Assembly: GCA_965227835.1 (NCBI GenBank) | Contig: OZ245768.1 | Coordinates: 150,001-182,000 of the forward strand | Source of the DNA: Candidatus Saccharimonadota bacterium | Lineage (GTDB): Bacteria > Patescibacteriota > Gracilibacteria > BD1-5 > UBA6164 | Reading direction: 5' to 3' | DNA length: 32,000 nucleotides | Part shown: piece after piece, positions 1-32,000 of the stretch | Layout: the number at the start of each line of letters is the position of its first letter | Position numbering within the stretch: the stretch's first letter is position 1 | Program-made: the position numbers and the translations under genes | The notes under the pieces: model-generated | Databases searched by the model: none | What the model saw: only the letters and a program-made list of their open reading frames with translations | Told to the model about the DNA's origin: nothing

Positions 1-2
1 AA

Positions 3-1265
3 GAAGAAATAGATTTCATTTCAAAAGAATTTTTTATCAGAGACGATATAGATTTTGGAATAATAAAAAATATATTATTCCACATTCATATAGCTTTTTG
101 AATAAGTTACTATAAGCTATTTCCTACAAAAAATCTCGTTGTCAAAACTTGAATTTTAAATGAAAATCAAATTAATTTTTGGAAAAAATTTTATCTAAAT
201 GGTCTTTGAGAGTTTTTTTATAGAAATAAGATATTACCCATATGATTATGTAATTTCATTAATGGCTCAGATATTTTTTTCCAAAAAAAAGAATTTGAAA
301 CTAAACCTAAATCTTTAGTACCAATTTGATGATGAAAAGACTCTATTGTTTCAATTGAGTTGTTGAAAAAGGATTCCTGTAGCTTTGATTTATTCACTTT
401 CTGACCTAAAGACAATATATTATACAAAAAAACTCAAGAAATATCTGGTAAAAATAGGCTTTTTATAAAAAGATATATTCCTGACCTTTCAAATTTTAAA
501 AATGGTGGGTATTATAACTGACATGTTCCTATAACTTGATTGATAGCCTTTGCAATGATGCTAGTTTGATATTTATATTCATATAAATATTTGATATTAT
601 CAAATGAAAGATCTTCCAATTTTTGAAATATTAAATGGAAATGAATAGATATAAATCATCAATATTCCAAAAGTTTTGAATTTGAAAAAGACTTTAAATC
701 ATATACTCAAAAATATATAACTAAAAATATTTTTTACTTTTCTCTTTTAAGATGATTTTACGAAATTAATATAGCACAATTATTTTACCTTTTATGAAAA
801 AAATACTTTTCTTTTTTTTCTAGTTGTAATTATAATTTTAAAATATTTTCTTCTTTAGATAAAAATAAAATCTCGAAGATATATTGGTGTAACTCTTGCC
901 CAAAATGTCTTTTTGTTTTTGCCATACTTAGACCTCATTTATCAACTAAAGAAGTTTTACAAATTTTTTGAAAAGATTTATTTGAAGATAGAGAGTTAGA
1001 AAATGGTTTTAGGGAACTTTTGTGAATATCTTGAATTAAACCATTTGAATGTGTATGAGAAAAACAAGAAGTAATATTTTCTATGTACAAAAGTCTAGAT
1101 AAATACAAAAATCTACCTTTTATTTTAAAAATGTTTGAAAAAGAAGTTCTTCCAAAATTTACTCATAGCCAGTTTCTAAAAATGGAAGAAAAGCTATACA
1201 AAATATATAAAGAAAATATTATACCAAAAGACTTTGAAAAAATATGAGAAAAACTTTTTTTTTAA
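3..1265 (+). CDS. PP-loop (adenine-nucleotide alpha-hydrolase superfamily) ATPase-like protein, 5' end outside window
   Basis: Frame 3 is open from nt 3 to TAA at 1263-1265 only when TGA is sense (checked codon by codon). Contains VPIGGGKDS, an SGGxDS-type PP-loop in which all three Gly are TGA, and a CNSCPKC cysteine motif. Exact function is not recognisable by eye. Confidence 0.6.
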
Positions 1266-1340
1266 CTAGAAACTTAAAAATTAAATTCTATGAAAAAATA
1301 ATAAACTTTTAATAATTTTTTGCTAACTAATTTTTAAAAA

Positions 1341-3623
1341 ATGAGAAAAAATATAGAGGAACAATTAAAAAATATTTTGCTTTTAAAAAGAGAAATTTTT
1401 GTATTTTGGTTTTTTTTGATATCTTTTTTTATAATAATAACAAAAGTATTCTCATACACAGTACTTGATTATGAATATTATAAAGACTTAGCAGATAAAC
1501 AACAAATATGAAAAGTTGAAATACCTGTAACTAGATGAAATATATACACAAAAAATGGTAGTGTAATAGCTACTTCTGTAAGTTTAAATGATTTAGCAAT
1601 TGATCCTGTTTCTTATTGAGATAAAGCAAAGCTTATAGTATTCCTTAGAGATATTATTTTTGAAGAAATTTGCTTTTGAGAAAACTCAAGTGTATGTAAA
1701 AATAACCTACTTAAGTTTTTGAAGGTTCTTGATTTAGAAAACTTTAAACTAGAAAATGATTATGTCAAAGATATGATAGTGAAACAATTAGAAGAAAAAT
1801 TAAAAGAAACCAAGATAAGATCAGTTTTAGTTTATGAAGGTCTTTCAAAATTACAGATATTGGAACTTAAAGATATGAATTCAAAATGAGTTTATATAAA
1901 TAAAAATAATCTTTACATAAATCCTGAAGAAGTGTTAAATGAAAAACTACTTGCATTAAAAATTTCAAAAATTCTTCCTATAATAGAAACAAAAATTGAG
2001 TATATGATAAGAAAAAGAGACAAAAGGTATGTAAAACTCTTATCTAAACTTTCTATTGAGACTTCAGAGAAAATAGAAACCTATATAGCTGATGAAAAAG
2101 ATGCCTTGAAAAGAGGATTGATAAATGAAAAAGAATCTATATTCAACTTTTTAATACTCACACCTTATCCTCAAAGATACTACCCTGAAAATAATCTTGC
2201 TTCAAATATAGTATGATTTGTAGATAATTCTTGAAAAGGACAATATTGATTAGAAGGTTATTTCAACGATATACTTAAATGAAATAAATGATATATAATA
2301 GCAAAAACTGATATTAGATGAAGAACTATAGATCCTATATCTCTTAAAAGCTGAGACTTATTCTGAAAATGAGCTAAAATTTATTCTACTATTGACAGAA
2401 ACATACAAAGTAATGTAGAAGATATTTTAGAAGCTTGAGTTAAAAAATTTAGAGCAAATAAATGAAGTGCTATAGTTATGAATCCAAAAACTTGAGAAAT
2501 AATATCTATGGCAAATTACCCATCATTTGATCCAAATAGACCATGAGATGTATATGAATTAGAAAAAGTAAATTATTGAATATATCCAAATCCTTTGATA
2601 GATTTAAAATGAATACCTGTATTTGTTGAGGATAATATAGAGTGAAAACAATTTTTTTATAACTCTCAAAAAATTCTTCTTAGAAATGCTAGTGAGGAAG
2701 AGATATGAAATCCTTTGGTTGTAAAGTACAAATATATAAATGATTTTTGACCAGAAGTTTATAAAAATGGTGTAATTTCTGATTTATATGAACCAGGTTC
2801 TATAATAAAATCTTTTACTGTTGCCATATGATTAGATTCTGGAGAAATTTCTAGAAATTCTATGTATATGGATAATTGAAGTTTAAAAATAGATCAATTT
2901 GAAATTAGTAATGTTTCTAGTAAATGTTTATGATATCATAGTTTTTCACATGCTCTAAATTATTCTTGTAATGTTTGAATGATAAGAATTGCCCAAAGAT
3001 ATTGAAGAGTTTTAGCTTATAATTATCTAAAAGCTTTTTGATTTGAGAAAAAAACAGATATATCTTTAGCTTGAGAGGTAAATTCTGAAATTAGAGATTT
3101 AAATCATTGGTCTATATCAAATCTGCTAACTTCTAGTTACTGACTTTGAATAAGTGTTACACCTTTACAAATGGCAACAGCTTATAGTGTTTTAGCAAAT
3201 TGATGAGTATATGTTAGACCTCATATAATAGATGCTATTGAATATTGAGATAAAAAAGTTTTAAAATATGAAACTGAGCAAGAATATAGAGTAATTAAGC
3301 CAGAAACTTCAAAAATTATTACAAATATGCTTGTTAACTCTATAAATAAATGAGTTGCACAAACTTGAAATGTGCAGTGATATACCCTAGCTTGAAAAAC
3401 TTGAACTTCCCAAATTGCTAGTAAATGAGGATATGAAAAATGAGAAGCTTCAACATATGCATCTTTTGCTTGATTTTGACCGGCTGAAGATCCTAAATTC
3501 GTTATAGTAGTTAAACTTGATAGACCTAGAGTTTCTATTTATTGATGACAGACTTCATCAGAAATTTTTAAAGATATATCACAGTATTTGCTTGATTATT
3601 ATAAAATTCCAAGAAAAAGCTAG
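1341..3623 (+). CDS. Penicillin-binding protein, class B transpeptidase (PBP2/FtsI-like), 760 aa
   Basis: ATG 1341 to TAG 3621-3623, with no TAA/TAG in frame (checked). An N-terminal TM segment is followed by TRGNIYTKNG and GLEGYFND. Active-site boxes are SIIK (SxxK), YSCNVG (SxN) and AGKTGTSQ (KTG), with the KTG-box glycines encoded by TGA. Confidence 0.9.
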
Positions 3624-3682
3624 GATATTTTATAAAAAAGGTATTATTCTATTGTACTTTATATTTTTTAATATTTGTTTAT

Positions 3683-4000
3683 ATGAGTTTAAATAATAGT
3701 GAATATGTTAACTACTCAGGTATGAAAAAACTATTGGATAAAAATCCTTGAGGTATTGATTTACTTATTTCAATTACATCTTCAGGGGTAGATAAAATTA
3801 TGTCAGATTTATTTATTGATAAAATAAATTTTGAATCTCAATCATTTGATAATATAGTTTGAAGACTCAACATAGGTTATGATTGATGAATCTTAATTAA
3901 TATTCCAAAAGATAATTCTCCTGTTTGATTTCCTTTTTGGATAAATTTTAAAAACCAAGAATATATTGATGAACGTTGATTTAAGTTAAAAACAAAATAA
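3683..4000 (+). CDS. Hypothetical protein, 105 aa
   Basis: Open with TGA as sense (6 in-frame TGA), ATG to TAA. No recognisable motif. Confidence 0.4.
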
Positions 4001-4126
4001 TAAAAATTGTCTATCGTTATAAAAACAGAAATCAATATTGACTTTTACTATTATATGTATATTATTTATAGTCTACAATGTTTATTCATTTTTTAATCAC
4101 AAGAATTATTTAAAAAGGAGTTTAAA

Positions 4127-4468
4127 ATGAAAAATTTATTTTTTCTTTGTTTTAGCATAATGAGGATAATTTACTTATTTGTAAATTATCAAGTACTATT
4201 TGCTTCAAAAATGGAAAAAGCTTATTTGATTTCTTTAATCAAAAAATTGAAATCTGGAGAAGAAATAGACTATCAAGATGCTTTTTTCCTAAACTTTTAT
4301 GTAAAGTGCAGATACTTTCTTAATGATAATAGTAATAGGGAGACTAATATTTTATCTTTTTTTACTAAAAGAAATCCTAAAGGTTTATATCTTTGTGAGT
4401 CAGAAAGATTTTCTAACAAGTATCCCTTAATATATAAGATGCTTTTATCAAAAAAAGCTTTATGCTAA
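4127..4468 (+). CDS. Hypothetical protein, 113 aa
   Basis: Complete ORF in the supplied track. AAGGAG lies 8 nt upstream of the ATG and an intrinsic terminator follows directly. Confidence 0.5.
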   Translation: MKNLFFLCFSIMRIIYLFVNYQVLFASKMEKAYLISLIKKLKSGEEIDYQDAFFLNFYVKCRYFLNDNSNRETNILSFFTKRNPKGLYLCESERFSNKYPLIYKMLLSKKALC

Positions 4469-4473
4469 AACAA

Positions 4474-4508
4474 AAAGCACTTACTTCATCAAAGTAAGTG
4501 CTTTTTTA
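4474..4508 (+). terminator. Rho-independent terminator
   Basis: Stem agcacttactt / aagtaagtgct with loop catca, followed by TTTTTT. Confidence 0.7.
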
Positions 4509-4519
4509 CTTTACACAAA

Positions 4520-4594
<75 letters not shown>

Positions 4595-4772
4595 ATTTAA
4601 ATTGTTTTATTATTCTAACTCAAAAATTTCTCTGGTGAAAATTAGCAAAAAGAATTGTTTTTTTTTAAATAGATTTTTCAATTTTTCTTCAAGCCAAGCA
4701 ATTATATGAAAAAAATAACAATATCAAATTTTTGTAAAATATTAAAAATCTCTTTATTTTCTTGTAAAAAAT

Positions 4773-4801
4773 AAAAGCCCTGAGCTTTAGCCCAGGGCTT
4801 T
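4773..4801 (-). terminator. Rho-independent terminator of the membrane-protein gene
   Basis: Hairpin gccctgagc/gcccagggc. On the minus strand it is followed by a T-run, 14 nt past the stop at 4815. Confidence 0.6.
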
Positions 4802-4814
4802 TAACTAAAATTTT

Positions 4815-6236
4815 TTATTTTTTTAAATTCTCCATAAATTTTTTTACTTCACTTGCTGCAATATCTTTTGACCCAAGTCAAACAGCTAAAGCAAATGCAA
4901 CTGCTACTGCTCATAAAACTAAAGTGAAAGCTTGTGTTATTATTTCTCAACCTATTCACATTTGTTGTAATCACATAAAAGCTGTTAAAACTATTATAGC
5001 TGTTTTTGCTATATTTATAAGTATCTTTGAATCTGAAGCTGTCCTTATAGCTTTTTCTGCTAGGTTAGCTAAAAATAATCAAAGCCCTAATATAACTATA
5101 CCTACAAGTACATTTGTTGCAAAAAGTATAAACTCATTCACAAGAGCAGCTATAGTCATAAAACCTATTGTACTTGTAGCTTCAACTACTGCTAAAAGTA
5201 TTATGTATATAAATGCTAAATGTCCTATTATTTCAGAAGGTTTCGTGGTTGATTTAACACTTTTTAAACCAATTATTTTTAATACTTTATCAAATCAAGC
5301 TCATGATAATAGCTCAGATATTAGTCTTGATACGAATCTTCATATGAAATATGATATAGTTATTATTATTCATGCTGTGAAAAGAAGAGGAATCATATTT
5401 ATTATTTGTTGTAACATTTCTGTAGCAGGTTCACTTATAACACCTATTTTTAATTTATCCAAAGCTTGTATAGCTACAGGTAATAAAATAAGAACATATG
5501 CTATTGTCCCTGCTAGGTTTGATATTGAGAAGTCATTTAAACCAAATTTTTTACTTGCTTCATCTACATTAAGAGAATTAAGTACACTTACAGTTATTTG
5601 TTTTATTATTTTAGCTATAAATAATCATATTATAAATATTATACTGGCTCCTATTATATTGGGTATATATCAAGTAACACTATCTATTATATTTGTTATT
5701 GGTTTTAAAAGTTCGTTTTGTCCTAACTCTTCAAGTATTTGAGGAAGAAAAAATATTATTACTGCCCAATATGCTATTACTCCTATACTTTCTGATACAT
5801 TAATTCAAGAACTTAACTTTTTGTTTAAATCCATTACCTTTGATCATTTTATTATAGCAATTTTAGCAATACTAGCTAATAACCATGCTATTATAGCTAG
5901 TCATAATGCATTAATTATTTTTGGTATAAAATCATCCAAAATGTCATTTAAAATAGCTATTTCTATGTTTAAATATTCTAATATTCATACTACTCAAGCA
6001 AGTATTATTATAAAATAAAGCCCCTTAGATACTATGTTTCAAATTAGATTCAAATCTATTGATACATCTATCTTTTTAAAGGCTTTTTTCAAAAAGTTAG
6101 CTTTTTTTAATCATCATCATACTAACTCTGAGATTATTTTTGCAATTACGATAGCAACAATTACTCATACTATTATTGTAGCATATCTAATAATCACATC
6201 AAGAGGTAAGCTTATACCTTGCATAAAATTATACAT
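4815..6236 (-). CDS. Polytopic membrane protein with repeated conserved-TM-helix units (mechanosensitive-channel-associated type), 473 aa
   Basis: The minus-strand frame is open from ATG (6236) to TAA (4815-4817) with TGA as sense; every triplet was checked. It shows repeated hydrophobic units of the form G-x-I-P-N-I-I-G-A-x-I-I-F-I-I-G-L-F-I-A-K. The plus-strand ORFs 4924-6264 are its antisense shadows. Confidence 0.7.
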
Positions 6237-6475
6237 AATAAATTTACTTACAAATATAAAATAATTTTTTAGAAAATATTAAAATTTTCAATTTATCCTT
6301 TAATAATGCTTTTTTGCACTCTTGCATTGTATATTTTTTTAAGTTTGTGTAAAAAATAAAGCTATTTACATTTAAGTTTGATTATTTTCTAAATATGAAA
6401 CTAAAAAAACTAGATTTTTTATTTATGCTAAATATACTAAAAAATAATTACTTATATCCTTATTAAAAATTGAAT

Positions 6476-6709
6476 ATGAAAGTAAAAATATGTTTATGAA
6501 ACTCTTGTAAATCAAATTTTTCGCATTATATGATTTCTAGAATTGATAGAGATATAAAAAAATTTGATTTAAAAAATATCGAAATTGAAGAATCTAAGTG
6601 TATGTGAGAATGTAGTAAATGACCTAATGCAAGAATTGATAGAGAGATTATAAATTTCTCTAATGGTTCTAAGATTAGTGAACTTATGTTTAAGAAATTA
6701 AAGAGATAA
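6476..6709 (+). CDS. Small thioredoxin-like [2Fe-2S] ferredoxin-type protein, 77 aa
   Basis: Carries CLGNSC and CMGECSKGPN cysteine motifs (C-x-G-x-C-x-x-G-P-N type). Three of the motif glycines are TGA. Confidence 0.6.
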
Positions 6710-6711
6710 TA

Positions 6712-8328
6712 ATGTTAATTTATAATACTAAAACAAGAAAAAAGGAAATATTTAAGCCTATTTCAAGCAGGGAAGTGAAGGTCTATTTTTGTGGTCCTAC
6801 CCCATATAATTTTGCTCATATATGAAATTTGAAAACATATGTTTTTGAAGATGTGGTTGTAAAGACTTTGAGGTTTTTATGATACAATTTAAAAACTACT
6901 ATGAATATAACTGATATAGATGATAAGACTATTAGAGATAGTCAAAAAATGTTAGAGAGTCTATCTTCTTTCACAAAAAAATATTCCAAAGCTTTTTTGG
7001 AAGATATAGAAAAATTATGAATTAAAAAAGCAGATAATGTGGTTTTTATATCTAGTTTGATACCAGAAATGGTTAGAATGATTCAAACTATGCTCAATAG
7101 AAAAAATGCTTATTTTTGAGATGATTGAAGTATTTATTTTGATGTTTGTAGTTTTAAGAATTACTGAAAATTAGCAAATTTAGATATTTCTTGATTAAAA
7201 AAATCCGTAAGGATAGATAATGATGAGTATGGAAAAGAAGAAGCTTCTGATTTTGCCTTATGGAAAGCTTGGAAAAAAGAAGATGGTGATAATTTTTGGG
7301 AAGCAGAGTTTTTTTTACCAGATGAGTCTGAAAAACCTAACCTCCAGTCCATTCAAACCTTACCCTCAACCCAATGAACTAGCCCTCACCCTCAGCCTCT
7401 CTCCGGGCAAACCTCACCCCTAAACCTCTCCGAGCAAACCTCACCCCTAACCCCTCTCCTTAGAGGAGAGGGGGATAGAAAAGTTGTTATAAAATGAAGA
7501 CCTGGATGGCATATAGAGTGTAGTGCTTGTAATATGAAATATTTTTGAGCTCAGATAGATATACATATGTGAGGTATAGATAACTTATTTCCTCACCACC
7601 AAAATGAAGTTGCTCAAACAGAGAGTTGTACTAAAAAAGAATTTTCAAGATATTGGATTCATTGATGACATCTTAGTGTGGATGGTAAAAAAATGTCTAA
7701 GTCTCTTTGAAATTTTTATACTTTGAAGGATTTGGAGGATAAATTCAAAGATGTAGATAGATCTGTTTTATATAGAGCTATAAGACTTAGCTTTATGAAT
7801 TGAAAATATAGGGATAGTATAGATTTTAGTTTTGATAAACTTAACCAAATGCTTAATACTATTGTTGGACTGGATAATACTTTGAAAAATGTTTTTTACT
7901 ATAAATCTAGTTTGTGAGATGAAAATTCCAAGTCTAGTATTAGTTTTAGAAATAGTATGCAAGATTTCATAATTTCTTATACAAATGAGCTTGAAGATGA
8001 TTTTAATATACCCAATGCTTTGAGTGTTTTTTATAGTTTTGAAAAATTTGTGAATACTTGAATTAGAAAAAATGATTTTTCTTTTCCAGAGGTTAGTTCC
8101 ATTTTGGATATGTTTAAAACATTTAACGAGGTTTTATCTATAATGGATTTTGATATTTTAGATTTAAACAATTTTATTCCTAGTGATATTTCTTCAAAAT
8201 TGGAAAAAAGAAATGATGCTAAGAGAAAAAAGGATTTTGTTTTGGCTGATAGTTTGAGAAATGACATAGAGTCTCAGGGTTACAGAGTTATTGATGATAG
8301 AAATTGAAGTAGAGTTGAAAAATTTTAG
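6712..8328 (+). CDS. cysS: Cysteine--tRNA ligase with ~50-aa in-frame insertion, 538 aa
   Basis: [59 protein letters not shown] and KMSKSLGN are all present. The frame is continuous from ATG 6712 to TAG 8326-8328 with TGA as Gly. Confidence 0.95.
7399..7473 (+). repeat. GC-rich tandem duplication plus perfect hairpin inside cysS
   Basis: The 25-nt core ctctccg(g/a)gcaaacctcacccctaa occurs at 7399-7423 and 7426-7450 (period 27 nt, or 9 codons). It is followed by cccctctcc-ttaga-ggagagggg at 7451-7473. Line 7381-7440 hand-counts to 37/60 GC. Confidence 0.85.
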
Positions 8329-9884
8329 ATTTCAGGAGCTTCTTTTATTGAGGTTTTAATATTTGAGTTATTCAAAGCTTCTTTAAATTCATTGAATAAA
8401 AATCCATTTACAATACTTTCTCTTTCTACAAATTTATCTTTAAATAGTTTTATTATTTTGCTTTCTCCATGAGTGTTTACTTCTGCTATATCTCAACCTG
8501 CATTTCATCCATTTATCCTAATTATTTTAAACACCGTATCTTCTAGACTAGAATTTTCAGGTATTTCACCGAGTCATACTGATTTTATTATTTTTCCTAA
8601 AAATAGTTTTACCTCATTTTCATCAAGGTAGTTGCTGTCAGCTTTTATGTTTATACTTCATATAGATCTTAATATGTCTGATCTTATGTCCCATAATTCT
8701 TCAAGTCCTGTTCTTTCTAATACATTGTAAAAGTTTACTATGTTTTCCATGGCCTCAGGGCTTTTTTGTATTATTGCATATTCTTGTTTATTTATTCAAT
8801 TTATTTTTTCTCAATTTTGAGTTTCTATACTTATATTTCAGTTTTCATATATATTTAATTTGTGGGTTGTGTTTAGAGAATTGTTTGTTTCTTGGTTTTC
8901 GTCATTTAAGTTATATTCTTCATTTGTTACTTCACTATTTCTTTGTTCTTGTATTTGGGTTTTTAATTCAAATCTTTCATAGTTTATTTTTAGCCTTTTA
9001 TTATAATTTGCTAATTTCTTTTTAAGTATATCTAATAGTTCTTTTTTTTGTTGATCCAATGAGGCTTCACCTTCTAATTCTTCTATTAAAAATATTAATT
9101 GATTTTGATTTAGGTCATTGATACTAGTTATTCATTCTATACCTGTATCATAATCAAATAAGAGTTCGTTTTCTTTTATAAATTCAAGAAAAAATTGATT
9201 GTCTACTTCATTATCAATTATTGCATTTGATAAATCTAATTTAGATTCCATGAAATTACTACTTTTTTCTTTAAGTTCCACATGATAATCAATAAATTGA
9301 TTTATAATTCATTCTGAACCTTCCCAAATTTCTGGATTTATGTAATCAACAAGCATGTCTCTAATTTCTCCAATTGTGTATTTTGTATTTGGGTTTAGTA
9401 ATTCATCAATTAATTCTTGATTTATAAGTTCTTGATTTAATTTCTTTGATTCATGTTCTATGTTATATTCTCAATCACATGAAATATTTCTACTTTGTTT
9501 CAATCATTCTATATATCAATATAGTGCTGTTTTTATATCGTTTTTTACTTCATTAAAATTCTTCTCGGATTCAATAACATTATTCTCAAAATAAAGTACT
9601 TTACTAGGACCAGTTATTTCAGGTCTTTTATCTATATTTTTCAATTCATAAAATTCTCTTCTCAAATCTTCCAATTCATTTTTAGTGATTTCACTTTCAC
9701 TTTTTATAGCTTCTTTTATTTTTTCTTTCAAATCTGAATATTCTCTTTCTGCATTTTTATACCTATCTGATCTTGTTGTTGAACCTTGCTCAATTCTAGA
9801 CAATATTAAATTTCACTCCTCAATTAAACTTTGAGTAGATTTTTTTACCTCCTCGTTTGTATTTAAATAGTTTAAGTTTTCCAT
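8325..9884 (-). CDS. Hypothetical acidic, helix-rich protein, 519 aa
   Basis: The minus frame is open from ATG 9884 to TAA (complement of 8325-8327), with many in-frame TGA; every triplet was checked. It merges track ORFs 8838-9059 and 9516-9803. Its stop overlaps the cysS stop by 4 nt. Confidence 0.65.
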
Positions 9885-9974
9885 AGTTTTTATTTATTTT
9901 TTCTTTAATTTTAACATATACTTTTATTTTTTACAAATAACTGGCATAATATTTTCCTTTTGTCTTAAACTTTC

Positions 9975-10010
9975 ATAAAAAAAGAGCTCTCTTGATTTCA
10001 AGAGAGCTCT
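9975..10010 (-). terminator. Rho-independent terminator ending the six-gene operon
   Basis: A 12-bp perfect stem agagctctcttg / caagagagctct with a 4-nt loop. On the minus strand it is followed by TTTTTT, 19 nt past the TAG at 10029-10031. Confidence 0.75.
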
Positions 10011-10028
10011 TTAGTATTTCGGTTTTTT

Positions 10029-11720
10029 CTAGTTTGAAGAATAAGTTCTAGAAAAAGCCTGTTTTATTTGTTCATCCCAGTCTGATATAGATCCTTGAGG
10101 GTCTACCCAAACTGTTATGTTGTACCTAGGGTCTGTAATTGCTAGCTCTGGAAGTCCTCCTGCTAAATTTCCTTTTTGTGCTAGAGTTACAGCAGTTGAA
10201 AGAAAATAAAATCTTCTTTCTCCTGCAATATCACGAATATGAGGTCTATTTTCAACAACAGATGCTTGACGTCTATTTGATTCATCGACATACTGTTTTG
10301 GTTTTAGACTCTCGGAAGGGTCTTGTTTAGAGTCTGGAGTTAGTATATTACCATACCCAACCCAGTTATATTCTTTTTTTGAACCAGCGACGTCATCACC
10401 AATTGTAGAACATCCTGTAAGACGTTCTCCTTTATTGGAATGATGATAGTAGTATATTTTATCACTACTATCAACCGGTGCAAAAAGTGATACAGATAAA
10501 CCTGAACGAGCTGATATAAAAGGTTCAAGACAAAAATAAGCGAATAAACCTTTTTCTCCACTTTCATTTTCTTCAGATTTATTTAGTTGTTCCACATATT
10601 GCACAAAAGGTTGAGGATTTAGATCCCAAGAAGAATCGGGTATCCTGACATCACCTTCATGTGCTAAACCTGGAAATGGTCCCATAAATCCATTTTGAAA
10701 TCTAAAAGATGTAGCTTCAAATCTATGTACTTTTTGAGGTTTTAAATTTTGTCCTTTCAAAAAGTCATAGTTTTCTATATCTTCAGGGGAAACATATTTT
10801 CCCTCCCCCAAGAAAGTTCTAAGAATACCATCTATCCAATCTCTTTCTTTACATTGTTTGAGGATATAAACTCCCGCAAACTCTATTTTGGGAAAAAAGA
10901 TACCAGACCACTTAGACATTGAAACTACTTGTACGAAATCTCCTTTATCGTCTTTTACATACTTAACTCCTTCGGGAAAATAGCTAAGAAATTTCCAAGG
11001 ATTTAGACGTTTTTTGACAACGTTTAGAGTATTATTCCAGTACAAAAGACCTTCTCCGGAGGGAAAACATACATTTTCTATATCCTCGAAGTTTGGTGAG
11101 GGGCTCTCAGCTGATACTGAAAATATTTGATTTATATCTTGAGTCATTCTTCCCCATCTTTTATAGGGATAAATTTCTAAGTTAAATCTAATATTCCCAT
11201 TATCCATAATTCGATCTGGAATTTGTATAGACTCAGATTCGCTTATCTTTTTTGTTGCCAAGACCATCACAGAGTTCAATGGTTGTGGAGTTACTTTTGT
11301 TGTTAATGGTAGTTCATCTAGTTCTACCCAGTCTACATTTTGGTATTTAAGATAAGAAGAAATATATTGTGTTACACCAAAATATGTATATGGCACAATA
11401 CAAAATAAACCTATAATACCAAATGACCAAGCAGTTTTTTTAAGCTTTACTTTTGAAAGACCAATTGTTATTAGATATATTACTAACAACATAAATACAA
11501 CAAAGAGATACTCTCTAACAACTATAACATACTCATGCCATATAGACCTCAAAAGTATTAGTGTAATAAAAAGGAAAAACATAACTACACGAAAAATTTT
11601 ACTTTTCCATATGCTTTGTAGACCGTTTTTTATACCAGAACAAGTATTTCTTACTAACCAGTATATTGCTCCTTTCTCTTCCTCGTCTACTTTGTTTATG
11701 TCATTGTTTATGTCACTCAT
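10029..11720 (-). CDS. Island gene 6: membrane protein, three N-terminal TM helices plus ~440-aa probably extracytoplasmic domain, 563 aa
   Basis: The track ORF runs to 11747, but the ATG at 11720 (MSDINN) has AAGGAGG 6 nt upstream and gives the same 8-nt overlap style as the other junctions. TM segments are FRVVMFFLFITLILL, YLFVVFMLLVIYLITIGL and AWSFGIIGLFCIVPYTYFGV. TAG stop. Confidence 0.8.
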   Translation of the reverse strand: MSDINNDINKVDEEEKGAIYWLVRNTCSGIKNGLQSIWKSKIFRVVMFFLFITLILLRSIWHEYVIVVREYLFVVFMLLVIYLITIGLSKVKLKKTAWSFGIIGLFCIVPYTYFGVTQYISSYLKYQNVDWVELDELPLTTKVTPQPLNSVMVLATKKISESESIQIPDRIMDNGNIRFNLEIYPYKRWGRMTQDINQIFSVSAESPSPNFEDIENVCFPSGEGLLYWNNTLNVVKKRLNPWKFLSYFPEGVKYVKDDKGDFVQVVSMSKWSGIFFPKIEFAGVYILKQCKERDWIDGILRTFLGEGKYVSPEDIENYDFLKGQNLKPQKVHRFEATSFRFQNGFMGPFPGLAHEGDVRIPDSSWDLNPQPFVQYVEQLNKSEENESGEKGLFAYFCLEPFISARSGLSVSLFAPVDSSDKIYYYHHSNKGERLTGCSTIGDDVAGSKKEYNWVGYGNILTPDSKQDPSESLKPKQYVDESNRRQASVVENRPHIRDIAGERRFYFLSTAVTLAQKGNLAGGLPELAITDPRYNITVWVDPQGSISDWDEQIKQAFSRTYSSN

Positions 11721-12348
11721 TTTTTCCTCCTTTGCCGAAACTTTCAAGTTTATCTATATAGTACTTATCATTTGGTTCTTTGTCTTGAGTTGGGTATGCG
11801 TTATTTTTGTCCTCAAATTCCTGTTTTTTATTTTCACTATCTTTTTTAGTGAGAATGCTTTTTTTAATTGCATCTCCAGCGTCACCTGATTTTTCTATTA
11901 TGGTTTGTTTTGCTCTATCTCCAGCTTTTTGTATCTCATCTTTTAAATTTATTTTGCCTGTCTGGATATCATCACTTCTGTCCAGACCCCATTTAAAAGA
12001 ATCAACTAATGTGACAGCTAGAGGTGTAAATATAAAACCTATCCATATAAAGAAGTGTAGCAATACATATAATAGTAAATCTACATATAAAGGCATTGCA
12101 TCAGGAATCCAAAAAGTTATAAACTCAATTGTTGCTGCGAAAGGTGTTGCATTTATAAGTTTACGCTTAATTGTTTGCCCATACACAAAACCTTTATTAT
12201 CTTCCATTGTAATTCGATTTTTAGGAGAGTTTATAAGGTTATGAAACCATATATAAAACTTTCTAAAAAGACCTTTTTTTTGATCTTTTACTCCTATGAA
12301 CATACCAATTACAATAGAAGTAATAGTCCATCCAATTATTTCATTCAT
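11713..12348 (-). CDS. Island gene 5: small membrane protein with charged Gly/Asp/Lys-rich C-terminal tail, 211 aa
   Basis: AGGAG SD. Hydrophobic segments are IIGWTITSIVIGMFIGV and PLYVDLLLYVLLHFFIWIGFIFTPLAVTLV, followed by a hydrophilic tail (GDRAKQTIIEKSGDAGDAIKK...). It ends at TGA (11713-15) in an ATGAGTGA overlap with gene 6. Confidence 0.8.
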   Translation of the reverse strand: MNEIIGWTITSIVIGMFIGVKDQKKGLFRKFYIWFHNLINSPKNRITMEDNKGFVYGQTIKRKLINATPFAATIEFITFWIPDAMPLYVDLLLYVLLHFFIWIGFIFTPLAVTLVDSFKWGLDRSDDIQTGKINLKDEIQKAGDRAKQTIIEKSGDAGDAIKKSILTKKDSENKKQEFEDKNNAYPTQDKEPNDKYYIDKLESFGKGGKNE

Positions 12349-13603
12349 AATTAACTCCTTTGTAGTGATTCATAATTCTCCAAATTACCCATTTCCTTTT
12401 TGATTTAGACCAAGTAAAATATTGTTTGTAAAACTTTTCTTTGTTAAATCTATACAGTTGTATAACTTTTTCAGGAAATAGGAATGTTAGAAGTATATTT
12501 ACAGCTTGCTTAAATCCTGGGTTAACCTTTGTTGGACGAAGTAGTAAACCTCTAAGTTCTTTAGATAATTCATTTACTTCTTTTCCCATTCTAAGCGACT
12601 GAATTAGTTTCTCAATTTCGAAATAAACCTCTGGAATATCTTTTTCATACTCTATAAGGTATGATTTTTTCTGAGTACTTGGTATTTCTGAATATTCTAG
12701 ATTTTCAGGGTTTTTGTTACAAACCACATCAGCTAGTATATCATCTTTCATTCTTTCCAATTCATTTAAATTAGAACTGTAGAATCCTAAGTCCAAAGTA
12801 AGAATTCCAAATTTTTCTAGCTTTTCTACTAGATTATCTTCATCTATACTCATAACTAGTAGGTCTTTATAAGGACTTTCTAGTATTTGATTATCTTGTT
12901 TTTCTACTCTAATCATCAAGGTTTTGTCTTCGCTTCCAAAGTCACGAAATACAAATGTCCCTCCATAATTTCTAGTGAAAAACGATGAAGCTTCATCAAA
13001 AAATATGGGATGAAGTAATATATTCCTTCGTCTTAAATCACCGTGTTGTTCAGAGCTTTCTATTAGCTTTTTTCTGACTTCGGGATCTTGCCACATATCT
13101 TCACTTTTTTCGAAATCAGCTACTAATTTTTTTTGTTGTCTTGCTATTTCTTCTATCTTGTTTGGTGTTGAAGGAATAACTTGGTAATAACCAACCATTA
13201 ACAGATCAAATGGAGTTGTGAATCTAGAAATACCATTTTCTATATCCAAGCATACTCCTGACATGGTTGTTATATCCATTAAAGGTTTTTTAAGTTCATG
13301 ATATACCCTTTCTATAAGAAAGGAATCAAAAGAATAATGACGAAAATAAAGAGATGCTTTGGCCTGTTCTACACTTAGTATAATACCAACTGTATTACTA
13401 GGACCGTGAGTCAGATACATTTCATCATCTTTTTCCTTTGATATATCAGGTGACCATCCTAATTTATCTATACTAAAACTTTTAAGCTTAGTTGTAGGTA
13501 AACCTAGATGTTTAAGGCATTGGTTATACCTTTCAACCATTTCTTCGGTGTTTACATCGAAGAGATTCGCTCCTATGAGCTCTGCTTTTTTTAAATGTTT
13601 CAT
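12341..13603 (-). CDS. Island gene 4: hypothetical protein, 420 aa
   Basis: Uninterrupted standard-code ORF with AGGAG 7 nt upstream. It ends at TGA (12341-43) in an ATGAATGA overlap with gene 5. No motif recognised. Confidence 0.8.
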   Translation of the reverse strand: MKHLKKAELIGANLFDVNTEEMVERYNQCLKHLGLPTTKLKSFSIDKLGWSPDISKEKDDEMYLTHGPSNTVGIILSVEQAKASLYFRHYSFDSFLIERVYHELKKPLMDITTMSGVCLDIENGISRFTTPFDLLMVGYYQVIPSTPNKIEEIARQQKKLVADFEKSEDMWQDPEVRKKLIESSEQHGDLRRRNILLHPIFFDEASSFFTRNYGGTFVFRDFGSEDKTLMIRVEKQDNQILESPYKDLLVMSIDEDNLVEKLEKFGILTLDLGFYSSNLNELERMKDDILADVVCNKNPENLEYSEIPSTQKKSYLIEYEKDIPEVYFEIEKLIQSLRMGKEVNELSKELRGLLLRPTKVNPGFKQAVNILLTFLFPEKVIQLYRFNKEKFYKQYFTWSKSKRKWVIWRIMNHYKGVNYE

Positions 13604-13628
13604 TTAAATCTCCTAGTTTGTGAATTTG

Positions 13629-13663
13629 GAGTAAGGAGGGATTTATCCCTCCTTACTCTTTTT
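13629..13663. other. 13-bp perfect GC-rich hairpin between island genes 3 and 4
   Basis: gagtaaggaggga-ttta-tccctccttactc. The T-run follows on the plus strand only, so this is not a classical terminator for the minus-strand operon. Confidence 0.7.
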
Positions 13664-13689
13664 GCAATACCAGAGAAATATATGACTCT

Positions 13690-15621
13690 TTAAGAGGTTC
13701 TTCTTCTAGCCTCTGCTTGAATCCTCATATGATCTATAGTTTGTTCAACCTTTCGTTCAAAATCTTTGTTAGATATTTGAGCTAGGTTGTCAAAATAAAA
13801 TACAGCTTCTTCAAGATATATGTCCACAAAGGACTTCCCTTGAAGGCTAGATCTTATCAAATCTATAATCATTGATTTCTTTTCATCATAATCTTTTTTG
13901 AAAAAGATTAGAGGATCATTGAGCCATTCATCTGGGAAGTCAAAGTCAAAGATTCTAGTCTTGACAGCTGACTGTATATTTCTTTTATCACGAGATGTGT
14001 ATATGAATTTACTTGCTATTTGTGTATCAAGATAGGCAAAAAATTCGGGAGAGTTTTCCTCGTGCTTTTTCCTAGCTTTTTCCAAAATTTCAGCTATAAG
14101 CTCTACTTTAGATGTAGATTTTCTTTCATACTCTTCTTTAATTTTTTCAGTTAAAGATTGAGCTGACATATACTTGTAGCTTTTTGGAGTAGAAAAATCA
14201 GTAAATCCAGGTATAAGTTTTTCAATAGGTTTAATCAAACCTATATAATCTTGATCGAGAAAGTCTTCTTCTGTCTTAGCTCCAGCCATATGAGTACGAC
14301 CTTGCACACGACTTAAAACGGCTTTATCAATTTTTTCTGGAAGATTTGTATATAGGTTTATTAAGTTATTTCCTCTATCTATTGCATATGCTCCTTCTGT
14401 CATTCTCAAAAAAACTCCAACGACTTCTGAAACACCTGCACTTACACCTTGTGATGATCTATCTTGTAGATTATTTTCGGCATCATCTATGGGTGCAAAT
14501 ATGATATGCTTAGGATCATTTAGTATGGGATTGAACCATGCTATAGCTCTCTCTGCACTACCACCTTGATATGTTGAAACAATATTATCAGGGAAGGGGT
14601 GAAATAAGAAAGGTATACCTAGCTCTTTACAACGATCACTTAGTTCAGATGCAATTGCTGCTATTTCCATACTCTTACCAGTTCCTGGAGGACCATATAC
14701 TAGTTTTGTCCTAAAAAAACCACCTAGATCTTTCAAGGGATTTCTCTGTGTTGTAGGATCGTAGCACATAAGCCCCATAATACTTCTTTTAGCCGAATGT
14801 TTTGACTCTACATTTCCTACTATATCACCCCATTCTACTCGGTTAAACTCTACATGGCTTGTATGTCCGGGAAGACTAAATTCAAAACCCTGTATTGAAA
14901 ACTCACTATCTTCAAGTTTATATCCCGAAGATTTAAATATTTCAATATATTTAAATGCATTTTCTTTTGCTTTAATTTCGTCTATTATAGCTTGAAAATA
15001 CAATAGAGTCATTTTTAGAAAAGTTAGTTCATCATGTACCTTACCAGATTTTTCTAAGTAAGATCCATAGTAGAACAAAACACATTTACGAGCCATAGAA
15101 GAATTAACTAAACTCAATTCGGGAATTCCTTCAAATTCCATATGTATTGACTCTAGTTCATTATCCTTGTAGTTGGATAGTTCATGTACTACATAATATG
15201 CAGATACAAAAGCCATTATAGCTGCTGAAGTTGTAGCTTTCTCCCTAAATTCAGATTGCCTTTGTTGAGATAATCCTCTTTCTTTTTGCATCACATCTAG
15301 ATTAGATGCTTTATCAAAAAGTTCAGATATTTTGGAACCAAGCATAAAAGCTTCACGGACAGTTAAGTAAGCTTTGTTAACTCCTTCTGTCATTGCAAAA
15401 CCTTTTTTGCTTATATTGATTGCAAAGTTGGCAATTGAAATGGTTTCTTCTTTACCACCTGTCATTACTGAATGAGCAACATCTAAATTACTACTACTTG
15501 TGTTAGCAAATGAACTTTTTGCTGACTTCCAATCAGTTTTTTTCATGAAACCATCAACAATTCTTGAAAATTCTTTGAGGGATTCATGATCAACTTTATA
15601 CAAATTAGATTTTTCAGACAT
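13690..15621 (-). CDS. Island gene 3: classical AAA ATPase (Vps4/katanin/spastin-like core) with ~290-aa helical N-domain, 643 aa
   Basis: Walker A is LVYGPPGTGKS (14671-14694) and the Walker B region is IIFAPIDDAE (14476-14505). STYQGGSAERAIAWF resembles SKYxGESEKLVRxLF. TNLPEKIDKAVLSRVQGR resembles the ATNxPxxLDxAxxRRF second region of homology. TAA stop. Confidence 0.85.
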   Translation of the reverse strand: MSEKSNLYKVDHESLKEFSRIVDGFMKKTDWKSAKSSFANTSSSNLDVAHSVMTGGKEETISIANFAINISKKGFAMTEGVNKAYLTVREAFMLGSKISELFDKASNLDVMQKERGLSQQRQSEFREKATTSAAIMAFVSAYYVVHELSNYKDNELESIHMEFEGIPELSLVNSSMARKCVLFYYGSYLEKSGKVHDELTFLKMTLLYFQAIIDEIKAKENAFKYIEIFKSSGYKLEDSEFSIQGFEFSLPGHTSHVEFNRVEWGDIVGNVESKHSAKRSIMGLMCYDPTTQRNPLKDLGGFFRTKLVYGPPGTGKSMEIAAIASELSDRCKELGIPFLFHPFPDNIVSTYQGGSAERAIAWFNPILNDPKHIIFAPIDDAENNLQDRSSQGVSAGVSEVVGVFLRMTEGAYAIDRGNNLINLYTNLPEKIDKAVLSRVQGRTHMAGAKTEEDFLDQDYIGLIKPIEKLIPGFTDFSTPKSYKYMSAQSLTEKIKEEYERKSTSKVELIAEILEKARKKHEENSPEFFAYLDTQIASKFIYTSRDKRNIQSAVKTRIFDFDFPDEWLNDPLIFFKKDYDEKKSMIIDLIRSSLQGKSFVDIYLEEAVFYFDNLAQISNKDFERKVEQTIDHMRIQAEARRRTS

Positions 15622-16684
15622 AGTTTAAGTTTCCTTCTTTGTCAAATGAAAATATTCTTGATTTGTCAAAAATATCTCCTGCTTGTTGATGAATTTCATA
15701 TGGTAAAATTACAATAGATTCTCCATTTGAAATGCCTCTACTGTATAATTCAGTATCATATTCGGGAACATGGAAAATTTCTCTTTTTTGTTCTCCTCTA
15801 AAAAATGAGTTACTTATTACCTGTTTTGCGGAGAATACATGTTCATGTCTCATAAGTATTATGAACCTCCTACCTGTATCTCCTAAAGATAAAAGAGAAT
15901 TTATTTCATCATTAGAATGAGAACTAAAACCTTCTGCATAAAAAGGACCAATAGATATTCTTTTGATGATTTTTGGGTGAACTTTTCTTAACTCTTCGTC
16001 AATTGATACGGCAACTATATTTAGATTTGGTGCCCTTGTACCATTTGATTTTACGGTTTTAAAAAACTCTTGCATTGCCTCTTCAGACTCATGAAAGACT
16101 TCATCGTATGATGTCTCAAAAACCATAATATATATATAAGGGATGTTAGTTGAATAATCAAAAGTTGCCCAATAATACATATATTCTTTATCATTATTTA
16201 GTCTTATCAAATTTCCTGGAGAAAATAAATGAAACTGTTCTTTAGAAAATAACATATCTAAAAATGTCCTTTCAGACATCTTTTTGAGTAGATCTATTGG
16301 ATCCTCGTTATTCTCAAAAATAGAGTCTATTATTTTTCTCTTGATTGTTAGTTGTGGTAGTAATCCTTTTATTTTAGATTCACCTTCAGTCATATCTGTT
16401 TCAAGAGATGAGAATTCATAGTGAGAAGGAAATCCTGAGTCACAAGAGTTAATTTTTAACTCTTTATCACTATATAGGTATTTCATCCTGAGACATTGCA
16501 TTGAATTCAAAAATCTTTTCAGATAATTCCTAACTATTTCCTCTTCTTCGTTTTCACTCACAGATGTTTTTTTGTAAATTTTCAGTAATGTTTCAAAAGA
16601 GACACCAATTTTTGCAAAATATCTTTCAAATTCATCTCCTTGTAGAGGTAAATTTTCTAAGTTATCACTAATTTGTGTATTCAT
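15614..16684 (-). CDS. Island gene 2: hypothetical protein, 356 aa
   Basis: Uninterrupted standard-code ORF with a GAGG-type SD. It ends at TGA (15614-16), overlapping the next ATG by 8 nt (ATGTCTGA). No motif recognised. Confidence 0.8.
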   Translation of the reverse strand: MNTQISDNLENLPLQGDEFERYFAKIGVSFETLLKIYKKTSVSENEEEEIVRNYLKRFLNSMQCLRMKYLYSDKELKINSCDSGFPSHYEFSSLETDMTEGESKIKGLLPQLTIKRKIIDSIFENNEDPIDLLKKMSERTFLDMLFSKEQFHLFSPGNLIRLNNDKEYMYYWATFDYSTNIPYIYIMVFETSYDEVFHESEEAMQEFFKTVKSNGTRAPNLNIVAVSIDEELRKVHPKIIKRISIGPFYAEGFSSHSNDEINSLLSLGDTGRRFIILMRHEHVFSAKQVISNSFFRGEQKREIFHVPEYDTELYSRGISNGESIVILPYEIHQQAGDIFDKSRIFSFDKEGNLNYV

Positions 16685-16705
16685 AATTTTAATCCTCTAT
16701 TATTG

Positions 16706-16738
16706 TGAGAAAAAGAGAGGGACACTAGGCCCCTCTCT
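16706..16738 (-). terminator. Intra-operon terminator/attenuator-like hairpin after island gene 1
   Basis: The minus strand reads agagaggg-gcctagtgt-ccctctct followed by TTTTT. It lies between the stop at 16772 and the next ATG at 16684. Confidence 0.55.
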
Positions 16739-16771
16739 GTTGTTTTTTGTGATTGAAGCTATTTTCATCAT

Positions 16772-18052
16772 CTAGGATTGTTCAGCCCAATGAGAAAACT
16801 GGCTTTCAGTAGGGTCTATTCCATATTTTGATGTCATTTTCTCTACCATATCTTTTATATTAGAATCAGCTTTTGAAATATGCTGAGTAAGAGCACTTTG
16901 AGTTTCTTGCATTTTGCGAAGACGATCTGGATGCGCTCCAATTTTATCTGCCATTATCTTATCAGAAGCAACTGTAGTTTGTGCCATATATTTAGCATTT
17001 TTATCATCTACTTCTGCTCCTAAATCATCAAGTTTTTTAGCAATTTCTTGATCCGAAGATGCTTTCATTGCTTCTAACCTTGATTTGAATGTAATGACTC
17101 GTTCTTCGGTATCAGATTCAAGAGTTTTAATCCAAATTAACTGATTGTTACGGAGTTTTTTCTGAGCTGCCTCGTGAATTTCCAACTCTTTAACAAACTT
17201 TTCTTTGGACTGAAATACTCCCAATGCTACATCTCTAGTACCTTTTGCATCTTCAAGCTTTGATTTTAAGTCTGATATTTCTTTCTCTTGAGCTGTATAC
17301 TCTGGACTACCATTAGGCATACCATTGAGGGTTTGTTCAGCATCATATAGATTGTTTTCTATATCTGATACATCATCCTCAGCATTTTTAAGTATTACTG
17401 CTTGTCTTTCTTTTTCAGCAAAAGCTTCTGCTTTTCTTGCTTCTACAGCTTTGACTTGCTTATCTATTTCTTCCTTACGATCTTTCATTATAGATATTGT
17501 CTTAGCAACACGATTTTGAAAATCTTGCAGGGAATCTTCCATAGAAGCAGATAGCAATCTTTGCCGCATAAGTCTGTTTGCTTCAACTTTTGCTTGATTA
17601 AGTTTTTCTTTTGACATTTCCAAGTTAGCTTCAGCTTCCTCGATTCTGCTTTTTTTGAAAACCCAAGAGTTTTTTGCATCTTCCAGTAATTGTTCAGCTT
17701 TAGCTAATTCAGCTTTAGCACTATTAATTAACCGTTGTTCTTCAGGGGTTAATTGAGTTAGTTGTTCATAAGATCCACCTAATTGCTCAATTATTATGTT
17801 TAGACCAAATACTGCCTCAGCTAAATCTTCTTCTTCTTTAACTACACTTTTTCGTAGTTCATCCATTCTTGTTTCAAGAATTTCTGTAACTCTATCTCTT
17901 TCTTGATCATTCTCGATTTTTGAGGCTTTTTCAAGTTCAAGTTGAGTTTGTTCCATTTCAGCAAGTATATTACTTTCTCTGACTTTTTGCATATGTTGTT
18001 CAGAGCTTTGAAGTAATTCCTGCATTTGAGAGGTTTTTTGCATATCAGTCAT
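16772..18052 (-). CDS. Island gene 1: long alpha-helical coiled-coil protein, 426 aa
   Basis: Uninterrupted standard-code ORF with AAGGAG 8 nt upstream of the ATG and a TAG stop. The sequence is E/K/Q/A-rich with heptad-like periodicity throughout. No enzymatic motif and no TM segment. Confidence 0.85.
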   Translation of the reverse strand: MTDMQKTSQMQELLQSSEQHMQKVRESNILAEMEQTQLELEKASKIENDQERDRVTEILETRMDELRKSVVKEEEDLAEAVFGLNIIIEQLGGSYEQLTQLTPEEQRLINSAKAELAKAEQLLEDAKNSWVFKKSRIEEAEANLEMSKEKLNQAKVEANRLMRQRLLSASMEDSLQDFQNRVAKTISIMKDRKEEIDKQVKAVEARKAEAFAEKERQAVILKNAEDDVSDIENNLYDAEQTLNGMPNGSPEYTAQEKEISDLKSKLEDAKGTRDVALGVFQSKEKFVKELEIHEAAQKKLRNNQLIWIKTLESDTEERVITFKSRLEAMKASSDQEIAKKLDDLGAEVDDKNAKYMAQTTVASDKIMADKIGAHPDRLRKMQETQSALTQHISKADSNIKDMVEKMTSKYGIDPTESQFSHWAEQS

Positions 18053-18117
18053 AATACTTCTCCTTTTGACTATATATTTTCGGGTTATTTTAAAGAACTC
18101 ATTATTCTATATCTATA

Positions 18118-18148
18118 TATTTAGATAATTTAAAAAAATATCTAAATA
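18118..18148. promoter_or_regulatory. 10-bp perfect inverted repeat upstream of the island operon (candidate operator)
   Basis: tatttagata (18118-27) and tatctaaata (18139-48) are separated by 11 nt, 66-96 nt upstream of the gene 1 ATG. Confidence 0.35.
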
Positions 18149-18284
18149 CTAATATATAAAGAATAACTTAATATCTAATTTACAATTCAGTCAATATAAG
18201 TCAAGTTTTTTTTGCTTTTTTTTGTTTTTTTATTATAAAATAGAAAAATTTTCAGCTATATTTCTTATATTAAAGGGAAAAAAT

Positions 18285-18327
18285 AAAACTATTTAATATT
18301 AACAAAAACTTAATATTAAATAGTTTT
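18285..18327 (-). terminator. Terminator of grxB
   Basis: An 18-bp perfect stem aaaactatttaatattaa / ttaatattaaatagtttt with loop caaaaac. A T-rich tract follows on the minus strand. Confidence 0.7.
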
Positions 18328-18352
18328 TTTATAAACTTCCACAATTTTTTTC

Positions 18353-19003
18353 TTAAAATGCTCTATCACTATACAAATCAACATTTGATTTTCTAGATAT
18401 TTTTTCTAAATAACTTTTAACTTTTGGTGGGAAATTTAGGTTTTTTACACAAGTTAGACTACGAAGTATAGGGAATAGACATATGTCTTCGTAGGTGTAT
18501 GTATTTTTTGCAATAAAATTTTCTTGTGTTTCAAGTTCTTCCAAATATTTCTCCATTTTTTTGATTAGTTGTGGTGTTTCTTGTAAACGAGTTTCAAAAT
18601 TTCATATAAACATTTCTTTTTTGTTTTTGAAGTATTCTATGTCTTTTTGTGTTTTAAATTCTTCTAATCACATTTTTATAAATCTTGGTATTACTAATTG
18701 ATAGGTAGTTGCTCATACACTATTTAACCAAGTTTGAATTTCTTCCTGTTCTTCTTTTTCAAGGATTTTGTCTCCATAGTTTTCATCTAAATATTCTACT
18801 ATATCAAGACTTTCTATCATATATTTTTTGTCTTCATACTCCAAAATTGGTACTAGTTTTTTTCATACTAGGTCATAGTGAGATTTTTCATCTGCATTTT
18901 GTATTATTATGCTTTCATATGGTATGTTTTTTAGTCCGAGTATCATTCTTACTCTTATGCAATATGGGCAATGATCGTAGTGGTAGAGTTTTAGTTGTGT
19001 CAT
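18353..19003 (-). CDS. grxB: Glutaredoxin 2, 216 aa
   Basis: LKLYHYDHCPYCIRVRMILGLKNIP, LVGKKLVPIL and LFPILRSLT are collinear with E. coli Grx2 (KLYIYDHCPYCLKARMIFGLKNIP, MVGQKQVPIL, LFPLLRNLT). Open from ATG 19003 with TGA as Gly (checked). Confidence 0.9.
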
Positions 19004-19105
19004 AGTTTTTTGGGGTTATTTTTTAATGCGGGTAATTAAATTTTTATTTTGGAGATTAATTTGTATTATATGAAAAATTATTTTATTTTCTAATTTTAAA
19101 GTAGT

Positions 19106-22100
19106 ATGGAAACACAAAGTAAATCCTTCTCTAGTTTTACAAACCTGTATGAATTAAGTAAGACTTTAAGATTTGAGTTGAATCCAGTGGGAGAGACTCA
19201 AAAATTACTTGATGAAAATCAAGTGTTTCTCACTGATAAAATAAGACAAAAAAAATATGAAGAAATAAAACCTTTTTTAGATGAATTTCATGGTGATTTT
19301 ATAAAATTTTGTCTTTGAGATTTAAGTTTGGATTTTCAAGATTATAAGGAATCTTTGAATAAATATCAAAAAGATAAAAAAAGTAAGGAATGAGAAAAGA
19401 GAAAACAAATTTCAGAAAAGAATTTAAGAGAAAGTATAAGAGAGAAATTTGATTCAAAAGTTATAGAATTTTTAGAAACTTTTTGAAAAGTTGAGATTTT
19501 TAGCTGAAAAAAAGAAAAAATAAAAGTAGTCCTTGAAAATATCTGAGAAATTGAATTTTCTAAGAATAATCATGAATTTCTTTTTGAAATTTGAATTTTT
19601 GATTTAATGAAAAAGAAGTTTGAGTGAAAATGAGATATTTATGTTACAAATAAAGAAACTTGAGAAATCTATAAAAATAAAAAAACTTGAAAAGATATAA
19701 CTATTTTTGATGATTGGAATGGTTGGCTAGGTTATCTTACAAAATTTTTTAAAACAAGAAAGAACTTATATAAATCTGACACCTCAACGGCTTTAGCTAC
19801 AAGAATAATAGATCAAAATTTGAAAAAGTATTGTAATAATTTAGATATTTATAAAAAATTATTAGAAAGAGAAGAATTAAAAAATAGGTTTAAAATCTTA
19901 GAAGAAGATTTTTGAATAAATTTGGAGGATTTTTTTAGTTTGGGAAAATATAATGGTTGTATATTACAAAGTGATATACAAAAATATAATGATATTATTT
20001 GATGAAAGGTTGTTGATAAGAATAAAAAAATTCCATGAATAAATGAACATATAAATAAATATAGGCAAGACTCTTGAGAAAAATTATCATTTTTAGAAAA
20101 ACTTGATAAACAAATTTTAGCTTGATGAAAAGATAGTTTCATAGAACAGATAAAAGATGAAGAAGATTTTAAAAATATTTTAAGTGATTTCTATAATGAT
20201 TCTGTAAAAAAGGTAGAAATTTTGACTCAGATTTTTGAAAATTTGAAAAATTATAATGAAGAAGATTATAAAACTATATATTTCTCAAAAGAAGCATTTA
20301 ATACTCTTTCTCATAAATTTACAGATCAAGTTTTAGTTTTTGAAAAATTAGTTTTTGAAGAGTTGTTACAATATAAATTAGTTGAAAAGAAGCATTTTGA
20401 TAAAAAAGAGGAAAAATATAAATTTCCTGATTTTATAGCATTATACTACATAAAAAAATGATTAGAAAAATATAGTAGTGAAGATTTATTCTATAAACTA
20501 AGGTATTATGAAAATGAGATAATAGAAAAAAATAGTGAAAATATTTGGAATAAATTTTGTAGTATTTTAAGCTATGAGTTTAAAGCTTTAATTTCAAATA
20601 AAATTATAAATCAAAATGGAGAAGAGGTAGAAATTTGATTTGATATTTCAAAAGATAAATTAGAAAAGATTTTAGATAATTTTTCACTTTGAGAAAAAAA
20701 TAATGGAGCAATAAAAGATTTTGCAGATATAGCGAGGAATATTTATCAAATGTGAAAGTATTTTGCCTTAGAGAAAAAAAGAGAATGGAATCCTAACGAT
20801 TTTTATACCCTGAATAGGGATTTTTATTCTGAATGAATAGAAAATAAATCTGGATATGGAGATTTCTATAATGAGGCTTATGAACAAATCATAGTTCCTT
20901 ATAATTTGATGAGGAATTTTATTGCTAAAAAACCTTGGGAGGATAGTAAGAAGTGGAAATTGAATTTTGAAAATTCAAGTTTACTCAAGGGTTGGGATAA
21001 AGAATTTGAAAGTTATTGAGCTTATATTTTTGAAAAAGAATGACTTTATTATCTATGACTTATAAATGGAACAAAGCTCAATAAAGAAGAAATTGAAAAG
21101 TTATATATTCTAAACTCTCAAAATATAGCTAAAAGGTTTGTGTATGATTTTCAAAAACCAGATAATAAAAATACACCTAGATTATTTATTAGATCAAAAT
21201 GAGATAGTTTCGCTCCAGCAGTAGAAGAACTTAATTTGCCAATAAATGATATCATTGATATTTATGATAATGAACTTTACAAGACTGATAAAAATAATCC
21301 AAATACACACAGGGAAAGTTTAGAAAAACTTATTGATTATTTCAAATTATGATTTTCAAAACATAAATCTTACAAACATTTTAATTTTGTTTGGAAAGAA
21401 AGTAGTGAATATAAAAATATTGCTGATTTTTATAGGGATGTAGAAAAATCATGCTATAAACCATATTGGGAAGATATAAATTTTGATGAATTAAAAAATC
21501 TTACAAAAGAGAAAAGAGTGTATTTATTTCAAATTTATAATAAAAATTTTGAACTAGATAAAAGTATAGCTCCTGAAAATTATATTTTTAAATGAAATGG
21601 GAGAGATAATGTTCATACAATGTATTTTAAGTGAGTATTTTCAAAGTATAATATAGAAAATATTAGCTGAGTGAATATAAAACTAAGTTGATGATGAGAA
21701 ATATTTTTTAGACCAAGAGCGATTGATGAAGAAATTGATGTGAAAAGAAAAACAAAAAGAGATGTTATTAAAAATAAAAGATATACTCAAGAAAAAATTT
21801 TTTTACATTTTCCAATTCAAGTAAATTTCAAAGAAAATAAAGCTTTGAGTTTTAATAATTATGTAAATAATTTTTTAGCAAATAATCCTAACATAAATAT
21901 TATTTGAATAGATAGATGAGAAAAGCATTTGGCTTACTATTCTGTTATAAATAGGAAGCAAGAAATTATTGAAAGTGGAAGTCTAAATTATATTTATCAG
22001 AAAGATAAAGATTGAAATATTATTAAAAAATCAGAAAAAGAAATAAAAGAAAAAAGAAATAGTGAGTGAAAAATCATTGACTATGAATTAGTTGAAACTT

Positions 22101-23239
22101 GAAAGATGTTAGATTATGAAGATTATAAGATTTTGCTTGATTATAAGGAGAAAAAAAGAAAATTGCAAAGACAATCTTGGAAAGAAGTGGAACAAATAAA
22201 AGATTTAAAAAAATGATATATTTCAGCAGTAGTAAGAAAAATAGCAGATTTGATTATTGAACATAATGCAATAGTTGTCTTTGAAGATTTGAATATGAGG
22301 TTTAAACAAATAAGATGATGAATTGAAAAAAGTACCTACCAACAATTGGAAAAAGCTTTGATAGATAAATTGAATTTTTTAGTAAATAAATGAAAGAAAA
22401 ATCCAGAAGAAGCTGGGAATTTATTAAAGGCTTTTCAATTAACAGCTCCAGTATGAACTTTTAAAGATATGTGAAAACAAACTTGAATTATATTTTATAC
22501 ACAGGCAAGTTATACTTCAAAAATTGATCCAGTAACAGGTTGGAGACCGAATTTATATATTAAAAAACAAAAATCTGAAATTAATAAATCTAGTATTCTA
22601 AAATTTGATTCTATTGTTTGGAATAGTGAGAAACATATTTTTGAAATCACGTATGATCTAGAAAAATTTAAATCAGAAAATACAAAAAAACAAAATGATA
22701 AAAAAGAAGAAAAATTAAATAAAACGAAGTGGACTTTATCAACTTGAGTAGAAAGGTATAAATGGAATAGATATCTCAATAATAACAAATGATGATATGA
22801 ATATTTTGCTGATTTAAGTCATAACTTTAAAGAACATTTTGAAAATTATTGAATAAATATTTTTTGAAATATTTTAGATCAAATTGAAAAATTAGGAGAA
22901 AAATGAAATGAGAAATTTTTTAGTGGATTTTTAGATTTATTTAAACTTGTTTGTCAGATTAGAAATACAAATAAAGATGAAAAATGAAACGAAAATGATT
23001 TTATTTTGTCTCCTGTATACCCATTTTTTGACAGTAGAAAAGAAAATAATATTTGAGTAAAAAATTGAGATGATAATTGAGCTTATAATATTGCAAGAAA
23101 ATGAATAATTATTTTAGAAAAACTTTGAGATTGGAAAAAAGAAAATGATGTAAAAATTAAAAACTGAGAAAAAGAAATATATCCAGATTTATTTGTCTCA
23201 AATATTGCTTGGGATAATTTTACTCAAAATAATAGATAA
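19106..23239 (+). CDS. cas12a: Cas12a (Cpf1), type V-A effector, 1377 aa
   Basis: The frame was checked codon by codon and has no TAA/TAG until 23237-23239. My hand count gives ~58 in-frame TGA. N-terminus FTNLYELSKTLRFELNPVG; then LYLFQIYNKNF; RuvC-I IIGIDRGEKHLAYYSV; RuvC-II AIVVFEDLNMRFK; QTGIIFYTQASYTSKIDPVTGW; RuvC-III/Nuc DFILSPV...GDDNGAYNIARKG. Confidence 0.95.
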
Positions 23240-23242
23240 ACC

Positions 23243-23452
23243 ATGTTTAACTGAAAAGCAAAAATAGTAAATTGAAATTTTCTAACAAGAAAAGATTTTC
23301 ACCATATTTTCACAAGACCAGAAAATATATTGTCTTGGTATGATAAGAAAAAATTTAGAATTATAGCAAATAGAAAAGTAAGGAGATCAAAATATAACTT
23401 TTCCAATTGAGAATACAAGAAAATCTGAGAAGTTTCTTGGGAGATTATATAA
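23243..23452 (+). CDS. Hypothetical 69-aa protein immediately downstream of cas12a
   Basis: The ATG lies 4 nt after the cas12a stop. Open with 4 in-frame TGA, ending at TAA. No motif recognised. Confidence 0.35.
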
Positions 23453-23545
23453 AAAATTTATAATGAAAGAAAAATCACTACAGATTTTGGAGTATGAAAG
23501 TACAGATTTCTCTATAAAATAATAGAAAGACAAATACTAAAAAAC

Positions 23546-23574
23546 TTGACACAAAACAATAATAATACTACAAT
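23546..23574 (+). promoter_or_regulatory. Sigma70-type promoter of the toxin-antitoxin pair
   Basis: TTGACA (23546-51), 17-nt spacer, TACAAT (23569-74). It is followed by the 12-nt direct repeat tacaaaaattat at 23577-88 and 23599-610, a likely antitoxin operator. Confidence 0.6.
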
Positions 23575-23608
23575 TGTACAAAAATTATAATATAATTATA
23601 CAAAAATT

Positions 23609-23866
23609 ATGCAATTTACTACCACCACTCAAATAGCAAGAAAATGAAGTAAAATATTTGAAATTCACAATGAAGCTATAGTCCTATCAAACAATAAGCC
23701 AGTTTGAGCAATATTAAATTATAAGATATATGAAAGATTAAAATCATCATGATATTTAGATGAAGTAATACAAGATAACGATCTTTGACCAAAAGACTAT
23801 CTCACATGACTAGAAAAAAATTTAGAAGAATGGAACAACGATACACATGATAACTTATTCACTTAA
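23609..23866 (+). CDS. Phd/YefM-type antitoxin, 85 aa
   Basis: The N-terminus TQIARKGSKIFEIHNEAIVLSNNKPVGAILNYKIYERL matches the Phd/YefM pattern. It lies 9 nt upstream of the toxin gene. Confidence 0.65.
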
Positions 23867-23875
23867 ATACTTTTT

Positions 23876-24217
23876 ATGGATTTTAAACAATGAGAAATTG
23901 TTTATATAAAATTTCCTTTTACAAATTTATCAAAATATAAACTGAGACCAGCACTTGTTATATCAAATAATTCATATAACAAAAAAGATAATCTCATACT
24001 CATCTGAATATTTTGAAATGAATGAATAAAAGAGTTTTCTTTGTCAATAGAGGAAAAAGATTTGCAAAATTGAAAAATGTTAAAACAATCTTTCTTAAGG
24101 TTCCAAAATATATTTTCGCTAGATAAAAACTTGATAGAAAGAAAAATATGAGCAATAAAAAATAAAAAGCTGGAATATGTGTATAAAAAAATTAATATGT
24201 ATTTAGAAATAATATAA
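23876..24217 (+). CDS. MazF/PemK-family endoribonuclease toxin, 113 aa
   Basis: QGEIVYIKFPFTNLSKYKLRPALVIS matches the PemK/MazF N-terminal signature (G-D/E-I-x-x-x-x-F-P-F-x-D-x-x-x-x-K-x-R-P-A-L-V-I-S). Confidence 0.8.
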
Positions 24218-24334
24218 TAAACCAAAATTAAAACCTTTTGATCACAGAAAACTCACTAAAACCCCTTCAATCTTTGATAAAAATACAAAAAATATGCTAA
24301 TATATAAACAAGCATATTTTTTTAAAACTAAAAA

Positions 24335-24937
24335 ATGGAGGAATACATAAAACTTTCAACTTTAAATGATTTCATATTTTGTCCAAAATCAATTTATTAC
24401 CACACACTCTACGACAATTATGAAAAAAATATATATCAAGAACAAGCCCAAAAAGAAGGGATACTCAACCATAACTCAATAGAAACTCAAAAATATTCAA
24501 GCAAAAAAAATACACTCCAATGATTATCTGTATTCTCTGAAAACTATAAAATAGCTTGAAAAATAGACATATTTAATAAAGAAAACTGAGAACTTACAGA
24601 AAGAAAAACACAAATCTTTCTTGATGAAAAATGAAAACCAAAAATCTATCTATGACAAAAATATCAACTTTGGGGACAAATGATATGTTTAGAAGAAATG
24701 TGATACGAAGTAAAAACTCTTTTTATATATTCTCTAAAAGATAATAAAAAATACCGAATATATAAACCAAGTACAAAAGAGCTTTTAAAATTTGAAGAAA
24801 TGCTTGAAAAATACAAGAAATTTGATTTATTAAAGAAAAACTGGAAACAAAACACACAAAAATGTATAAGATGTATTTATAGAGAATTATGTGATTACTA
24901 CATTTGAGAAATATATCCACAAATGAAATTATTTTAA
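24335..24937 (+). CDS. cas4: Cas4 (RecB-like nuclease with Fe-S cysteines), 200 aa
   Basis: An N-terminal Cys (FIFCP) and C-terminal CIRCIYRELC. GKIDIF and ELTERK supply the D...ExK motif. YQLWGQMICL is also present. Frame checked. Confidence 0.9.
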
Positions 24938-24963
24938 AAAATTATTTACTAACCACAAAAATT

Positions 24964-25923
24964 ATGCTTCAATTCCCAGATTTTAATGAAAAGCAAATAC
25001 TTTTTATAGAAAGTTTTGATACCAAAAATATAAATTTCCAAAATGAAAATCTTATCATAAAAGATGATGGAAAAATAAAAAATAAAGTAAGTTTATACAA
25101 GATATTTACTATATTTTTAATATGAGAAACAACTATAACCAGTGTACTTATAAGAAAATTTCAAGATTATGGAATTACACTTGTAATGCTTAAAAAAAAT
25201 TTCTTACCATACTTAGTTATATGATGAGAAACAGAATGAAATTTTGTTCTTAGAAAAAAACAATATGAAAAAACAGAAGAAGAAATGCTTGAAATAGCAA
25301 AAAATATCGTTTTCCTCAAAACACAAAACCAACTCAATTTGTTGAAACAAACAAGAGAAAAACCTGAATTTTTAAAAGATGATATTGAAAAAGTAAAAGA
25401 AATAATAGATAAAATATCTTCAGCACAAACATATGAAAACTTACTTTGATATGAATGAAATGTATCAAAACTATTTTTTTCTAATTATTTTTGACCCATT
25501 TGATGGAATAGAAGAGAGCCAAGAACAAAAACAGATATAAAAAATTTACTCCTAGATATGTGATATACATATTTATTTCACTTTATAGAAGCACTTTTAA
25601 GATTATATTGATTTGATAATTATTATTGAGTATATCACAGAACTTGGTATCAAAGAAAATCACTTGCCCTTGATCTCATGGAACCTTTTCGTTGTTTAAT
25701 CGATAAAGCTCTCCTAAAATCATACAATTTAAAGCAAATAAACAGCAAGGACTTTAATTTTTCCAACTGACAATACATACTGCCCTGGCAAAACTCTAAA
25801 AAATATAGCTCTATTTTTTTAAAAGAAATAATGAATTACAAAAAAGAGATTTTTTTCTTTATCAAGGATTATTATAAATATTTTATGAAATGAAGAAATG
25901 AATTTCCAAAATTTGAAATATAA
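24964..25923 (+). CDS. cas1: Cas1 integrase, 319 aa
   Basis: LLGYEGNVSKLFF, REPRTKTDIKNLLLDMGYTYL and SLALDLMEPFRCLID are present. Frame checked, with 13 in-frame TGA against 2 GGN. Confidence 0.9.
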
Positions 25924-25945
25924 ATTTATTTTTTAAGTTACTTTT

Positions 25946-26224
25946 ATGCTTATAGTTTCTTATGATATACACAATGATAAAATTAGAACAAAGTTTTCAA
26001 AACTCTTGAAAAAATTTGGAAGAAGACTGCAATATAGTGTTTTTGAAATAAAAAATAGTGATAGGATTTTAAATATTTTAAAAACAGAAATTGAAAATAC
26101 CTTTGCTCCTAAATTTAGTTGAGCTGATAGTATTATCGTAATACCTGTTTCAGATTCTCTTAGTTCAAAAGTTTTGAGATATTGACAACCAGCTATGGAA
26201 GAAGAAGAAATTTTATTTTTATAA
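25946..26224 (+). CDS. cas2: Cas2, 92 aa
   Basis: MLIVSYDIHNDKIRTKFSKLLKKFGRRLQYSVFEI is a typical Cas2 N-terminus. Confidence 0.9.
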
Positions 26225-26454
26225 ACTTTTTGATTTTTCATAATTTTTCTTAAAATAAAAATAAGTTACTAAATGTTCTTTTACATTTTATGCCTTTTGA
26301 TAAAATTTTATCAAAAGTGGAAGTTATAGTGTAGTTTTTAAAAAAATGTAAACCTAGGTCTTAATTTTTTTAAGTTCCTATTGAAAAGCCAAAAGTCATA
26401 ATTTTGAAAAATAAATTATTTGTATCTTATTGGCTTTTCATAAACAAAATAGCT
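26225..26454 (+). promoter_or_regulatory. CRISPR leader
   Basis: AT-rich 230 nt between cas2 and repeat 1. Contains the 24-nt palindrome cttttgataaaattttatcaaaag (26294-26317) and a 10-bp inverted repeat tgaaaagcca / tggcttttca (26382-91 / 26431-40). Confidence 0.6.
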
Positions 26455-28603
26455 ATTTAATAGCTACATAAAATTTCTACTTTTGTAGATGAGTTTATGA
26501 ATAATAATATATTTTTATTTAATAGCTACATAAAATTTCTACTTTTGTAGATAAAAATAAAATATTATAATATTGTTAATTTAATAGCTACATAAAATTT
26601 CTACTTTTGTAGATTTCATTCACCTAAGAAGTCATTTCTGTATTTAATAGCTACATAAAATTTCTACTTTTGTAGATAGGATGATGAAGTGCTTATAATA
26701 ATGGATTTAATAGCTACATAAAATTTCTACTTTTGTAGATAAAAAATCGAGAGAGGTTGGCAATTCTATTTAATAGCTACATAAAATTTCTACTTTTGTA
26801 GATTATCTTTTTCTTCTCTTATTTCTTCTATTTAATAGCTACATAAAATTTCTACTTTTGTAGATTTTGAAATTTTTATATAAAAAATGAGATTTAATAG
26901 CTACATAAAATTTCTACTTTTGTAGATAATAGCTTGTGACCCAGTGCCGTGTGCATTTAATAGCTACATAAAATTTCTACTTTTGTAGATTGAGTGAGGA
27001 AAATAAGGTTTTATTTATTTAATAGCTACATAAAATTTCTACTTTTGTAGATAATAACATTTTATGTCAAAAAATATCATTTAATAGCTACATAAAATTT
27101 CTACTTTTGTAGATTTGAATATGGAATTATGACCACGAAGATTTAATAGCTACATAAAATTTCTACTTTTGTAGATAGAGGTTAAAAAATCTTAAATGAG
27201 AAATTTAATAGCTACATAAAATTTCTACTTTTGTAGATGTTCTACATCAATATTACATCTCAATCATTTAATAGCTACATAAAATTTCTACTTTTGTAGA
27301 TAAAATATTCCAAATAAGAAATATTAAATTTAATAGCTACATAAAATTTCTACTTTTGTAGATAAGCACAAATAGTCGAGACTGAAATTATTTAATAGCT
27401 ACATAAAATTTCTACTTTTGTAGATAAGAAATAATATTCTCACTTTCTCTAAATTTAATAGCTACATAAAATTTCTACTTTTGTAGATAGGATGATGAGC
27501 TGGTTCTTATAATCATTTAATAGCTACATAAAATTTCTACTTTTGTAGATTTATTGATTGAAATAGAGCTACAGACATTTAATAGCTACATAAAATTTCT
27601 ACTTTTGTAGATTTAATCTTTTAATTAATTAACTGTATAATTTAATAGCTACATAAAATTTCTACTTTTGTAGATAGGTGCAAATAGTCGAGACTGAAAT
27701 TATTTAATAGCTACATAAAATTTCTACTTTTGTAGATCAGGGGGATTCTGTATCGGACATCTTATTTAATAGCTACATAAAATTTCTACTTTTGTAGATA
27801 AACATTATTAGCTTCTACTATAATTATTTAATAGCTACATAAAATTTCTACTTTTGTAGATGTTGATTCTAAATATAAACAACCTCAAATTTAATAGCTA
27901 CATAAAATTTCTACTTTTGTAGATTTATTGAAGCTCAATATAAAAATAAATATTTAATAGCTACATAAAATTTCTACTTTTGTAGATAAGTTTCGTGTAT
28001 TCTCTTGACTTCTATTTAATAGCTACATAAAATTTCTACTTTTGTAGATTGATTTATCATATATCATTAAGAACAAATTTAATAGCTACATAAAATTTCT
28101 ACTTTTGTAGATTCAATACTTTTTCCATAGAAAAAACTATTTAATAGCTACATAAAATTTCTACTTTTGTAGATTCTATGCTGTAGCTATTTGCTAGGTC
28201 ATTTAATAGCTACATAAAATTTCTACTTTTGTAGATTCAAAAGTCTTGATAAAGAGTGAGAGATTTAATAGCTACATAAAATTTCTACTTTTGTAGATTC
28301 AAAAGTCTTGATAAAGAGTGAGAGATTTAATAGCTACATAAAATTTCTACTTTTGTAGATTCTATGCTGTAGCTATTTGCTAGGTCATTTAATAGCTACA
28401 TAAAATTTCTACTTTTGTAGATTCAAAAGTCTTGATAAAGAGTGAGAGATTTAATAGCTACATAAAATTTCTACTTTTGTAGATTCTATGCTGTAGCTAT
28501 TTGCTAGGTCATTTAATAGCTACATAAAATTTCTACTTTTGTAGATGAAACTATAATGGAGTTTATATGATTATTTAATAGCTACATAAAATTTCTACTT
28601 TTG
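26455..28603 (+). CRISPR. Type V-A CRISPR array: 34 full repeats plus 1 degenerate terminal repeat, 34 spacers (26-27 nt)
   Basis: The 36-nt repeat is ATTTAATAGCTACATAAAATTTCTACTTTTGTAGAT. Its 3' end AATTTCTAC-TTTT-GTAGAT is the Cas12a crRNA handle, which fixes plus-strand transcription. Period is 62-63 nt. The last copy (28573-28603) loses the final TAGAT. Confidence 0.97.
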
Positions 28604-28728
28604 AAAAATCCTGATATTGACAAAATTAGTATTTTTAATAATATTTTCTTGTTAATATATTGTGAGTTTTCATTGTATATGATAATTTTTATCTTAATTA
28701 TTATTTTAATTGTTTATTATTAAAAAAT

Positions 28729-28902
28729 ATGTGAAACACAATAAAATCAATTATAAAATGAACTTGAAATTTATTAGATATTACTTGAATACAATGACTA
28801 CAGGAGCTTCTAGATAGGAGAAATAATGTTCGCAGTGGTATAAAGAAACATACAAGATGAATTAAAAGACATTTTGATAGAGCTTACTCTCAATTAAAAT
28901 AA
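28729..28902 (+). CDS. Hypothetical 57-aa protein
   Basis: Open only with TGA as sense (7 in-frame TGA). No motif or SD, so weakly supported. Confidence 0.25.
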
Positions 28903-28903
28903 T

Positions 28904-29317
28904 ATGAAAAAACATAAAAAACAACAACATATAGAAGCAGTAGATAAGAATAAAGAAGTATGAATGAAACTTACTCACACTCAAGAATGAATACTACCTC
29001 CAGCTGAAGATCTTGAAATACTAGAGAACCTTAATCCTTGAACTATAGATAGATTTATGAAAATGGCTGAAAAGGATCAAGAATATTTTATAAGGAATGA
29101 TAAGGAATACTTCAAAGAAATTATGTTATATAAGACCAAAACACAAATATTATCTTTTCTTGTGTTTGTTGTAATAAATTTACTTGCCACATATATGGTA
29201 TATAGTTGATATTCTTGAGGAGCTGTTGCACTTGTAATTTCAGAATTGATTGTATGACTTGTATCTTACATACATATTGATAAAAATAGAAATAAAAATA
29301 TAAAGGATTCTAATTAA
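28904..29317 (+). CDS. DUF2335-like membrane protein, 137 aa
   Basis: LPPAEDLEILENLNPGTIDRFMKMAEKDQEYF matches the DUF2335 pattern (PPPE-L-x-Y-x-x-x-x-PG-x-x-x-R-I-x-x-M-A-E-x-E-Q). Two C-terminal TM segments follow. Confidence 0.6.
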
Positions 29318-29414
29318 GGATTCTTTTATGGTTAAATTAATCTTTAATTTTTAATAGTTTTAGTAAACTGAAAAAATAAAGTATTTTTATATATAAAACT
29401 TAAAAATTTCTACT

Positions 29415-29678
29415 ATGTGGGATGATATAGAATATTTAAAAAAACGTATATTGAAGGAAGATTGAATAGATTTTAACGAAAAAAAATTTGTTCCTATTCA
29501 AAAAAGAAACTACCCTATTGAAAAATATGGTAAACCGACTCTATGGTATTATGAATTTTCACATAATGCTACAAGAAAATATTTACAATTTACTCCTGAA
29601 ATGAAAAAAGATGTTGAAAAATTTCTAAAAACTTGAAACTTAAAAGACCTACCAAAATCAATTAAACTTGTTGATTAA
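29415..29678 (+). CDS. Hypothetical protein, 87 aa
   Basis: ATG to TAA, 2 in-frame TGA, followed by a terminator. Confidence 0.4.
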
Positions 29679-29718
29679 ATATTACTATAAAGATTTTTGC
29701 TTTAATCTTCCATCAAAT

Positions 29719-29750
29719 AAAAAAAGAGTCTTTAACAGACTCTTTTTTTA
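29719..29750. terminator. Bidirectional rho-independent terminator
   Basis: aagagtct-ttaac-agactctt flanked by an A-run and a T-run, between convergent genes. Confidence 0.7.
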
Positions 29751-29761
29751 ATCTCAAAAAT

Positions 29762-30178
29762 TTACATCTCATCATATATCCTGTCCTTTTCTTCTTGTGT
29801 AATTTCTCTACCTAAAGGATATATAATATATTCAAATCTTCAATCTTCTAGTTTTCTCATAAAATGATTATCTCTCTTCCCAACAAGAATAATTGTAGGC
29901 ATCTCATGTTTACAAGTTGAAGTAGATAAAGCAAAAGTATTTTCTCACAAAATATGATTTGTATCAAAAGTATACCAACTTGGTGTAATAATTTTTGTAA
30001 TTTCTTGAACAGCTATAAACGAGTTTCTGATTTGTTCTCTTAGTCTTTCATGTAAATCTTCCGAGCTTTCTCAAGGTCTTTGCATTATTCTTTGAACTCT
30101 TGAAAAAATTAGTTCTTTTATATTATCCCCAGGTTTTTCTGAAGCATAATCTATATGACTTGTTCATATTCTTTCCAT
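29762..30178 (-). CDS. Hypothetical protein, 138 aa
   Basis: The minus frame is open from ATG 30178 to TAA (complement of 29762-64) with TGA as sense; every triplet was checked. Confidence 0.5.
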
Positions 30179-30305
30179 TTTTATTAACTATTACAATACA
30201 AAAACTAATTATATCACAAGCTTTAGGTTTTAGCCAAAAAATTTCTATTTTCCCATTTCATAAATATAATAAATACAAAAAATTATATAAAAATTCTTAT
30301 TAAAA

Positions 30306-31721
30306 ATGACAAAAAAATACGATAAATCTATAATGCTACACACAAGAGACCTAAGAATATTTGACAATAGAACTATTCAAAAAGCATATAATCAAAGCAG
30401 ACAAGTATTGCATATATTTATACTAAATAATCACCAACTAAAACCACCCCATGAAACGCTTGAACTAAATACAAATGCAATTGAATTTATGCACAACTCA
30501 CTAATTGATTTAAATAGACAACTTGAATCAAAACAATCAAAACTAATAATAATGAACTGAGAAATCAAAAATGAATTAAAAAACCTACATAAACAATTTA
30601 GATTTGAAGCAATATACTTATCAAAAGATTATTCTCCCTATGCCATACAAAGAGAAAAAGAAATAAAAGATTTATCTACAGAACTGCAATTTGAAATTGA
30701 CTTAACAGATGAACATATACTCCTAGACGATATATCAAAATATCTCAAACCTACAGACAAAACAATGTATTCAGTTTTTACCCCTATGTATAAAAACTGC
30801 CTACAATATGATGTACCCAAACCATTAAAATATGAATTTGAAACATTAATAGGAGAAAATGAAATCCCAGAAACACTCAAACAAAAAACAAAAAAATCAC
30901 TAGAAAAACTTCAAAAACTGTATATCCCAAATCAAGACTTACTTGTAAAATGATGAAGAAAAGAAGTATTGGAAATATTATCAAAAATCTCAAAATATGA
31001 TTATCTATGACTTAGAAACTACCCCTCACTATCAAAAACCACTCACCTATCAGCCCATCATAAATTTGGAATAATATCTATGAGAGAATCTTATTATCTA
31101 CTATCATGAATATTTAGAGAATTTAAAGATTGAGTATTAAGAGAACTATTTTGGCATGATTTTTTCGTACTAATAGCAAAACATTATCCAAGAGTTTTTG
31201 AATGAGCATTTCAGGAAAAATACAACTCAATCAATTGGTTTGATAACTACAAAGATGAAAAATTTATAAAATGGTGTAGGGGAGAAACAGGATACCCTAT
31301 AGTAGATGCATGAATGAGAGAGCTGAACCAAACATGATATATGCATAATCGTGTAAGAATGATTGTTTCATCATTTCTGACAAAACACTTACAAATTCAC
31401 TGGATGCTTTGAGAAAGATATTTTGCCTCAAAACTAACAGATTATGATAGCTGTGTAAACAATTGATCATGGCAATGGGCTTCTTCTACTTGATGTGATG
31501 CACAACCATACTTTAGAATATTTAACCCATGGTTTCAACAATTAAAATTTGATAAAAACTGTGAATACATAAAAAAATGGATTCCTGAACTTAGTCAGCT
31601 AGAACCCAAAACTATACATAACCTAGAAACTCAATATCCATCTGATTTAAAATACCCCAAACAAATTGTAAACCACAAAGAAGCTAGAGAAAAAGCACTT
31701 AAGTTATTTAAAATAAATTAG
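30306..31721 (+). CDS. phrB: Deoxyribodipyrimidine photolyase, 471 aa
   Basis: [35 protein letters not shown] and [24 protein letters not shown] are present. Frame checked to TAG 31719-21. Trp is TGG while TGA sits at Gly positions. Confidence 0.93.
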
Positions 31722-31799
31722 ATCTAGAAATAAATTTGCAATTATTTATTTTTATTTTATAATAAGCTAAATTATTTTAATTGTTTAATCTCTAATTTT

Positions 31800-32000
31800 A
31801 TGGATTTAGGTATTATTGAACCAGTTCACATTCATAGTTATAAAGACACATGACCTTCGCACCCATCAGTAACCCTAGTAACTTTTAAAGAAAGTGTTAT
31901 AGAATTACTAGAAATGCCTTCAAGTGTAGACAAACTAGTATGAAATATAATAAAACCAGATTCTAAAGAATTAGAATTGATACTTTCTAATATACCTAGT
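31800..32000 (+). CDS. Hypothetical protein, 3' end outside window
   Basis: ATG at 31800, then 67 codons open to the window edge with 2 in-frame TGA. Confidence 0.35.

What the first reader, a model, noticed from the sequence alone, without database searches (positions are those of the whole stretch)
9975..18150. An 8-kb six-gene operon written in the standard genetic code inside a TGA=Gly genome
Six consecutive minus-strand genes (426, 356, 643, 420, 211 and 563 aa, about 2,600 codons) contain no in-frame TGA, and all their glycines are GGN. The flanking native genes use TGA roughly once per 25 codons (cas1: 13 in 319; cas12a: ~58 by hand count). The block is visibly GC-richer: lines 10081 and 14401 both count 24/60, against 14/60 for line 2401 in the PBP gene. 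Every gene in the block has a canonical AGGAG-type SD, which the native genes (PBP, cysS, grxB, cas12a, cas4, cas1, cas2, phr) lack. The block has its own GC-rich terminator. It sits between the grxB terminator and the promoter side of a native gene. I see no integrase, transposase or flanking direct repeats. The simplest reading is recent horizontal import from a standard-code donor.
Basis: seen in the sequence. Interest (0 to 1): 0.9.

Follow-up and report, generated by a model that had tools for sequence, protein, structure and literature searches.

The report
Standard-code operon recently inserted into Gracilibacteria
An 8.3-kb six-gene operon written in the ordinary genetic code was recently pasted into the chromosome of a bacterium that reads TGA as glycine; a sister genome still shows the empty site, so this is a clean natural case of gene transfer across a genetic-code boundary, though not a new kind of biology.

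Summary
Ten native genes use TGA for 214 of 297 glycines. The six minus-strand block genes use it for 0 of 130 (P about 1e-72). Three block genes end in TGA, all six have AGGAG-like ribosome-binding sites (0 of 13 native genes do), and the block has higher GC. TGA = Gly was checked on CysS, and the host is a Candidatus Gracilibacteria genome.

The key new evidence is an empty site. A relative, L034, has flanks 92-96% identical and in the same order, but the unknown gene and grxB are adjacent there. The insert is window ~10015-18332, with only a TTTAG/TTTAT microhomology and no mobility genes.

The nearly host-like third-position codon usage must come from a low-GC donor. Too little time has passed since the split from L034 (12% four-fold divergence) for it to have arisen in place.

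The same cassette (coiled-coil, unknown, classic AAA+ ATPase, DUF6638, two membrane proteins) occurs in standard-code bacteria. It also sits TGA-free in at least two other TGA-recoded contigs, which suggests repeated imports. Its function is unknown.

Verdict: recent horizontal import is supported. Interest is moderate.

The parts
10015..18332 (.). Inserted DNA (about 8.32 kb): six genes plus a 280-bp AT-rich upstream region. It is absent from the syntenic site of the close relative L034.
   Evidence: blastn of window against L034: L034 12638-13013 matches window 9637-10014, and L034 13009-13879 matches window 18328-19197. Junction alignment.
10010..10014 (.). Left junction microhomology, TTTAG. 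In L034 the single copy is TTTAG.
18328..18332 (.). Right junction microhomology, TTTAT. This imperfect copy is the only flanking repeat.
9981..10012 (-). GC-rich 14-bp-stem hairpin followed by a T-run. This is the ancestral host grxB terminator. It now lies 17 nt after the stop of the last block gene and presumably terminates the block transcript.
   Evidence: Terminator scan. RNA fold -21.8 kcal/mol, z -6.3. The identical hairpin lies directly after grxB in L034 12980-13011.
10029..11720 (-). g563: membrane protein with N-terminal transmembrane helices and a beta-rich domain. Stop TAG, SD AGGAGG. An alternative TTG start lies at 11747.
   Evidence: AF2 pLDDT 87.5. No PDB fold match. No Pfam hit.
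11713..12348 (-). g211: small membrane protein. It ends in TGA inside an 8-nt ATGnnTGA overlap. Under code 25 it is read through for 38 more codons.
12341..13603 (-). g420: DUF6638 family protein. It ends in TGA in an 8-nt overlap. Under code 25 it is read through for 26 more codons.
   Evidence: Pfam PF20343, 130.9 bits against a cut-off of 27..
13690..15621 (-). g643: classic-clade AAA+ ATPase (Walker A GPPGTGKS) with its own N- and C-terminal helical domains. Stop TAA.
   Evidence: Pfam AAA 45.9 bits. PDB profile hits to Cdc48/p97/AFG2/Vps4. The AF2 model matches the AAA modules of FIGNL1, spastin and Msp1 at 3.4-3.9 A.
15614..16684 (-). g356: conserved protein of unknown function. It ends in TGA in an 8-nt overlap. 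Under code 25 it is read through for 3 more codons (GKI).
16772..18052 (-). g426: coiled-coil protein rich in Glu, Lys and Gln. First gene of the operon. Stop TAG, SD AAGGAG.
18053..18281 (-). AT-rich leader and putative promoter region carried by the insert. Promoter function is inferred only; the promoter-like hexamers are not above chance.
18282..18330 (-). Perfect AT-only hairpin (18-21-nt arms) followed by a T-run, at the edge of the insert and immediately downstream of the grxB stop. It probably now ends the grxB transcript. This role is inferred.
   Evidence: Inverted repeat I4. RNA fold -17.2 kcal/mol, z -4.9.
18353..19003 (-). Native grxB (4 TGA Gly codons, no SD). It has been separated from its original terminator by the insert.
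8325..9884 (-). Native gene of unknown function (13 TGA). In L034 its orthologue is the direct neighbour of grxB.

Best explanation
The window comes from a Candidatus Gracilibacteria chromosome that reads TGA as glycine. About 8.32 kb of foreign DNA (window ~10015-18332) was inserted between the stop codon of grxB and its terminator. The insertion looks like illegitimate recombination: a 5-nt microhomology and no integrase, transposase or terminal repeats.

The insert carries a complete, widely distributed six-gene cassette: coiled-coil protein, unknown protein, classic-clade AAA+ ATPase, DUF6638 protein and two membrane proteins. The cassette evolved in an organism where TGA is a stop and Shine-Dalgarno sites are used. 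That explains the absence of in-frame TGA, the three TGA gene ends in ATGnnTGA coupling overlaps, and the six SD motifs.

The insertion is younger than, or about as old as, the split from relative L034. The block's low GC3 and ATA-rich codon usage are therefore the donor's own, so the donor was a low-GC bacterium.

In the new host the genes remain translatable, because a standard-code gene contains no codon that code 25 reads differently except TGA stops. The only predicted damage is C-terminal read-through of 3, 26 and 38 residues, and loss of termination-reinitiation coupling.

Inferred function of the cassette: a membrane-associated machine in which a hexameric AAA+ unfoldase remodels or extracts proteins together with the coiled-coil, DUF6638 and membrane partners.

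What is shown: the TGA statistics, the code, the empty site, the synteny and the phylogenetic placement. What is inferred: the direction of the event (insertion, not deletion), the nature of the donor, expression in the host, and function.
For: - TGA counts: 0 of 130 Gly codons in the block against 214 of 297 in native genes. The depletion is frame-specific.
- TGA = Gly, from the CysS alignment.
- Host lineage from CysS homologues named Ca. Gracilibacteria. The same 1,489,121-bp contig carries CysS, the AAA protein and g563.
- Empty site in L034 with collinear flanks 92-96% identical.
- Window and L034 differ at 12.3% of four-fold sites. Only 3 of 160 aligned Gly codon pairs switch between TGA and GGN. 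At most about 3 GGA-to-TGA changes are therefore expected in the block since the split.
- SD motifs in 6/6 block genes and 0/13 native genes.
- Three TGA ends coincide with the C-termini of orthologues.
- Six-gene synteny in standard-code genomes.
- The NJ tree puts the window's AAA next to a GC-47% standard-code copy.
- AAA assignment. DUF6638.
Against: - No reads are available, so neither junction is verified physically.
- The junction alone cannot tell insertion in this lineage from precise deletion in L034.
- No close donor was found. The best AAA match is 72% identical and GC-richer, so the low-GC TGA-stop donor is inferred and not observed.
- Synonymous codon usage of the block is surprisingly host-like (Ile ATA 0.56 against 0.61; GC3 0.20 against 0.15).
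- The same block is TGA-free in two other recoded contigs. This could point to something more than three lucky recent imports.
- Expression and function in the host are untested.
Confidence: 0.85

Rival explanations
1. The block is a code-agnostic, frequently exchanged cassette, or a cassette under selection to stay TGA-free. It circulates between Gracilibacteria and standard-code bacteria (possibly their hosts or prey, or via TGA-free phages or plasmids). TGA is kept out so that it works under either code, or keeps working when a phage interferes with TGA decoding.
For: - TGA-free copies occur in three TGA-recoded contexts that are only 52-63% identical to each other and sit in different neighbourhoods: window, L031 and L006.
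- The L006 and L032 copies use only TAA/TAG stops.
- No W/X at conserved Gly columns in 120 AAA and 40 g563 homologues, whereas the CysS control shows it in 38 of 120.
- Codon usage is close to the host's.
- TGA-free, code-11-compatible phages of Gracilibacteria are described in the literature (PMC10746230).
Against: - The window copy is not code-neutral. Three of its six genes end in TGA and would be read through.
- There are no mobility genes or terminal repeats.
- No relatives were found in IMG/VR or in GenBank phages. Only distant homologues (25-28% identity) occur on large non-mobilizable replicons.
- Retention of SD motifs in hosts that do not use them argues for youth and not for adaptation.
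- Zero TGA is already compatible with the short time since the L034 split.
Confidence: 0.1
2. The block was already present in the common ancestor of the window genome and L034, and was precisely deleted in L034. It is foreign but older than the split.
For: The imperfect 5-nt direct repeat at the two ends could mediate deletion as easily as insertion. No outgroup with conserved synteny downstream of cysS was available to decide the direction (L036).
Against: Native GGA and TGA codons interconvert at roughly the pace of four-fold sites (2 of about 21 GGA pairs at 12.3% divergence). A markedly older block should therefore have gained some TGA among its 61 GGA codons, should have lost SD motifs, and should have converted TGA ends to TAA. 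None of this is seen.
Confidence: 0.07
3. Assembly artefact: a fragment from a co-occurring standard-code organism was joined into the Gracilibacteria contig.
For: The source is probably a metagenome-derived genome, and no read data could be inspected. The block differs in GC, code and SD usage.
Against: - A chimera would need two misjoins within one 20-nt stretch of a single intergenic spacer, with host sequence resuming exactly where it left off.
- The source contig is 1.49 Mb.
- Independent assemblies from other samples also link this cassette physically to TGA-rich genes (L031 from Logan, L006/L007 from ENA).
- The block's ATA-rich, low-GC3 codon usage is close to the host's.
Confidence: 0.03

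Closest known systems
Horizontally acquired genomic islands (compositional islands with an empty site in a sister genome)
   Same: The block deviates in GC, in codon (TGA) usage and in translation signals. It is absent from the syntenic site of a close relative. Its nearest homologues lie in unrelated lineages.
   Different: There is no integrase, transposase, tRNA target or real target-site duplication. The clearest marker of foreignness is the genetic code itself, not k-mer bias. Third-position composition is already close to the host's.
Code-11-compatible (TGA-free) phages predicted to infect Gracilibacteria and Absconditabacteria (Liu, Jaffe, Chen, Bor, Banfield, mBio 2023, PMC10746230)
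   Same: This is DNA associated with code-25 hosts that lacks in-frame TGA and can be read under either code.
   Different: This is a chromosomal six-gene cellular operon without phage genes, and it has no relatives in the viral collections. Half of its genes use TGA as their stop. The phages described in that paper rely on other stops and often have several different stops close together.
Classic-clade AAA+ protein unfoldases (Cdc48/p97, Vps4, spastin/FIGNL1, Msp1, proteasomal Rpt)
   Same: g643 has the AAA module, including the Walker A motif. It passes the Pfam AAA threshold, and its model superposes on these ATPases at 3.4-3.9 A over about 200 residues.
   Different: It has its own ~300-residue N-terminal and ~200-residue C-terminal helical regions with no detected MIT, Cdc48-N or other known adaptor domain. 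Sequence similarity is low (E about 1e-9). It is fixed in an operon with DUF6638 and other uncharacterised partners.
hyp-hyp-AAA-DUF6638 core cassette annotated as hypothetical proteins in Vibrio and Rhizobiaceae secondary replicons
   Same: The first four genes follow the same order, with the AAA protein followed by the DUF6638 protein.
   Different: Identity is only 25-28%, and the two membrane proteins are not adjacent there. Function is equally unknown.

Membership tests
Genetic code 25 host (TGA = Gly) | In-frame TGA codons in conserved genes align with conserved glycines | tested here: met
   At least 10 of about 14 aligned TGA positions in CysS match conserved Gly in PDB CysRS, including the HIGH and KMSKSLGN motifs. 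TGA makes up 72% of Gly codons in native genes.
Genetic code 25 host (TGA = Gly) | tRNA-Gly(UCA) present and release factor 2 absent | not testable with these tools
   Neither gene lies in the 32-kb window. The only tRNA found is tRNA-Phe.
Horizontally acquired genomic island | Absent from the orthologous site of a close relative | tested here: met
   In L034 the unknown gene and grxB are adjacent, with flanks 92-96% identical to the window.
Horizontally acquired genomic island | Composition and coding signals deviate from the host's | tested here: met
   GC 0.33 against 0.25. TGA 0/130 against 214/297. SD 6/6 against 0/13. TGA used as a stop in 3 of 6 genes against 0 of 10. GC3 and most synonymous choices are close to the host's.
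Horizontally acquired genomic island | Phylogeny incongruent with the host lineage | tested here: met
   The AAA NJ tree places the window next to a GC-47% standard-code contig, with proteobacterial copies in the same subclade. This rests on a single-protein distance tree only.
Horizontally acquired genomic island | Mobility machinery (integrase or transposase), a tRNA target, or flanking direct repeats | tested here: not met
   No such Pfam, NCBIfam or PHROG hits. Only a 5-nt imperfect microhomology flanks the insert.
Code-11-compatible TGA-free mobile elements of Gracilibacteria (PMC10746230) | No in-frame TGA | tested here: met
Code-11-compatible TGA-free mobile elements of Gracilibacteria (PMC10746230) | Gene ends rely on non-TGA stops, so the products are the same under both codes | tested here: not met
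   Three of six genes end in TGA. Code 25 adds 3, 26 and 38 residues.
Code-11-compatible TGA-free mobile elements of Gracilibacteria (PMC10746230) | Phage hallmark genes, or relatives on viral contigs | tested here: not met
   There are no PHROG hits apart from generic AAA matches. IMG/VR holds no close relatives: the AAA scan returned only distant hits of 25-31% identity and the g563 and DUF6638 scans returned none. GenBank phages gave no match.
Classic-clade AAA+ ATPase | AAA domain above Pfam threshold, with a Walker A motif | tested here: met
   PF00004 scores 45.9 bits against a cut-off of 21.2. GPPGTGKS is invariant across homologues.
Classic-clade AAA+ ATPase | Structural match of the ATPase module to Cdc48, spastin or Msp1-type unfoldases | tested here: met
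   Foldseek probability 1.00. RMSD 3.4-3.9 A over 188-227 alignment columns to FIGNL1, spastin and Msp1.
Classic-clade AAA+ ATPase | Hexameric ring with pore loops that thread substrate | not tested
   Only a monomer model was built.
DUF6638 (PF20343) | Full-length match above the gathering score | tested here: met
   130.9 bits against a cut-off of 27, covering residues 12-414.
ESCRT-III/Vps4 or PspA-type membrane remodelling system | Snf7, PspA or Vipp1 family polymer subunit next to the ATPase | tested here: not met
   g426 and six orthologues give no Snf7 or PspA_IM30 Pfam hit at E <= 1. The PDB profile search finds only generic coiled coils. A fold-level test was not possible.
ESCRT-III/Vps4 or PspA-type membrane remodelling system | MIT domain on the ATPase | tested here: inconclusive
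   Pfam finds no MIT domain. The Foldseek hits cover only the AAA module. The N-terminal domain was not searched on its own.
Known anti-phage defence systems (PADLOC) | Match of the component proteins to a defence-system model | tested here: not met
   Only weak generic AAA hits, E > 7e-4.

The most novel reading that the evidence does not exclude
The AAA/DUF6638 cassette may be a code-agnostic module that is repeatedly exchanged between TGA-recoded Gracilibacteria and standard-code bacteria, possibly their hosts or prey. On this reading it is kept free of TGA sense codons by rapid turnover or by selection. One possible reason for selection is that the cassette must stay translatable when TGA decoding is perturbed during phage attack. 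That would make it a marker of ongoing gene flow across the code boundary, not a one-off import.
Probability: 0.1. Interest if true: 0.8.

Novelty: new member of a known kind. Interest (0 to 1): 0.5.

Why it matters
An altered genetic code is often described as a firewall against gene exchange. This locus shows the firewall is one-sided in nature: a standard-code operon has entered a TGA=Gly genome intact.

Because a sister genome keeps the empty site, the event is dated, its boundaries are defined, and the state of the operon on arrival is visible. That state includes the donor's stop codons, ribosome-binding sites and coupling overlaps.

The locus offers a natural experiment on what happens next: read-through tails of 3, 26 and 38 residues, decay of SD motifs, and gain of TGA codons.

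It also flags an uncharacterised, widely spread AAA+/DUF6638 membrane cassette. Recoded CPR bacteria appear to have picked it up more than once.

Tried and rejected
- **Exact-protein look-up of the source contig** failed for the AAA protein. The source genome could therefore not be read beyond the window.
- **The genome-contig scan** returned only two distant loci and not the source genome.
- **The single metagenome-contig scan** was wasted, because the pattern chosen was the generic Walker A motif.
- **Cluster look-up** gave no organism names for the nearest relatives.
- **Function of four proteins:** profile searches of g426, g356, g420 and g563 against PDB sequences found nothing significant. 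Per-member Pfam scans found nothing consistent. PADLOC, NCBIfam and PHROGs added nothing beyond AAA.
- **g563 fold:** the confident AF2 model has no PDB fold neighbour, with TM below 0.25.
- **Rfam** found no leader RNA in five loci.
- **CRISPR spacers** of the adjacent array do not target the window.
- **L036,** a more distant Gracilibacteria contig, has lost synteny downstream of cysS and could not separate insertion from deletion.
- **L006 CofD:** its four TGA codons fall at non-conserved positions. TGA is clearly sense there, but the amino acid is not established.
- **In-place amelioration** was considered as the source of the host-like GC3 and rejected. Only 12% four-fold divergence separates the window from the genome with the empty site.
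- **CysS length difference to L034:** I first read it as an internal indel. It is an N-terminal gene-call difference.

Full report

Yes. With the standard bacterial code, six of the only ten ORFs of at least 100 aa in the window are the six minus-strand genes between 10.0 and 18.05 kb. When only TAA/TAG count as stops, the flanks resolve into long genes that carry one TGA every 25-40 codons. These genes are MurL-like, PBP, a membrane protein, CysS, an unknown gene, grxB, Cas12a, Cas4, Cas1 and photolyase.

TGA is glycine, not tryptophan. In CysS the TGA codons fall on conserved Gly of solved CysRS structures, including HIGH (here HI-TGA-N) and KMSKSL-TGA-N.

Counting codons:
- Ten native genes hold 214 TGA against 83 GGN, so TGA is 72% of Gly codons.
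- The six block genes hold 0 TGA against 130 GGN.
- P(0) is about 1e-46 per codon, or about 1e-72 per Gly codon.

The depletion is frame-specific, since TGA occurs 40 and 160 times in the other two frames of the block. GC is 0.30-0.35 in the block against 0.21-0.26 around it. SD-like motifs sit 8-15 nt upstream of all six block genes and of none of 13 native genes.

Each of these ends lies in an 8-nt ATGnnTGA overlap with the next gene. All ten native genes end in TAA or TAG.

**2. Host and source**

Homologues of the native CysS that carry names are all Candidatus Gracilibacteria. The database copies of CysS, the AAA protein and the last block gene all sit on one 1,489,121-bp contig held by NCBI/ENA. 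The window therefore comes from a near-complete Gracilibacteria genome.

**3. The empty site**

The second-best CysS hit (85% identity) led to contig L034 from another sample. L034 has the same gene order as the window: MurL, PBP, small ORFs, membrane protein, CysS, unknown gene, grxB, Cas12a. It is 92-96% identical in nucleotide sequence.

In L034, however, the unknown gene and grxB are neighbours. L034 12638-13013 aligns to window 9637-10014, and L034 13009-13879 aligns to window 18328-19197. The extra DNA in the window is therefore ~10015-18332, or 8.32 kb.

The junctions share only TTTAG/TTTAT. No terminal inverted or direct repeats exist, and no integrase or transposase is encoded.

The block was therefore dropped between the grxB stop codon and the grxB terminator, and now borrows that terminator. 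The insert carries an AT-only hairpin plus T-run (18282-18330) that now follows grxB.

**4. How old is it?**

Window and L034 differ at 12.3% of four-fold sites. Among 160 aligned Gly codon pairs, only three switch between TGA and GGN, and two of those are GGA/TGA.

Scaling this rate to the 61 GGA codons of the block gives at most about three expected conversions since the split. Zero TGA is thus what a post-split insertion predicts. A much older residence would not predict it.

The same number has a second consequence. The block's synonymous usage is already close to the host's: GC3 0.20 against 0.15, and Ile ATA 0.56 against 0.61. Residual differences appear only at Arg CGT, Leu TTA and Asn AAC. 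This similarity cannot have arisen in place, so the donor must itself have been a low-GC organism. This is an inference. No donor-like sequence was found, and the nearest AAA homologue is 72% identical and lies on a GC-47% contig.

**5. Where does the cassette come from?**

All six genes have syntenic orthologues elsewhere. These include:
- a GC-59% proteobacterial contig with type II secretion and LapAB neighbours (L001);
- a Gammaproteobacteria MAG (L011);
- Chitinophagales (L004);
- Ca. Buchananbacteria (L005).

Many unnamed Bacteroidota and Bdellovibrionota proteins also match the AAA protein. The orthologues end where the window genes meet their TGA. The read-through tails of 3, 26 and 38 residues have no counterpart in them, so these TGAs are donor stop codons.

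A distance tree of the AAA protein puts the window copy next to the GC-47% standard-code copy. The copies from recoded contigs are scattered among standard-code ones.

**6. Recurrence**

- **L031** is a GC 20-30% contig from an unrelated run. It carries a MutS fragment with 15 TGA and a HolA-like gene with 10 TGA and no GGN. Its TGA codons align to conserved Gly of E. coli MutS. Next to these genes lies the same cassette without a single sense TGA (94 GGN), and its DUF6638 gene again ends in TGA.
- **L006/L007** (GC 38%) have a CofD gene read through four TGA codons, next to a TGA-free cassette that uses only TAA stops.

SD motifs precede the cassette genes in these contigs too. The neighbourhoods differ, and the AAA proteins are only 48-63% identical to one another.

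In a control, database CysS proteins from recoded genomes show W at conserved Gly columns in 38 of 120 cases. None of the 120 AAA homologues or 40 g563 homologues does. So at least three recoded lineages hold this cassette in a TGA-free state.

The plain reading is repeated, recent, independent import. Turnover, or selection against TGA, cannot be excluded, and that is the most novel reading left open.

TGA-free phages compatible with both codes have been predicted for Gracilibacteria (PMC10746230). This cassette, however, has no close relatives in viral collections or phage genomes, and the window copy is not code-neutral at its gene ends.

**7. What does the cassette do?**

This is not known.
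- **g643** is a classic-clade AAA+ ATPase. It passes the Pfam AAA threshold, gives profile hits to Cdc48/p97, AFG2 and Vps4, and its AF2 model superposes on FIGNL1, spastin and Msp1 modules at 3.4-3.9 A.
- **g420** is a DUF6638 protein.
- **g426** is a long coiled-coil protein.
- **g211 and g563** are membrane proteins.
- **g563** folds confidently (pLDDT 87.5) into an N-terminal helical membrane bundle plus a beta-rich domain with no PDB neighbour.

Nothing matches known defence systems, phage families or PspA/ESCRT-III profiles. A four-gene core, hyp-hyp-AAA-DUF6638, is annotated as hypothetical in Vibrio secondary replicons.

My working model is inferred from domain content only. It is a membrane-associated AAA+ unfoldase or extractase working with coiled-coil and DUF6638 adaptors.

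**8. Rivals**

- **Misassembly** would need two misjoins within one intergenic spacer, with host sequence resuming exactly. It is further contradicted by independent assemblies that link the cassette to TGA-rich genes. Reads were not available.
- **Deletion in L034** instead of insertion here cannot be excluded from the junction. An informative outgroup was not found. The block would then be older, yet it shows no TGA gain, no SD decay and no stop conversion.

**9. Verdict**

The interpretation, a recent import from a TGA-stop donor, is supported. Three corrections apply: the terminator is the host's, the boundaries are about 10015-18332, and the donor must have been low in GC.

This is a well-documented natural case of a known process, horizontal transfer across a code boundary in the permissive direction. 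It is not a new kind of system. The recurrent TGA-free state of one uncharacterised cassette in several recoded genomes is the part worth following up.

Noticed in passing
window 7306-7494 (inside cysS, 6712-8328 +): CysS carries an in-frame insertion of about 60 aa relative to solved CysRS structures. The DNA there is GC-rich and palindromic (…CCCCTCTCCTTAGAGGAGAGGGG…). It looks like a small repeat element inserted in frame.
   Followed up: partly
window 19100-23239 (cas12a) against L034 13788-17914: Window and L034 are about 95% identical up to window 19197. Identity then drops to about 66%, and L034 Cas12a is called in two pieces (1103 + 263 aa). The CRISPR-Cas cassette has diverged or been exchanged far faster than its flanks.
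   Followed up: partly
window 8325-9884 (-): The unknown gene next to the insertion site is only 81.6% nt identical to its L034 orthologue. Neighbouring genes are 92-97% identical, so this gene is evolving fast.
   Followed up: no
window 26454-28603: A type V-A CRISPR array with 34 repeats (36 nt, ending AATTTCTACTTTTGTAGAT) and spacers of 26-27 nt. No spacer matches the rest of the window, the inserted block included, at up to 4 mismatches.
   Followed up: yes
L031 2535-3824 (-): In the second recoded contig, an MscS-like gene adjacent to the cassette is also TGA-free (15 GGN) and has an SD. The imported island there seems larger than the six genes.
   Followed up: partly
L006 1147-1564: Upstream of the cassette in L006 there are three copies of a GTCCAAAGyAGTGA-like motif and several short hairpins. 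This may be a regulatory leader. Rfam finds nothing.
   Followed up: partly
window 10029-11747 / database protein P0244: The public gene call for the last block gene is 487 aa, with the start pushed downstream. This is as expected if the caller read the preceding gene through its TGA. Annotation of this island under code 25 or code 4 distorts three or four of the six genes.
   Followed up: partly
window 4127-4468 (+) and tRNA-Phe 4520-4594 (-): A small 113-aa ORF without TGA sits beside the only tRNA gene in the window. L034 has a similar small ORF at the corresponding position. It is probably native and too short for the lack of TGA to be informative.
   Followed up: no

Follow-up and report, generated by a model that had tools for sequence, protein, structure and literature searches.

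A six-gene standard-code operon, probably acquired by a TGA=Gly bacterium, with three TGA stop codons predicted to be read through

A 32,000-nt stretch of DNA (the window) from a Gracilibacteria-type bacterium that reads TGA as glycine contains an 8.3-kb operon of six genes whose composition is foreign. We read it, with a probability of roughly two in three, as a standard-code operon that was acquired horizontally by this host and in which three TGA stop codons are now read through. It would be a naturally occurring transfer of genes between organisms with different genetic codes. The preliminary description of this DNA reported the three stops and did not recognise the foreign island as their underlying cause. 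Insertion rather than deletion, the read-through and the loss of translational coupling are what we infer from the following features.

10015-18327, minus strand: inserted island, 8,313 bp (boundaries ±4 nt), absent at the orthologous site of a close relative, L090
16772-18052, minus strand: g1, 426-aa coiled-coil protein; stop TAG, Shine-Dalgarno site (SD) AAAGGAG
15614-16684, minus strand: g2, 356-aa protein, function unassigned; stop TGA inside ATGTCTGA, C-terminus as in homologues
13690-15621, minus strand: g3, 643-aa AAA+ ATPase of the classic clade, Cdc48/VAT-like; stop TAA
12341-13603, minus strand: g4, 420-aa DUF6638 protein (Pfam PF20343, 8e-38); stop TGA inside ATGAATGA
11713-12348, minus strand: g5, 211-aa membrane protein; stop TGA inside ATGAGTGA
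10029-11720, minus strand: g6, 563-aa membrane-anchored beta-rich protein; stop TAG, SD AAAGGAGG

The coiled-coil protein g1, encoded by the first gene of the conserved operon in relatives too, had no family match. The ATPase matches Pfam AAA (1e-11) and, in a profile search against the PDB, VAT/Cdc48 (3e-13), and its Walker A (GPPGTGKS) and Walker B (DDAE) motifs are invariant. For DUF6638 we found no mention in the literature. The AF2 model of g6 has a pLDDT of 87.5; a database gene call (P0131) shortens this protein to 487 aa, with loss of the invariant residues R58 and R69.

The host uses code 25. Ten flanking host genes contain 213 in-frame TGA against 83 GGN codons, sense TGA makes up ~4% of their codons, and the flanking reading frames are open only with TGA as a sense codon. 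In the penicillin-binding protein (PBP) and cysteinyl-tRNA synthetase (CysRS), host TGA positions align to conserved glycines of PDB homologues (KTGT, HxGH, KMSKSLGN, GRPGWHIEC), which together with the TGA counts upholds the earlier assignment of TGA to glycine. Tryptophan was ruled out as the meaning of TGA in the flanks, as the aligned PDB residue is G and never W. The flank composition (TGA plus GGN, 5.6% of codons; TGG, 0.8%) agrees with TGA=Gly, and the best named matches of CysRS are Candidatus Gracilibacteria. The only tRNA within the window is tRNA-Phe. Proteomic validation of UGA=Gly has been reported (PMC6851277).

The six operon genes (10029-18052) contain no in-frame TGA and 130 GGN codons, a contrast with the ten flanking genes that is highly significant (Fisher p = 3e-52). 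The island is also richer in GC than its flanks (31-33% vs 22-25%), and SD sites precede 6/6 of its genes, as against 0/8 host genes in the window, 0/10 in L090 and 3/21 in L091. A search for integrase, transposase and target-site duplication in the island, for a tRNA target and direct repeats at it, and for phage/PHROG hallmarks in the operon found none. The synonymous codon usage of the island is already near that of the host (GC3 0.20 vs 0.15; ATA share of Ile 0.56 vs 0.61, with 0.10-0.18 in relatives), which counts against recent acquisition, so that a recent arrival requires a donor itself low in GC. No donor was found, the nearest relatives of the operon being only 58-59% identical; this too, like the missing integrase, transposase and target-site duplication, counts against the acquisition.

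In standard-code operons, overlapping stop and start codons (ATGA, ATGNNTGA) serve translational coupling by termination and reinitiation. The three ATGNNTGA overlaps here have the sequences and minus-strand coordinates given in the preliminary description, and its view of them as coupling overlaps in the style of the standard code is borne out.

15614-15621, minus strand: junction 1, ATGTCTGA, g2 stop overlapping g3 start
12341-12348, minus strand: junction 2, ATGAATGA, g4 stop overlapping g5 start
11713-11720, minus strand: junction 3, ATGAGTGA, g5 stop overlapping g6 start
15605-15613, minus strand: g2 read-through tail, ...LNYV-(TGA)-KI-TAA, 3 residues with Gly; TAA at 15605-15607
12263-12340, minus strand: g4 read-through tail, ...VNYE-(TGA)-NNWMDYYFYCNWYVHRSKRSKKRSF-TAG, 26 residues, out of frame in g5; TAG at 12263-12265
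11599-11712, minus strand: g5 read-through tail, ...GKNE-(TGA)-HKQ-(TGA)-HKQSRRGRERSNILVSKKYLFWYKKRSTKHMEK-TAA, 38 residues, out of frame in g6; second TGA at 11701-11703, TAA at 11599-11601

Homologous proteins have their C-termini at the TGA positions of g2, g4 and g5, and none of the homologues compared contains a counterpart of the three tails. A public protein called with code 4 (P0001, 446 aa) is exactly the g4 read-through product. The back-up stops lie 2, 25 and 37 codons past the three TGAs, compared with an off-frame median of 9, and these distances give no sign of selection for nearby back-up stops.

Operons homologous to that of the window are carried by standard-code Chitinophagales, Buchananbacteria, Vibrio, Sinorhizobium and a 57%-GC Gram-negative bacterium. 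The junction 1 overlap is identical in four relatives (L003, L004, L005 and L007) and has the variant ATGGCATCTGA in L002, and the back-up TAA two codons past the g2 stop is the same in L004 and L007. At junction 2, L003 and L001 have an ATGA overlap and L004 and L092 have TAA followed by a spacer. Conservation of the ATGTCTGA junction in homologous operons shows it to be inherited, and the TGA stops were therefore inherited and did not evolve here.

We propose that the operon (coiled-coil protein, unknown protein, AAA+ ATPase, DUF6638 protein, small and large membrane proteins) evolved under the standard code, and that its overlaps came down from an operon family in which they would have served termination-reinitiation coupling in RF2-bearing hosts. 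In the present host there would be no ground for a stop at TGA: if the operon is transcribed, glycine would be inserted at each TGA and translation would continue, out of frame, into the following gene. On expression g2, g4 and g5 would gain 3, 26 and 38 residues, the lengths stated previously and recovered here by translating through the TGAs. Release of the ribosomes would come 14, 78 and 114 nt beyond the start codon of the next gene, and g3, g5 and g6 would therefore have to initiate de novo from their own SD sites. Read-through with C-terminal tails and lost coupling is the most likely outcome.

Five further features lie in and around the island.

8325-9884, minus strand: host gene f6, function unassigned, 13 in-frame TGA; borders the insertion, with an orthologue adjoining glutaredoxin-2 (Grx2) in L090
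9981-10012, minus strand: host intrinsic terminator with 15-nt perfect arms, 16 nt past the g6 stop; now serves the island
16714-16738, minus strand: terminator-like hairpin between g1 and g2, a possible attenuator
18282-18330, minus strand: AT-only hairpin and T-run at the upstream end of the island, just past the glutaredoxin-2 stop; absent from L090
18353-19003, minus strand: host glutaredoxin-2 gene (f7), 4 in-frame TGA; borders the insertion

The island sits within a contig of 1,489,121 bp, in a variable region beside a type V-A CRISPR-Cas locus. It is absent from L090, which is 92-95% identical and syntenic (MurL-PBP-MscS-CysRS-f6-Grx2-Cas12a): L090 positions 12638-13013 align to window 9637-10014 and positions 13009-13873 to window 18328-19191, without window 10015-18327 between them. 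Both island junctions are clean and intergenic, 14 nt past a stop codon and 275 nt ahead of a start codon. The hairpin at 9981-10012, with its 2-nt loop and A/T runs, has the style of host terminators (L090 7737-7768, L091 652-683) and is present at the empty site (L090 12980-13011), and the insertion was probably made between the glutaredoxin-2 stop codon and the terminator of that gene. Since L091 is without the whole f6-Grx2-Cas segment, it is terminator style and not an outgroup that speaks for insertion over deletion.

Host orthologues in the window and L090 differ at 9.8% of synonymous third positions. Over this divergence the host genes show ~2-4 GGN/TGA swaps; GGA/TGA swaps number 2 among ~139 sites, from which at most ~3 conversions are expected in the 61 GGA codons of the island. 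The suggestion that the system is too recent to have been ameliorated is thus supported, by the few swaps and by a 92-95% identical relative without the 8.3-kb segment. Most likely, the insertion postdates the split from this relative (~93% DNA identity).

A second reading, which we regard as unlikely but the most serious competitor, takes the operon for a code-neutral ("bilingual") cassette that persists in and moves among TGA=Gly bacteria and that selection keeps clear of in-frame TGA; the copy in the window would then be no naive newcomer but a further member. Such neutrality could reflect shuttling between these episymbionts and standard-code bacteria, or a need to keep the genes translatable under disturbed UGA decoding, as when a standard-code phage infects the cell. 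The closest relatives of g6, L092 and L093, share one locus beside a DUF2461 gene (Pfam 3.6e-51) whose frame, with 7 and 3 in-frame TGA, can be read only if TGA=Gly. Inspection of their stops, a comparison proposed in the preliminary description, shows that g4, g5 and g6 end in TAA in both. Across 893 and 789 codons, respectively, their operon genes are free of TGA. This is a hint of selection for code neutrality; it also agrees with a longer association with TGA=Gly hosts and counts against recent acquisition. Between the two copies, 24-30% of synonymous codons differ, and 4.6 GGA/TGA sites are expected from four-fold G/T differences in the same genes, with 0 observed (P ~0.01). This statistic comes from a single pair of short contigs whose flanks are proven and presupposes co-divergence inside code-25 hosts; as divergence in the flank is double that in the operon, the operon may postdate the split of the hosts. 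Among sister copies, 2.4 and 6.8 such sites are expected and 0 observed. Operon GC3 also tracks host GC3 in both lineages (0.20 vs 0.15; 0.26-0.32 vs 0.24), ribosomal protein S15 contains TGA, so that high expression is not the reason for TGA avoidance, and code-11-compatible phages predicted to infect Gracilibacteria and Absconditabacteria are a published precedent (Liu, Jaffe, Chen, Bor, Banfield 2023, mBio; PMC10746230). Against code neutrality, the window copy retains three TGA stops, of which only one has a back-up close by; selection in a TGA=Gly host would not be expected to leave these, and the L092 subclade has only safe stops. The absence of the island from the 93%-identical relative and its lack of mobility genes also argue against a travelling cassette.

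There is little probability that the island is old in the lineage and was lost from L090 by deletion, its missing TGA reflecting constraint and not youth. The junction has no target-site duplication and is not polarised by an outgroup, and the 16 nt that separate the g6 stop from the hairpin at 9981-10012 are a natural spacing, as an old island would allow. That hairpin nevertheless has host terminator architecture, and a deletion would need one end placed exactly between this hairpin and the g6 stop and the other between the AT-only hairpin and the glutaredoxin-2 stop. Long residence in a genome that makes no use of SD is also hard to square with six intact SD sites and three unsafe TGA stops. 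An assembly artefact, in which a fragment of a standard-code organism was joined into a Gracilibacteria contig, is very improbable: GC, code usage and SD use do switch abruptly at both ends, but the junctions are clean and intergenic within the long contig, two chimeric joins 8.3 kb apart would have to bracket a complete promoter-operon unit exactly, and the GC3 (0.20) and ATA/AGA/AAA preferences are those of a very AT-rich genome, unlike all sequenced relatives of the operon. Least probable is true termination at the three TGAs, by an RF2 that the cell has kept or by a local context signal, in which case the C-termini would be native and coupling undisturbed: the hexamers at these stops (TGAAAA, TGAAAT and TGACAT) are sense glycine contexts 20, 17 and 2 times (39 in total) in neighbouring host genes, efficient stopping at ~4% sense TGA placed at conserved glycines would truncate almost every host protein, and prfB was reported absent from every Gracilibacteria (BD1-5) genome available to a 2019 study (PMC6851277); the context-specific termination raised previously is accordingly unlikely.

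The horizontally acquired operon that we favour resembles several known systems in part. Its overlaps have the same geometry as standard-code coupling overlaps, and that of g2/g3 is conserved throughout the operon family; in this host, however, the stop in the overlap is read as sense, so that coupling should be lost and ribosomes would end 14-114 nt inside the next gene. Uncharacterised DUF6638/AAA+ ATPase operons of Vibrio, Sinorhizobium, Chitinophagales and CPR have the same gene order and families but, unlike this one, match the composition and code of their own hosts (for example, GC3 is 0.72 in L094, operon and neighbours). Like a classical genomic island, the segment has a deviant composition, is absent from the site in a relative, lies in a variable region by CRISPR-Cas and forms a complete promoter-operon unit; it differs in having no integrase, tRNA target or direct repeats, its clearest foreign marks being genetic code and SD use. 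Code-11-compatible phages (PMC10746230) are likewise foreign DNA tied to a TGA=Gly host, without in-frame TGA and with TGA still a stop, and for both a harmless read-through to the next TAA or TAG is expected. The island differs from them as a chromosomally integrated non-phage operon (every integrated prophage in that study uses code 25), and two of its three back-up stops are 25 and 37 codons off, whereas those of the phages lie close to the TGA stops. Stop-codon-recoded phages in standard-code hosts (Ivanova 2014; Borges 2022), as cited in PMC10746230, share the mismatch between the code of an element and that of the genome around it. Those phages have fewer stop codons than the host and need suppressor tRNAs or release-factor changes; the island would have the opposite polarity, with more stop codons than its host, so that its translation should need nothing and only tails would be gained.

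The minus strand of the island (10015-18327) carries six co-directional ORFs, which read as an operon in the standard code with TGA as a stop:

g1: 16772-18052, minus strand, co-directional ORF
g2: 15614-16684, minus strand, co-directional ORF
g3: 13690-15621, minus strand, co-directional ORF
g4: 12341-13603, minus strand, co-directional ORF
g5: 11713-12348, minus strand, co-directional ORF
g6: 10029-11720, minus strand, co-directional ORF

Three of the junctions are ATGNNTGA overlaps in which the stop of one ORF and the start of the next coincide: ATGTCTGA at 15621-15614 (g2/g3), ATGAATGA at 12348-12341 (g4/g5) and ATGAGTGA at 11720-11713 (g5/g6), all three located as in the preliminary description. 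Translation through each TGA to the next TAA or TAG reproduces exactly the tails of 3, 26 and 38 residues that it had predicted. The g2 tail is G-K-I and ends at TAA 15605-15607; the g4 tail, GNNWMDYYFYCNWYVHRSKRSKKRSF, ends at TAG 12263-12265; the g5 tail is very basic, includes a second TGA (11701-11703) and ends at TAA 11599-11601. These back-up stops lie 2, 25 and 37 codons beyond the TGA stops of g2, g4 and g5, a close one being present only after g2. Compared with the off-frame distance to a stop within the operon genes (median 9 codons; P of at least 25 codons, 0.14; of at least 37 codons, 0.05), these distances are ordinary or long.

All six ORFs are intact and full length relative to their homologues, and the invariant residues of g3 are all kept, features that seem compatible with either function or youth. 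Family searches place g3 in the classic clade of AAA+ ATPases (AAA domain, 45.9 bits), and Pfam places g4 in DUF6638 (PF20343, 130.9 bits vs a gathering cut-off of 27), which our literature search found mentioned in no paper. The family searches assigned no family to g1, g2, g5 or g6, and Pfam scans of the homologues of these four returned only DUF2333, in a Sinorhizobium gene downstream of DUF6638. The structure model of g4 was poor (pLDDT 67) and had no Foldseek match. The AlphaFold model of g6 is confident (pLDDT 87.5, pTM 0.84) and predicts a helical membrane anchor at the N terminus together with a beta-rich domain; Foldseek returned no PDB structure at E < 1e-3 (best E 3.5e-3, TM below 0.2). 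A perfect hairpin with 14-nt arms (GAGTAAGGAGGGAT/ATCCCTCCTTACTC, 13629-13658) lies between g3 and g4, and the gap between g1 and g2 holds a GC-rich, terminator-like hairpin with a T-run (16714-16738); both are possible internal attenuators setting the stoichiometry of the operon products.

The flanks of the island follow a different code. Outside 10-18 kb nearly no long ORF can be found under the bacterial code, and the flanks fill with genes once TGA counts as a sense codon; coverage of the window by ORFs of 100 codons or more is 0.44 of its length under three stops vs 1.18 (both strands summed) under two. The genes so opened encode a MurL-like protein, a class B penicillin-binding protein (PBP), a mechanosensitive-channel-like protein, cysteinyl-tRNA synthetase (CysRS), glutaredoxin 2 (Grx2), Cas12a, Cas4, Cas1, Cas2 and a photolyase, and the Cas12a and PBP ORFs alone contain 58 TGA in 1,380 codons and 46 TGA in 762 codons, respectively. 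Across ten host genes we counted 213 TGA vs 83 GGN, so that TGA makes up 72% of glycine-type codons; TGA and GGN together form 5.6% of codons, and TGG 0.8%. When TGA was masked as X, it aligned to G at KTGT, HxGH, KMSKSLGN and GRPGWHIEC and never to W (PBP vs 7rcz SpoVD/PBP; CysRS vs 8qhp), and the named best matches of the CysRS are all Candidatus Gracilibacteria (54-59% identity). Conserved glycines, ORF opening and affiliation all agree with code 25, and show that TGA is a glycine codon in the host, as the preliminary description had assumed. Proteomic validation of UGA=Gly has been reported, and prfB was undetected in any Gracilibacteria (BD1-5) genome available to a 2019 study (PMC6851277). 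Gracilibacteria and Absconditabacteria typically carry CRISPR-Cas of type V-A (PMC10746230). A single tRNA-Phe is the only tRNA of the window and the sole RNA element that Rfam detected in it. The CysRS gene (6712-8328) contains a 27-nt GC-rich tandem repeat of 2.2 copies (7399-7459) that encodes a Ser/Pro/Thr/Gln-rich insertion; because the insertion is longer and different in the homologue P0012, it appears to be a hypervariable insert in a housekeeping enzyme.

Public protein calls of the 1.49-Mb source genome (P0001, P0011 and P0131) translate TGA as Trp (code 4), not Gly. Callers reading TGA as sense yield P0001, which is g4 plus its 26-residue tail (446 aa, Trp at the TGA), and P0131, which is g6 cut to 487 aa from a start 76 codons too late, with loss of the invariant R58 and R69.

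Against this host the island is foreign in composition, as expected of a horizontally acquired genomic island. Its six genes have no TGA in 2,619 codons vs 130 GGN (Fisher p = 3e-52 against the host), and its GC content is 31-33% vs 22-25% in the flanks. Each of the six genes is preceded by an SD site (AAGGAG, AGAGGA, GAAGGA, TAGGAG, AAGGAG and AAGGAGG), vs 0/8 host genes in the window, 0/10 in L090 and 3/21 in L091, two contigs of host relatives. Host leaders of this Gracilibacteria lineage are AT-only, for example before the window starts 1341, 6712, 19106, 24335 and 30306. Because host leaders lack SD sites while all six island genes have strong ones, host translation initiation may be largely SD-independent.

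Some further genes share these features. In L091, whose genome average is 64% TGA, two adjacent genes for small signal-peptide proteins (8132-8620 and 8765-9232) are SD-led and contain 13 GGN and no TGA, with a host-like GC3 of 0.14-0.20. A window ORF at 4127-4468 has an AAAGGAG leader and no TGA, with too few Gly codons to judge. Together they suggest that SD-led genes without TGA form a broader class in genomes of this kind.

The empty site of the island was found in L090, an 18-kb metagenomic contig identified through its CysRS (P0012). L090 shares 92-95% DNA identity with the window flanks and has the same gene order (MurL-PBP-...-MscS-CysRS-f6-Grx2-Cas12a). Its positions 12638-13013 correspond to window 9637-10014 and 13009-13873 to window 18328-19191; the 8,313 bp of window 10015-18327 are missing, and the site reads CTCTTTAG-AAAG-CTTCCAC. 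The island sits between the stop of Grx2 (18353) and, at 9981-10012, a hairpin terminator that L090 shares. The arms of this hairpin are perfect over 15 nt, its loop is 2 nt and it has A/T runs, as in other terminators of the lineage (L090 7737-7768, L091 652-683). It is most simply read as the Grx2 terminator of the host itself, a reading that speaks for insertion rather than deletion. The upstream end of the island carries an AT-only hairpin and T-run (18282-18330) and a promoter-like region before g1. Absence from a relative is what a horizontally acquired genomic island would show; of mobility genes and target duplication there is no sign, as no integrase, transposase, tRNA target, attachment site or flanking direct repeat was found at the island. 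In the more distant L091 the f6-Grx2-Cas segment is missing altogether; the region is therefore variable, and L091 provides no outgroup.

Comparison of host orthologues between the window and L090 (2,903 codons) gave 83.6% codon identity, with differences at 9.8% of synonymous third positions. The two share 120 conserved TGA and 17 conserved GGA, with 2 GGA/TGA swaps and 2 other GGN/TGA swaps. Conversion of GGA over this divergence is therefore about 5%, and at most about 3 of the 61 GGA of the island would be expected to have become TGA if it arrived at the split, so the absence of TGA from the island is unremarkable. The synonymous usage of the island is AT-rich (GC3 0.20; Ile ATA 0.56, Lys AAA 0.85, Arg AGA 0.57) compared with its operon relatives (GC3 0.29-0.45; ATA 0.10-0.18, AAA 0.60-0.69, AGA 0.23-0.27). 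We rejected in-situ amelioration as the source of this low GC3, since a synonymous divergence from L090 of about 10% is too small for such usage to have arisen inside the present host. A recent arrival would mean a donor that was already low-GC and SD-using. We consider recent horizontal acquisition with predicted read-through the best explanation of the locus, with a probability of roughly two in three.

The gene order of the operon recurs at other loci (L001-L007, L088, L089 and L094), where the DUF6638 gene stands next to that of the AAA+ ATPase. Its standard-code hosts span several phyla and include Chitinophagales (L001), Candidatus Buchananbacteria (L002), Vibrio (L088), Sinorhizobium (L089) and a 57%-GC Gram-negative (L094); in L094 the operon has the composition of its neighbours. 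A metagenome scan with a g3 profile responded to generic Walker-A patterns, and most of its matches were unrelated AAA ATPases; the only true relatives were L008 and L009 (40%). The geometry of standard-code translational coupling that had been proposed for the overlaps has counterparts in this family: the g2/g3 junction ATGTCTGA is identical in L003, L004, L005 and L007 and reads ATGGCATCTGA in L002, and the g4/g5 junction is an ATGA overlap in L003 and L001. The TGA positions correspond to the C-termini of the homologues, in which the read-through tails have no counterpart. These alignments indicate that the junctions are inherited. The back-up TAA after g2 was rejected as an adaptation to the host, as g2 of L004, L005 and L007, sister contigs of L092 and L093 (see below), also ends in TGA inside ATGTCTGA with a TAA two codons later. 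Upstream of g1 in L004 (560-800) are three direct copies of TTTCTGTGTCCAAAGCA, spaced by about 60-75 nt, which may be an operator or other regulatory repeat; the window has nothing comparable ahead of its g1.

The closest relatives of g6 (58% and 53-55% identical) are on two short contigs, L092 and L093, in which the operon occupies one shared locus. Convergent downstream of it is a DUF2461 gene (L092 2827-3336, L093 2527-2880; Pfam 3.6e-51) that is readable only with TGA=Gly, having 7 and 3 in-frame TGA, respectively, at HIEPG, FIGGGAYRP and APKGYPRDHP; L092 and L093 are thus also TGA=Gly genomes. Their operon copies have no TGA in 893 and 789 codons, and the visible stops (g4, g5 and g6) are all TAA. 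This hints that the operon can persist TGA-free in TGA=Gly hosts. An alternative to recent acquisition is accordingly that the family is kept TGA-free by selection inside such genomes, as a 'bilingual' cassette readable in both codes. Selection of this kind may reflect movement of the cassette between episymbionts with code 25 and bacteria with the standard code, or a need for its translation when UGA decoding is disturbed, and there may have been at least two entries into code-25 genomes, one in the window lineage and one in the L092/L093 lineage. The operon copies of L092 and L093 have remained TGA-free while diverging at 24-30% of synonymous codons; from the G/T differences that these genes show at four-fold sites, 4.6 GGA/TGA sites are expected between them and 0 are seen (P about 0.01). 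Two sister contigs with unproven host code, L004 and L006, also have 0 such sites (2.4 and 6.8 expected). TGA avoidance as a result of high expression was rejected, since ribosomal protein S15 uses TGA for 3/4 of its glycines in L090 and 2/3 in L091. We regard the bilingual explanation as doubtful, because it is based on one pair of short contigs, because the operon is less diverged than the flank gene (52% of synonymous codons) and so is perhaps younger than the host split, and because the window copy has three unsafe TGA stops and is absent from a near-identical relative.

Two other explanations fare worse. That the locus is an assembly artefact is very improbable. Context-specific termination at the three TGAs is hardly credible, as the stop hexamers TGAAAA, TGAAAT and TGACAT recur at 20, 17 and 2 sense Gly codons of the ten host genes, so that no local context sets these stops apart. 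About 4% of host codons are TGA, and efficient termination at TGA would therefore be lethal; with 213 sense TGAs in neighbouring genes, termination at the overlapped stops is not expected in this host. Among the three alternatives originally offered, a system too recent to have been ameliorated is favoured by the empty site in L090, C-terminal extensions with disturbed coupling are the predicted consequence of any expression, and context-specific termination is disfavoured.

Under recent acquisition, if the operon is transcribed, g2 would be made with a GKI tail, g4 with a 26-residue tail and g5 with a 38-residue tail. Read-through would yield the tail-spanning peptides NLNYVGKI, GVNYEGNNWMDYYFY and GGKNEGHKQGHKQSR, whereas termination at the TGAs would give the ends ...NLNYV, ...GVNYE and ...GGKNE. 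With read-through, ribosomes would come off the mRNA 14, 78 and 114 nt into g3, g5 and g6, coupling by termination and reinitiation would fail, and initiation of the downstream genes would fall to their own SD sites, of a kind that host genes do not show.

Alternative genetic codes have often been proposed as barriers to gene flow and viruses. A horizontally acquired operon is of a known kind; the interest of this one is that it is caught crossing a genetic-code boundary. The locus is a natural case, with an empty site at hand, of a complete standard-code operon passing into a genome in which TGA means glycine, and so a clean natural test case for such barriers. The crossing has the permissive polarity, in which the recipient has fewer stop codons than the donor. 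The expected asymmetry is that a stop-to-sense reassignment lets incoming genes through, with only some products longer and stop/start coupling broken. Three defined tails and three uncoupled junctions are test objects for what such transfers cost the recipient. Since TGA-free relatives of the operon occur in other TGA=Gly genomes, and a related genome has further SD-led genes without TGA, counting 'standard-code islands' across recoded genomes could show whether some genes are kept code-neutral.

The searches give no support to a phage or plasmid origin of the island or to a role in defence. No informative PHROG match and no match in IMG/VR or GenBank phages was found; the plasmid/chromid matches, 23-26% identical, are native operons of Vibrio and Sinorhizobium. 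PADLOC, PHROGs and NCBIfam gave only P-loop similarity, the PADLOC matches being weak ones to mad8 and IetA (E 8e-4 or worse). The adjacent CRISPR array (26455-28603) has 34 identical 36-nt Cas12a-type repeats (ATTTAATAGCTACATAAAATTTCTACTTTTGTAGAT) and 26-27-nt spacers, and 0/33 spacers match the island beyond 10-11 nt. Six cas-distal spacers look like two sequences repeated (sp28/sp31/sp33 and sp29/sp30/sp32), as judged from identical short-match profiles in BLAST of the window. The type V-A cas operon also contains, between cas12a and cas4 (23591-24217), a toxin-antitoxin pair with a MazF/PemK-like toxin (PF02452, 8e-14) and a preceding, weakly Phd/YefM-like ORF (E 0.004).

The closest known likeness is to code-11-compatible mobile elements (Liu et al. 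2023, PMC10746230), which, like the island, have no in-frame TGA. In these elements TGA stops are closely backed by TAA or TAG, unlike those of the island (2, 25 and 37 codons). Code-11-compatible phages differ further from the island, which is non-phage and chromosomally integrated, and the integrated prophages in that study are all code 25 (PMC10746230). Persistence of the TGA-free operons of L092 and L093 in TGA=Gly hosts would parallel the code-11-compatible phages of Liu et al. 2023.

Follow-up and report, generated by a model that had tools for sequence, protein, structure and literature searches.

The locus raises the question of what six adjacent genes beside a CRISPR V-A locus are, and whether that neighbourhood tells their function. 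In the 32,000-nucleotide stretch of DNA that was analysed (the window), positions 10029-18052 hold one intact six-gene operon, g1 to g6. All six ORFs are intact and lie on the minus strand, with 2628 codons in total, and their sizes and coordinates are those given by an earlier reading of the letters alone (the sequence-only reading). The features are as follows.

18053..18352, minus strand: upstream intergenic region, AT-rich, presumed to hold the promoter; junction with the native grxB
16772..18052, minus strand: g1, 426 aa, all-helical, forming a long bundle, with a flexible linker and, at the C-terminus, the conserved motif YGIDP
16714..16738, minus strand: g1-g2 hairpin, terminator- or attenuator-like; 10-bp stem with 6 G-C pairs, 5-nt loop, then the T-run TTTTTCTC
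15614..16684, minus strand: g2, 356-aa soluble protein without known family
13690..15621, minus strand: g3, 643-aa classical AAA ATPase; its N-domain (1-250) and C-domain (450-643) are unique
13629..13658, minus strand: hairpin in the g3-g4 spacer, perfect, 14-nt arms, without T-run
12341..13603, minus strand: g4, 420-aa DUF6638 protein
11713..12348, minus strand: g5, 211-aa membrane protein
10029..11720, minus strand: g6, about 563 aa with the likely start ATG at 11720; the mechanical ORF reaches TTG at 11747 (572 aa)
9981..10012, minus strand: operon-ending hairpin, intrinsic-terminator-like; perfect 14-15-bp stem, then TTTTTAT
4520-4594: tRNA-Phe, the sole tRNA of the window, about 5 kb outside the block

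The stop codons of g2, g4 and g5 are TGA within the overlaps with the next gene, ATGTCTGA with g3, ATGAATGA with g5 and ATGAGTGA with g6. These are the three TGA stops of the block, all in ATGNNTGA overlaps, and the junction sequences indicate that g4, g5 and g6 are translationally coupled. The hairpin that the sequence-only reading had placed directly after g1 is present, and the one 3' of g6 is stronger. Similar hairpins follow g1 in loci L003, L007, L009 and L067. A hairpin with T-run after g1 is thus also present in several Patescibacteria loci, which gives some support to the suggestion that g1 is made in excess. Promoter-like hexamers are present in the upstream region, but not at a frequency above that of shuffled sequence.

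The block is a horizontally acquired standard-code island within a genome that uses code 25, in which TGA is read as Gly. The ten flanking genes contain 207 TGA versus 80 GGN codons, and flank TGA codons fall at invariant Gly positions in the KTG motif of a PBP, the HxGG and KMSKS regions of CysRS, and photolyase. In contrast, g1-g6 have no in-frame TGA versus 130 GGN codons, and their GC content is 0.29-0.35 versus 0.22-0.29 in the flanks. The closest relatives of the block (46-64% identity) lie on standard-code contigs with 37-40% GC and share its TGA overlaps. In relatives of the host the f360-pbp-cysS synteny is preserved, but g1-g5 are missing downstream of it. The contrast of code and composition was absent from the sequence-only reading. 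Because the host uses code 25, the three TGA stops are read through, so that g2, g4 and g5 gain 3, 26 and 38 residues, respectively, and the three termination-reinitiation junctions are lost.

At the borders of the block no direct repeats, tRNA, integrase or transposase were found. Comparison with PHROG, phages and IMG/VR gave no phage genes and no phage copies, and the block is thus not recognizable as an integrative mobile element or prophage. Standard-code phages of code-25 CPR bacteria largely avoid TGA stops (PMC10746230). The block is like them in being standard-code DNA that persists in a TGA = Gly host, but differs in having TGA for three of its six stops and in lacking phage genes or homologues. 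An assembly chimera, a contaminant or a decaying, non-functional passenger could explain why code usage and GC are unlike those of both flanks and why the insertion comes without mobility genes or att repeats, and the three-stop read-through could impair the proteins. Such an origin is nevertheless very improbable. Code-25 genes stand on both sides in one 32-kb window, the contig on which the gene is listed has 1.49 Mb, a chimera would need two precise false joins, and a related code-25 genome has a second TGA-free block with a g6 homologue. In addition, the six ORFs are intact and the catalytic motifs of g3 are all preserved.

The gene cluster is unnamed, strictly syntenic, and sparsely but widely distributed in bacteria, with a soluble core g1-g4 to which the membrane pair g5-g6 is usually added. 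It was found in about 324 of 185,579 species. Nearly all of about 80 genome loci, from at least 7 phyla, have the genes in the order g1-g2-g3-g4-g5-g6, and this order is identical in the closest relatives (loci L083-L085); a lack of conserved synteny, named in the sequence-only reading as an observation that would speak against it, is decisively contradicted. By phmmer and BLAST clustering over 80 loci, the members number 81 for g4, 80 for g3, 77 for g1, 77-78 for g2, 72 for g6 and 68 for g5. The core g1-g4 occurs alone in Vibrio, Sinorhizobium, Desulfonema and Trueperaceae, and the Vibrio copies sit on megaplasmids of about 0.9 Mb. PADLOC, NCBIfam and PHROG returned generic AAA matches only, in line with the view that the gene set is undescribed, and no paper in the literature mentions DUF6638 (PF20343). 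The DUF6638-AAA gene cluster matches no described or known system.

By its sequence, g3 belongs to the classical AAA clade. The Pfam AAA model (PF00004, cutoff 21.2 bits) gives it 45.9 bits (E 1e-11). Walker A (GPPGTGKS), sensor-1 N425, S436-R437 and R441 do not vary across 27 homologues, and the aromatic pore loop STY/FQGG is invariant among homologues. Walker B, likewise invariant, has the atypical form D378-D379-x-E381, and ATP hydrolysis by g3 is therefore only assumed. The sequence-only reading was right about a classical AAA protein, and its Vps4/katanin/spastin clade is one of several candidate affiliations: phmmer against the PDB ranked Afg2, Cdc48-D2 and VAT best (E 3e-8 to 3e-6), followed by PCH2, Msp1, spastin and Vps4 (1e-5 to 1e-3). 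The best NCBIfam match is CdvC (E 2e-7), with 30 bits against a family cutoff of 650 bits. Profiles of the N-domain (A10) and the C-domain matched nothing among PDB sequences. An MIT domain, which the sequence-only reading had proposed to look for, was not found by Pfam, and g3 appears to lack one.

The AF2 model shows g1 as an all-helical protein, as had been proposed. Built on a 62-sequence alignment, this model is only moderately confident (pLDDT 74.7), with helices at 48-97, 102-126, 132-167, 171-242 and 249-356 by DSSP and a low-confidence region at 343-391. Y409, G410, I411, D412 and P413 are nearly invariant among homologues. The sole mildly hydrophobic stretch is 77-93, and g1 has neither a long hydrophobic head nor a signal peptide. 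Pfam gave no match for g1, and its profile gave only coiled-coil noise against PDB sequences; two homologues showed weak Pfam matches to SipB and HBL. Foldseek placed F-BAR proteins and ClyA-family toxins at the top, all non-significant (E >= 7.8e-3, TM 0.2-0.4, 6-14% identity), and the weak neighbours include the tripartite alpha-pore-forming toxins AhlB/C, SmhB, MakA and YaxA. Both groups share with g1 long antiparallel helical bundles, which in them bind or enter membranes, but g1 lacks a hydrophobic head domain. For g2, Pfam (including its homologues) and PDB profile searches matched nothing, consistent with a soluble protein without recognizable motif.

The same had been said of g4, but g4 is a DUF6638 protein. 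It scores 130.9 bits against the Pfam family (cutoff 27, E 8e-38) over residues 12-414 of 420, and its homologues carry the RefSeq label 'DUF6638 family protein'. The family has 530 cluster representatives in 1.84 billion proteins, each single-domain and about 420 aa long. The descriptions of the last two proteins held. With 2-3 hydrophobic helices (4-20, about 65-89 and 91-107) and a charged C-terminal tail, g5 is a small membrane protein. In g6, a cytoplasmic amphipathic helix is followed by three TM helices (50-66, 81-97, 109-125) and a beta-rich domain of about 440 aa, and the K-rich loop 98-105 argues that this domain faces outward. The AF2 model of g6 is confident (pLDDT 90.2, pTM 0.86), shows no channel-like fold, and has no fold neighbour in the PDB by Foldseek (best E 5.7e-3, TM <=0.27).

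It is quite possible, and is proposed here tentatively, that the operon encodes an AAA unfoldase that is associated with the envelope and works on a scaffold of g1 in envelope maintenance or remodelling, as an analogue but not a homologue of ESCRT-III/Vps4 and PspA. In such a machine, g3 would be a hexameric classical AAA protein translocase, with Walker A, arginine fingers and aromatic pore loop intact, and the long helical bundle of g1 would be its substrate. Being promoter-proximal and partly insulated by its hairpin, g1 would probably be in excess, and its flexible linker and conserved YGIDP motif could be the handle for the ATPase. The products of g2, coupled to g3, and g4, coupled to g5 and g6, may be adaptors. 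The pair g5 and g6 would anchor the machine at the cytoplasmic membrane and present a large domain of new fold on the outside. In sum, the machine would use ATP to assemble, disassemble or extract a g1 scaffold that is associated with the membrane. None of the partner proteins is linked by homology either to membranes or to g3. Several lineages do without g5 and g6, which weakens a strictly membrane-centred model. A bolder reading, which we regard as doubtful, is that the cluster represents a new class of bacterial membrane-remodelling or scaffold-turnover machine, with a BAR/ESCRT-like helical g1 polymer that a dedicated g3 unfoldase recycles and a new-fold transmembrane g6 connects to the envelope, and with an origin independent of ESCRT-III/PspA. 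If this is true, such a machine crossed a genetic-code boundary and was still kept intact.

The analogy should be separated from homology. The sequence-only reading had compared the set to ESCRT-III/PspA/TelA, and its logic of helical scaffold, AAA unfoldase and membrane anchors is plausible as an inferred analogy. That the set is by homology a bacterial system of the ESCRT-III/Vps4 or PspA type is hardly credible and largely refuted. The operon resembles ESCRT-III/Vps4 (CdvB/CdvC) in having a classical single-ring AAA protein with aromatic pore loop, encoded beside an all-helical protein and together with membrane proteins; the g1 linker and short C-terminal motif recall the MIM-MIT handle logic, and CdvC is the best NCBIfam match of g3. 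However, that match is far under the family cutoff, Pfam found no PspA_IM30, Snf7 or MIT in g1, 27 g1 homologues or g3, and the top 50 Foldseek matches of the g1 model contain no PspA, Vipp1 or Snf7/CHMP. With about 430 aa in a long 3-4-helix bundle, g1 has twice the length of ESCRT-III proteins, the N-domain profile of g3 is empty, and g2, DUF6638, g5 and g6 are four conserved partners without ESCRT counterpart. A proposed envelope-stress scaffold plus ATPase and occasional TelA/DUF350/polyamine-synthase and SPFH neighbours recall PspA/Vipp1, but Pfam found no PspA_IM30, PspB/C, PspF, Lia or Toastrack in the six proteins and the g1 and g2 homologues. The catalogued PspA-AAA neighbourhoods (TPR-6TM, double-AAA, ABC/OmpA; PMC11237479) are gene sets other than g1-g6. 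The core of g3 is closest in sequence to membrane-associated classical AAA extractors and unfoldases (Msp1/ATAD1, Cdc48/VAT, FtsH with HflK/C). Hexameric threading at a membrane is a plausible mode of action, and a Band_7/SPFH gene lies directly downstream at one locus. However, a TM anchor, a protease domain and a Cdc48 N-domain are all missing from g3, which has unique N- and C-domains and a D-D-x-E Walker B.

Anti-phage or abortive-infection defence is unlikely; in that reading the AAA ATPase would serve to sense or remodel some phage component, and membrane damage or sealing would fall to g1, g5 and g6. The patchy phyletic spread over many phyla, clear horizontal transfer, here even over a genetic-code boundary, and the megaplasmid copies in Vibrio agree with it, and AAA ATPase and membrane protein pairs exist among defence systems. 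Under code 25 the neighbours GrxB, Cas12a (1 kb away) and PemK/MazF are as the sequence-only reading had them, together with Cas4, Cas1 and an array of roughly 34 repeats. However, its defence-island argument was not supported: the DNA of the CRISPR V-A locus is native and uses code 25, the operon was inserted, and their adjacency is thus a single event. Elsewhere the flanks are heterogeneous or housekeeping. A set of 150 proteins that flank the operon at 30 diverse loci contained neither a recurrent defence family nor a complete system, and most matches were to generic housekeeping-like models. In Flavobacteriaceae the housekeeping flanks (ABC-F, pirin) are constant across many genera, a vertical stability untypical of defence islands. 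PADLOC-DB 2.0 (5027 models) gave the six proteins only generic P-loop or coiled-coil matches (E 8e-4 to 5e-3), among them IetA and mad8, and effector domains such as nuclease, protease or NADase are absent from all six. The patchy, transfer-prone distribution is also compatible with a conflict system. Quite unlikely, too, is a machine for protein export, insertion or extraction, in which g3 would unfold g1 or a different substrate and thread it to a membrane complex of g5 and g6, or through it, and g1 would be a ClyA/BAR-like membrane-active effector or translocator. The pore loop is typical of the threading AAA proteins Msp1, Cdc48 and Vps4, g4, g5 and g6 are coupled, and the weak toxin-like structural neighbours of g1 and the weak SipB and HBL matches of its homologues point the same way, as does a complete T2SS operon upstream of one close relative. 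However, the similarities of g1 are all non-significant, it lacks the head and signal peptide, several lineages have g1-g4 without g5 and g6, and g6 offers three TM helices without a channel-like fold.

Among viral proteins, g6 has one match in BFVD (E 7e-16). For the proposed envelope reading, the gene neighbours speak only anecdotally: Band_7/SPFH, a TelA-DUF350 cluster with DnaK/J, and an MscS-like channel that adjoins a g6 homologue. Such envelope-stress neighbours are not recurrent over the 80 genome loci.

Only one part of the 32-kb window, 10029–18052, carries long open reading frames under the standard code. Six collinear genes are present there on the minus strand, as the sequence-only reading had claimed, and encode proteins of 426, 356, 643, 420, 211 and 572 aa (g1–g6 in transcription order). 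Overlaps of 8 nt of the form ATGNNTGA join g2/g3, g4/g5 and g5/g6 (ATGTCTGA, ATGAATGA and ATGAGTGA), and the spacers after g1 (87 nt) and g3 (86 nt) each contain a hairpin. The first is the attenuator-like hairpin that had been proposed after g1, and a terminator-like hairpin at this place is also found in several Patescibacteria loci. The second may serve in RNA processing or stability. The neighbours named by the same reading, GrxB, a type V-A locus with cas12a and a MazF toxin, were recovered after the flanks were translated with code 25 (TGA read as glycine).

Features of the operon and its neighbours, in window coordinates
16738–16714, minus strand: terminator-like hairpin after g1, in the g1–g2 spacer; 10-bp stem with 6 G-C pairs, then TTTTTCTC
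13629–13658, minus strand: hairpin in the g3–g4 spacer; perfect 14-nt arms GAGTAAGGAGGGAT/ATCCCTCCTTACTC, without a T-run
10012–9981, minus strand: strong terminator-like hairpin downstream of g6
18353–19003: GrxB gene, code-25 translation
19106–23239: Cas12a gene, code-25 translation, 58 TGA codons
23876–24217: PemK/MazF-like toxin gene, between cas12a and cas4; no antitoxin identified for it
Neighbouring: Cas4 and Cas1 genes, code-25 translation
26454–28603: CRISPR array, about 34 repeats, one every 62 nt or so; repeat end AATTTCTACTTTTGTAGAT, typical of type V-A

The flanking genes open only when TGA is a sense codon. Ten of them (window 1–9884 and 18353–32000) contain 207 in-frame TGA versus 80 GGN codons. 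Because TGA stands as a sense codon at universally conserved glycines, including those of the PBP K-T-G motif, the HxGG and KMSKS-LG regions of CysRS and the photolyase motifs, the host uses code 25. This is the code of Gracilibacteria and Absconditabacteria, in which the usual CRISPR system is type V-A, with variants that have unannotated ORFs inside the cas operon (PMC10746230). The six-gene block, in contrast, is foreign DNA in another genetic code, a point that the sequence-only reading had overlooked. It has no TGA in 2628 sense codons (130 are GGN), TGA is the stop codon of three of its six genes, and its GC content is 0.29–0.35 versus 0.22–0.29 in the flanks. The closest relatives of the block (46–64% identity) are on standard-code contigs with 37–40% GC and have identical TGA stops and overlaps; one of them (locus L088) has the operon downstream of a complete gsp type II secretion operon (1–9792), and another bears the label Gammaproteobacteria. 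In a metagenome scan anchored on cysS, relatives of the host (CysRS 52–63% identical) kept the upstream f360-pbp-cysS synteny, and none of g1–g5 was found within 10 kb downstream of it. The scan anchored on grxB gave no match.

An assembly chimera is unlikely, because code-25 genes stand on both sides of the block in the window. A database entry matches the g4 product exactly, as a read-through protein of 446 aa encoded on a contig of 1,489,121 bp. No integrase, direct or att repeat or tRNA was found at the island borders. Since code 25 has no TGA termination, g2, g4 and g5 gain 3, 26 and 38 C-terminal residues under this code, and the three termination-reinitiation junctions (g2/g3, g4/g5 and g5/g6) cease to terminate in this host. 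That the operon is an artefact or a dead passenger in its present genome is very improbable. Standard-code phages of these code-25 bacteria mostly avoid TGA stops (PMC10746230), and the use of TGA stops in the block, unlike in those phages, argues for a cellular donor with the standard code and against a code-neutral mobile element. That donor may have belonged to a lineage with 37–40% GC, possibly a gammaproteobacterial one. The locus shows cleanly, in nature, how a standard-code operon can sit intact in a TGA = Gly genome, where read-through of its three stops is obligatory and translational coupling is lost. An operon that crosses a genetic-code boundary intact bears on the real strength of the 'genetic firewall' in recoded genomes.

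A related code-25 genome carries a second TGA-free, standard-code-style block downstream of cysS (locus L104, 12032–18893, metagenome contig Ga0256840_1000569), whose genes encode a channel of the MscS type, three membrane proteins and a homologue of g6 (E 3e-77). This block has no TGA versus 78 GGN codons and TGA stops in ATGA overlaps. Its GC content of 0.23 equals that of its host; it is fully AT-ameliorated, yet still without TGA-Gly codons. In the window, cysS itself has an in-frame insert of about 150 nt (7334–7490) with a GC content above 50%. The palindrome CCCCTCTCCTTAGAGGAGAGGGG closes the insert, which resembles a small, mobile palindromic repeat, here lodged within an essential gene. 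The island is bordered on the g6 side by a gene for an acidic, repeat-like protein of 519 aa (8325–9884, minus strand), which belongs to no Pfam family and has no homologues seen beside cysS in related contigs.

The operon is conserved far beyond this host. When one genome of each GTDB species was scanned with an alignment of DUF6638, the family of g4, relatives turned up in 324 stretches, and 80 loci were fetched. The carriers include several Patescibacteria (Buchanan-, Morani-, Falkow-, Pace- and Saccharibacteria), many Flavobacteriaceae (Winogradskyella, Psychroserpens, Polaribacter, Aquimarina and others), Chitinophagales and other Bacteroidota, Desulfonema magnum, Opitutaceae and Verrucomicrobiales, Trueperaceae and Pseudobdellovibrionaceae; tblastn added plasmid carriers, namely Vibrio megaplasmids of about 0.9 Mb and replicons of Sinorhizobium, Rhizobium and Shinella. 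When the six window proteins were compared with the locus ORFs by phmmer, the order g1-g2-g3-g4-(g5)-g6 on a single strand was found in nearly every fetched locus, with typical E-values of about 1e-150 for g3, about 1e-80 for g6 and 1e-20 to 1e-98 for g1. All-against-all clustering placed g4 in 81 loci, g3 in 80, g1 and g2 in 77, g6 in 72 and g5 in 68; no further gene was universally linked to the six. An apparent g1-g2 fusion in locus L018 is an artefact of an ORF that runs through a masked N stretch. Because several lineages (Vibrio, Sinorhizobium, Desulfonema and Trueperaceae) carry g1–g4 without g5 and g6, the soluble g1–g4 form the core and g5 with g6 a membrane module that is often present. 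In the related code-25 genome, a g6 homologue stands without g1–g5, behind the MscS-like channel and the three membrane proteins. The DUF6638 family is rare but widespread: an exhaustive HMMER search of 1.84 billion proteins with its profile returned 530 cluster representatives, and the best 150 of these are all single-domain, the full-length ones measuring about 420 aa.

The earlier assignment of g3 to the classical AAA ATPases stands. It matches PF00004 above threshold, and Walker A GPPGTGK, sensor-1 N425, S436-R437 and R441 of the SRH and the pore-loop-1 aromatic STY/FQGG are invariant or nearly so in 27 homologues, in which Walker B is an invariant but atypical D-D-A-E. Its proposed placement in the Vps4/katanin/spastin clade is tentative, with Afg2, Cdc48-D2, VAT, PCH2, Msp1, spastin and Vps4 as the best solved relatives. 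No relatives of the N-domain (250 aa) or C-domain (190 aa) were detected in Pfam or by profiles against the PDB, and the MIT domain sought in the N-domain was found neither in Pfam nor with the N-domain profile.

The AF2 model of g1 (62 sequences, pLDDT 74.7) is helical throughout; its helices at 171–242 and 249–356 are very long, and a low-confidence linker at 343–391 leads to a terminal helix. The motif Y409-G-I-D-P413 is near-invariant. Pfam and profile searches against the PDB gave no relatives of g1. Foldseek against the PDB gave no significant match; the best non-significant ones were F-BAR domains and ClyA-family tripartite toxins, and PspA, Vipp1 and ESCRT-III were absent from the top 50. 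Homology of g1 to PspA, ESCRT-III or TelA was thus rejected. Of the two soluble proteins described as lacking recognisable motifs, g2 indeed has no family or PDB relative, but g4 belongs to DUF6638 (E 8e-38). Profiles of g2, g4 and g6 matched no PDB chain, and hhalign found no internal paralogy between g2 and g4 or between g2 and the g3 N-domain.

Both membrane proteins agree with their earlier description. g5 has 2–3 TM helices, its cytoplasmic loop is rich in K/R and its tail is charged. g6 has three TM helices and a beta-rich domain of about 440 aa, in which the segment SFRFQxGFxxPxPGxHxGDxRIPD is almost invariant. The g6 model is confident (pLDDT 90.2, pTM 0.86) and nothing in the PDB comes near it (best E 5.7e-3, TM ≤ 0.27), which makes g6 a confidently predicted new fold. 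Its only significant structural neighbour is BFVD A0A6G5YLZ4, an unnamed viral protein of 588 aa (E 7e-16, TM 0.55, 11% identity).

The favoured but tentative reading is an envelope-associated machine for scaffold turnover or remodelling. g3 would form a threading-competent classical AAA hexamer in need of a substrate, and g1 would be that substrate, as the sole universally co-inherited non-enzymatic candidate. g1 is favoured because it is promoter-proximal, appears partly insulated by the terminator-like hairpin and ends in a putatively disordered linker with a conserved C-terminal motif. Through their 8-nt overlaps, g2 is coupled with g3 on one side and g4 with g5 and g6 on the other, which suggests two subcomplexes: one of the ATPase and an adaptor, the other of DUF6638 and the membrane proteins. 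In archaea and eukaryotes, ESCRT and related membrane biology depend on classical AAA unfoldases that have helical substrates of their own, and the layout of linker and C-terminal motif in g1 is like that by which ESCRT-III recruits Vps4, although nothing is homologous. The likeness to ESCRT-III/Vps4 and PspA systems is at most one of working: the cluster has no ESCRT-III or PspA fold or domain and no MIT, and so does not belong to them. The PspA-AAA neighbourhoods listed in PMC11237479 are different from it as well. A true ESCRT/Psp homologue is highly improbable. A machine for export or extraction, with g1 as its membrane-active cargo, to which the toxin-like Foldseek matches and the gsp neighbour could be related, is quite unlikely. 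Single neighbours that fit the envelope reading are anecdotal: Band_7, TelA, DUF350 and MscS genes, like the gsp operon of L088, did not recur in the 80 genome loci. The fitting neighbours are a Band_7/SPFH gene near the operon in L172 (10799–11668), DnaK/DnaJ upstream (1–2287) and a TelA-DUF4178-DUF2617-DUF350-polyamine (spermine)-synthase-like cluster downstream (12147–19166) in L174, and MscS beside the g6 homologue of the related code-25 genome.

A defence or abortive-infection system, which the location next to cas12a had suggested as typical of defence islands, is disfavoured and must be considered unlikely. The cas12a DNA is native and the operon foreign, and their adjacency in the window is one join of native and foreign DNA, not evidence of a functional link. 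Among 150 flanking proteins of 30 diverse loci, no family recurs more than three times, and the few PADLOC matches are for the most part to generic families (ABC ATPase, OmpA, RNase T); a methyltransferase and a homing endonuclease were found once each. PADLOC, NCBIfam and PHROGs gave only generic AAA similarity for the operon itself. In Flavobacteriaceae, some 30–37 loci have the operon between constant housekeeping genes, ABC-F and pirin among them, which indicates long vertical residence. A phage or viral origin was rejected: there were no PHROG families, tblastn of g3, g4 and g6 found no matches in 50,697 phage genomes, no IMG/VR contig carries any of these three, and the lone BFVD match was not traced to a virus.

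In the whole cluster only two pieces are recognised, the AAA core of g3 and the Pfam DUF of g4, itself uncharacterised. No description of the cluster was found in the literature on DUF6638, PF20343, DUF2333 and Vps4-like bacterial operons; it is undescribed as a system and fits no known kind, and its function is putative. If the envelope reading is true, a bacterial operon with ESCRT-like logic but unrelated partners, its gene order conserved across Patescibacteria, Flavobacteriaceae, Verrucomicrobiota, Desulfobacterota and Proteobacteria, would represent a new cell-biological machine, and at least five orphan families (DUF6638, g1, g2, g5 and the new-fold g6) would gain functions. Direct testing is possible in culturable carriers, namely Winogradskyella, Psychroserpens, Sinorhizobium meliloti, Vibrio parahaemolyticus megaplasmid strains and Desulfonema magnum.

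Some lineages show additional genes in the operon. In S. meliloti (locus L091), which has g1–g4 only, an endonuclease-domain gene and an ISRm16 transposase split g3 from g4 (6057–7802), and a DUF2333 protein follows g4 directly (9291–10514), in the slot of g5/g6 elsewhere; it has no detectable relationship to g6. In 28 Flavobacteriaceae loci a Nudix hydrolase gene lies between g3 and g4 (for example L017, 9269–9898), and may be a lineage-specific accessory component.
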